A DNA stretch of 64,000 bases from NCBI GenBank assembly GCA_977016875.1, contig CDRNST010000001.1:806001-870000 (forward strand), given 5' to 3'. Positions 1 to 64,000 of this stretch are shown here, piece after piece (position 1 is the stretch's first letter; each line of letters starts with the position of its first letter). Both the position numbers and the translations under genes were made by a program. Below the pieces are notes generated by a model. The model saw only the letters and a program-made list of their open reading frames with translations, ran no database searches and was not told the origin of the DNA. The DNA is from Pavona decussata (taxonomy: Eukaryota).

Positions 1-1349
1 TTATGATCTGCCGCCTCTTAAAGAGTCCATTTGTTTATCCCGCCGTTAGTCGCCTTGCTCTTTCTCCCATTGTTGGAAGGCAAAATTGGACGAAATTAGA
101 AAAATAAAACTCCAAGGGAAATAATGAACGTGGACCGAAAATATGGGCTCAAAAAACTGCTCAGAAACCATTAGTCTGCCTATTTAGCTTCAGCTTAAGT
201 TAAACTGCGTGTCAACACTGCAAGGAATCAATGTCTTGCAAAACATCAAACCAGCAAAGTTTTGTCATGAATATAATCGCCTATTCTGAGAATAACCAGT
301 CCTTTTATTTCATTGCTGTTTTTTTGTTCGTTTCACAACGTTAAGTGAGCAAAACGTTTCCCTTCAAGAGGAAAAATTCAATGTTCTTCGCGCCGGATCA
401 AAGTAAAATGATTTCACTTCAATATTGTGATGATGTGCCAGTCGATTTGTTTCTCCCGCTAGTAGTCGCCTTGCTCTTTCCCCGCTGTTGGTTACAAAAA
501 CTGCCTTTGTATTTTGTCGTCTTCAAAAATTGTTATTTTTCTTTCTAAAACGCAGTTGGCGATGCAACTTCCCTACGAAAAAACGCGAGTTGAGTGTGGA
601 ATTTCACAATGGCTTACATAGAGGGGCGGACGTACGTATGCACGGTCGGAAAGTGACGTCATAGCCGAAGCCAAAATTTTTCGCATTTATGGGTTTACCA
701 AAACCTCTAATCAATTAAATGGGGAAGGCCCGCGCGGAACTCCGCTATGAATTTAATTTTCTTGTGTTAAAAACAATATTTTACTCGCGCAATGTTACTT
801 TTACCACTCAAAAATAAAGCTCATATCTTTGCGCAAAGTATTCGATTATTAGTTATCCAGGAGGCAGGGCAAGATGGACGGTTGACAAACCAGGAAAAAA
901 AACACAAAAAATCACGGATGGTATGATGTTAATATCCTACTGTCTTTACTACTAAATAAAAACGTTTGATAACAGACTCACACTCTCTGTTGATTATGGA
1001 CTAAGAGTAAGGGGAATTGTTGGTTGCATGTGACGTCATGGCGGCTTTGTTGCTGTACAGGAACAATAAGATTTTTCTCCTCTGGGACTTAACTTCCATT
1101 TTTATGCAATCTACATGAACAAATTTTCTTTTGTTTTGTACACCAACATGGCTACAATGCAAACCACCTATAGCTGTTAGATTTCTCTTTTTAGGCAAAT
1201 TTTGGGAGACGTATCTTCAAACTTTCTGTGATAAACGACAACTTAAGAGCCATCCTGTATTTCAGTAACTCCAAAAACCTTTCATGAGAGATTCCTGGTA
1301 ATAATTGTACTTATTCCTATTCCGGAGTAGGGTTAATCGAACGCACCCT

Positions 1350-1635
1350 TAAGGCCGAATAAGACGGTACAACTTACGACTGCTTACGACTGTCGCATGC
1401 GATTTCTGGAGCGCGCGCTGCTCGCGTCGTGCAAAACCTCGCACACAACTCTCGTGACTCACCATTGCCTATACCTACGGTTGCCGTAGCATTTTAAAAC
1501 ATGTTTTTAAATCCTACAACATTTTTTGTTACGTGCACGACAGTTGTAAGCGAGTTGTAGGTTTGTTTTACACGAAACAAGTCGTGTCGTAGGCCTGTCG
1601 CATGCGACAAAGTCATACCGTGTAAATCACCCTTT
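1350..1635. mobile_element. Non-autonomous TIR element (MITE)
   Basis: Left end aggccgaataagacggtacaactt resembles the reverse complement of the right end (agggtgatttacacggtatgacttt); TAA/TTA-type flanks; boundaries approximate. Confidence 0.5.
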
Positions 1636-1754
1636 AGACAGCGCAATGTATGAATTTCATATATTCACTTCATAGTTGCAGATATCGTATATTCAATTAA
1701 TGCTTTAAATATACTTGTCAACAATAACAATTTAATTCGAAACATTTTTCTCAG

Positions 1755-2564
1755 GGAGTTGCGCGCCAATCCTGCTCAAAACTGACCTGCCAAAACAAGT
1801 GCTGTGGAACTGTCCCCTGTTAAAATGGCGGCACGTGTACTGAAGTGTGTGATGTCACCAAAAGAAGATTCAAATGCGCATGTCCTCCAGGATACACTGG
1901 ACACAGGTGCCAAATCGCGCTGCCTCCTCGATCCTGTAAAGACGTCATGATCTTTAACAAAGAGAAAACCAATGGCACCTACACTGTTATGTACCAACAG
2001 AACAAACCATTTCCAGTCCTCTGCGACTTTGCGTCCGAGCCAGGGTCAGCATGGACCCTGATCCAGTCTCAATCCTTGCAGAACAATGCCGCTGTGTTCA
2101 AGGGCAAAGCCTTCTATCTGCACGACATCCCAATCAACCAAGATGCACCCGAATGGAACAGCTACCGCCTGTCATTGTCCCGTATGAAGTCCATCCGGAA
2201 TGTCTCCACTCACTGGCGAGCCACTTGTAATTTTCCGACAAATGGAGTGGATTACCGTGATTACTGGAGAGTGTCTCTGGACAACTTGGATATTCTGGTG
2301 GCACCCAGTAACGATGAATTCTGCCTATCGACAGAGTTTGTGAATGTTCATGGACTTGAATGTTCCAACTGTACAGTGTTGTGTGGGTACAGTTCGCTGC
2401 ACTCTCTTCATCTCGACAGCTATTACGGTCCATCCAAAGGTTGTGACCTTGGGGGAGGAATAAAAAACGAAGGTAACTTCGGATTTTACCACACAATAAA
2501 CAAAGATTTCCGCTGCACAGCTTCAATGAATTCCACGACTCAGGTCTGGTTCGGAAGATTTTAG
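1755..2564 (+). pseudogene. Terminal exon of an EGF-like + fibrinogen-related (FReD-like) domain protein, with an in-frame TAA at 1821-1823
   Basis: Acceptor tttttctcAG at 1753-54. The exon reads GVARQSCSKLTCQNKCCGTVPC*NGGTCTEVC...FKCACPPGYTGHRC (EGF), then PRSCKDV...NGTYTV...FPVLCDF..EPGSAWTLIQS (FReD-like N-terminus), stop at 2564. Upstream exons are not identified in the window. Confidence 0.7.
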
Positions 2565-4944
2565 GTCGTACGCCCGAAAAATGTGGACGTGTTGGACCAA
2601 AGCATTTGTAGAATAATGGTAGGTCGATTGTAAGGGACGTTGAAAGTTCCACAAGGTTCTTCAGCAGGAACAGCTTTAAAGAAGGATGTTTCCACTGGTT
2701 TTAAACTGTGGATTACAATACGAAACGTTTAACACACTCACTGAAATATCTTCTAATTAACAAATCGACGACGATTTTTAAAATAACACGGAAAACGTGC
2801 CAGTTTCGATTATACCTAACTATCAGTATTTATATGGCTGTCATTTTCGAATTTTTAAGTACTTAAATGTTGAAATCAAAGTTGAAGGCTTCAACTAGGG
2901 TTTCGATTCGTCGCGATGTTTACGTTGTGCACGCTAAAGTTGAAGACTGATGATTCCAATAGGAATTAGACGGGAAAGCACGCGCCCAATGTTATAAAAT
3001 CTTATAGACATTAGCTACGAGCCAATCATCGTGCGGGAATTTTGAGAGTTATTGTAAAAAAAGTGAGGATTATGTCTCTGCTCCTGAGCGCATCCCCTTT
3101 ATGTGGTTCAGGACGGTGCCTGCTGGTAACACGGACGTTTTTCTTTTTGCGCAGTTCGGATGGCTATGGAGATCTTAGCAAGGGTTTTTGGAATGAAGAA
3201 AAAAAAAGTCGGAGTAAACACGCATTGTTTTACAGATAATAAAGCAAAAACTGTTCTAAATCAGATCAGCGCTCTGTATGTAAATTCACTGTGAAAATGT
3301 ATAACTGGTCGTTCGTTGCACCTTACATTTATCCTTTATTGTTGATATTATAAGCGGGCAATTATCTCCAGAATAAACTCTTTTATATGACTATGAGTGG
3401 TTTTCAATTGAACGTCGAAGGTAATTCAGTTTGTCTTCGTTTTGTTTTACTGGCTTTATCAACCAAAGAGAGGCAAAACCGTTTTATGGAGGAGGCAAAC
3501 ACACACGACGAATTTTTGTCTATTTCTAAACTTGGGCGCGGTCTCCAAGAACTCAACTCCAGAAAATTTCACCTACATTTGACATTTAAAGCGAGCTGGA
3601 ATAATTGCGACGACGTTTGAAAAAACGCGAATTCATTTAAATAGCCGTGACGTTTTCACTGCCATCGGCTTCGTCTTTGCTAAAGCTCCCCATTGTTCGT
3701 GGTTGTGCCAATTGGCAAGAATAATTATTTTGATTTGACTTACGAAACTCAGTTGGAAACTAAGAGCTTTTGGGGCAGTTCGTTGAAATAGCCTTCCGCG
3801 AGTTGGCAGGCAAACTCTCTTGGAACCTACAGAGCTGGCTGTAAACAATGCTTCCGCTTATTTACACGGCACTTAATTATGTATAACACCAGGCCAGCAG
3901 TATCTTACATTGTAAGTGCCATTTATATATTAGTTTTAGTGGTAGCTATTGTAGTAAAATTTTAATGCCGAATAAAAGTAGACAATGGACAAAAAAACGC
4001 ATTTATTCAACTCGGTCGCAATTGGAGCAATGCAAATCCGTAGCAAACTTATAAATTTGACACAAATTCTTGAAGTAAATGTTACGGAAATAAACAAGTT
4101 TGCTTCTGTTCAGTTTGTGCATGTGCAAATGCCATACAGATTTGCGCACCACGTCGAAGTTAAATGTTTTACAGCAATAGCAAATGCCGGCAAGCACTGC
4201 ACAAATCCCTTGCATTATGGATTCAAGACATTAAGCACAATGCAAAACTGCAAATTTCCGTATAGCTTATCCACTTTTCCTGGTACACAAACAAACTGCT
4301 AGAAAGTAATTAATGGCGGGCCTTTTGCACTAACTGGTCACATGGTACAAAATCCTTTGCACTTGATGCCAAAAGAATGTGGTAGATTCGAACACAAAGA
4401 AATTTCAACGTGTCAAGCTTGACTCCCCATTGTTCTCGGTGTCCCAGTGGAGGAAGCCACCCTTTTTTGCCATCCGGTATGGCGGAATTTTTACCAAGTG
4501 ACCAGATAGCGCAAAACGCCCATTTAGAAAATATGAGAGGATGCCAACATATTTATACTAATAACAGAAAAAATAATTATTATCGTGTTGTTATTATGAT
4601 TATAGCAGCCATAAATAATATAGTGTGTTTTAGAATCTCATGATCAAAGGAAGTAGACATTGGAAAAATTGAATGTTTTATATATCATTCTATAACCTGT
4701 GCTTGCAGTTTTGTTTTTGTTTTGTTTGTCCTATTGGCCATTTGGTCAATGGCATGAATAAAATTATCTATAGCATTATTGAATGGTCATGATCAGTACT
4801 TGAATTGTTAACGAAATATAATAATCTATTACTATCTGCTAATAATATTGATCCCTACCCTGTTATATCCAACGAGAAAAGTTAACACGATTACGAGAGC
4901 ATAATGATCGATCATATACTGTACTGTGTATACTTGGTATACAG

Positions 4945-5205
4945 AGAAAACTTGTTCAATGACAACGTTTACCAATCTTTGCAAACTTGTTCAATCGAAC
5001 AGTTTGATCAACTTAACTACCCCATGCAAAATTGTTCAACATTTTTCATTTTTGTCATATTTGCTTGAATAAGCATGTTTGATTACATTTCCTAGTATGA
5101 GCAAACTTGTTAAATATAAATACTACGAGTTTGATCACAATTGTAATCTCATCAAACTTGTTCAGTACTACGAGTTTGATCACATTTGCTAATATGAGCA
5201 AACTA
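4945..5205. repeat. Degenerate minisatellite
   Basis: Recurrent aaacttgttcaat / cgagtttgatcaca / gagcaaact motifs at roughly 35-55 bp spacing. Confidence 0.55.
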
Positions 5206-6632
5206 TACAAGTCATTACAATTACATTTCACACTGACTACATCATATTTAAGGAAATGCCTAGCAGCATTCCACTCCCCACCGACGCATCATCACAGTTT
5301 GCTTAGAAACTAACCCCCTTAAAAACCCCCCTGAAATTGTTGGATTCACCTTTTAAAAGTCCCAACAAGAGTACAGTTTTGTTTTGTCTCAACTCATCAA
5401 TCTCGTTCCCGCGTTTGCTTGCGTCTATTAATGACCCCTTTAAGCCTAAACACTGATCGCAACGTATATTCTACTCACTATGCCCATATATGACTTACGA
5501 TATAAGTTGGGAGAAGTCGTTTAAGTATCAAGGAATTTTACTTTACCTGATCATTTCCTCTATTCTCATGGCCAGTATGTTTAATCACGTAGCGGCCTTG
5601 TAAGGAGAAAATACAAGCTGATCACAAAGGGTTAACCAATCACTTCTCAAAACGAAAACATACAAGAACACAGGCAACGTGGCCTCAGTGACAGTCAAAT
5701 GTCATCAGCAATTTTCTCAGAGTCGCAAAGAACGTTGGTTTATCCATCGCAGCTGTATTAAATGATCATTGTACTATCCAGCGGCAGTAAGCCATTTTCT
5801 TGCCACAAGCGTTAAATACAGATATGATTCATCCTCGTAGACCCTGAGGCAGACAATCGAGACGCGGCAAACACTTCGCGGGCGAATACGGCATAAGCGA
5901 AGATTCCCCCGGAGGATAATGCACACAATCGTGTCTTTTTACGAGGTTTACCACACGGTAAAATTCGTTTGGATCTACAGCGCTTAGAGATTGAAGTTTG
6001 TGGTGTCAGCCATTGAGGTTTATCAGGAGCCATAGGGGATTATGGCTCCAGGTATAATATTTTGGTAGTATTTAAAATTTGCTTAGTTTTTGTGTTGATT
6101 ACCAGGAAAAGATCCCAGAACGCGGCACTTCACGGCTGCTTGAACATGCTTCACCCGGATCGCCATTTTGAGTAGCACGAGGACCCTGAGGACGAGGCAT
6201 CCTCGGAAACCTAGGAGGAGATAGTGGGGACGAGGGAAAAAGTCGAAAAAACTCCATCGAATTTTTCCTCTCCCCCACCATTGCCCTCTGGGTCACCGAG
6301 GATGGGGGCCAGGTTGTCAGGATGGTGCCTCGGTTTGATAGTGCGCACTAATTCAACCAACGGGATTGTCATAAACTGGCCAAAAACATTTCTGTTATAG
6401 GAGAAACCGTCCTTAACAACAGAGGAAGAAGAATGTCATTACCGATCGTTCTAGACATTTTTCTATACCCATGTTTTCTTCCTCGCTATGCAAGCACTGT
6501 GTGCGAGAATGTTTTCAACCCATAGCCTTCGCATCTACGCTAGATATGCGCAAAAAGAGGAGAAAGGTGCGGTATTGCGGAATATCTAAATATAAGAGCT
6601 GATTGCTCTCGACGCTGTTATGCGCGCGTGAG

Positions 6633-6674
6633 CAATCTCGTTCCCAGGGCCCTCGTTATCTGGGAACAAGATTG
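6633..6674. mobile_element. 42-bp palindromic micro-transposon with 9-bp TSD
   Basis: caatctcgttcccag...ctgggaacaagattg flanked by gcgcgtgag at 6624-6632 and 6675-6683. Confidence 0.75.
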
Positions 6675-9600
6675 GCGCGTGAGTGACAAGCAGTTAATAT
6701 GACATCATAAAGGGACTGGACGCGCTTTTATGATTTTCGTAGTTTACCAATTCCGAATACAAAATTATGGAGCGAAAAATATTGACAATTCAATGTCATC
6801 AGTATGGACTGCTCTCCCACTCTGATTAGTTGAGTCGAGATGGAATGAAATTAGGTATTTTCTCGGGCTATATTTTTGCATTTTCTTTGCAAAACTTCTG
6901 GGTGAGTTGTCTTATCACCACTCTGAGACCTAAATTAACGAAAATGTTTGCAATTTAAACGTAAATGACTAGACGATTCAGCTTTTTCAAGTTAAATCAA
7001 GAAAAGCATATCCGCGTAAAATTTGACGAGGGCGTTTACGAAAATTCCGCCATTTAGCCGAAGGTTTTTGCTTGGTCTCGATTAAATCAAATTCCACATT
7101 TCCTAGAAAGTAAAAGACCAGTGTCATCAAAATGCGGTCATTCACCGGGTAAATTCTTTTGGACTCCTGTTTCACAACAGTCAAGGATTTTCAGTCACGA
7201 AAGTATGCATCGTCAGGGTCACTTATCCATTTCGCGGAAAGCAGGGAGGATAAGGATGTCTTGGGGGGGGGGGGGGGGGATGGTGAGTGATAAAACGATG
7301 GCTGAAACCAGCGGAAAGAAATGACACCGCCATTATTTCACGCTACACAACAGGTTAGAAAGGGATCGACTACTGGGCTTGTATTATTGTCGGAAAGAGC
7401 TGTTAATGTGCTCCAACTCTCACGGCTTTGGAAAATAAAGTTGCTCATTTTATTTCATGTATATATAAACAAATAACTTTATTATTTTATTTTTTTTTTA
7501 ACTTTCCATTTCATTAGTTGTAGAGTATAATACGAAAGGTCGAGTAGAGAAAATATGGTGGTACAGTTTGTAGCTGCTCTGGGTTTGTTATCGCGTGAGG
7601 CCTGCTTGATCTGGCGCATACCACGGGGGTCCTGTCTGGGTGTATTTTTACTCTTCTTCGAGTTGGTTTAGAACAGACACTTGCTGGATAGATCGTGAAG
7701 GAAAGAGAAACAACAAAAACTCTCAATACTATTGCAATAAGGGTGTAAACGAATCAAAGTTTTGTAGAGTTGAGTGGTTGTTTGAGCGCGTCTCACATCA
7801 TACACCTCACCTTCCCCTTCAGTGGTACAATGATCTTATTAAGGGTTTGTCAGGACTGGCAGAAACAGTTTGTTCATAAATCATGGATGAATCTGATGTG
7901 GATTCTTAATTCTACCAGTCACTAACCTACCATGTATGATTCAGTAGTTCAGATCGTCCAAGGATTTTAATTTTCCAATTGTCTCACAGTAAACACCACA
8001 AAGTGATTCGTCAGATACTTAGATTAAAAAAAAGCGCTTGGAAGAGAAATATAGCGTAAACTGCCGCTTATAAGACCCCCTCCCCCCCGCTTATAGACCC
8101 ATCTACCTGTAAACCACAAAATACATCCCATTATAAACCCCACCCCCCCCCCGGATATTAGCCTCCCTCTTACTTTCCCTGTTTCGAGTGATATTAAGAA
8201 CTTTCACAGAACTCTGTACTACTTCAAACAGAAAATTGGAAAACTTATGGCGGAACAATAAGTTTATTACTCCCTTTATACTATGTACTGTTTATATAAC
8301 TACCGTATAACTTTCTCGTAAAAACTAACTTTTCAATGCTTTACTGTAGTTGCAGTTTCGTTTGTGTTGTTAGTGTTAATTATTATTTTTTATTCCGGTT
8401 GTAAGCCCCTTATTAGCCCACCTAACACCCTTACGAAGTTGTATAAGTCCAGAGCTTTTATGCTGCAGTTTGCGGTATAAGCTTTTCGTCTGGACAAACG
8501 AAACTGTCCGTAATGTCCGGGTGTCCGTAAAGCGAGTTCTACTAGCTGTATAATATTCGTTAGTATTTAAAATTTAATTTGCGAAGTTTTGGTGATGATT
8601 ACTTGGAAAGGATCCCAGAATGCGGCACGTCTCGGCTGCTTTACTTGAACCGCCATTTTGAATATCGCGAAGATCTTGGGAACGAAGTTGCCAGGAACGT
8701 TTTCGGGATGGTGCAGCTACTAAACTACTTATTCAACGGGTTTTTTTTTCGCGGTATATGACGATAAATGAAAAAAATCTTTGCAAGGTCTGTTTCAATC
8801 CAAAAGGAAAATTAAAGGTAACTACGCATTTTAAATTAAGCTTAAATTTGGAAAAAAAACCCAAACATTGTGTGGAATCCGCTGAATGACTAACCTTGAG
8901 CCCGCAAGAAAAATCAGCATGCGAACATTATTGAGCATGAACTGAGACAAAAAGAACTGAACTGAGTCGCCATCTTGACTTGTTTCGTCAAAGACTTTGA
9001 GTATTTTGGTCGTGTTACTGTTGTTGAAATTGAATTGAAAGCTTGTGATTACATTAAATTGAAGGTTTTTACACATTGTTACGTCTTTTAAAGCTAGGAA
9101 ATGCGTGGTTCCAATTTCTTTCTGGATTCCAATTGCCCTTGCTAAGATCAGCTTTTCACGTAAGACTGTGAACAGGCTCTCAAGAAGGGGGGGGGGGGGG
9201 GGGGATATAGGGAGGAAATAAATCGAGTTTAGTCTAGACCTCGCTCCGCTCACCGAGTTTTCCCTTCCCCTGTGCCCTCCCCTGATCCTGTTCACTGTCT
9301 ACTTTTCAGGAACAGTCATAAGCTGTAATCTTGTTGCGTGTTTCAAACACTACATGGAGGCAGAGGAAGAGTTGAGAAGCAGGAGCATATATTTATGTAC
9401 GTGTTACGTTTTGTACGACTTCAAGTTACCACAACCATATACTCTAACCTCTTGCAATTCAACAGAAACATCTGTAGGGGCATTTTTTAACATAACTCGA
9501 TTTATGCAAAGTGGGAACTTTTTCACAGATCTGCGCTTTATTTGAACTGTTTTCAAACATAAATATCTTAAAATTGGAGCCACTCATAAAGCTCAATACA

Positions 9601-9789
9601 CATTTAGGATGTTTTGCTATAAGCAGAGACCATTAACACTCAGTCTACGTCACGCGTGACCAGTTTTTCCGACATTGAAATGAACATTCGAATTCCTTTT
9701 CTTAACTCATTCATTGCGGAGCTTGCGAAGCAATGGATGAGTTTTTGCAGAGATGGGCAAAACGGCGTTAGCAAAATCTGCGTAGACGG

Positions 9790-9862
9790 ATGTGACGTCG
9801 TTAGCGAAAATAGCGGAAGTGACGTAAAACTTGGTTGGATTTGAGCAACCGCTGACCAATAA
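9790..9862 (+). promoter_or_regulatory. Putative internal promoter of the element
   Basis: Cluster of TGACGT (CRE-like), CGGAAGT (ETS-like) and CCAAT motifs just inside the left TIR. A GTAAGT donor at 10148 suggests a spliced 5' leader. Confidence 0.35.
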
Positions 9863-10703
9863 GTCAACTTGCCACGAATAGCAAACAAAACAAGCCTAAT
9901 TAAAGATTGCAAAACACCGTGATTAAATGATTGCAAAACACCGTGAGGGAATTTATATTTTTAAGGTGGGTATTCAGTAAATAAAATTAGTCCAAGACAT
10001 TCTTTTTACTCCGAAAATGAGCCCGCGTACGTACCGTCCCCTCCAGGGGCTGTTTTTGTCCATTGGGTCTCATCGCCTCGTGTTCCGTGCCAGAGAAGGA
10101 AGCCATTTTTGGTAGGAATATTTGACTCTCTTTCACACGTCATTTCGGTAAGTAAATTCTCTCTGTTGACGATTATTTCATTTGCTTTAAAACTTACAAC
10201 ACATACATAAAAAGTGAAGCGACCTACAATCTGGCTAAATCTGTTTTTACAGCGCAAATTTCGATCAGGTTCCACGGTCGCGCGTACATGTGTAATACAG
10301 ATTGCCGTACAAGGCCCAGCTATCAAACTGGCAAACAAACTTACCTTAAAAACTGTTAAGATGCAGATTTATGGTGTAATGCAAAGCTTTATCAGCTACA
10401 TACAGGAGAAGTTTAACTCCATCGCTTGTAATGTACGTTCGTTTCTTTGCCTTTGTTGGTACCAAAACGATGATTCACAAAGTCAACTTAATGATAGTGG
10501 ACCGAAAACTCTTCCACTAGGATGTATATGCAGTGACGAACACGCTGACAAACAAATCAAGGAAACAATGCAGGTACATGTAAATAAACAAATGATTAGA
10601 AGATCTCGCTTTCACCTATTTATCAATTCAAGCCAGCCCCGTAAAATTTGCAAGTCGAGAGACAGAGCCCTCTCGAGAATACTTGCAATGCAATTAAAAC
10701 GCT

Positions 10704-11830
10704 TTGCAAAAGAGTAGAAAAGTGAGACAGTCATTGCGAAAACATGCCCTCAAAATCGTTCCAAAGTCATCGAAACTCCATGAATATCTCAGCAGAAAAA
10801 GTCATGTGTACCACAGGCTAACTTATGACCTGTTTTGCATCACACATAAATGCAAACAGTCCAAACAGTCTGTAAAATATAGCTACGGTGCTAATCAGTG
10901 CCTTTATTTAGTTTTTGTGCAAATCGGAAGCCCTAAACACAAGAAAGTTCCTGTGGTTAGTTACATTACCAACATGACTGGTTTAGCTCGATTGAAATGT
11001 TCCAGATTAAAAGCATTATGGGTGTTGAGTCGTATTGTCTCACTTAGTGGTGATGTAGAGAAAAATCCTGGCCCGACCAATCAGTGCAATGAAAACAGAA
11101 ATGCAAATTGCCTATCTGTAGCCAACCCAGTCTCATTACTAGAATCGAGATTGTCTCAAGTTGGTAGAGTTGCTATTGATGTTGGAGGTGCAGGCGATTG
11201 TTTCTTTCATGCTATATCACATCTTTTATCACATCAGTTGTTTGGGACTCCCGACTACCATTTGCATATACGAAGCCAAGGAATGCAGTATTTATTGCAT
11301 AACCCAGAGCTGTTTATAGAAAGCAATACTGAACGATCATGGCAGGATTATCTCAACGATATGTCAAGAGAAGGAACATGGGCTGATGGAATAATAATTC
11401 AAGCAGTTGCTAATTGTCTTAATCTGACAATCAACATAGCAGAATCATTTGAAAACTTTTCTCCACTAACAGTTATCCATCCAGTCAACACTCAGAGAAA
11501 TTCAACCCAAGTTTTTATTGGTCACAAAGGAGAATGTCATTATGTTTCTACTGTAAATCTTTTAAATTTGCAATGTAACAGACAAGAACAGGTGGCAAAT
11601 GATTATTTTTATAAAGATCAACAGTTAGTTTATGCAGTTAGAATTGATGCTGAACAAGCAAAAGCAAAACAAAAAGCATGTGAGAAGGATTACATCCAAA
11701 GCGAGAGACAAAATACTGCTCATACGGAAATGGACAATGAACAAGCAAGAGAAAAACAAAAAACACGCAAGAGGCATTACATCCGAAAAAAGAGGCTAGA
11801 TACTGCTTATACAGAAATTGAAAACGTTAA
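10704..11830 (+). pseudogene. 5' part of Helentron polyprotein: 2A-like peptide + OTU-type cysteine protease + basic/coiled repeats
   Basis: LSGDVEKNPGP (11043-11075). OTU motifs DVGGAGDCFFHAIS, WADGIIIQAVAN and IGHKGECHYVS. The ORF is cut at the TTAA of the inserted element (11827-30). The true start is unclear; overlapping ORF 10214-10717 may be frameshifted N-terminus. Confidence 0.8.
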
Positions 11831-14800
11831 GAGGGAATGTCTACTAACACCGAGCGAGGGGTGGCACATGATAAAAAATGAAAGTCCTTCACAAATTGAC
11901 TAAGGATACCCTATGGAAGCTCTAGTGACGTGGTGGTTTTGATTTCTCGGAATTCTTTTTTAAACCCAGAAAATTTGAATAAAATCTCTCCGGGCCCAAG
12001 TGTCTATAAAAGCACTCAAAATAGACATGTCCCATACCTTCTCTCAACTTCGCTCTGTTTAATTCGCATAGATAAAATACCTCATTTTAAGCTTGGAAAT
12101 GTGCAGTTGAAGTGTTTACGAATCGTTTGAGGCCAATAATAGATCTCTGCTTTAGTTTTGAAGGTCATGGGGAAGGTACCGAAAGTTACTAAAATTGGCT
12201 CAGTCGAAATTCTCAATTTGGCGCACTTTTTCAGGAGAGAGTTTCCCTACCCGGTAAAACACCGAATCACTTGAAATTTAGAATTCTTGATTGACTAAAT
12301 GCCGTTCTAAAACCAGGTTTAAAAATCAATTTCGGGCTTTCTATCAGCGCTGAGAACTAACGCTCTCAAAATCCCGATAATTGCAACATTATCTGTCAAC
12401 AACTGTAAGCGATAAAGATGTTTCTGTCAAAATCACCGAAGACTTTTGTGATTTTTCTCTTGTTTCCCTCAATATTACGATGGACCAAACAACAGAAAGC
12501 TCATATTTAGCTCACCTTGAATAAGATGTCATCTAAGTATCAGTTTCTTCGCTTAATGTACCATACAAAGCCATCATAGCTCGAAGGGTTGATAATTGAT
12601 CTCCTTCAATGACTAATGACTTCTGGTATTGCATTCACGTCACTTGGCAAATGCCACTGAATTGAAGGGGCAAAAATCCTTTGACAGTAACAAAACCCTG
12701 TCGGCTCATAGAAAATATTAACAGAAATATATAATTTTAAAGTTCTCCACAGTCATCTCAGAAACCGCCGGACTTTATAATCTTCCGTCTTCGACTGTTT
12801 TGACTGTACTTGTTTCGGTCACGCAACGGCTTCCTTCGGAGTGATTGGGTTTTCTTACATACAGTGTATGGCCAAAATCGAAAAAAAAAAATAAATAAAT
12901 AAATAAATAAAAATCCAAACCTCAGGGCGTTTGAAACTAGTTCCTTTAAAGTTATTTGAACATGCAAACGTGACTGTTCACGCATTAGCGCTGCTTTTGA
13001 ATTTCTCCGTGAACAGTGATGTTCGATTCAGGTTGTATATTTCACGACGGTCATGGCGTGTGCTTGAATGGTTTATTCAGCAAAAATAATTACTTGAATG
13101 ATGTTTTCACGAGAGGAAATTGAACAGATACCGGTATAAGGTGATATAAGAAAATTGTGACTTAACGAGAACTTTTTTAGTTTCTCAACCAGAATGACGT
13201 TCGTTCTTTTCGCATGTGTCGGTTTGCCAAAATAACAGCTATAAACAAGATAAAAGATATACAGACAGATAAGGAGTTCCGTGATCACTGATGATAACAG
13301 TACACAATGTACCTGAAAAAGGGTTGGGTGCATCAATTCTCCGTTAACAAGATCTTTAAAAAAGTTCAGTTTTCTGCTTAATCGTTAATTTTCTCTGATC
13401 TGTAGCACTTATTATTATTATTTTTTAATGTGTTTATTTTAGTTACAATAAGAGAGGATGAAGCTCTCTTGGTTACAATGATCTGTTGTGTTCTTATAAA
13501 CACCGCCGTTGCTCTGATTGAAACTGATCGTCACGCACCTGATGGACACACATTGATGATGCTGGGACGATTACCAAATATACAAAATTTCCATATTACA
13601 AAACACTCGTAGTTTTTTGTATTTACGCTGCGTTTAAAGAATTTTCTGATAATTTCAATCATTCTTACGGCCATTTCGGTTGTGACCGGGTGAAATCAGC
13701 GTGTGAGATTTGCGGATGCTTCAATTATCTGACAAGGTGGTCAAACAGAAAAAAAGTGTTTTAGTAAACCGTTCAAATCTTTCGTTGGTGCAACTCTAGT
13801 GCAAAACTGTTAAGACAACAACAAACTTAAAGGACCCTAGTCAGCCTCCGCCATTTTCGATGCCATCAAAATTATTGATATCGCATGGTGAAGCTAAATC
13901 TTATTGCTTTGTGTTCCGGAAAGTATGTTTCATTATCTTTAGTAGTTTCACAGTGATTTCGTTCATTTTGACATGCTCCAAATAAAATATAATAGCCAAA
14001 CCTTCGTATATAAACAAAAACAAAGGCGTGGCTGGCTAGGGCCCTTTAATGCATACATCGTGAAATTTCACAGGACAAATACGTTTCGGGACAACACTAG
14101 CAATGTTCGAATAAGTGATGTTTACTCCGAAGTTGAGCTTATCCTAGCGCGCGCGTGATTCTTTCTTCCGCTACATTTCTGTGTAGACCATTATAGACTT
14201 GCCACAAGTCGTCTTCTTAATATACACCGAAAGAGTGACCAACAAGGCGACGGAGTCGTGAGCCGAGCGCCTGACTGGACTCCCACGAAAACGGACTACC
14301 TATCCGCATCTCAGTGGGAAATTGGCCGGTGCAGAGGTGGTAACCAATGACGAGATCCGCATGGGCTCTCTTAACATACTGCAATACTGACATGGTGAGA
14401 AAAGCAGACCGTGGGATAGGCAAGTCGGAGTCCATAGCTTTATTGCGACAAACCGGTGTACTGAGTCCATTGGGCTCTTGAATTGGTAAGTACACCTTAA
14501 TTTTGTCCTATACGCTGGCCTCCTCTGTAACTGATTTGCGAACAATGGGCCAATTTAGTTTGGAAACAGTGCAATCCAAACGTAGCCTGGACCCACGCAG
14601 TCGTCATTTTAGGGGACATCGCTGGTGTTTTGAACTTTGAACTAATCACTACATAAATCAATAAGTGAGCTTAGCAATCTTTTGCATAGGTATATGCCGT
14701 GACCGCGGGCCTATCGCGGAAGCTACCGAGGCGACACCAAAAACAGTACCAGAAAACTGTAAGCATTGGATCGAGCCCGAGAGGATTGGGGGGGGGGGGG

Positions 14801-17691
14801 TGGGGTGGGGGGGGGGTTCTACTCATAGTACACAGTATGTGTGAAACGATAATAAGAATTAAAATATAGGTGTGAAAGGCTCGGCCGCAAAAAAATATAG
14901 GAGCCCCTTAATTTGGCTCGTCCTTTTGCACAGTTCAGATTCAGAACATAAAATAACTTAATTATATCACATCAAGAGCTACATTTAGGTCTATAGACGC
15001 ACTAAATTCGTACTTGGCATCTACAGACGTCAGCCCTATTAGGTCTCAGCTAAAACGCTCATCGGAAAATGAGAGCGGACGAACTTTGATGGTGGACAAG
15101 GGGTGGCTCCTGTCAGGTACATGCCAAGAAATAACACCACATGAGACAGGCGCCCTCTCTCGCGCAATACGTTCACCAGACACGCTGCGTCGCCTAGCTC
15201 TCTAACATTCTGATGTCGCAGCACACCGTTGATGTGCTAAACGAACTTAAAGAGGAGTTTGCATTGACTGTGAAACAAGCAAAGGCAAAATCTTTACATC
15301 GTCATGGAAGGCCCATTGACCGGCGCTCTATCAACCAAGATGCTGCAAGGGTCGACGTCCTAGAGCGACCTGAAGAGTAATCAATTTTGGTTGTCCGAAA
15401 ACCAAAGTGCGCGATTCAGTATACATGGTATATTCCTTCGCATGTCAGCATAGCTCAAATCCTATCTAGAACTCCTTTTTTTTTTCTTTTTTGTCTTCCG
15501 GAGACGGAGAGGGGGAGGGAATCCCCCTCCATAGCTTCACAAGTATAAAAGGCATGGCAATGTCGGCTATGAGACTCCGAGGAGAGATAGTACGTTCAAG
15601 CATGTCTCCTCTGGGGTTCGCAACGGATAATGACGTCATATGACAGCTAGACGGGATGGAAGCGGTTGTCATGTGGCCGACACCAGCACTCCCTAGAGCG
15701 CGAGACGAGAAGTCCTCTGACAGAGCTTCAGTCGACTATGCGGAGAAGCTTGCGGGACAAACCACGCTCTTACCGGTGGTCAGCATAGTCAGTAACAGAG
15801 CAACAGACTAGATATGATATGGATACTCAAGTCAAGTGCGTTACGAAGGACTCGGTTCTAGTTCACAAGGCCTATTTGACAGCAAACCGGAAGTAAAGCA
15901 GACCCTGTATGCGACACTTGCAGTGACTACATCGTGAAACAAACCATTATTTAATTTATTACAATGTATTGCTGTGACAAATGATCCAGTTCAAGATCAA
16001 TGATCGATGTGTGCTGAGGTAGCTAGCAACCTTAACAGCAGGTTTCTTCTTGCACCTTGCTTCGAAGAAAGTACTGGTGGATGATGAACCAAAAGACGAT
16101 AACGCGCCGCTGTTCGGGAAAATGAGCACACGCTCACCCCACCCCTGCCCCACCCCTATTTTTCATTTACCATTAGGAAATTTGTATTTCCTTTGGCATT
16201 GACCTCTCAGCTGTAACAATTCGATGGAAAAAGCCATACATCGACAAACTGCATTCTCTCTTTGTCAAGGATGCGCATGTCAGCAGTGAGGAGTGATTTC
16301 TTTCTGGCTGATAAGATTGTTTTGTCCTGTCCTCAAGAGAACAGTCAGGGATGAGACCGTAGTGACTTTTGCACGAAGGCGAAAACCAAGGCGTTAATAC
16401 TTAGTGGTTCTAACAAGAAAAGTGTTCCCTAAGGTTTCACCTCATTAAAATGCAGAGTATCATACTTTAGCAAGGCTTGCTTTGTGGCTCAGTCCTTTTG
16501 GTGTGTATAGATGATAAAAACATTCGGCTATAAATCATCGGTCCTGTCCACACTTTGGTAAAGATTACATTGTTTTTAATTTGTTTTTCGTTTTCAGCAT
16601 GTCAGGACACACGTTTCCCGTGTGTTTTTTACCCAACATAGTCAAACCTAACGTCACGTGAATTTAAAAAGCGTGACATTTTATTGCGTGACTGATATGC
16701 CATAAACAGAGTTGAATTAATCCACGAGTGCTTTCGCTTCAAGTAACGGATCTCGAAACGACAGCTCGAAACCAAAAAAATCGTTTCGAGATTCAAAGCC
16801 CGAAAATCAAACTCATCTCTATTTTAAACGATCTTCAAGTCGAAAAGAAGTGGTCCGATGGTAAGTCATTTGAGTTATTGTCGTTCCATCGCAATGAGCG
16901 ATGATAATTTATTCTGTTGACTTCACACATCAAGATGGCCATATAATAATGAAAGGATACAAACCCAACTAAATATCTTATTTAGACAATGCCTTATTGT
17001 AAGTAGTTTGCGAAACATGACCTTTCACTGGTGGTTTAAAGCCGAATGCCGAGGTAAACTAAATGAAATTTCAATAGTTTTTCTTAGTTTGGTTGCAGTC
17101 ATGTGCAGTTTGTTTACACGTTGATATTGCGATTTTCGTGATTCTGAGACCGCTAATGCTCGGCGCTGGTAAAAAGCCCGAAGCTATTTTTTAAACCTAG
17201 TTTTAGAACGATACTTCCTCATTCTATAATTCAAAATTTGAAGGGTTTTAGTGTTTTACCGGATCGCGAAATTTTCTATTAAAAAAGTGCGCCAAATTCA
17301 GAATTTAGAGGGAGCGAATTTTTGAGATTTTTTGTGGCTCCTCGTGACCAGGAAAATTCATCCACTGAAGTATTTTTGGACTCGGATACTTAATAAACTC
17401 TTTAAAAGCAAATTTTTAAGAAAAAAACTGGGTTTTCTTTGATGCAAATTGAACATAACGAAGTTTACGAAAAGGTGTGAACCATGTTTATTTCACGAGC
17501 CCACGCTTTCACGAGTGGCCGTCACTGTTTTTTCTATTTTTTCCGGTTTAAAAAATATATTTCGGGAAAAAAATCCCACCACGTTTTTTAAACTAGTATG
17601 GAGTATCTCTGGACGGAATATGCAAAGTTTTGATTTTTTCATCATGTGCCACTTTTTTATGATTTCGCTCGGTCTTAGTAGACATTCCCTC
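11831..17691. mobile_element. 5.86 kb TTAA-specific DNA transposon, Kolobok-like, apparently non-autonomous
   Basis: TSD TTAA (11827-30, 17692-95). Termini GAGGGAATGTCTACTAA / TTAGTAGACATTCCCTC. Imperfect inverted similarity continues ~600 bp (e.g. aatttggcgcacttttt near 12215 vs aaaaagtgcgccaaatt near 17282). A purine-purine start after TTAA fits Kolobok rather than piggyBac. No long ORF inside. Confidence 0.85.
13831..14045. mobile_element. TTAA MITE (Kolobok-type), copy 1
   Basis: TTAA-aggaccctagtcagcc...ggctggctagggccct-TTAA; close homologue at 24227-24451. Confidence 0.85.
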
Positions 17692-17695
17692 TTAA

Positions 17696-20690
17696 GAGAC
17701 GAAAAACACAACCAATATCTGAAGCAAATAAAAACACAAAACGCAAGGCTTATTTATATGAAACAGCTAATGCAAAAGAAACGGGAAAATGCTGAATTCA
17801 GAGGCAAAGAAAATAAAAGAAAAAGAGACAAAGCCAAACTTAGAAAAGGTAATACAAACACTAATACTTGTAATGCAACAGCAAAAAAAATGTCAACTGA
17901 CAATAATAATGACACAAGTAACAAAATAATAGACCAGTTTCACAAAAATATCAGGTGTGGTCCTGAATACATATGTACCTGCTGTGATCAATTGTGGTAC
18001 AGGTCATCAGTCACAAAGTGCAATGTAAACAATTATAGCAAATGCCAACAAAAACTCGTTAAGTCTTGTATTACTGGGCTAAAAAGTGTTGATGATACTG
18101 AATGGATCTGTAGCACTTGCCATTCAAACTTAAAAGAAAGTAAGTTACCCCAGTGCTCAAAAGCAAATGGTATGAGTTTCCCTAAAAAACCTGCAGTACT
18201 TGATTTGACTCCATTGGAGGAAAGACTTGTATCACCACGCATCCCTTTCATGCAAATTCGTGAACTTCCAAGAGGGGGTCAGCTTCTAATTCATGGCAAT
18301 GTAGTTAATGCTCCAAGTGATGTAAATTCAACGGTCCACATATTGCCTAGATCGATCAGTGAGTCACAAACTATTCCAATAAAGCTAAAGAGAAGTCTGA
18401 GTTACAAGCACCATTATCAGTTTCAAAATGTTAGACCTATGAAAGTATTAGAAGCAGCCAAATATCTTGTCAGTACTAGTGAGTTGTTTAAAAGTGAAGG
18501 TATTGAAGAACAAGATTCCTGGCAAAATTACAATACTTCTCATATAAGTGAACAAGATTGGCAGGAATTTTTTCAAGGCCATGATAACTATAAAACAAGT
18601 AGCAAAAATGATGAAGATCAAGGTAGTAATACTGCAAGCAATATAATTGACATTGGCACTAACATGAGTTCTGAACCAGAAAGTAATGAAAATGATAGCT
18701 GGTGTGAGGTTCAAGAGCGCCCTTCTGGAGTAACAGACACTTTATTGCAAGAACCAGATATTTGTGATAATTCTGATAAAATTTTAAGCTTTGCTCCAGG
18801 TGAGGGAAACAAACCATTAGGCATTTTTATGGATAAAGATTCAGAATTTTTGTCTTTTCCCACAATATTTTGTGGCAAACGCAGAACAGACAGCAAAGAT
18901 AGGGAGATACCGTTATCATACAGTACTGTTGCTAAGTGGGAATTGCGATGCCAAGACAGGAGAGCTGCAGAATCAGTCCCTAACTTATTTTATAAACTTA
19001 AAAAACTTCAAATTAAACAAATCCAGGATACTGCTTGCATTTCTTTACGAAAGTGTAAAACAAAAGGCAAAAAGTACACAGCAGGTGAACTTAAGTCAGA
19101 AGATTACATCAACAAACTTGTTCATCTTGATGAAGGTTTCAGAGTTCTTAAGAATTTACGAGGGAGCCCAGCATACTTCCAAAAGTGTAAGAAAGATTTA
19201 TTTGCTATGATTCGTCAACTTGGTAACCCAACCTAGTTCTGTTCTTTCTCAGCTGCAGAAACAAGGTGGACACATTTGCTTAAGGCTTTAGGAAGACTCA
19301 TTGAAAAGAAGGAATACACAGATGATGATATAAAAAACATGAGTTGGCAGCAAAAATCAAATCTTATTCAAAAAGATCCAGTAACATGTGCAAGAAACTT
19401 TGACCACATGGTTCAACTTTTTATTCGTGATGTTCTAAGAAGTGATATGATCCCAGTAGGAGATGTTGCTGATTATTTTTATAGAGTTGAATTTCAGCAA
19501 AGGGGCAGTCCTCATATCCATGCTCTCTTTTGGATTAAAGATGCACCACAATCTGGGAAAAGCTCTGAAGAGGAAGTTGTTAATTTTGTAGATAAATATG
19601 TCACTTGCAAAAATGCCAAAAGTATTGCTATGGAAGATCTGGTAAATTTACAAATACACAGGCATGCAAAGACATGTAAAAAGAATGGGCATCAAGTTTG
19701 TAGGTTCAACTTTCCATTGCCACCCATGCAGAAAACTATGATATTGAGACCACTTGATGATTATGATACTCTTTGTCCAGAAAAACAGAAGTACATTAAA
19801 GAAAGTGCAGAAAGAATTAAGACTGAACTTGACATGATGAAATTTGGGGAAGATATCAGTTTTCAAGAATTTCTTGACAAATTGCGACTGACAGAGGAAA
19901 ACTACGTATTGGCTTTAAGATATACTTTAAAACGCGACACTCTCTTTTTGAAGAGAACGCCCTCAGAGATAAGGATAAATAACTACAACACTACACTATT
20001 GAAAGCTTGGCAAGCAAACATGGACCTGCAATATGTCTTAGATCCCTATGCATGTGCAACATATATCTTAGCTTATATTACAAAAGGGCAGAGAGGAATA
20101 AGCAGACTTCTTGAAAAAGCAACTGATCAAATTAAATCTGGTAATCAAGATATTGCTAACAAAGTGAGACACATTGGCAACAAATTTCTAAATGCTGTAG
20201 AAATTAGTGCTCAAGAAGCCGCCTACTTGTTATTACAAATGCCAATGAGGAGATCAACCCGTGATTTTCAGTTCATCAATACTTCAAATCCAGATGAAAG
20301 GGCCTTTCTACTAAAGTCACTTGACAAACTAAAAGAACTACCAGATAATTCACCCGAAATAGAGTCTGACAACCTTATTAAGCGTTATCAGAGAAGACCA
20401 AAGCAGCTACAAAACTTCTGTTTAGCTGATTTTGCTGCCTGGTTCAATTGTGTACGCGAAAGTACTAGTGATAAAGTACCACTTACAAGCTCAAATGATT
20501 TTGTGCCAGAAACCCATTCTGATGACAATAATGATGACGAGATTCATAATACTATTGATGATACAAGTGCCAATAAAAATGAGTACAACATGAGAGGTGG
20601 CATTAAACTTGTAAAACGATGTAGGCCCAAAATCATCCGCTCTGTCAGATTTCATAAAGATAGATCCACAAAATTTTTACAGAGAACAGC
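17696..20690 (+). pseudogene. Helentron polyprotein, middle: Cys-rich Zn finger + Helitron-like N region + HUH Rep domain
   Basis: GPEYICTCCDQLWY...WICSTCH; LTPLEERLVSPRIPF; YRVEFQQRGSPHIHALFW (HUH motif 2); QIHRHAKTC; CRFNFP; YACATYILAYITK (catalytic Tyr motif). Lesions: 4-bp duplication at 17750-57, TAG at 19234-36 (LGNPT*FCSFSAAETRW), frameshift near 20662. Confidence 0.9.
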
Positions 20691-20692
20691 TT

Positions 20693-22462
20693 ATGCTTTA
20701 TACTCTATGGCGAAATAAAAGTACTGATTTGTTAGCAAATTGTGACAACTATGCAGAAAGATTTGAGCAACTGAACCATGTTATCCTTCGTAACAGCCAG
20801 CAATACGAATGCCATAACAAAATGTTACAAAAAGCCATAGACGATTTCAACAATGATTACTGTGACAACCATGATAATGTGGCACCAAATACACAACACA
20901 ATAATGAACAAGACTGTGCACAAAAACAAAAACCAAGTGAATTGTTTGGCTGTTTTGATCCAGGGGACAATAAGCTTCATAGCCAGTATGATTTGCTTGA
21001 TGACATTGGCATATTTCCTAGATGCAATGACCATGAAGAATTAGTTATCAAGCGTTTATCTGATTCTGAATATTATAAGCTGGTACGCTCATTAAATGAA
21101 AAACAAAGGCAGTTTTTCTATCATGTACTACACTCTATCAAAACCAGTGACAAGCCTCTCAAACTCTTTCTGTCAGGTGGTGCAGGTGTTGGTAAATCAA
21201 CTGTTACAAATGCATTGTATGAAGCACTGATTCGATACCTCAATAGTATACCTGGTGAAAATCCAGATGAGGTTAAAGTACTTAAAGCAGCCCCTACAGG
21301 GAAAGCAGCCTTTAATATAAATGGAAACACTTTACATTCAACTTTTAAAGTGCCAGCCAATAAAGGATTTGACTACTGTAAACTTGATAGTGACAGGCTC
21401 AATACATTAAGAACAAAATTGTCCAAACTAAGAGTACTATTTATTGATGAAATATCTATGGTGGGAAGTGGTATGTTTAATTTCTTGAATTCAAGGTTAC
21501 AAGAAATAATGGGCACAAAGGAGCCATTTGGAGGAATAAGTGTCTTAACTGTTGGAGATTTGTTCCAATTAAAACCTGTTTTCGATAGCTGGATATTTAA
21601 AAATCCAAACACTTGCTATGGTGCTTTAGCAACAAACTTGTGGACAAATTACTTCACCTTATTTGAGCTAACTCAGATAATGAGGCAAAAAGATGATAAG
21701 CAGTTTGCAGAGCTGCTCAATCGTTTAAGAGAAGGAAAGCATACCAAGGACGACATAGTAACCTTGAAACAAAGATGTCTTCATAATATGATTTCAGAAG
21801 TAAATAACTTTTATCCAAAGAATATCACACATCTGTTCACTACAAATGCATCTGTCAATGCCCATATTAACAATATATATACCTCATCAAATACTCGTAA
21901 AGCACAGATAAAAGCAATAGATATTGTCATTGGAGACATTTCTGATGAGCTAAAAAAAGAAATGAAAGCAAAAGTACCAGATGACCCAACTAAAACAATG
22001 GGCTTATATTCACTTGTCCAAATAGCAACTGGTGCAAAATATGATTTAACAAGCAATATTGATGTTACTGGTGGTTTGACAAATGGTGCAGAATGCATTA
22101 TAGAAAACATAGATTATAGGGTTGAGAACTCTAGCAGACCCAGTATAATATGGGTGTCTTTTTCTGATCCAGGCATTGGCAGAAAACAACGCCAAGAAAA
22201 CTGTCATCTTTATCATAACAAAAATATTGAACAAAATTGGACACCAATTTTAGAGGTCACAAGACAATTCAGAATTAACAAGAAAACCCAGGTACAAATT
22301 CTTCGCCAACAATTTCCATTAAGACCTGCAGCTGCGAAAACTATTCATCGTTGTCAAGGTGACACTTTAGATGCAGCAGTTGTTGATTTCCCATCTTCAA
22401 CAAAGGAGCATATGCATTATGTTGGCTTAAGTCGCGTCTGAAACAGTTCAAATCTGTATATC
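20693..22462 (+). pseudogene. Helentron polyprotein: PIF1-family SF1 helicase
   Basis: Walker A GGAGVGKS, AAPTGKAA, Walker B FIDEISMV, GDLFQLKPV, ELTQIMRQKDD, QFPLRPAAAKTIHRCQG, YVGLSRV. TGA at 22439-41, after which the frame continues (NSSNLYIMNLNE). Confidence 0.92.
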
Positions 22463-23202
22463 ATGAATTTAAATGAGCAGAAGATAAAAGTAAATGAAAA
22501 TGTAGCACAAGAAATGGAAAGGCTAAGAACTGAAACAACTCTTTCTCCGAGAGCTTCGCTTCAAAATACTGGTTTATCACTATTCACTGTAATATTCCAT
22601 AATGTTAGATCTTTACATTTACATATTAATGATGTGCAAAGTGACTACAATATGCAAAAAGCTGATGTTAACATTTGTGTGGAAACTAGGCTTTGTACAG
22701 CAGATATAAGTGATGACTACAATTTACCAAGATTTCAGCTATACAGAAATGACTACAGCCAATCAAATGTAAGAACATCCTATGGTACTGCTATGTATGT
22801 AGCAAATAATATTCTTTGTTCACAAATTCCATACAGATTTAACTACGGCCAAGTAGAAATTACAATAATGGTTACCAATCATCTAATTAACACCTGCATG
22901 TCATTGGTATCTATCGCTCTAAGAGCAAAGTAACTACAACAAAACTTGTTGATGCCCTAAAACATCTTCATGATACAAAACTAGTTAATGTTGTACCTAC
23001 CCTTGTTCTTGGAGACTTTAATATAAACTTGCTCGAAGATACATCAGAGAAAAAAGCATTAATGACACAGTTCACAACTGATTATCGCACACTGATAGAT
23101 CATATTTACACAAATGTACCACATCTTGTAACATCATCAGGTGTTCTTGAATCATATTTCAGTGATCATAAACCAATTTTTGTATCTTTGACATCTAATT
23201 GA
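22463..23202 (+). pseudogene. Helentron polyprotein C-terminus: AP/EEP-family endonuclease
   Basis: FHNVRSL, CVETRL and YRND...YGTAMY; after a frameshift near 22890 it reads HVIGIYRS...LGDFNINL...TTDYRTLIDHIYTN...SYFSDHKPI; stop TGA at 23200-02. Confidence 0.85.
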
Positions 23203-23299
23203 GACATTGTACTTTTTCATCCCATACTATTCCCTAATCAGTTGCTAAGGATAAGTAATCGTTAACGCAATAAAGAATGGAAAACTGCACAAAACCAAT

Positions 23300-24416
23300 A
23301 GCGCTGTGCACTAATGACGTCACGAGATTTTACACCCCGTCGAGACTCAGACAAACAAAGTCGAATTCTGTAAGAGATGTAGGGAAGAACATGTGAATGG
23401 CGAGCAGTTCGCTTCGGTCTTTAACCGACGAAGACGACGTTCCTAGGTCTAAATTCAAAAGAGAACCAGAGGAGTACACAGTTGAGCAACTAAAACGGTG
23501 GTTAAAGTGCAGGGGCTTGAAATTAAGCGGTAAACGCGAGAACTCATCTCTATCATTTCTCAGGAATCGGAGATCCACAAGATTACAGATTAGGATCGAA
23601 ACCGCGGTCTTGCCTCACCATTGCCTAAAATGCCACAGAATTTACTAACGGCTGAATGACTCGTAGCAGCCCCTGGCCAGAGCAACACAGAAGAATTGCC
23701 TCAGTAAAAGGTGTGAGCAAAACACAGGAGGAAAATACTAAGTTCCCGCAACATAAACACAAACCTCACAGTTACAGAGCGGAGCGGAGCGATAAAAAAA
23801 CACAGCTGTAACAAAAGCGGCCTTTAGCCCACAAATTAACGCATTGTATAGCTTTTAAAGAAGCTATAATGCTAAAGAAAGGATCAAGAGAAAAATAACC
23901 GTGATGAGTAACACAACATCTTGCCACAAAAGCAAATAGCCGGGCGCGGCAATATAAAAGCTGCAAGATAATGATTATTACACGGTTCAAATCCTATCCT
24001 TCCAAAGATAAAAAGAGAGGCTATACTGCCGCAAGACTCACTGAAATCAGTGTCTTGGGGCAGTATAGCCTCTCTTTTTATCTTTGTAAGGATATGATTT
24101 GAACCAAATGCCACAAACGGCATAAGAACGATAGTCGCTACACAAAAAACAGCAAGAGGTTAATTAGATAGAACACAAAACCCAGACATGACCTTTGAGA
24201 TAAAAGTACAAAACATGCGACATTAAAGGACCCTAGTCAGCTTCCGCCATTTTCGATGCCATCGAAATTATTGATACTGCATGGTGAAGCGAAATCTTAA
24301 TGCTTTACTGTAAGTTATGTTCCTGAAAGTATGTTTCATTATCTTTAGTAGTTTCACAGTGATTTCGTTCATTTCGACATGCTACGAATAAAATATAATA
24401 GTCAAACTCTCGCATA

Positions 24417-24455
<39 letters not shown>

Positions 24456-25067
24456 GCACGTGGCTTCGTTCAGTTACTATCCCGCAAATCCTCCAAATCA
24501 TAGATGGCATTTAATAAGAAGAAAATACAGCGCTAAAAGAAAATTTACAGGGAGCGCCGCTCATACGAGAGAGGGCGTTCCTTAAAAGACATATGTACTC
24601 GTTACAGCAAAACTATAACTGAACATGGCTAAAACACGCAAGTGGGAGTTGCGCAGGCTTATCTTCTTTCCTTTTTACACTGGTTATGTTTTACTCCGTA
24701 AAGAAATCCCGCGAACAAGCAGCTAGCCTACGCTTGCACTTCGCGATATCTTGCGTTGGTTTCGGAAATTGAATGAATACTTTCTTCCCTGGTTGCTCAA
24801 CCTTTTTGAGGGATTTCGGCCACTTGTCAGGATACCTCACGTCTGTTTTGCATTCACCCCAACAGCAGTGTTTGGTGGTTACCATTTCGGTCCATCTAGG
24901 ACGCTAACTGCGCGATTTCACCAAGTTTTTCGCTTTTTGGTATTGCTATGGCAGTACTCGCTCATACATTTTCCTTTATCACATCCCAATGTTTGTCTGA
25001 GTCTGTGCGGGGGGTCTTATGGGATCTCATGTGACAAAATCTATTTTTAGTAATAGTGCACAGCGCT
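23300..25067. mobile_element. Internally deleted ISL2EU-like (PIF/Harbinger-ISL2EU group) transposon
   Basis: TIR agcgctgtgcacta / tagtgcacagcgct with AT on both flanks (23298-99, 25068-69). Convergent gene stubs: a SAP-domain start on + (23397.., YTVEQLKRWLKCRGLKLSGKRE) and a THAP-like start on - (24885.., KHCCWGECK...FIQFPKP...AAC). Confidence 0.7.
24227..24451. mobile_element. TTAA MITE (Kolobok-type), copy 2
   Basis: TTAA-aggaccctagtcagc...ggctgactagggccct-TTAA; homologous to 13831-14045. Confidence 0.85.
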
Positions 25068-26698
25068 ATTCACATTATGCACAACATTGGGGGTGTTTAC
25101 CAAACATCCCTATCATGGTAAATGGAGTCCTTACAACAGGTAAGATACAGAAATGCACTGTAGAGCACTGTAGAGCACTGTAATTGTGGGTGCAAAAGCC
25201 AGTTCATTTCATGCCTTTATGATAATAAATTTAACCTTATTTCTCTTTTAAATTTCAGCTGAAATGTTCAACTACAAATGAGCATACTGTCCAAAAACAA
25301 TCAATGGATGACAACAGTATCGTGGTGCTGCTGATTCCTTGTTCAAGTATATTGGTGTACAACTCACATTATCACTGAAGGATAATGCTGACACAGATGA
25401 AGCAAACAAAATACAAGTTGAGCCCATATTAACACAAAGAAAGACTAATGTTGTGTCCAAACACCTGAAAAAAAGATCAATAAAACTCAAGATTGTGAGG
25501 ATCTCTCCTAGCAACCTCAACTACTGCTCAAATGAGAAACAAACCAGCACCATTTAATCCTCTGCAAAAGAGCATATGCAGCACATGGAAGATTTCATTA
25601 CCTTGAATGCACTGTAATTGAGCAATAATGAACACTATCAAGAACTCATTTAAGAAACAATGTGCCCAATGCAGTAAGAATGTCACACTGCCATGACTTT
25701 TCCAGAAGGTTTTACTTGTTATTGAAAATAACTTCACAATATGTACATCCTGCTCAAATGTCATAAACAATAATTACAGAATCAATCCATTGAGCACACT
25801 GAAAATTCCTGTAGGATAAAATATCTGGCATTGAAAGATAATCATGAAGTAAACATGATTGTTTTAATTTTCCCTAATTTACAAACTGAGTGCAAAGGCA
25901 ACCATATACTACTACATGTAATATAAACTAAAAAATTCATGGCTTCATGCCATACATAGAAAATGCTCCTGAACTCAACAGGACTAATCATGTAGCTCTG
26001 ATAAAAAAAAATTTATACCAAAATTTTTGATCATTCAATCCTTCGTTATAATAAAGCTTTCACAAAAGAAAATGCCAACAAATATACCTTGCTGCATCCA
26101 AAATTACAACAGCATTCAATAAGAAATTTTCATATACGTATTTGATGATATTCATTTACTTTCTGCATTTTACATGAAATACTTTAATGTACAGTATGAT
26201 ACTCTGTTGCACTTTGTATATCAGTTACATAGCATGTCTAAAAGTAAATAATTATATTGTTTGACAAGCTAACCACTGATGTGAAACAAAACTAAAGAAA
26301 TAAATAAGTAAATAAATAACAAAGATTAATTATATACAGTGTAGCTCTACATAAAAAACACAGAAAACCGCAACTGTTTTTTTCTGTGGTGGTTGTTGTG
26401 CATTCAGCACTACTATGCAAACGACAAAACAAAGTAAATCAATAGAAATTTGTTAAAAAATCCAATTGCCAATGAAAGACCAGTTGCTTATTTACAAACT
26501 GTGGAGGACTTAAACTGGGGCCACCGAAGGCAGCCCCAAGACATAAAATATTAATTTTACATACATTGCTTTTCGATTGCCCGAAATTTCTCTACATCCC
26601 AGGCCAAAACGCGCTTTGATTCCATGGTAACGCGAAAAGGAAACCCTACGCATGCGCATAAATAAGCTTTACCTTCGGACCTCGTGCTTTCGCGCAAT

Positions 26699-27835
26699 AT
26701 GGCATCTAGAATGTTGAGTTCAGGCAGTCCAACTAAGCGAAAATACAAAGACATAGAGGGATATATCCATACCGTTTCAGAGATCAAGATTCCGAGCTCT
26801 GGAAACAGGTATTTTGATTTTAAAATCCAAGAAAAGGAGGAAGTCAGTCGCGTCGTTTGCTTCTCGCCAGACAAACACAAGAAGTTGAAAGATCAACAGA
26901 CCTCGAAGACGCCTGTTAGAATATTGACTGTTAGTCCACAGAAGAGCAGATTTCAACCTGATGTCGAAGAATATAAGTTGTATAACTTTTCACAAGTGCA
27001 AGATGCAAAGAACTTGTCATTCCGCTGGAAAGATGTAACAGGACAAGTTGCTAAAGACCCTTCTCTTCAGCAGATACTGCAGCACTCGACAGTTGGCGAC
27101 ATTGTCTCGGTTAAAGCTAGAGTTCTTTCGAAAGGACAAACCACGACTGTAACTTCACGTTCCACAGGCAAAGAGGTGAAGAAGTGTGAGCTCGTTGTAA
27201 GTGATGGAACTGCTGTAATTACTGCCACCATCTGGGAGGATGGGATAGAAACGGTTGCACAAGGGCAGGCGTACGTATTTGGAGATGTGAGAGTGGGCTA
27301 TTTTAATAAGACGTATCTCCAGTGCGCTCAGTCTTCAACTATTTCACCATACAACGAAGAAATTAAGATCTCTGAAGCGATGGCATTGGAGGCTGAGAAA
27401 CTTAAGCCTAAAGAAACAAAAAGTGAAGAGATTGAGGGCAGAATCCTGGCAGCTGATATCAGCAAGCTGTATGTTTGTGTAAATTGCAATGGGAGAATCG
27501 CAGCAGCGGACGATAATGACCCTGAAATGGCGAAGTGCACTTCTTGTGGACAGATGATGCTCGTGTCACTTTTTTCAGCAACGTTGTCGGCTAATTTCTT
27601 ACTTGGTGATTTGCAAGGTGAGAAAATAGGACGTTACTACTCACCAAGTGCCCCTCTTAAAGAATTCTTTGCTAAACTATCATGTACCGAGGGATACAAT
27701 ATAAAAGAAGATGTAACAAAACTAAATACAAAAATGATATACGCAACACTTCTGCCTATAAAAAAGATAAAATTTTGCATTTCAAATGCTGATAAAATAA
27801 TTTTGTCTATGCAAATTGTGCAGGACAATGATTAG
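26699..27835 (+). CDS. Intronless RPA70-like OB-fold ssDNA-binding protein (transposon-associated), 378 aa
   Basis: OB-fold signatures (IEGYIHTVS...YFDFKIQ...RVVCFSPDKH; DIVSVKARVLSK...ELVVSDGTAVITATIWE...YVFGDVRV) and a C-terminal CVNC...CTSC zinc ribbon as in RPA70 DBD-C. ATG at 26699, preceded by CGCATGCGCA and CATAAATA motifs. RPA genes are known Helitron/Helentron accessories. Confidence 0.75.
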   Translation: MASRMLSSGSPTKRKYKDIEGYIHTVSEIKIPSSGNRYFDFKIQEKEEVSRVVCFSPDKHKKLKDQQTSKTPVRILTVSPQKSRFQPDVEEYKLYNFSQVQDAKNLSFRWKDVTGQVAKDPSLQQILQHSTVGDIVSVKARVLSKGQTTTVTSRSTGKEVKKCELVVSDGTAVITATIWEDGIETVAQGQAYVFGDVRVGYFNKTYLQCAQSSTISPYNEEIKISEAMALEAEKLKPKETKSEEIEGRILAADISKLYVCVNCNGRIAAADDNDPEMAKCTSCGQMMLVSLFSATLSANFLLGDLQGEKIGRYYSPSAPLKEFFAKLSCTEGYNIKEDVTKLNTKMIYATLLPIKKIKFCISNADKIILSMQIVQDND

Positions 27836-28187
27836 AAGTACCAAGACTTTTGTTAAAAAATGTATTGTTGTTACTTAGACTTGCATTGTAAATCACAACT
27901 GCCTCAATGTTGAGGTAGTTGGCAACTGCAAAAACATTGCATATTCTTTTTTCACCTAAAATTTAGTTTCAGTTTTATATAAGATTACCCCTGGTAGATG
28001 AGATATACCAGTAGTAGAAAAATGTTCTGTTGTTGTTACTTAGACTTGAATCACCACCACCTCAATCTTGAGGTCATAAAAACTACACGGAGATGGCATT
28101 AACTTTTGTACATTTCACTATGCGTTGAAGATTATTGCCTAGAGCATTTAGTTTCAGCTCTATATAAGATTAGGTGAGATATACTTA

Positions 28188-28672
28188 CGGCCTCTTCATA
28201 TGAGCCCAGTAAACCAGGCTGGCTTGGTTTCCGAGATCTCGCCTCGCCGCTCTTTTCTTTGTAAAAATATCGATGTGTTCATATCAGAGGCTGAGCAGGC
28301 CCAGTAACCGAGATCTCAGTTTTTGCAGCCCACATCACGGTAACCAGGATGAAAATTTTCCCATATGAACACTCCAGCCCAGTGACAATGATGAAAGTTT
28401 TTAAACAAAATAGCTTCGCTCTCAAAACATAGCGGCCAACAAAGTGGCATAGTTTTGATCTTGGAAGTATTTCCACTTTACAAGTATGTGAATTAGCTTT
28501 ATTAGTAAAGTTACAAGGGTAGAGAAAGCTTTGAAAGTTGCAAACAATACAAATTTATGTTCCAGAATTTTGATTGTCTTTCTTGAATTCATCCCGGTAA
28601 ACCGGGCTGAAAATTCCCATATGAACACACCCCAGAATTCGTCCCGGTTACCGAGCTAATATCAAGAGGCCC
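28188..28672. mobile_element. PIF/Harbinger-type MITE
   Basis: TTA TSD (28185-87, 28673-75); ends cggcctcttcatatgagc / gctaatatcaagaggccc. Confidence 0.65.
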
Positions 28673-29864
28673 TTAGAATGTCACTATACTTGCAAAGTTT
28701 CCCTATCAAAGCACATGTCACAAAACTAAATACAAGCAAGATATGTGCAACACTTCTACCCATAAAGAAGATACAATTTGCCACAGAAAAATTAACACTT
28801 CCTTGATTGTTGTTAAGAAATGCTGTGTTCTTGTTACTTACAATTAAATAACAACCTCAATCTTGTAGTTGTAGGAACTGTATAGAGGTTGCATTTCCTT
28901 TTGTCGATTTCCACTATCTGTTGCAGATTACTGCTAGCATTTAGTTTCAGTTCTATGTAAGATTTGATCAGGTATACCTGAAAGTATGTATAATTGCATA
29001 TTTTCCTATTTAATCACTGCATCTGAGTGTTAACTATGTTAATAAATAAAGTTAAAGAGCAACTTTCAAACATTTTGTAGATTAAGCTTGTTAACATTAA
29101 GTATTGTTCAATTTGAGGAAAATAAAGTTAGATGTTGTGTTAGGATATAGCATTCTACTTGCTTGAACAGGTTTTGCAGTGAATACTCTGTTTTGTGTCT
29201 CCTTCCTCAAACTCCCATTCATGGGACAAAAATAGCAAAATATTTTCTATCTCGTAAAACCCCAATATCAATTAATCAACCCAACAACAAATTTTTTTGT
29301 AATTACTGCTAGAGACCTTAATGTTAATCTCGATTTTGGTTGCATGGGATAAGGAGTGTAGCTTCAACATCTCCAACAACTGATCACATTTTCACCACAA
29401 TTTTGGTTATATGGATGAATGAGTTAGCTCTTAGGAGCCTTTGATTTAATGTCTGGTATTTGAATGGAATCTTGAGAAATCTTTCCGATATAGACGCATT
29501 AACTGAACAAAAAAATTCAAAACACTCGGGAAACGATTGTTAGTTTTGAACTACCGAGTGCCGTACTGTAAAGAAAAATTCATAGCTTTATACCGTCAAT
29601 AAACTCGGGTAATTTCTACAGGAACTCTGAAATCTCGCCGGCGATGTTCAAAACTGACATGTAAATTTCAAAACTCCATTCAAGTTTCAAAAATACCGGT
29701 CACGCGTGACGTGGATTGACTGTAACAGAAAAGAGAAAGTGTCAAGTTTTACTCCTTCAATTCTAGATCTTTCCAACTTCCATTTCTAATCTGTGCTAAT
29801 GTTCATTACTTTTCATTCTCGTTCCCAGGTGGGACCCTGGGAACGAGTCTGCAGTGTCCTCCTG

Positions 29865-30103
29865 GGCCCAGTTGTTCAAAGCCCGATTAAGCTAATCCTG
29901 GGTTAACGTGAACTTTGATTCCAGTGTATTTACTAATCCAGAAGGATTCGTCCAAAAGATTTTTGTCCCTAAGTCTTGCCTTAGACTTTTCTTTACCATT
30001 AGCTTAAAATGAGCCTTTAAAATCATTTTTAATGAGCGAGATGAAAAGCTCAGTTAACTTCTAATCGTGGATTAGCGTTAATCGGCTTTCGAACAACCGG
30101 GCC
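29865..30103. mobile_element. Harbinger-like MITE with CTG TSD
   Basis: CTG-ggcccagttgttcaaagcccgattaagctaatcc ... ggattagcgttaatcggctttcgaacaaccgggcc-CTG. Confidence 0.75.
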
Positions 30104-30499
30104 CTGTTCTTTTTCCACCGCTTGCATATCAAACGTTTCAACAGTTACTTACTTTTTAAAGCAAGGAGCACCAATTGACCTTACTTACAGTAACATACTA
30201 CAAAGACCTTTTTCATAAATGGCGTCCGATAAATTATTATTTTGTTTCATTAAAATAAGCCTTACTAGCCTCGTCAGCATGTGCAAAATTCAAAAGAATT
30301 TTTACTCTGAAATGAGGTTAGTAGGGCTAATTAACATATATTGAAAAGAATAATAAATCGGCCGCCATTTATGAAAAAGGTCTATGAACCTTGGTTTAGA
30401 CTGGCAATGTTTTTACCAGGATAACAGTACGATACGAAAAACAGGAAAAAACATATCATTATTAATTATTCTAAAGGCCGCCGTTTGGTTTACCGTAAC

Positions 30500-30832
30500 T
30501 AGGGAGCTTAAGCAACGGCGACGAAAACGTCACCTGAAAATATATCTTTACTTCATGTGTGCTACTTTGCGATTATTTCAACTCCCTCAACTTTTACAAA
30601 AATGGCGAACTATCCCAGAGCTAAATTGGTAGCAGTGGCGTACAAGTTAAGAAAGAAAATTTAAAACATCACCGTCGTCCGTTGACGTTCTCCACGAAAC
30701 CTTAAATGTGGCCATTCACGTTTGTTGTTTTGCAGAGGAAGGCAAAGAAATGTACCAAAATGTAAAACGCACGTGAAGAGCGACTATTTTTGCTCATAAA
30801 ACCTATTGTTTTGTGCTGTTGTCGTTGCTGTC
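30500..30832. repeat. Dispersed repeat of the tagggagcttaagcaac family
   Basis: Shares motifs with 3466-3692 and, in opposite orientation, with 60714-61087 (gctcataaaacctattgttttgtg, aaatgtacca). Confidence 0.55.
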
Positions 30833-31304
30833 TTGTATCCAGAGCTGCAAGGAAGAATGTAAAAACAAAGAACGACAATCGGTAAAGTTGTAAAAAATAC
30901 CCTAAACACAAATGGTAATAAACTGGACGTTCTCTAGTGTCCCTGAATCAAGAACTTCGCGAGGAAGTACAGATAAGCTAATTATACCAGCTTTTTTCGT
31001 TTGGATCATCAAAATTTTTTTCATTTCAAAAGCAACGACGTAGCTGTTTCGAAATGAACTATAACGAAACTTATTGTAGGTAGAGTGCCGAAGAGTAGAC
31101 GTTATATGCCAGGTTTTATACGAATTATGTATAAGGAGTGCATGATGCAGCGTATCACCTCTTGACTCAATGATACCGTTCTTGCTAAAAGCTGAAGCTG
31201 TACCCTTTTCAACACACCAGAACAGAAAAAAAAATTCTCTGTCTTGAATTTTCTTAGTCCAGTGTTGTCACCGATGATAAACTAAGTGAGAGCAAACTTC
31301 AAAG

Positions 31305-32837
31305 TTAATCGCTTATAATCATATGATTTTCATAGTGGCCCAGGAGTAACGCCTCACTACTCAACTCCTCTTGACAAATCCAGCAGATGTGTTTTTCAAC
31401 ATGACCAGGGTTTAGTTCTATCAAAGAGTTGGTTTGGTTGGGCATGTCATCTTGAATACAATCCCTAGCGTCCTTATGAGATCTTTCATGTTTTCTTAAG
31501 CTTCCCAGGCGGCGAAAAAACGCATTGCACTGCTTACATTTATAGTTCTCCTCTCTAGTATGAACTCTTTTATGTCTCCTTAGAGTTCCTGCTTCACTAA
31601 AACACTTGCCACACTGTTTGCATTCATAAGGCTTCTCTCCAGTATGAACTCTTTTATGTCTCCTCAGTTGTCCTGCTTGGCTAAAACGCTTACCACACTG
31701 TTTGCATTCATAAGGCGTTTCCCCCGTATGAACTCTTTCATGTGTCTTTAGATGTCCTGCTACACTAAAACACTTGCCACACTGTTTGCATTCATAAGGC
31801 TTCTCTCCGGTATGGACTCTTTCATGTGCCCTTAGATTTCCTGCTTGACCAAAACACTTACCACACTGTTTGCATTCATAAGGCTTCTCTCCGGTATGGA
31901 CTCTTTCATGTGCCCTTAGATTTCCTGCTTGACCAAAACACTTACCACACTGTTTGCATTCATAAGGCTTCTCTCCAGTATGAACTCTTTTATGTGTCCT
32001 TAGATCTATTGCATCTCTAAAACACCCACCACACTGTTTGCATTCATAAGGCGTCTCCCCAGTATGGACTCTTTTATGTGTCTTTAGGTTTCCCGCTTGA
32101 CTAAAACACTTGCCACACTGTTTGCATTCATAAGGCTTCTCTCCGGTATGAACTCTTTCATGTGCCCTTAGATTTCCTGAGTGACCAAAACACTTACCAC
32201 ACTTTTTGCATCTGTAAGACTTTTCCCCAGTATGGACTCTTTTATGTGTCTTTAGGGTTCCCGCTTTACTAAAACACTTGCCACACTGTTTGCATTCATA
32301 AGGCTTCTCTCCGGTATGGACTCTTTCATGTGCCCTTAGATTTCCTGCTTGACTAAAACACTTACCACACTGTTTGCATTCATAAGGCTTCTCCCCAGTA
32401 TGAACTCTTTTATGTGTCCTTAGATCTCCTACTTCTCTAAAACACTTACCACAGTGTTTGCATTCGAATGGTTTCTCTCCAGTATGAACTCTTTTATGTG
32501 CCCTTAGATGTCTTGCTACACTAAAACACTTGCCACACTGTTTGCATTCATAAGGCTTCTCTCCGGTATGAACTCTTTCATGTCTCCTTAGATTTCCTGC
32601 TTGGCTAAAACGCTTACCACACTGTTTGCATTCATAAGGCGTTTCCCCAGTATGAACTCTTTTATGTGTCTTTAGGTTTCCCGCTTCACTAAAACACTTG
32701 CCACACTGTTTGCATTCATAAGGCTTCTCTCCGGTATGAACTCTTTCATGTGTCCTTAGATATCCTGCTTGACCAAAACACTTACCACACTGTTTGCATC
32801 TGTAAGACTTTTCCCCAGTATGAATTTTTTCATGCAT
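31305..32837 (-). CDS. Tandem C2H2 (Kruppel-type) zinc-finger protein: 16 tandem fingers plus one divergent C-terminal finger
   Basis: 84-bp repeats encoding [10 protein letters not shown]...L..H.RVH with TGEKP linkers; C-terminal CWIC...HYENH. A splice acceptor at 32907-08 opens the exon at 32906, but an in-frame TAG at 32876-74 precedes the ATG at 32837. Confidence 0.88.
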
Positions 32838-33084
32838 CCTTAGAGCTGCTGCATTACTGAAACACTTGCCAGACTACACATTTTCTTCGTTAGTGCTGTT
32901 TAATACCTGAAACATAATCAGAAACACTTTCTTTATATAACTGGTTTACTGTACCGTCTTTAATTTTTTATCCTATGTGGGCATTTTAATTTTAGTCGTA
33001 TTATAAGTGCTCAAAATTATTAAAAGTGCCGTGGGAAACAAGTTGAGTTTTAAATGATCTAAATTTTTAGGCTTAGCAAGGCTC

Positions 33085-33400
33085 GCCGACCGGTTGGCTC
33101 AGTTGATAGAGCACTGGACTATTGTGCGGGCGGTCGCGGGTTCAAACAGAAAGAGAAAGTGCTGCCTTTGCCCTGATATCTGCAAAATAGTTAGACTTTC
33201 TAGTCTTCTCGGATAAGGACGATAAACCGTAGGACCTGTCTCACAACACTTCCATGCTCATAACCCTGTGGGACGTTAAAGAAACCACACTCCAATCGCA
33301 AAGAGTAGGGCATGAAGTTCCCGGTGCGCATGTCTGGTCTTTGAGTGTGCAATAGTTCACTGGGCTCCTGACTGATAATATAATTTGTCAAGAGCTATAA
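33085..33400 (+). mobile_element. tRNA-derived SINE with Deu/Nin-like central domain
   Basis: A box tggctcagttgatagagc and B box gggttcaaac. The body gtgggacgttaaagaaaccacac...aagagtaggg...ttcccggtg resembles the Deu/Nin SINE core (from recall). Confidence 0.65.
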
Positions 33401-35636
33401 AAACTGTTTACCAAGTGACTTTAACCTTCGTTGGAATTTTCATGTCGACAATTTTTTGTTTTGTTTTTTTTATTCCGGATTCCGGATTCCTGGTTTTAGG
33501 TAAACCCTTCGCAACGCTGGGTACCAGACTCAAATTGAGCCCCAGTGAGAGAGGGTAAGTATATACAAAAGAAAGCTTTTACTTGAATTATGCATTGATG
33601 CTACATAAGGAAAACGATTTTTATTCCAAAATTACACAGTAAAAAGCATTATTGAATCACATCAAGGCATGTACAATCTTCATACTATTGACAGGATTTT
33701 AACCTGCAGAAATTTATGGGGTTTTTTTTATTTAGTTATCATTCGCTGATTACAGTGATCTATAATATTATCATAGTTAAGTTTCAGGAACTTGTTATCA
33801 GTCAAAACAATGGTAACCAAACACAAACTAATTACATGGAAAAAGTTGTGGCCCAATGTATGCATAGACCCAACGTGCAATTTTTATTGATAAAAACAAT
33901 TTAGGTGTAAATGGCAGCCTCTATTTATTTCCTTGCACATATCTATATGTTGTTCTCATATCACTGGAGAGGTGGTGAGGTGTGTGAAAACATGAAACTT
34001 CGCTTCCAGTGGGATACAATACTGCACAAGATGGGAGACTGGGGATAGCATAGCTGTGACGTCAATTATACAGGATTGTGACTTTTGCAGTTGCTCTATT
34101 CCTTAGTCGTTCAGTTGTGAGCATTCAACATTTCCAGTCATAATTTCAATCAAACAGTTTTCTTCTTCTATTTTAAATACAATCGAGCCTCCCGTAAATG
34201 GAGACCCTTGGGGCGAGAAAAAATGTGTCTGCTTAACAGAGGTGTATGCTAATAGGAGGTTAAAAATGTAGTGTTTGTTTGAAGCTGAGAACATCACCAT
34301 GACAACTGTACACACACACACACACACACACAAAACTGAGGAATTAAGAAATCGAAAAATTAGCAACCCTGTATCGATGTCACAGTCCTATTATCACCAG
34401 TCTCCCATTTTGTGCACTGGTATCCCAACCAGCAACACAAGGGTAATGAAATTGATAGAGAAAGAACGTTTCCAATTTCCATATCAGAACAACAGGAAGA
34501 ACAAGAAAACAATTAAATTTCTATCATATGCAATTTGAACGGGTGCAAAATCTACTATGATAACTTTGTGTGTGAAAAGAATCAACCATTTGCATGTTTA
34601 AAAAAAACAACTTAATGTACAAAACTTTGACAGAAAAATAAACTCTGCATCTGCAGAATTCCTTTAAAATATGTGTAGAGCTATTCATTTTAACATTTCT
34701 AAACAGTCAGAACGTTCCAAAACCCATCCACGCTTCCACTCCACTTTCCATAGAAGAACAAGATAGGGGTGTGACCATTTCGGCTCAAAACTTATGAAAA
34801 TGTGTTTTTAATCCAATGTACAGTACAATGTAAGGAACCTTAAAAACATCATATAAAATTTTATACACTTAATTCTAATCAGTAATTAGACGTTTACTTG
34901 TTGCTCAAAGTGTCACTTTTTGAAATTCTATACAAACATTTTTCCAATGCAATTGGCATGCATTTGCAACTTTTTCAAATATAGTCAGGGCCATAGCCAG
35001 ACTTTCAGGAGAGACAAGGCAAGTGTTCAAAGCACCAAAGGTGAAGAAGCTGAATATAAACAGACATGAGTACGGTTTTGATCCTCCCTTGTAGATCTCA
35101 TTAATCCCTTTCTGGGATGAGTTACTTATTCTTAAAACAATGAAGTTATGATTCATGCGGCACAAAACGCATGGTGGCAAAACAAACAGTCCCTGTCAGA
35201 ACAAGAGCTTAAGTTAAAAAATAAAGAGATATCTAAAGCCACAGAACTCATTCATGATATGGAAATGGCCTTTGCAGTCCTAAATTAAACAAATAACGGT
35301 TAAACCAAGGGCTCTGTTCAGTGAGTATCAAATGGTCTAGGTTTGTAATTAAAGCCAATATTTATAAATGTTACCGAAGTTTTGTGGCAGTAAAATAGAT
35401 ACATGTATTAAACATTTCAACACAAGGATGAAATGTTTGAGTTTGGAAGACATGCCTTGTATACTTGAACAGTATTTACCATCAGACAAAAAAATCAATG
35501 ATCAGATAAAAAAATTTTGACTACTGGTAATATTGCACAATTATATTTATATAATCAGATAACAAGGAAGTGTGAATTATAAATGTGTGTGAAAACTAAA
35601 TTGGTAAAAGGCAGAGAGAAAACGCAACCAACACAG

Positions 35637-35778
35637 TAGCCTGCGAGCAAGCCCTCTTTTAGGTCAGAGGCGAGAGAATTGGAGTGGGGGACGGGGGAGG
35701 GGTAATCCTCCTGCGGCTTGCCTGCCACTAGCGCTATCCCCCTGCAGCTAACCTAAAAAAAAGCTTGCTCACAGGCTA
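35637..35778. mobile_element. Short TIR element with 9-bp TSD
   Basis: tagcctgcgagcaagc...gcttgctcacaggcta flanked by ccaacacag / ccaacatag. Confidence 0.75.
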
Positions 35779-37597
35779 CCAACATAGCAGAGAAGGTGTC
35801 TTACAGACTTTCTATCTTTTTTAATCAGAACTTTTGGCTGTTACTTCAGATGCAAGACAGAGCAAATTATGACTCTTATAACATAGAGGGCAAAATTACC
35901 CACTTCTGATTGGTAAAGAGGCGAAACTACTTGCTCCTGATTGGCTGAGCACGCCATTTCTACATTTTGTTGGTTTCTTCATTTTATGCCGCGACAATAA
36001 CAACTTCTTTCAGGTTATTTGGAGCTTGTGCCAAAAATACTTGGAAATCAAGTGCTACAACAGTTACAAACTGAAGGAAATTCCTAACGTTAAAGCTTCG
36101 TTTCTTACAAGAAACAGTAAGAGATTATTTGTGTCTAAAGCTAAAATCTTGATTGGATTTGTTTGGTTAAAAACTGGAATCATTCATGGCCAGTGCTTTC
36201 ACCTCTCTATGGCTTCTACCAACAAATTATAACCTAACAATAATAACAGCACTTGCCCTTTTGATGGGAGGAAGGAGCAGGTCTAATTCAGTAGAAGAAA
36301 TTTACTCTGCAAGTTCCTTCTTTGAACCCTACGGTTTGCTATTTTTATTGATATGTAATCATGTGATTATCAAGCTGCGGTAGAAAGCTTCACAGTGCAG
36401 GTGAATCAAAATTATTGATGCCTAACATTTGGTTTAATTGTTGTTAGTTTGCTCATGAATTAAACTTGCATTTTCTCAATTGTAATGTGTATATAAACAA
36501 TCAAAGTTTTCGCAAATCGCCATCATCGCTGTGCGACTCAGGCAATTTGCGACAACTCTGAAAATACCCATGAAAATCAATCCTTTATTCTACTCGGCAT
36601 CATGCGATTACATATACTAACATGGCTGTGTTTGGATGTCTGTAAACTCACCTTACCAACTAAGTTGCCCAAGTTCCAAGTCAGCATGTAACTAGGTTAA
36701 GCTTCAAGCGTTATCTTGTAACTTAACTTGTATTCATGTATTTCGTAAGTTAGCAGGTTTTGTTTTATTTTGTATTTGTAAGTAATGTTTTCAATCAATT
36801 TAAAAAAAAAATACCAACCAAGTTGCCCAAGTTCCAAATGCATTTGAAGAATTTTTTCTGACACTCACTTGTAATTTTAAACAAAATGCCCTCTGGAATC
36901 ATTTGGCTTTAATTCACTTACAATATGACGCAATCAAAAATTACATTTGGAAATTGTTGTTCAACTAATAGAGGTTTTTGTTTTTGTTATTTGCGCCTCA
37001 TCTTACCTTATGATCAGTCTTGAGTCAATAACAACAACAGCAACAACAACAACAATAATTTGGTATTCCCACATGAGATATACATGGTATTACCTATAAT
37101 AAAATAGGGTTAATAGTGTATAATCTAAAAATATTACAAAAGGGTCTCTCACTTAATTAAATAATTAAAATCTGTCTATAATCCATAATAGAACAATTAG
37201 ATTATGAGCTTGAGATTTCTATTGCATGATAGCTGATGAGGGCACAGCCCGAATGAGCTATCATGCATAGAAATTGAGGAATTGTTTTAGTATAAATCTA
37301 CTAGTCGGTCAAAACTAAACAAGTAAATTAACTATGTTCTCATCGCAGACACTTCGAAAACGCGACAAAGCGGCTGCCATTTTGTTGAAAACCGCTACTC
37401 ACTATCTATCACAGAATAGATAGCGAGTAGCGTAGCCAATCAGAGAACAGCATTTGTGATAGAACACTAGTAGATTTATACTAATATTGGATATAGGCAG
37501 CTGTAAGTCTGCAAATAGTAGGATCTTCATTGTTAAAAAGAAAAATAATTTTAGAATTATCGTCAAAATCATCGAAATGGGGATATTTTCTTATTAA

Positions 37598-38416
37598 TAG
37601 GAAGTAACATGTCGATAATTTTGAAAGTTGATAGACATCGATAGTTGTTGATCGAATTCGATACTAATTAATCGACAAATATCGGAAATCAATAAAAATT
37701 TATCACAAGATTTTTTGTGATTATCGATTTTGATCGATTTTCAATGGTAAAATTCGATTTGATCGATTTTAATCGACAAGTATCTGAATATGAAAAAGAC
37801 GTATGGCGGGAGATAAGACTGCAGTCGAACACAGACTAATGAAACAGGAGCCGATCGGCCAGCAAGACTTCATTGAACCCGGATTCAGCAGTCACTGTAT
37901 TAGAAGCTCAAACAAAAATGAGGAGCAGCAAAATAACTCTATTCACATCAAATCTCAAAAAAACTCTTGAACGTCCGTTGTTTTTAGAAAAACGTGGCTC
38001 AGGGAACATCAATTCGAGTTATATTACAGGGAATGAAATTAGGTACGATCGAACGGTTTAGCATGGCTGAACAAAATAATGTTAACCATTTCTCAAGGCA
38101 AACATCCTATTCTACATCGAATAACAACACTTTTATAACAAACCACTTGGTTGCTCAGTTTTTATTAACCTTTATTGCCATACTGATTTCTACTGTAGAG
38201 CTGTTTTCACTTCTATAAATTGCCATTCAAGCTATATCGGATTATTGGCTTGGTTAATTTCGCAGCCGATTGAAAATTGGCCCATTTTCTGTCGATAACA
38301 ATCGATAGTCAGTTTAAAATCTTGTGGCTATCGACTTTTATCGACAAAATAAACTTGTCGATTGACAATTTTCGACAAATATCGATGATCAATTTCGATC
38401 TACGTGTTACGCCCTG
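37598..38416. mobile_element. Non-autonomous TIR element with ATCGA-rich subterminal repeats
   Basis: Left taggaagtaacatgtcgat vs reverse complement of right cagggcgtaacacgtagat; ttattaa on both flanks; dense atcga/tcgat motifs at both ends. Confidence 0.55.
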
Positions 38417-40349
38417 TTATTAAGCTTTCGAAGAACTTTGAAGGTAAATTATCATAAAGGACAGGTGGCAATGAAGTATAAAAAAACAAATCCTGTTCAA
38501 CTTCATTTAAGTGGCAGAAAAGGCTATTCCAAGATTTTCTGGGGTTTTGGGTATTGTGTGTCTGCTATATTTCGTAGTTTAGCCATAAGACTTTATAGCT
38601 TGCAGATAAGAAATATTTCAAAAGTCAAATTTCACACAAAACATAAGCTTATCTCCTTGGATTATTAGTCTATAATTCAGTGTTGGTTAAAATCGCCCTT
38701 TCCTTTTCTCTATACACTAATTCTGTTGCCCAAATTATCTCTACTTTGGCTAACAGTAAACTGAACAGCTTGTCTTACCTGCAAACAAGCAAATCTTGCC
38801 GCTCACTCGATCAACAAACCAAGCACAACACCTTTCCCGTGTTCCTTTACACGTGTTGACACTAAATAACATCGACCGAAATCAGCTGCAGCTATAGTCT
38901 TTCCATAAGCCGCGTAGTTCAATGCAATACTACTGAGTCTATTACAGTCTTTTTTAGTAATATAAACTGAAAATATCAAAAAATGACCGTTTTGTCACTC
39001 GAAACTAACTCCAATTAGCATTCTCAGCAGCGATCGACCAAGTGAAAAAGTGTGAATAAAATTAAATTGAATTGAATTGAGAGGAAGTCGAGGGACAATG
39101 GTAGGTACTTCATGTATGGTACCGGACAATTTCAATCATTTTGTAAGACGCCGCTGACAGATCGATTGGCATGGTGAACTGGACTTGAAGTGTTTGAATC
39201 TGCCATAAGCTAAGTGTATGCTTCATTTGATCTCATTAACAATTCAAAAGCCAAGACAAAGGAAATCATGCACCGTGACGTGTTTGGATATCTGATGAAA
39301 AACTCCTCGTTTTTGCATCCTTAATTTCTCCTTCAAAATCAGTTTGTTTGAGAAGTTGTATCAAACACTCGTCACAGTATTTCATCACAATAACAAAAAC
39401 CTCGAAGTTCGTCAAAAATACTCCCTTACGCGTCGTATTTTCAACTCTCTTCTCGGTGTTTGATATGTGATGAAACACTGTGTCTCGTGTTTGATATATT
39501 ACTTAAAAAATGCTCAGACATGATTAGAAAAATGTTATTTGAAATTAAAGATATTGTTATTTGGTAGTATTTTACTGCCCTAGATTTGGTATTAATGACG
39601 TAAGGAACCAGGAGCCGGCCCAAGCTGAATGTTCTTATTTTTCAGCCGATGTTAGGCTGAAAATATTCTCGTGAATATTCTTAGATTATAGCCATCGAAC
39701 TGTCATTATCGTTTTATTGGCTGGTTTGCTGTCTAGAGAAAGGAAGAATTTTATACGGTTTAGTTAAAAACATATAATTGTATTGTGTTTACAAATTTTT
39801 AACACACAAAACTATATTCTTTTCAAAATCGCAGCCTCGGTTTATTCTTAAAATATTCTTAAAATTTGGCAAATTTCAGTCTCGATATTCTTATAAAATA
39901 AATTCTTATATACAAAAAGAGTGTACACTGGTACTTTCAGAGGGAGTGAAGGTAGACGTCCGATCGCGAGTAACCAAACTTAATGCACAAAGCTTACGAA
40001 GGCGGCAAGGGAATCGCACTAGTCCAAAATTTTGATAACATATTTGCTCCTCACTGAAATTAAATTGATGCAAATCGAGAGAGATATAAAGATCTTTTTC
40101 AAGTTTCCTTTCTCTGCCCAAATTAAATTAGTATTTTCTCACTCTGGTGCGGCAAGGACCATCTAATTATTCTGGTTCTGTGAAACACTGTAATTTCCCA
40201 GATCGTTGGTCAAGCCCCGCGGTAGCCATTATCTATTTCAAAGAGACCTCAGTGTGATGTCGTTTTCCTTCTTACAAGTGCGGACGGATAGTTCATAGCA
40301 AGATAATATCAGAAGAATCCATTTTGAGCTAGGAACGTCTAGTCTTTCT

Positions 40350-40726
40350 CAGGGGCACCGAACGGATCGTTTCGGTAAACTTCGGAAGGCCCTTAATCTC
40401 CTACAATTTTCTAAAAATAATTTTCGCCTCTTTCGTGATATGGGAAATTTAAGGCCTGGTTTTTTAGGATTGATAAAAATGTCGTTTCTGGTACCGAAAA
40501 AAGGTCAGCTAAGATTTTCGGAAAGGAAATAAGACCTAGGTTTTTTGGGAAATGGACAAAAATGCCCTAGTAATTTCGAAAAGACTCAAGTTCCCCTAGA
40601 ATGACCAAACAGATAAAAATATTATAGCGCAGCTTTAAATGAATCTACAGAGCTTTAAAGGCACTCCAGATAGCCTAAAATAGCGTTTCAAAGGATCTGA
40701 GAGAAAACTCCCATTGGGTGCCCCTG
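40350..40726. mobile_element. MITE
   Basis: caggggcacc...ggtgcccctg with ctttct on both flanks. Confidence 0.6.
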
Positions 40727-41629
40727 CTTTCTGATAAAGAACCTTACGGAATGCTGGATTTATAGCTCGATCGTGCGAAACGCGCACTAAAGCCTTTTTG
40801 CAGGTACCTATTTTTTTTATGATTCAAACTTATTCGATCTCAGCTGTGAGCTGGTAAAATCCAGACCAGTACAATTCATTAGGATAAGCAGATAATAAGT
40901 AATAACTTAATGTGCGACTGAAATGAGTTGGTCAACCAGTAAAATGTAACTATTATGCCGATAGGAAATCATAACTTGAAGAACTGACGGGAGCCAAATA
41001 CCTGATTCAGTCATTCTACGTTTCGTGAACTCTGGGACTTAGTTAAAAAAAAACTCAAGCGACACTTCATTTTGACCCATTTTATAGTTTATTCAGGTTT
41101 AACCAAGCAACAATTATACGCCGTTTGTCCGACCGAGATTCCGCGTTTGAGCTGAACCCAGGGACGGATCAACTAATTTTCACGGGATCAGGGATCAAAA
41201 TTTATAAGCCAGGGATTTTGGAACCACGGAACAAAATTTTTAAAGGCCAAAATTTTGGTTCAGTCCGGAAAAAATATACCTCGTTACGACCCTGGGATAT
41301 GGTTGCTCTACAAACTGGTTGAAATTTCAACAGCTTTGGGTTTAATGGACACAGACAAAATAATTACTGAGCATCATGTTAGCTAGACATGAGTCTGTTT
41401 TTCAAGTCTTAATCATCGAAGACTATACAACATGCACATCGCACTTTTATGTTCAAAGTCAAAACGGCCTGGTATCTATTTACATAATGGAGCTCACCGG
41501 CCGAGAGGGAGGGGGTCGGGTACTCAACTTACTTTTTACGGGGAGGCTATGCCTTGAGGTCCAAACCCAATACCCTTTTATATTCCACTTTTGGCAGGAA
41601 AGGTAACCCTTTGATATACCTTCCGTAGG

Positions 41630-42115
41630 AAATGGTACATCACCAAAGTGATATTCAGTGGGGCCCTGTAGATTGAGGGGAAAAAACCAACATAATGCTT
41701 TAAAACTTACAAATGATTTAAAAATTACAAATATTTTAAAAATAGAAAATACAAAGACAGCAATAGGTAATAAAAATTAGGAAATATAAGGATTAAAAAC
41801 TTGCTAAAAACACGCTTTTTGATACGTTGCTTAAAAGTCAAAAATGAGTCTATGTCTTTGATAGACTGTTTCTAAAAGGTTCCATCCATTAATACCCTGG
41901 TAAAGGAGTCTCTTCTTTCCGTAGTTTGTTCGGACGAGTGGCAGACGGAAATCATTCTTTCTCCGGGTATTATAGCAATGGATGTCAATGCTCCTAAGAA
42001 TATTAAAATCACAATCTACGAGTCCATGAATACACTTAAAAGTGATCACGTATCTGTTTACAAAGCGACGTTGGGACAAAGTTGGCCAGCCAAGTGACTT
42101 GAGTGCATCGGTGGA
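41630..42115 (-). mobile_element. 5'-truncated non-LTR retrotransposon (CR1/L2-like) 3' end
   Basis: ALKSLGWPTLSQRR...TFKCIHGL...HCYNTRRKNDFRLPLVRTNYGKKRLLYQG...WNLL is typical of the ORF2 C-terminus downstream of RT; it is followed by a T-rich 3' UTR. Confidence 0.75.
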
Positions 42116-43146
42116 AAAAGTCATGGGAACGCGGTTGCCCCTTTCATGTACCTTTAGTAGAAACACTCTTTATTCAATGGTTTATTCGAGATATTTCGAA
42201 AGGCCTTCTCCCTGCTAGCAGAGCCTCTCTTTCTGGCAAGTATTTTAGCATGTACCGAGGACGCACGCTAAACAAGAGAAATACCAGAGATGTGAAAGAC
42301 TTCGTACCTCCCAAAAAGAACTTGCCAGGGAGAAACGCTTTGCTAGCAGGGCATTAAATGACAGGGTTGTTTTACAAACCTTTTCTCTTTTTTATGCTTC
42401 AGCTCGTGTAGTCCCGACCCTTTTACGGCAACACTCATAAGGCGGTTTTCTTTATTCCTCAGTTGTTTCATTCTGACTATTCAACAATCCCAATCATATT
42501 TTCGTCCACACAGTTTTCTTCCTCTGCACACGAAAAACAACTGAGGAACAGAGAAAGAGAAGTCTCGAGACAACCGCAAACTCGTTTCCAGGGTCCTCTC
42601 TCTTCCTCCCTGGAGATCGGAGGGAGGAAGAGAGAGAACCCTGGAAACTAGGCTGCTGTCGAGACGTCACAGCCCTATTATTCCCACTCTCCCGTCTTGC
42701 GCGGTATTGTTAAATTTGACACTTTTATCCGCCTCAAAAACAAAATTAATAAATGATATTAAGGAATTTTTTTCGACTTTCATCCAAGAACAACATGACG
42801 ATTTGATCGAGTAAATAAAAAAAAATTACGCCATCTGCACTTCAAAAAACTTTCAGTGTCATTGGAGAGAAAATAATAATTTGCTTCCATCACAAAAAAT
42901 ACCCCCGTTGGCTACCTAAGAATTATAAAATTCACGTTGGGATGTTTGATAACACTGTATTTTTCAAGGCTTGAGATAACACAATTACATTATTTGACTT
43001 TTTTTGGCAATGATACGATCAGTTCCATTTAAGATCATAAATTGTTACAATAACTATCGGATTTCTTCAAGTCTTTGTCAAGATGAATGACACTTTTAAA
43101 AATAAATAAATTAACACCTTAACGGCTAAATTAATGACCTCCAATG

Positions 43147-43315
43147 AAACCTGCGTAGCAAGTGTCTCCGTTGGGTTTTTTTTTTTTAACGTTTTTGCTG
43201 TTTGAACGTGCGGAAATTGACGAGAAAGGAAAAAAACCCTCTCGTCCCGATATCCTAGCGGTCAAAAAGCGAAGAAGGCACAAAACCTCAGTGGAAACGC
43301 TTGCTACACAAGCTA
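43147..43315. mobile_element. Short TIR element with 9-bp TSD
   Basis: aaacctgcgtagcaag...cttgctacacaagcta flanked by cctccaatg on both sides (43138-46, 43316-24). Confidence 0.75.
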
Positions 43316-44842
43316 CCTCCAATGCACAATTCCTGGTAATTTCAACAACCTGCAATTTCAGAAATAGAGCGGTTTTCAATCGCGTGTCGCCAGACCAGAA
43401 CCAAAGAAATTACTCTAGCCAATCACAGCAGATGCAAAGAGCACAACGAACCAATCAGAGCTCAAAGCAAATACAAGTCACCGGCTCCAAGCGCGGGAAA
43501 ACGCGTTCAAACGAGTCATGATTGGTTTTGTTTCTCATTGGTTGAGAAAGTGGCGCTTTTTTTTTTAACCAATCACGGAGCGCAGTTAAGCAAAACCAAA
43601 GCAAACACGAACTACTATCGACGCTCAGTTGAAAACCACTCTAAACCTGAAGCAATACAAGTTTTACCGCAGATATAATACTCTATATTATTTCCCCTTT
43701 GTAGTGTCGTGTGATAATCTCGTGCCATAAATTTAGAGTCGGGTATATACACTGTGTCGAGACTCAAAATCAATTGACACAAAATCGACAGATTTGTACT
43801 GGAAATATTGCAAAAGAATAAATACATTTAGAATAAATACATTTCATTTGATGATAAGGCGAAACTATAAATGATGAAAACGGTTGCTGCTCTGCACCAA
43901 GTTTTAAAATTATCTTAGGTAATTCTGTTTTATTTCATTCGAGATTTGTCACATTTCGTTCTTCAGTGTGATGGAAATGGACGAAAGACCTCAGTTTTGT
44001 ATAAATTATTTATCAATACTGCCCTGTTCAGACTAGCTAGGCGCCCGTTCCGCGGTGACGTTCCCCGGGCACTGAAAAGGTTGACTGTGATTCGTAAATA
44101 AACCCGTCAAACCTTAAGCTCCATTCACACCACCAAAACACGTTTAATTAAACCAGGTTTAACAAAATGAAAATTGGTAACAGAAAGCTGAACCATTGGC
44201 TTTGACATAGGATTCAAGTAAACTTGATCTTATGCTTTCATTTGTGGTTAATCTGGAGTGGACAAAAATCCGAAGCAGCTTTTATGAAGGAAACAATTTT
44301 AAACTGTGCTTAATTATACAGCTTTTGAACGTGTTTAAGCCTTGGTGTGAATGGGGCATTAGCTTTTATCCCCCAAGTATACATTGTATACCAAAGGCCT
44401 GAATGCCTAGTGTCGAAAGCATACACATAGATGCTAAAAAGCGGAAGTTCCCATTTTCACAACTCGTTGCACAGAAAAACAGACTCTTGGTGGATAAAAT
44501 TAAAAGAAAAAAGGTAACTCCACTTCCCTAAGAAATGACCGCATTATCACTTTTTCTTCAAATCTGATAAACAACTGAAGACATTATTTATATACACCTA
44601 TAAAACATTCTTCATCCCAGAAGTTCTCAGGAATTTATCCGCTCTACAAACACAACGATTTACTTTTTTTTTTGGCAAGTAATAAGCACCTCTTCTCTTC
44701 TTTTCTCGATGTTTCGTTGATTTTCATTGAGTTACATTGTAGCAGATATGAATACAATTGTAACGAACCACCCTTTTTGAAAGACACATTCTGGCTCACT
44801 CCACGTTGCTATACGCCATTGTTGATGGTGCTCCCCTGATTG

Positions 44843-47800
44843 TCATGGCATAGGAGGGGGTGGTGGTGGGGGTGACGTGGGTTCAGGATCAGGGGGTGGT
44901 GGAGGGGGTGCCATTCCTTGCATCATCCCTGGCATCAAAGTTGATGGAAACATAGGTGTCATGAACTGAGTTGGAAATTGCACGGCTTGTGGCTGCATCT
45001 CCGCACTCGGAAAAACACCAAGTATTCCTGGTGCGTTTAAAGATGAAAGCACTGTGGACGGAGGTGGGGGAGGAGGTGGTGGGGGAGTCAACGGTTTCAC
45101 TGTTACAACTGAAGGGGGTGCAACTGTTGTGCCTGGTTTAACAGAACTTGAGAGTTTTTTAGATGATTCTGTTGATCCCGAGGGCAACTTGTGCGATGAA
45201 GAATGCCCAGGATGCCCAGGATGCCCATGATGAGATGACGACGACGACGACTTGTGGCTTGAAGGAGTGTGATGAGAAGACGGATGCGGTTTTTTGGATG
45301 AGTGCGAATGTGAATGAGCAGAACTATGGGAAGATTGAGATGAATGGCCAGTTTGAGAGTGGTGATGAAGTGGATTAAAAGGCTTAACAGAGTGACTTGA
45401 ACTCTTGGACGCAGAGGAGTGTACATGTTTGATGTTTCCAGATGGAGAGGAGTCGGATGACTGAGACGACCCGCTGGGCTTTCGATGGGACGATGAATGC
45501 GAACGCTGCGAGTGAGAGTGCGACGATTTGTGTTTCTTGGCAGGTTGAGATTCATCGTGGTGATGGTGTCTATGTTTACTTCGCGATGACGAAGGATCTT
45601 TGGTTGACACGGACGTTCCTGAAGTTGAATGAGCCATGGATGTCGAAACTTTGACTTCATTGGATTGTATTTGACTAGCAGTAGTAACAGTTGCATACTT
45701 AGATGTAAGAGGGGGTAATGGCGGCAAAGGAGGCAAGGCTGTGGTTGATGAAGAGGAACTTGCCCCAGATGATGCTGTCACCGTAGAGGTGGTCGGCAAT
45801 GGCTTAAGTTTACCTAGAGAGGATTCTTTCCTTCTTTCTTTGTCTCTCTCTTTTTCCTTGTCAGATTTTGGCTTATGCGACGACTTTCCATCCACATCAT
45901 TGTGCAAAATATCATAAGAAGAAAATCCATTATGAGCTCCGTCCAATAGATTGTTAGTGGCGGCTGAAGCACTCACTGATGAGCTTGAAGCTCCACTATT
46001 TGCTCTGCTGCTTGAGTCTCCCTTTGATACCTTGCCATGTGAAACACCCTGAAAGTAAACAAACACAGGCGCCTCAGAATGACCTACACCCAAGGCATTT
46101 CTCATCAACGGGAGCTGCATGTAAGCAAAGCATGCCGCTCTGCTCGATTCTTGGCTTACTTTAGTTTAGTTAAACTGAGAACATTATTTTTGGCACTAGA
46201 ATGTCGGGAATGCTTGAACGTAACTTGCATGTTGCATGTTAGCCTTTTGAAAGAATTGCGTTCTCACGAGAAGTTGCATCTCTGCATGATCTCTTCTTGG
46301 CTAGAAACATAGGTGAAACGCACAACATTCTATATTAGTTTCCGAACAAGTTGAGGAAAACTGGTATTTCTCAGGTCATACTTTTGAATTGAGTAGAAGG
46401 CTTTGCATACAATATTCCGTATCAAACAATCTTTGGATATTCCAAATCAATCTTCAAAATTTTTAGAAATCCTTCGAAAAAGATCAGAACAGGACAATCT
46501 TCCAACAAGTGATGAACTTAGGGCATAACCAATCGCTGGCACATTTTAGGTTGGTTTTCGTTTGTTTTTTAAATAACATTTGCCAGACGTTTTGCATGTC
46601 GTCTTCAATTCTTTCAAAAAACGTCGCCCGCGGTTTGTTTTCGCCTTTTAGCGCTTCGTTTGAAGTAACTTCACACAATTAACATAGTATTCAAAACTGT
46701 TTTTCCTTCATTTTTTTTTCATTTTTAGTAACAATGAAATGTGAATTATTATTTTATTTTATTTTTTTTATCTTTACTGTATGTACGGTATCATTTATAC
46801 TAATCTGTGTGACCCAGTTATAAAATATAATCATCTCTGTAAATTTTCGCGTGAGTTAAATAAAATTGACTTGAAAACCCATATTTACATGTGAGAACAA
46901 GTGTTTCATTTGCATTCCAAACGAAACGCAAACTAGCGGATAAAATCTATGGTCGACGTTTCGTTCAGTTCCTTGCCTTTAAGTTGGTGACGGTGTTGAT
47001 TTTCCTTTTAAGTCTGTTAGGGCACTTCTCCATGACTTTAAGAAAATCCTGCGCAATTTCTGCAAGAGTTCAAAAGATGAAGAAAGTATCTAAACAGCCT
47101 GTACGACAAGATATCGTTGTAACTACAAAATCACGTATCAAGGCATTCCTTTTGGCCAATTCTAAACTGCAAGAATGGAATATGACATGCATCATTATGC
47201 CAATACAACTATACCATCTAACATCGACTTGTTGACAGTAGGATCAATGTACTCCCACCAGTCTTTGCCGTCATTTGATCGAGGTATCTGGCAAACAAAT
47301 CAAAGTAAGCAAGTGGTTAACACCTGCATTGCTGTACTACAAAGAGTTTGGAAACTTGTGATATCTAGGGGCCCTCCACTTGTAGCCTGCCAGCCTCTGG
47401 ACAGAGAAGCACTCACATGGCTGGTAATCCCTGCAACCCAGAAATGAGCTCCCATACACGACCAACAAGCACCCGCCACACTGAGTTAACAGCGGATAAA
47501 AGAGAGAAGGGAGCGGATAGTGTGAACGCCGAAGTAAACCCAGCCAAATGGGGGCACACTGACAACCCCTTTAGAGTCCAAAACTGCACGCTACGAATTG
47601 ACGACTGCGTGAGGAAAGCAACGCCTCCTCAGAGCATGCACTGACCGCTAAGACTGCTGACTGCCACACTAAAGGCACCGCTCTTTGTTGTCAACTCAGT
47701 ATATTATTGCATTTCAGTGAATTCACTGCATTTAATACATATAGTGCGGAGACGTACCGCTGTAGTGGCTAGTGCATCAGGTATCAGATCTGTAAGTTGG

Positions 47801-50800
47801 TGTTTTGAGAACTAGTCTCTGTCGCTGTGTTGTTTCCTTAGACAAGAAATTTTGCTCTCTCTACCCAGGTGTACAAATGACATGAAATGAGAACCAGTGT
47901 TATACTGCTGGGGGTAACCCTATGATGGACTCACATCCTATGTGGAGAAGGGAGGGAGAAGGGAGGGAGCAAGGAAGAGAGGGGGGAGGGGCGGAAACTG
48001 GGTTAAGTACATGGCCATGTGATTTGGCTTGTAACAATTTACTTTGAACAAGTTACAAACTGGAAACCACGGTAATAAAAGTTAATCCATGGTCAATCTC
48101 ACCGATCTTACAGTATTATACATACAACAAAATAATAATAATAATAATAATACCGGTAATTTACCTCCCAGTTGGACCATTTTGATGCCAAGTGTATGCA
48201 CGCACAAGCTACCACAGGTGGTTTGTATTGCAGGCAGAGTGTGGTCAGATGGAGACTGTGAAACAGGAAACATACATTAGCACTTGAGGGAACCTTAAAG
48301 GAAGGTGCTACACTGTAGCTATGAATAAGAACATAATGCCTACCCGAAGTAATCAACACTTAAAAAAAAAAAAGAAGAAGAAGAAGAAAAGCAATCAGAT
48401 GAAGGAAGCATCAATGCATACAGAATCTTAGAGTGCTTTCAATTTGCAAGAACTGACTGGCCAGTCTGTAAATTGAATGCAAATATGTTGAAGGGACGGC
48501 GCTGCAAAATCTTGAAAAATCAATCACTCCGAAAATAGTACGCTCTATTTTGAAGAAATTCGAAGGACTAGGATAAAACTTAGCTTAAAATAAGGTGCAT
48601 CCAGGCCAGCCGGTTCTGACAAATGGAAAATGCCCCAAGTTCTCCTTGCAATCTACATAGTTGTTAGTCATTTGCTGGCAGTAGCTATTTTGAAGGAGCT
48701 GCATCACAATAATAATCATATTAGGGCCTTTCTGCACTAGCAAAAAATCTGTTTATTCTGACAAATTTTCTGTCATCATCAACACCTTACAAATGCAGAT
48801 GGTTTGTTGCGACTTTACAAATTTTGTTCAAGACGGGTTGATCTTCAAAGGCACCACCGACAATTTTTGCCACGGGTAAAAACTGGACAAAATCGATTAA
48901 ATAAACAAAATTGTGTTTTTCTTGTCAATGATTTTTCGTAAAGCCATTATTAGTGCTTCTACGGTTGAGAGATTGAACAGACTGGGAAGTGTAAATAGCT
49001 TCGAGTGTGGATACAAACTTTGAATACAAAAATTGCCTCGACCAAATATTTGTGTGGACTTTTACAAGGTGCGCTAGTGTGGAAAGGCCCTGACAATCAT
49101 GATCAGTGGCAGTAATCAAATAATCAATCAATCAGTCAACTATTGGTTGGGTATTGAAGGTCAGAGTTTGCATTTTACTGAAAGGCTCAGTAAACAGTTT
49201 CTGGGAAGTTGCATTCAATAATAGCAATTTGGGTAACAAAGAGAAATGACAAAATATCAAGCTTCTGTCATCTCAAACATGCAACATCAACAAGAGCAAT
49301 TTGCTTGTATGGTCTAGTGAAGTCTCCCTTTCAATTTCAGAAAGGCTAGAAGCACATGACTGTGAAACAAACACAAGGTAGTCAAATTCTACCTGTTGGT
49401 GGCCATGAAGTACGAGGTCTGGCCAAGGTCCTTGCTTGCTGAAGTGGGTAGTGTGAAATGTCAAATTAGCATCAAGTCATTTAACAGAAATATAAAATAA
49501 TAATTATTAGAATCTTCATAGCTCAAACAAGAAGAATTTTTACATTGCTCCACATGGCTATATGATTAGTTATACCACTATGACTCAAACGTTCATTAAT
49601 ACAAACAGTTAAGGAGCTGTTAAACAAGGCATTATTTCCTGCAACTTCCAATGTAACAATGACGATGTGCTTCGATGTATATTGCAACATGTCCAAAAAA
49701 CATAGTGTTAGTCTACTTTTCCTACAACTCACAATGCAATTTTTTCCTTACGAGATGAGTTGCAAAGAGGGAGTGTTACAGTTGCAATTTCATCTGTGAC
49801 TTGTCTAGCAACCAAGTTAAATTGCAAGTTGCAGGAAAAACTGCCTTGTGTAACAACAACTACAGTAATTGGTTTTCCTTTGGTGGTTCAATTTATGAAG
49901 ATTCTGAGTGCAATCACATAATACAATGAATGCTGGCTAGTGCAAACACACAGACACTGTAAAGGCCAACTGTAAAGACCTGATAGGGATAACACTAGTG
50001 TTTGAAATACACGTAGATGGGAAACGGAAAAAAAATAAATAAATAAAAAAGAAGCCACAGGTTTCAATGCTTTGTTTGAAGGGTGACGTTATGCTTAAGC
50101 CTGGTGAATAAAAAGATTAATGATAGTCACTTAAGGCCTTGTTCAGCACACTCCTTTTATTGTACTCTTTATGAGTATTCTATCACCCAGCTCAATGCAG
50201 CTTTTCAAGAACCAATCAGAAGTATTTCTCTGACCTGGCTAATGAATTGTGCTTCTGTTCCTCCAATGTGAGTTTGCAATGTATGCATGGTATGCAGGAA
50301 GTGAATTAGAGATAGAGAGATAGAGATTAAGGAAGCACACAAGCTAGTAAAATGAAATTATTGTTACTCTTGGATGTGATGCTCACCTCGCACCAACTGT
50401 ATGCACTTGACAACATAAGTGTGAGGATGATGAACGGTAATCTCAAACCCTACAGAACGGAAGACAAGAAAAAAAATCTTTCATGTCTAGCTGAAAAGTA
50501 AAGGGAATACACTCATTGGAAACCCTGAAGGCACACAAAAATTATTGAGTTGCTACAGTAGAATGAGTACAGGAAGAAAATTGTCCATTATGTCCAGGGA
50601 ATTCTCAAACTACATCAGACGAGATGAAAAGGAACCTTCTATCGTCATTTGCCTGCCTGGCCTTTTTACTCTAAGGTTATTTCAGGCAGCCAGTACCCAT
50701 GTTATTTGTGTGTTACATTGTAAATGCTTTTTGTAGACTCTGAGGTAAATAAAGTTTGTTGATGTTGTTGCTACTGTTGAGTTGTGTGCCGTTTAAAATA

Positions 50801-53800
50801 TTCTACCGTGTACGTACATGCACAGCTGCACCACTGATTTTCAGTACAATAGTACAATTTTCAAAATTCATCCTCTCGAAGAGACATTATTAATAATAGC
50901 GATCAGAACTTGGCTAAGTTTTACTTTCAGCACTTTTTGAGCAGGGTTTGCTGGGTTGGTGGGGGGAGGGAGAGAGAATCCTATATTATTGGCTACAAGA
51001 GGAAAATGCTGGCCTTGTAGGGCATAAATGTAGCTTTTCAGTCTAACTGTTTTTGCCTGGACACTGTCACAGACATGATCCTTTAACTATATAAGGACAC
51101 AGGTCAGGAAATATTCATGTATCTTTTTTCTCAGTCAACCCCCCCCCCCCTCCCCCCACTGCAATGTCATTATGAACAACACTTCTTCTTTTCAACTCAC
51201 ATCACAAAAACCATAGGGGAATTGACATCTTTTTTGTCACCAATGGGTTCTGAATCAGGTGTTTGACAGCCTGGGCAGCACAACCCTGTTACAACTAAGA
51301 TAAAAACCTCCCACAAGTCAAGAATGAAGCTATTAAAATTGTTTTCAATACACTTTACACGTATATGCCTGCACTGGAAAAAAAACTGTTCATTGCAGGC
51401 ATATAGTCAAAACAATTTTAATACCTTCAACCTTGTACTCAAACGTTTGCATTACACAGTCAACTATACTTTTTGGCTCTCCCAAAGAGCTGTGCGCTCA
51501 GTTTGAAAATGTCCTGGGTACAATGCACCAATAGACATTCCTTGGCCATTGTACATAGAGGGCCATACATGTATGTAGAGATGAAACTGTACTGTCCAAT
51601 TACCAGGATTCCTCAACATTCTACATTGATCCTTACCTAGAGTTTGCAATAGGATGCTCTCATTTTCAACTAAGTCTTGAGCTTGTTGCAAGTATTCCTA
51701 AAGACAGAAGTACAGCTGAATGAATACTACGACAACATTTTGTCCCATACAACCACGATAAGGTACCCATATTACACATATACAGCATGTCTTTGATATT
51801 TTGGTTTCACTGAGGTCTGCATTATTCTACATGTACTGCATAGCAAAAAAAAATACCCTTACCAGGCTCAGATCCAGGAGAAATGTGACCTTTTTCCAAT
51901 AACAGAAGCACTGAAGGCACAAAGTTCTAGGGTGGTCTGAGGGCGCGCTCCTCTCTTTTAAGTGTCATCCCCGGGTTTCAAAACTGGCTGGGGACTTTCT
52001 TTTATTATAAAACTATTTTTCTCTATTGCAAAAAGTCTGACCGTTTTCCATAAAAAAGGGGAAACAGGTCTGGATCTGCGCCTGCTAAGAACTGCAGTTT
52101 AGAGGAAGAGTTTAAATGAATTTTGGTTTTACTGGAACCAAGTCAAGTCTGTAGAACAGAGTTGTCCATGTTATACTGCTGTGTGTATTCAACTGTACAG
52201 GGATAGAGTTTGTAATAAATGTAATTGTGAATTTTGGTTCTACTGTAGTCTGCAACCAAGCAAACTATCTGCTAAAAAAGGCGCCCATACAACATGACTG
52301 TCCGCAACACAGAGGAACAATGTACATTTTATTTGAGTTTCAGTTTTGCAGGAACCATGTCAACTGTGTTTAGCCAGGAGATGTCTGTATCAAAGATGTA
52401 AAGTTAACCCTTAAGCCTTAACAGTGATCAGCATCAAATTTCTCCTTGTAATATCAATACTTCTTCAACCCCTGAGGTCATAACAATAAAGATATGATCA
52501 CCCAAGGTAAATTTTCTTGATATTTTAATAACTTCTCCCCTGTACTTTTTAAGAAAAGTATGGGAGAATTTGTTCTTTGATATTAGGGGTTAAAGGGTTA
52601 ACAGTACATACATGTGCAGTTGGGCCTTTAAGATATACAAGGTTCAACTGCAAACACACCCACAAAAATGTGACCCTCCATGGTAAAACGGGGAAAAAGG
52701 TGAATGAACGGGCACATCAAATTGACACACTAAAAAAAAAGTGAGTGAAATGACACGCCGGCTTCTGAGCCATGAGTTAGAGTGCACATGGCTAATTTAA
52801 ATCTTTGTTTTGTTCATATCGCACGATAAAACAAAGGTGCATGTTCAATCGAACAATGTATAAAAGAAAAAAATGTTTAAACTGAATCATACCTCACTCT
52901 TAAGATCCAGGGGTGGGCCATCTCTGTGTAGACATGCATGTGATACTTTGAGGACGTGCTCTAATTTACGTGGCTGCTCTTCAGTTTTAGCAGCAAGAAA
53001 CAAGCAACATGGAGCCAGAGCCTGTAGGTGAAAAATAATTTTTATAACAACAATAACCAATTGAATGTGATAGGGTGTTTTATTCAGTTCATTTGCATTA
53101 CAACTACAAGAAAAGAGAAATGTTTACAAACAGTTGAATTTGATTTGAAGCGAAGTCTGGAGATGGTACACGTGTATGTATGGAAAGGGGATGTCCGGCA
53201 ACAAATCACGTTTAAGCACACAACGGTAGAATTGGTTGTTCTTAAATTTGATCAGAAATCCTTGCCTCTACTGGCACATAAACCATTTCAAATCCAGCTT
53301 TCTCAAAATAGGGCCATTTATACAGGAGAAAATAAGATGCATCTTATCTAAGATGGGACTTAAATAGGACAAGAAGTGTAGCATTTATACTTTCGTGTCT
53401 TACACATAGTGTAAGATGCAAAGATCACACATACAGTATTGCTTGAAGGTAAGTTGACAGTCTCAACTTGATGCTCGTGAGAATCGGGTATCGAGGATCA
53501 AGTCGAGCATCAAGACTTGATTCACTCAAAACTCAAATCGAGGCTGGCAGGACTGAACAACACCATTGCTTTTCATACAAGTATGTGATTCAAGTTTCCA
53601 TTAACTTTCCGCATGGTACTGAAGAAGCTATTCATGGTTCGCAACTTATTTTTGATACAGTCCTGTAATTACATGTAATATTACCATAAGCAACACTTTG
53701 CAACAATCCAAAAAACCACGTTGTGAATATGATAAAAGTTGAATGAAGTGTTGTTCATGTCAATCTGGGAAACGATATCATAACATAAAGTACGTGACTG

Positions 53801-54374
53801 ATTGTATCAATGTACTGTACGACCAAAATACGTTAAGATAATCGCTGTTGGGTGCAGAAAAACCTTCAAAAAATAACAATAATACAATATTACATGAGCA
53901 TGCCCAATTTAATCTTATTCAATAGTAAGATTCCACTAAAACTCACGTTTCGATGGAACTTGCTGAATGAGTGAAACATGTAAAACCGATGCATATAAAC
54001 TATGGCCGTGTTAATTGTCAACTGGTTTCTGTTAAAACTTGTTAAGGAACGCAAACATTTTACACAAGAGGAAACGAAGCTTTAAGCACAAGCGTGTGGA
54101 TAAATCTCGATGAAATTTGGCCGGCTTAACCGCATTCTTCACATAGCAATTATGCAACGTTTAAACGAAAGACGAGGAATGGCACACGATTAACAAGTTT
54201 TTGCAAAGGATACACTGAAAGCCGTTGCCCCATGTCTTGAATAAGCGTCGCGGCTTGCTGCCTGTAGCTTTGCTCTTTCTCTGGGTCGACTCCATTCTTT
54301 CTGGATGGCGTATTTTGCAATTGTTCTTTCGTGAAGTAAAATCGGTCTGTCGTACTCACAGCACTGGTCGCCAT
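44843..54374 (-). CDS. CCNT1: Cyclin T (P-TEFb regulatory subunit), complete, 10 coding exons, 664 aa predicted
   Basis: Exons: 54374-54214, 54028-53947, 53021-52893, 51697-51637, 50449-50387, 49438-49393, 48255-48165, 47287-47215, 47059-46977, 46048-44843; phases are all compatible (1995 nt). Translation includes [15 protein letters not shown]...[89 protein letters not shown] and [18 protein letters not shown], then a Ser/His-rich and Pro-rich tail. The symbol is the family name; T1 vs T2 cannot be assigned for an invertebrate gene. Confidence 0.93.
47750..48030 (+). mobile_element. Degenerate tRNA-derived SINE in a cyclin T intron
   Basis: tgtagtggctagtgc head; gttgtttccttagacaagaaa...acccaggtgtacaaatg...tactgctgggggtaaccct..gatggact body typical of CORE/V-type SINEs (from recall). 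Confidence 0.55.
52408..52597. mobile_element. piggyBac-type MITE
   Basis: TTAA-cccttaagcct...aggggttaaaggg-TTAA; a related degenerate copy lies near 5435-5635. Confidence 0.7.
54029..54213 (-). other. U12-type (minor spliceosome) GT-AG intron 1 of cyclin T
   Basis: 5' splice site GTATCCTTT; branch site TTCCTTAAC at 54049-54041, ~12 nt from the 3' AG; no polypyrimidine tract. Confidence 0.9.
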
Positions 54375-54496
54375 CTTGAAATCAACAGGAAATAAACTGC
54401 GCACGCGTCGTCTTACCCGTCCCACCCGTCCCAGCCTACGCTCGACTTTCAGTCATGCGCAGTGAGCATCAAGCATCAAAATGAGAAAAATAAAAC
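54375..54496. promoter_or_regulatory. Bidirectional promoter/5' UTR region between cyclin T and UBR3
   Basis: Only 122 bp separate the divergent ATGs. NRF1-like TGCGCACGCG and CATGCGCA motifs are present, and YY1-like AAGATGGCG / AACATGGCG overlap both starts. Confidence 0.7.
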
Positions 54497-57400
54497 ATGG
54501 CGGATAGTAGCTCAGTAAGGGCTAAACAAACTACAGCCGCAAATTTCAAGGCTCATTGCCACACGGAGAAGGGAAAGCGTGAGATACGAGGTTTTTTAGA
54601 CACCGCTCTTAGCCTTCAACATTCTTTTGACGCGGAAAGACAAGAATGGTGCTTGTGGTTAATTGCCGGAGGAAGACCTCCAGAGGAATTTAGAAATGTC
54701 CTGCGCTCGTACGACACTCCAACGATATGCGGTCTGGTGTGGAATAAGAACTTTGTGGCGTATCGTTGTAGAGATTGCGGCATCTCTCCTTGTATGTCAT
54801 TATGTGCAGACTGTTTTCACGCTGGAAATCATGAAGGCCATGATTTTAATATGTTTAAAAGTCAAGCAGGCGGTGCTTGTGATTGCGGAGACGAAGATGT
54901 GATGAAGAGAGAGGGGTGCGTACCAGCTGTTTTTAAAACATGTTTCTTCCTATCACAGTAGATTTAACCCCTCTACTCTAAATAGCGCTAAAGCACATAT
55001 TTGATATATTTCCTAAAATTTCAGATCGTAAAAAATGAAAGCGAACAAATTCGCAGGAACGCGTATACGTATTTCTTAAAATAGATGTGATTTGAATCAC
55101 AGCATCGCACTTTATATATTATAATTTAATCCGCGGTCCCAAAAAGTTATTCAGATGAGATTTCTTAAGGATTGGTTGGGGAAAGGGCGTTTTAAAATAG
55201 CTCCTTAATTTGTTTTTGCTGTAACTTAGACTGACCCCAACTTTTGGAATTAACCTTTCCGGAGTGTTGTTAATTAATTAGGTAAACGTTCTATAAGTGT
55301 TTCGTACGTGTGCAGTATTTTGCTTTTGTTTACATTTATTTGCATAATACTTGATTCGGCTTTATGATCGCTTTGGGTGGAAACGGGATTAACTTTGAAA
55401 ATAATTGTTAGTGAAATCTGTCCTGATTATTTCTCATATGGAAGCATTTGTTAAATTTTCATCCCCCAAAAAACAGGATCCATATTGATTTACATTAAAA
55501 TCATCTTTCAAGTGAAGTGTAGGCTCCATTTCCAGCCGTTTTGGGACCCCGCGTTCCTTGCCACATGCCACGTTGGGAGGAGGATGATACCGGACTCCCA
55601 AAATGGCTGGAAATCGAGCCTAAGTGAAATGCTAATTTTCATTTTGTAATGCTCCTTCATGTAAATTGATCAATGTCAAGCTGTAGGGGAGGGAGGGGGG
55701 AGTTGGGGGGGGGGAGGGGGGTTGGAGTCAGGTTGGGGATTTGACAGTATTGACAGCAGCAATAGACCATTTCACAGTAGCATCATTTGACTACAATTAC
55801 CAGAATTTGTTTCCTTTTCCTATTCAAATGCAAACTTGGCATAAATAATGGTAGCTCTAATTAATTAGCACGAGAAAACAAAAAACTGAAGTATTCTGGT
55901 AGTTATAGTGAAATAATACCACAACAAAAATGTCCCAGTACATTCCCACAAATTATGGGGATTTTGATCATTTTAGTGGACTTTAGATCAAATTCTCAAT
56001 GATGTTTAGTGATTTTTTGCCTATCCACAAAATAATTAGTAAATAAACCCTTCAGGCGGCAGGTATGTCGGCTTATAATGTCCGCGGCTGAGAGATTGTC
56101 CGAAAAATGAATATTTGGCCGAGAAGCGAAGCTTCGAGGGCAAATGTGAAATTTTGAGGACAATCTCTCAGCCAAGGACATTATCAGCCAACATACCAGC
56201 AAGCCAGAAAGGGGTTTATTTATTCTATAACCCTCCCATTAATATTATTTTTATATCGCACGAAAACAGCTCGTAAAAATGCCAGTGCTGATCTGATGGT
56301 GGATGCGTGCAATTGACAAAAACAAGTACATTTGATTGGTTTACAGGAACTTTATTTTCACTTTGATTGGACCAAACCTTGACAAACTGACTCAGCTTGC
56401 GTAGGACTAAATCTGAAAGACAAAGACATCGGCAGCATGTTTTGTTGACATTTTTGTACTTTCTGGAACAGCATTTGCGACCAGCTTTTTGCTATAAACT
56501 ACAAAACGAGTTTGTTTTTCTTCCATGTAAAATAGTAAAGATGAAAAGGTGAAACTCTTGAGCTGGCTTTTTCCGCTGGCTTTGTTTCTTTTCAATGGAA
56601 ATAATAGGAGGGCAAATATCGACACAGAAGGGGGTTATTGCGTGATAACCGTCCTGTGAATTTGCACCACGTGACGTAAAGTAGCCAATAAAATCGCGCA
56701 AAAATTGATGGGTGGGTTATAATGGTCTGTAGCTAGTATGGCATAATTTTGAATAGAAATCTTAATGACCTGTACATGTAGGTTAAGATGTCTCATATAT
56801 AGCCCCCCTCCCCCCTCCCTTTGCAGCTTAGCATTAACAGTAGCCTAGGTGTACAATTATTGTCAGAAGCTCAACTGAAGCTCTCTCCCTAATTTTTCCT
56901 AAGGGGAGGGGGCGGCTGTACACAGGCTATTTGCAGGTTAAAGGATAAGCTGCCAAAGTGTAAGCTGTCAAACAGAATAAGAAATGTAAGAAGGGATGCC
57001 AACCATCCTCTGAAGTTATGGAGTAAAGGATGTATAGCATGGCTGTGCCATTTGAGTCTGTCAGTGAAATCTTTAAGTGTGATTGTTCCAATATCTTAAC
57101 TTCAAGTCTTAAATTGGGCTGCCTATCCTTCTTTCCCCTGTTTCTACAATGTACATGTATGATTGGCAGCCATTGTAACTAAGCCAGATTTTGGCCAAAT
57201 TCAAATCTCCCCTCCCCCATCCCAAATAAAAACAACAACAACAACATAAACAAATAAACAAACAAGAAAAGAACAAAAAGCATTGATAGTGACATTTTCC
57301 AGCACCCAATTATTCATGTTTTGTGCAGAATATGATGCATGCTTTTCAAAGCCTCAGACCAAGACATTAATCATTTTGTAAGCCATTTATGTTCTGTGAC

Positions 57401-60400
57401 CAGAGCTCTTGGTATTGTAGAAATCAGGTTGGTTTACCAATGTTTGAGTGGCCAATGGAAAAAGAATGTCTGATGTACACTGAACATGCATTATATACCT
57501 GCCAACTTTTTCTGACTCAAATGCGTGAGATTTTTGTCTTGTCATGACCGGGATTTCGGGAAACATCCGAGCTACTTCCGAAGATTTCCAACGATCTTCA
57601 GAAGACTTGCTAATGTTACCGAAAACGTCTGAAGATATTCCGACGACTTTTGAACACTTACGATTCAAATGAATTGTAGACATTTGAAAGCTTTTGTGAT
57701 TGTTATAAATAGCAAAGAAATAATACATAGCAAATATGAAATGAAATGGAGTTTTCTTTAGAACAACTCATCTGAAATTGTGAGTCAGGCGTGAGAAATT
57801 GTCCTCGATGCGTGAGATCAATGTCTTTAGTCTGCAGGCGTGAGACTCACGCATTATGCGTGAGAGTTGGCAGGTATAGTATTGAATAATACAGTGGGAC
57901 CTCGATTATTTCAACCCTCAATTTTTCAAAACTCCTTCAAAACTAAAAGTAAGTTGTTTCCCTTGCATTTACTTCAGTCAGATTTGCACCTCTGATTGTT
58001 GGAACTCCCAATTTTTTTAAACAAATTCAGTTTCCCTGGGAGGTTCGAAAAATCGGTGTTCCACTGTACGTGTATGTACAAAATCTTGTGTGTACCCCTT
58101 TGAACCTTAACCCAAGGTTCATTCACATTATTTTACACAGTACTGTTATAATAAACTTGAACTGTCCTTACAGGTTTTGTCATCGTCATGGAACAAAGGA
58201 TACAGCTGTCCCCAGTACCCCTCCTACTGAACTTTTGGCCATGGCTCAAATTGTTGTTCCAAGGTTGTGTTTGAGACTGCACCAACAGTTAAAAGGAATG
58301 GATCCCTATACAATAGGTATGTTGAGCAGTTAAATGATTATCTTGTACTTCAGTGGATGGCAACATTCATTAACCTTCATGTACCTTGTATTGGTACTAG
58401 CTCCCACGCACCATCACTCTTAATAATTATTAGTAGAGTAATATGTTAAAGATCACCAATGCCGAAAGAGAGAAGGAAACATAGTCATATAGACATTCTT
58501 GTGATCTTACCTGTTTACCTTTCTTTGTCTGGTCTAACATTTGCCTTATTATAAATACATGCATTGCGAATAATGTATTATTCGATCAGTAATGAGGCAG
58601 GCAAGCTCGGAAAAAGAAATTTTCCTATCAGGAGTCAAACCTAAGGCCCTCCGATTACTAGTTCGGATGCTCTACCACTGAGCTACAGGAGACTCGTGAG
58701 AGCTAAGGCCATTAAACTGGGTTCATGGGACAAACATCCTGCTTACTGCTAGGATTGGAATGTAAACGAATGGCATATGCGCAATGGAAGGAAATGTGAT
58801 GTAATATTTTAAGCCTGGTGAACAAAATAATGAGAATGATGTATTATTCAGTAATGACACAGGCATACTCGGAAAAACAAATTCCAAGTGCTCCTATCTG
58901 TATTATAGGAAATGAAATAAATACTGCATGAAGGAATTTATTTTTTCAAAAAGTATGTGAATGTCAAAAATTCACATTACCATAATTTACATATGTAAGT
59001 TGCATCTATTTATTTGTTTGTTTAGTTTTTGCGCATTTATTTTCACCACCTTAATAAAGTGGAGTATTTCTTTCCACAACATAAATCTCTATTACAGTAG
59101 TTTCCAATTGAGTGCCAAAAGTAGTTTTGCTTTTGCTTCCAATATCCTATCTTTCCTATCTCTGTGATTTTTTTTGCAAAATTTGCTTCACTTTCTCACC
59201 CAATGAGAAGCAAAACCAAAACCTATTCTGACTTGTTCGTACAAGTTTCCTGGGCCAAGCACTAGTTACATGTTTTTGCTTTGAATTCTGATTGGTTGAT
59301 TGGGCTCTTTACGTCTCTTGTGATTGGCCAGAACAATTAATGTACTTTGGTTTTGGTTTTAGAACACTCAGTTGAAAACCACTCTATTCATACGGAAAAT
59401 ACCATATACTGTTTGATACATAGAGTTGTAACTCAAAACTTAATTAAATATCATCTCTCTTTGCTTACCATTATTTCAACCTTTGAACACATCCTTGGTC
59501 TTAATTTTGGTACAGTGCACAGTAAGGTGCTGTTAGGAATAACAATCATTTGACCTTTAAACACTTCACTCGGGGGTTTCATCAAGTTTTGAAGTAGGGG
59601 GGCACCTATAGGAGAATAGGTGGACAGAAAATTACACTTGAAGTGAATTTCTTTATGTTCAGTTTGAAAGTAGGCATGTACTGACTCTCGTGTATCCTGG
59701 TACTGGTACCTGGGTCCCGCCTTCTAATGAGAACCCTGCTTCACTGTACTTATCTCCTTTGTTTTTTTCTTAGATCCTGTATCTGATGACATGAGTGATG
59801 CAGAGGTTCTTGTGAATTTTCTTGTACAGTTATGTGACACTAACACCATGAAAACCATAGTTGCCCAGTCACTGATGACAAAAATCAAAGACATAGAAAG
59901 GAATTTTAAGGAAAGGAAACAATCCTCCACAGCATCTTCTTCATTTCACAGCTTAGTGCAATCATCTGTAGACAGAATGGATAGCTCAAGTTCTTTTTCA
60001 AGTGTATTGTCGTCAGACAGTATGGATGAACTTGTTAACAGGACATTCTTGGATTTTTTGATGGACTTTGTGACGCAGTTTGAGTTTCCACAGAAAATTG
60101 TGACATTTCTTCTTCACCTTTTACCAAATACAGAATACAAGGTACTGCATTTATATCTTTGAATTCAATATTAATATACATAGTAAAAATAATGTTCAAA
60201 ACTCAAGTGGAACCACGAGCTATGGACAAGTGGTTTTATTGCCATTTTGAACATCTTCTTATGATGCCAATATTTTTATGTTCTGTAAGAGTATAGACCA
60301 TACAAAACTACCATTGATTTGTTTTTTACAATAACATGGAAAAAGTACAAGCGGAATTGGCTTTGTTTTCTGTTGAGGAAGAGTGTGTGTTATAATTACA

Positions 60401-60431
60401 TCTGACATCATTTTTATTGTCTGTGCTCTTA

Positions 60432-60494
<63 letters not shown>

Positions 60495-63400
60495 CGTAAC
60501 TTAAGCCATACTGAGTTGAGCAGTGGTGTCATGTTTGCATAACATTACATCATCTACAGCATATACATATAAATCTATCTATAGCTTCTGTATCAGCAGC
60601 AGAAATTTTGACAGTTATTGTAAAATGTAGTTTAGATTGACAGATAATATCAGTGGTGGGGAGGGGAGGAGAGGGGCCCAGCTGCCAATAAATTTTCGGG
60701 GACAATTTCATAATAGGGACCTTACGAATACACGACAGCAACGGCAACGACAACGCCACAAAACAAAAGGCTTAATGAGCAAAAACAATCGCTCTGCATG
60801 TGTGTTTTATGTTGTGGTACATTTCTCTGCTGTCCTCTGCAAAAAAAACAACATGAAATGACCAAATTCGAGGTTTGTGGGGAACATGAACACGAGACGG
60901 TGGATTTTTCATTCTCTTCCTTATTTTGAATGCCACTCTCACCAATTTGGTTCCTGGCTAGTTTGACGTTTATGTAGAAATAGAACGAGTTAAAACAATC
61001 GCGAAGTAGCACAAATGAAATAAAGTTATTAATATTTTTAAGCGACATTTTTGTTGGCATTGCCGTCTTGCATTCGTAAGGTCCCTAATCTTGGATTAAG
61101 GAAAACTGAATCAAATTTCAAACAAGAAACAAATTTTAACCACATGGTTAGTGATTTTCAACTCAACATATATCAAGTTGAATGTGTGTCAAAGTGGCTA
61201 CATGTACATAAAGTACATTGAAGTCTTCCTTTGCTATATATACATTGTTGTTCAAAATTTTGTCGGTTAAAAATATTTCAAACCAGTTTGATTACTATTT
61301 CCCTTTGTCTCAGATTATAGTAATGAATACTGCACAAAAGAAAATAAAAACTTTTAAAAACTGGTTTGAACAAATTTTAAACCACAACATGTACAGCTAT
61401 TTCAATTAACGTTGCCAGTTTTTCAAGCCTTGAACTTAGACAGTGGGATCAAAAAGGCAGTATAAGTATGTGTATTATGTAAAGGACGATGCCTACTTTT
61501 GTTACTGTGCATACGTTCTGCGCATCTCGAGATACTCAGGTTCCCATGGGTGATGCCTACTAATACAGGGAAATTTTTGCGTGGTTTAAAACTATGCAGG
61601 GAAAACAGAACTTAGCAAGTGTCTTGGTATCCAACAGAAAATTTGGGGTAACCATATATTTGTCAGAGATAATAAAGCTTCAATAAGGAAAAAAAAAAAC
61701 GCCATACATTGCTTTGTATTTTACTATTTTTTTGAATTATTGTTGCTTAATTATCTATGAAAAATGTGTGGTTACCCCCAATTTTCTTTTTGGATTCCAA
61801 TAGCCCTTGCTAAAGTCTGCTTTTCCCAAAAAGTCATAAACCATGCAAAAATACTTCTGTATTAGTAGACACCATCCTTAATATAATCAAATCACAGTAA
61901 TCCTGCTTGTGCCCTATAGACATTGAACCACCTCTCTTGTTATCAACAGGAGGCATTCACCAGAGTGTTCTGTCAAAATTATCAGAAGATAGCCAAAGCA
62001 CTGGTATTAAACAGTGACTCCCAAAGCGTGGAACAGCTGTCAAACCGTGTGGTGCACGTCAGTGTTCAGTTGTTTAGTAACAAAATTCTGGCAGAGAAAG
62101 TTGTACGTGATCAGAATCTTCTCCATATCATGGTGAAAGTCTTACATGACATGGCGAGGCCATCACTTCAGAATTTCAGGAGGGGAGGTATGTCATTGTA
62201 AACGCAACCCTTGTAGATGGGGTTGTAATGTTCTATATTATATGGAGTTCAAGTAAATATCTACACTGTACAGTATGCACCTCCCCTCCATCTATGAAGA
62301 TAAATTGGAATTTCCAGGGCTCTTTCCAGAAAAACAAATCCCTTCAATAAGGGATCCAGAGGTACATGTATGGATATAGACCTTTGAATTCTAGTACATG
62401 GGTTTCACTACGAATACACGATTTGACGTCAACATTTTAGCGACTGAAGTACTTAGAAGGAATTTGTGTATCCCAGGAAGCTTCGAAATGAGTTAAAAAA
62501 AACTTGGCTGTGCCTTGTTTTTCAACCCATTTAACTCGATGTTAGGAAATTTACAGATGAAACAAAGAACCGATTGTTGTCATCCCAATTGTATGCATGT
62601 TGTTGTATCTAGAAGTCAAAACCGCAGTGAAAAAAAGGTTGTATGTTCACGTTGTTTACAGACGTAGGCTCAAGCCATGATGTGGTGGACTGCCGGAACA
62701 GAGCCCTAGTCAACCACTGTTACTGGCCAGTAGTAAGCGACTTCATTAATGTCCTGTCACACAAGACAATTGCTGAGATGTTCATGAAGAACCCTGACCT
62801 CATTAAGCAGTGGATGAAGTTCATTGGACATTTGACTGGTGAGTTTCATGGCAGAGATTTTTTGCTCTAAACTGGCCATAAGCAACTGCAGATGGGACAT
62901 GATACACCTGTATGTAAATCAATTGATGCTTTCACCTGACCAGAGGGCAACCAGGTTTCTGTAAGACAAAGCAATTTTGAAATTCTTATTAGTAGTTGCT
63001 CCTCCTACATGGGATGGTCCAATCTTGTACCCAGAGTCCTCTGCCTTTTTGGTCAACGGGTGGTCGCCAGTAGAGACTCTGGAGAACTCGAAAAAATTTA
63101 AATTTTTTGATTGGCTGCTCCATAACAGTTTGCATTGTTTTACCGCAGAAATCCTGCGGTAATAAAATTCCAGTTCCCCAGAGTCTTTCCTGGCGACAAG
63201 CCGCTGGCCAAAGAGCCTGAGGACTCTGGGTACGAGATTGGGGATGGTCCAACGTAGGATTACCCCAGCATTTGGCTCCAGACAAGAACATCATTGATGT
63301 CAGGTAAAGCTCTTGTGTTTAGGAGAACAAGACCACAGTGTAGTGACCAACCCAACCTTGAAATACTAGTCCTCTGATCAGTCTTCTGATCAAAAAATCT

Positions 63401-63669
63401 ATTTGAAATGCTAATCAAGATCGGTACTGAGGCCTCTTGGGCTTAATTCACATCGAAAAATGGCTTGTGTCACCATTGTGCTCAAAGTCTGAAGCTCATC
63501 TCTTGGTGTTAATTTCACGTGGTTTTAAATTCCAGGAATGAACTTAAACGTCCGCAAACTGTTAAGACACATTGAGTATGAGCCAAATACTTATTACACT
63601 GCATTTTCTGTGGAGCTGGAAGCTGCATCCTCACCGCTGTGGAGCTTCATTAATGCGTGTATAGCACTG
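54497..63669 (+). CDS. UBR3: E3 ubiquitin ligase UBR3, first six exons (continues beyond window)
   Basis: Exons 54497-54915, 58174-58316, 59774-60141, 61950-62187, 62662-62838, 63536-63669; GT-AG, phases compatible. UBR box [30 protein letters not shown]...[21 protein letters not shown]...GFCHRH; also [41 protein letters not shown] and GMNLNVR...HIEYE, which match UBR3. Confidence 0.92.
55520..55622. mobile_element. Short TIR element with 9-bp TSD
   Basis: taggctccatttccagccgttttggga...tcccaaaatggctggaaatcgagccta flanked by agtgaagtg / agtgaaatg. Confidence 0.75.
57494..57878. mobile_element. MITE
   Basis: tatacctgccaact...agttggcaggtata TIRs; internal gcgtgaga repeats. Confidence 0.65.
58576..58898 (-). 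repeat. tRNA-derived repeat unit flanked by ~55-bp direct repeats
   Basis: Minus strand cctgtagctcagtggtagagcatccgaactagtaatcggagggccttaggtttgactcct (~58630-58690); tattattc..cagtaatga..caggca..ctcggaaaaa occurs at ~58577 and ~58842. Confidence 0.55.
60434..60490. repeat. (TA)n microsatellite
   Basis: Uninterrupted TA run of ~28 units. Confidence 0.95.
60714..61087. mobile_element. MITE
   Basis: tagggaccttacgaat ... attcgtaaggtcccta 16-bp inverted repeat. Confidence 0.75.
63020..63240. mobile_element. Short TIR element with 9-bp TSD
   Basis: caatcttgtacccagagtcc...ggactctgggtacgagattg flanked by gggatggtc on both sides. Confidence 0.8.
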
Positions 63670-64000
63670 GTATGTTTGTTACATTTACATGTACATTACT
63701 TTGTTGAAAATTTTCAAAGTGCACTCATTGGGAAACATCCCAAAAATATTGAGATGTCTCTTGCCAGATATTACATCAGACAAAAAAGGGAGAGATTGAA
63801 CAAGCTACCAGGCATTTTCAATGTGCAGTAGTCTCCATTAAATTCCTCACTGGTCATACATAGCCAAAGATACCCTCATATGAGCACATACACTGCACTG
63901 TAACTATATATTCTGTAAATTATAAAAACTGCAACAATTAGGTTTCAGTTGATGCAATTAAGGAGGCTCGAGGCCGTTTTTTTGGACTAAGGGTGGAAGT

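Follow-up and report, generated by a model that had tools for sequence, protein, structure and literature searches.

The question raised by this locus is whether the genes of a rolling-circle transposon travel as cargo within the inverted ends of a cut-and-paste element, or whether two unrelated transposons lie one inside the other. The window, by which we mean the whole stretch of DNA analysed (64,000 nt of the coral Pavona decussata; assembly GCA_977016875.1, contig CDRNST010000001.1, positions 806,001 to 870,000, forward strand), carries such genes between a pair of inverted ends at 9637 and 29722. The preliminary description of the locus offered both readings: an undescribed hybrid class, or a Helentron that had landed in a non-autonomous TIR element. 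The second is what the data show, as judged from the ends of the sibling copies and from MITEs that lack the cargo; the first does not stand. Almost certainly, we are dealing with two ordinary, unrelated transposons of the coral genome that have become nested, a Helentron (HLE2) inside a MITE of ~340-350 bp and of Tc1/mariner type. The finding is an ordinary one, and a new hybrid TIR/rolling-circle class is ruled out.

Inverted ends and coding content

The inverted ends are present as first described: CACTCAGTCTACGTCACGCGTGACC (9637-9661) and GGTCACGCGTGACGTGGATTGACTG (29698-29722) match at 22 of 25 positions, the inverted repeat can be followed to 57 nt, over which 74% match, and TAA is found on both flanks. 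The palindrome GTCACGCGTGAC occurs within the window at these two ends only, where ~0.01 matches would be expected by chance. Domain matches also bear out the coding content that had been proposed, namely OTU, DUF6570 (E 1.6e-17, with profile hits in both the window and the sibling copy C88), Helitron_like_N/Rep, PIF1 and the OB fold of RPA, together with a 2A-like motif, DVEKNPGP, within the OTU ORF (~11052-11075); the endonuclease part of the polyprotein is seen as a domain in the intact C88 sibling. The genes and the nested insertions are arranged as follows:

10704..11830, + strand: OTU cysteine-protease ORF (PF02338, E 7e-12), interrupted close to the 3' end by nested insertion 1
11831..17691, no strand assigned: nested insertion 1, 5.86 kb, non-coding, TIR GAGGGAATGTCTACTAACACCGAGCGA, absent from the C88 sibling
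17995..23199, + strand: remnant of the DUF6570-Rep(HUH)-PIF1-AP-endonuclease gene, with the same domains as the sibling, broken
23300..25067, no strand assigned: nested insertion 2, 1.77 kb, TIR AGCGCTGTGCAC, AT on both flanks, absent from the C88 sibling
26684..27835, + strand: RPA-like single-strand-DNA-binding ORF (OB fold; PF16900, E 9e-7)

Insertion 1 is bordered by a TTAA duplication (11827-11830 and 17692-17695) and contains no ORF longer than 92 aa; smaller MITEs lie inside both insertions. Three nested insertions had been counted previously; comparison with the intact sibling yields two. The Rep gene remnant bears frameshifts near 20663-20700 and near 22888, as well as stop codons and, in the alignment to the sibling, a gap of 38 bp. 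Interrupted by two nested insertions and disabled by two frameshifts and by stop codons, the Helentron copy in the window is dead.

The Helentron family and its boundaries

The sibling that provides the intact reference (C88:2676286-2688443; 12,158 bp) is colinear with the window copy and has all three frames open: an OTU frame of 630 codons, a DUF6570-Rep-PIF1-AP-endonuclease frame of 1749 aa and an RPA frame of 389 codons. The 1749-aa frame unites the Helitron_like_N (E 3.5e-27) and PIF1 (E 1.1e-29) matches in one protein and presents an HUH motif (SPHIHAL), a tyrosine pair (YILAYITKG) and a Walker A motif (GGAGVGKS). Additionally, Exo_endo_phos is matched at residues 1585-1739 with an E value of 5e-8, above the curated cut-off, and the helicase matches that of Helraiser (PDB 7LCC) at E 3.5e-20.

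The family comprises 17 members, the window copy and 16 others that share its exact ends at 92-100% identity (mostly 97-100%). One is the apparently intact 12.2-kb autonomous copy, one is the dead copy in the window, ~14 are short derivatives, most of them ~1.8 kb long and the longest 2.6 kb, and one is a 6.2-kb copy consisting mostly of unrelated sequence. The short derivatives are non-autonomous and probably stem from the C88 sibling; the family as such may be uncatalogued for this coral. The terminal features of the window copy are listed below:

9701..29445, + strand: Helentron (HLE2) copy, ~19.7 kb with its two nested insertions (unit length ~12.2 kb)
9704-9714, + strand: 5' terminal inverted repeat AACTCATTCAT, after the 5' T run, conserved in all copies
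9704..9743, + strand: 5' hairpin holding AACTCATTCAT, with a 14-bp stem in which 9704-9717 pairs with 9730-9743
29415-29425, + strand: 3' subterminal inverted repeat ATGAATGAGTT, the reverse complement of AACTCATTCAT; both repeats are in all 17 copies
29427-29438, + strand: 3' stem-loop GCTC-TTAG-GAGC, after ATGAATGAGTT and followed by the tail CTTTGAT (29439-29445)

All 17 copies have the 5' end (T)nAACTCATTCATTGCGG... and the 3' end ...GGATGAATGAGTTAGCTCTTAGGAGCCTTTGAT. The preliminary description had found no canonical Helitron ends inside the inverted repeats; canonical Helentron ends are in fact present at ~9697-9702 and at 29445/29446, and are common to the 16 other copies. These ranges express the uncertainty of the two boundaries, which arises because both junctions fall within T runs. 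The 5' hairpin is a predicted fold of -10.8 kcal/mol (z -4.3), which none of 200 shuffled sequences equalled. The 4-bp stem at the 3' end is likewise the predicted fold, albeit a weak one (-3.1 kcal/mol, z -1.6) that does not differ significantly from shuffled sequence. The bases 29415-29445, which span the repeat, the stem-loop and the tail, are identical in 17/17 copies; as these copies are recent and near-identical, the conservation of the stem-loop carries little independent weight.

A T run is found at the 5' side of every copy and a T follows the 3' end in 15/17, the flanks being otherwise unrelated. At the paralogous empty sites of two other copies (C23 and C44), the Helentron is seen to have entered a T run, of which no part is duplicated; for the window copy, the empty site is the MITE itself. 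By its predicted domains, inverted repeats, stem-loop and T|T insertion, the element is classified as a Helentron (HLE2).

The MITE that owns the inverted ends

The left 300 bp of the locus are composed of two parts: bases 1-64 are matched by many short copies at 86-93% identity, separately from the remainder of the query, and bases ~63-300 are matched by the 16 Helentron siblings at 97-100%. The right end is similarly divided, with its break at 29446/29447, and query bases 125-400, taken from this end, returned 2138 first-look candidates at 82-93% identity. In the 602-Mb genome, the repeat has more than 1000-2000 such first-look candidates. The MITE repeat is absent within 1.4 kb of all 16 Helentron siblings, and the joined left end, MITE plus Helentron, is found in the window only. 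The two pieces belong to one MITE copy:

9637..9700, + strand: left part, ~60-64 bp, TIR CACTCAGTCTACGTCACGCGTGACCAGT, its end ambiguous within the T run 9697-9700
29447..29722, + strand: right part, ~276 bp, containing the right TIR (29698-29722)

In intact MITEs, the 276-bp part follows directly on the left 64 bp, such that the sequence is contiguous across the break: these copies read ...TTCCTTTTTGTAATGT..., whereas the window reads TTCCTTTT[C TTAACTC...CTTTGAT]TTAATGT. With the Helentron excised, the MITE in the window is 1 nt shorter than its family consensus, the G of which is missing. At the 5' junction, the window has TTTTCTTAACTC and the siblings have TTTTTAACTC; because these differ and both elements are T-rich there, the junction can be placed only to within a few bases.

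The consensus TIR of the MITE family is CAGTCAATCCACGTCACGCGTGACCAGT, and intact copies are flanked as tTA|CAGTC...GACTG|TAa, that is, by a 2-bp TA duplication in the style of Tc1/mariner. Among 28 distinct copies, 20 have the flanks TTA...TAA, and a 2-nt direct repeat (TA) is present at 21 as against a 3-nt direct repeat at two. Moreover, at one paralogous empty site (81% identity), 2 nt of the joined flanks are missing. The TAA/TAA of the window, which had been taken for a 3-bp target site duplication, reflects a duplicated TA within a TTAA-like context in which one base on the left has changed. Two characters only, its duplicated TA and its CAGT termini, place the MITE as putatively Tc1/mariner-type. 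It resembles Tc1/mariner-type (Stowaway-like) MITEs in being ~350 bp long, non-coding and of high copy number, with ~28-nt TIRs starting with CAGT and a TA duplication; it differs from Stowaway-like MITEs generally in the strong T-TA-A context of its insertion sites.

The affinity to CMC/EnSpm (CACTA) elements that had been suggested is not upheld: the left end in the window happens to read CACT, but the consensus of the family has CAGTC in place of CACTA, and the duplication is of 2 bp (TA), not 3 bp. Assignment to either PIF/Harbinger or CMC from a 3-bp TAA was considered and rejected, as the left flank reads TTA and the right flank TAA, which do not form a direct 3-nt repeat. A piggyBac-type TTAA duplication was also rejected, the flanks being TTA|...|TAA and not TTAA|...|TTAA.

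These observations point, almost certainly, to the following order of events. The MITE, with its TA duplication and CAGT... inverted ends bearing GTCACGCGTGAC, inserted first; the Helentron later entered a T run ~60 bp inside the left end of the MITE, at a T|T position and with no duplication of the target. The MITE was thereby split into pieces of 64 and 276 bp, which mimic terminal inverted repeats around the Helentron, and the latter then decayed through two further nested insertions, frameshifts and stop codons. The relative divergence fits this nesting order, with the MITE the older and the Helentron the younger: identity to the respective family is 82-93% for the MITE halves and 97-100% for the Helentron. 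The Helentron itself presumably moved by means of its own ends, comprising the 11-nt 5' terminal/3' subterminal inverted repeat, the small stem-loop and the tail CTTTGAT, and, by analogy with other members of its class, through the action of the Rep(HUH)-PIF1-AP-endonuclease protein.

Alternative readings and related elements

An accidental composite might still be mobilised in trans, as a 20-kb unit, by the transposase of the MITE. Both MITE ends are fairly well kept (22/25 within the pair, ~90% to the family), and such an incipient MITE-capped composite, if real, would provide a rolling-circle transposon with a cut-and-paste mode of spreading in addition to its own. We consider this very improbable. 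The genome holds no second copy of the composite, whose ends lie 20 kb apart, a distance quite unlike the ~350 bp of active members of the family; with 82-93% identity, the MITE family itself seems old; and the Helentron genes are dead, which leaves the preserved ends as the sole point in its favour.

An equally slight probability attaches to a chimera, in which the assembler joined the Helentron into the MITE at shared T-rich repeats. Both elements are repeats, and neither of the MITE/Helentron junctions is bridged by the short-read contigs from four public runs, because unitigs break at repeats; those covering the 5' part of the Helentron all begin at 9702. The nesting at this locus consequently rests on the assembly. 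On 9300-10300, the public contigs reveal no locus-specific empty allele, but none of them spans the junction there. A misjoin, however, would require one MITE to be broken at a single point, with its halves abutting precisely the 5' and 3' ends of a complete Helentron. Furthermore, certain features occur in the window copy and in none of its siblings: it carries two nested insertions and frameshifts of its own, along with a 5' C variant. These favour a real, old locus over a chimera.

The weakest reading is the hybrid class itself, with Rep, PIF1 and RPA as the cargo of a cut-and-paste TIR element defined by the 25-bp ends and a 3-bp duplication: the ends at this one locus are real, symmetric and bordered by TAA, but the joined form occurs once in 602 Mb, and we give the reading practically no credence. 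We have dropped it because what the preliminary description had named as evidence against it is what we find: other Rep-helicase copies, as well as non-autonomous ones, end at internal Helentron-type boundaries, with no TIR within 1.4 kb; the TIR pair occurs elsewhere without the Rep cargo, as the high-copy ~350-bp MITE whose interior is contiguous; and the 3-bp duplication fails to recur.

With the locus read as a Helentron within a MITE, its importance beyond annotation is small, and the supposed hybrid TIR/rolling-circle class falls away as a false lead. The case is a caution for transposon annotation, since a MITE split around a large insert imitates both TIRs and a target duplication. For a recently active coral Helentron family, the ends are now given at base level, along with the target rule and a count of the copies, and a high-copy, TA-duplicating MITE is defined.

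The systems closest to the coral element are the Helentrons/HLE2, rolling-circle transposons, together with HINE/DINE-1, which are derived from them and non-autonomous (Thomas et al. 2014, PMC4067079; HELIANO, PMC11417382). The published hallmarks of Helentrons/HLE2 are inverted repeats of 12-16 nt, a stem-loop that follows the right repeat at the 3' end, insertion at T-T and boundary T strings, together with an endonuclease domain, OTU and RPA ORFs and DUF6570 (PMC4067079; PMC11417382), the last of which is reported as an HLE2 marker (PMC11417382). The coral element shares with them the combination of DUF6570, Rep(HUH), PIF1 helicase and C-terminal AP endonuclease in one ORF, the upstream OTU ORF and the extra RPA ORF. 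Also shared are the 5' terminal/3' subterminal repeat (here of 11 nt), another short inverted repeat immediately internal to the 5' end, the 3' stem-loop after the right repeat, the boundary T runs and T|T insertion without duplication.

Canonical Helitrons (HLE1, for instance Helraiser, PDB 7LCC) have in common with the coral element the fusion of a Rep (HUH, two tyrosines) with a PIF1-type helicase; both presumably move by a rolling-circle or peel-and-paste mechanism in which the target is not duplicated. Unlike these Helitrons, the coral element does not have the 5' TC, the 3' CTRR end or the A|T target, and it does possess inverted repeats, DUF6570 and an endonuclease domain. From HLE2, nothing structural sets it apart. 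RPA is enriched upstream in HLE2 according to the HELIANO survey (PMC11417382), whereas in the coral element it lies downstream of RepHel, and the 2A-like NPGP motif of the OTU ORF is a further difference. Its short deletion derivatives, which are >95% identical to the autonomous copy, are a feature shared with HINE/DINE-1.

Ends and genes of the locus

The preliminary description placed rolling-circle machinery within inverted ends at window 9637-29722. The ends themselves are present as claimed: read directly, the left is ...gagaccatTAA/CACTCAGTCTACGTCACGCGTGACCAG... at 9637 and the right is ...CCGGTCACGCGTGACGTGGATTGACTG/TAAcagaaaag at 29722, with TAA on the outer side of each. Their 25-mers are inverted repeats matching at 22 of 25 positions, and in the repeat finder (pair I3) the match continues to 57 nt, at 74%. 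The palindrome GTCACGCGTGAC within them is likewise confirmed; it occurs at only two places in the 64 kb, namely, the two inverted ends (chance expectation ~0.01). Pfam also bears out the OTU/Rep/PIF1/RPA gene set.

Pfam domains in the window
10704-11903, OTU
17449-19236, DUF6570
19276-20718, Helitron_like_N / Rep
20693-22441, PIF1
26684-27835, RPA OB fold

A MITE in two halves

When the ends of the claimed element were searched against the genome (602 Mb, 1180 contigs; the window is C1:806001-870000), the left 300 bp resolved into two separate repeats: bases 1-64 (window 9637-9700) have many short copies at 86-93% identity, and bases ~63-300 (window ~9699-9936) recur at 16 other places at 97-100%, the two parts being joined in the window alone. 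On the right, window 29447-29722 gave 2138 first-look candidates (82-93% identity), and 29050-29446 fell, at 92-99%, on the 16 loci already hit by the left inner part. With two families on each side, joined only in the window, the inverted ends do not belong to the Rep-bearing element.

The outer pieces, of 64 and 276 bp, are adjacent elsewhere in the genome (for example, at C323:1415306-1415657, C3:644702-645040 and C161:112530-112873). In 28 distinct two-ended copies of this MITE, the lengths are mostly 326-373 bp (full range 192-491 bp) and the TIR consensus is CAGTCAATCCACGTCACGCGTGACCAGT. In the multiple alignment, intact MITEs run uninterrupted across the break (...ACATTCGAATTCCTTTTTGTAATGTCCGGTATTTGAATGG...), whereas the window reads TTCCTTTT, then 19.7 kb, then TTAATGTCTGGTATTTGAATGG; judged from this alignment, 9637-~9700 and 29447-29722 are one MITE.

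The TAA flanks had been taken for a 3-bp target site duplication, a reading that the family contradicts: a 3-nt direct repeat flanks 2 of the 28 copies, as against a 2-nt repeat (TA) in 21, and 20 copies are flanked by TTA (left) and TAA (right). One paralogous empty site (in L056) reads CACT-TA-AG, 2 nt less than the flanks when joined. On this evidence the MITE duplicates TA, in a TTAA-like context and with CAGT at its termini, which we take to be the Tc1/mariner pattern. The TAA...TAA of the window is this flank pattern with one base altered on the left, where the family has TTA/CAG and the window TAA/CAC.

The Helentron within

The ends of the inner element were aligned across all 17 copies. 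The 5' end is x-TTTTT-AACTCATTCATTGCGGAGCTTGCGAAGCAATGGATGAGTT..., and the 3' end is ...GGATGAATGAGTT-A-GCTC-TTAG-GAGC-CTTTGAT, directly followed by T in 15 of the 17; outside these shared ends the flanks are unrelated. The 5' AACTCATTCAT (9704-9714) and the 3' subterminal ATGAATGAGTT (29415-29425) are reverse complements of each other, and the 5' end is predicted to pair with 9730-9743 in a 14-bp hairpin (dG -10.8 kcal/mol, z -4.3). The 3' stem-loop (4 bp, -3.1 kcal/mol) is not significant by energy; it is invariant across the 17 copies. Paralogous empty sites for two other copies, that on contig C23 in a ~2000-copy repeat and that on C44 in a tandem-like repeat, place insertion within a T run with no bases duplicated or lost, given an element defined as TTTTAACTC...CTTTGAT. 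Window 40-405 (minus strand), 85-88% homologous to the repeat hosting the C44 derivative, was used as a paralogous empty site.

Published Helentrons carry inverted repeats in subterminal position, another short one close to the 5' end, and a 3' stem-loop; they insert into TT and have 'a string of Ts (2 to 5) on the boundaries', variable in number (PMC4067079). HLE2 elements have 12-16-nt repeats, the right one followed by the stem-loop, and insert at T-T; DUF6570 is their marker, and they also carry OTU, RPA and an endonuclease domain (PMC11417382). The inverted repeats, second 5' repeat, 3' stem-loop, T/T insertion and boundary Ts are all seen in the inner piece, which is, on its sequence features, a canonical Helentron. 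Canonical ends, said to be lacking inside, are thus found and are common to 17 copies; the MITE repeat, sought within 1.4 kb of either end of the 16 siblings, was found in none. A hybrid class, with HUH/PIF1/RPA genes carried within TIR ends, is refuted by the conditions that the preliminary description itself set, and the other suggestion, a Helentron that landed in a non-autonomous TIR element, is right. The locus is a typical coral-genome Helentron family nested in a typical TA-duplicating MITE; little is new in kind, and its use is mainly as clean annotation and a cautionary example.

In the assembly, the MITE has a single break point, occupied by a complete Helentron, and is the older of the two (82-93% identity to its own family versus 97-100% for the Helentron). 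The Helentron would have entered a T/T site in the T run of the MITE by rolling circle (peel-and-paste), driven by its own Rep/helicase; the copy would afterwards have gained two more insertions and decayed. For the 5' junction there is a margin of up to 5 bases (window TTTTCTTAACTC versus TTTTTAACTC in siblings), and taking the Helentron out leaves an aligned MITE shorter than the consensus by 1 nt, its G missing.

Over 9300-10300, neither a public contig bridging the MITE/Helentron junction nor an empty allele of this locus was found: contigs of the Helentron part all begin at 9702, and the MITE loose ends at 9694/9700 continue into normal MITE sequence of other copies. Public runs containing the sequence carry a coral metagenome label; runs X9-X13, labelled as a different organism ('organism A'), match 9702-10300 at ~100% identity without the flank or MITE of 9300-9700, and their upstream flank differs (...TCTAGTTT/TTAACTC); by sequence, this could be the family in another coral taxon, or merely another copy.

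Family members and nested elements

Helentron copies by genome-search coordinates
14 short non-autonomous derivatives: 11 of 1.76-1.82 kb, 3 of 2.45-2.64 kb
C209 copy: 6.2 kb
C88:2676286-2688443: 12,158 bp
Window copy: the 17th member

In the C209 copy, homology is confined to the 5'-most 635 bp and roughly the final 1.2 kb (pieces of 729 and 437 bp), with ~4.4 kb of unrelated sequence between. Apart from a 38-bp gap and two insertions in the window (11831-17691 and 23300-25067), the C88 copy is colinear with the window copy (96.9-100% identity). It has three open frames, of 630 codons (OTU), 1749 aa and 389 codons (RPA OB fold); the second matches DUF6570 (E 1.6e-17), Helitron_like_N (3.5e-27), PIF1 (1.1e-29) and Exo_endo_phos (5e-8). 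The catalytic motifs SPHIHAL (HUH), YILAYITKG (tyrosine pair) and GGAGVGKS (Walker A) were found. Among structures, the helicase matches those of PIF1 and, at E 3.5e-20, Helraiser 7LCC. In the window, the RepHel gene has frame shifts near 20663-20700 and near 22888, as well as stops, and the OTU frame is interrupted by the first insertion; these lesions indicate that the window copy is dead. A 2A-like motif, DVEKNPGP (window 11052-11075), lies upstream of the OTU domain; being identical in the intact C88 sibling (SRIVSLSGDVEKNPGPTNQCN; OTU frame L081, residue ~308), it is not peculiar to the decayed copy.

Many other RepHel families are present in the genome, at 71%, 47% and 33% identity to this one, several with long open frames. 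That at 33% has at least 15 loci with uninterrupted frames of ~2588 aa (for example, C339:305661-309449, C364:444133-447921 and C38:1317400-1321188) and appears to be a different, possibly currently active Helitron-like family.

The first nested insertion (11831-17691; 5.86 kb, non-coding, TTAA duplication) has a 27-nt TIR that begins GAGGGAATG, and its subterminal inverted repeats are 208 nt long (12182-12389 and 17124-17331, 77% complementary); a TTAA target points to piggyBac or a group like it. The second (23300-25067; 1.77 kb, TIR AGCGCTGTGCAC, AT on both flanks) lies ~100 bp past the RepHel-EN stop. Each contains one copy of a ~230-bp MITE (13827-14049 and 24223-24455; 92-93% identical, ends TTAAAGGACCCTAGTCAGC...GCTGACTAGGGCCCTTTAA), a third level of nesting. 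Directly downstream of the interrupted MITE, a 43-nt inverted repeat (30201-30386; 88%, arms 100 nt apart) is probably another small MITE.
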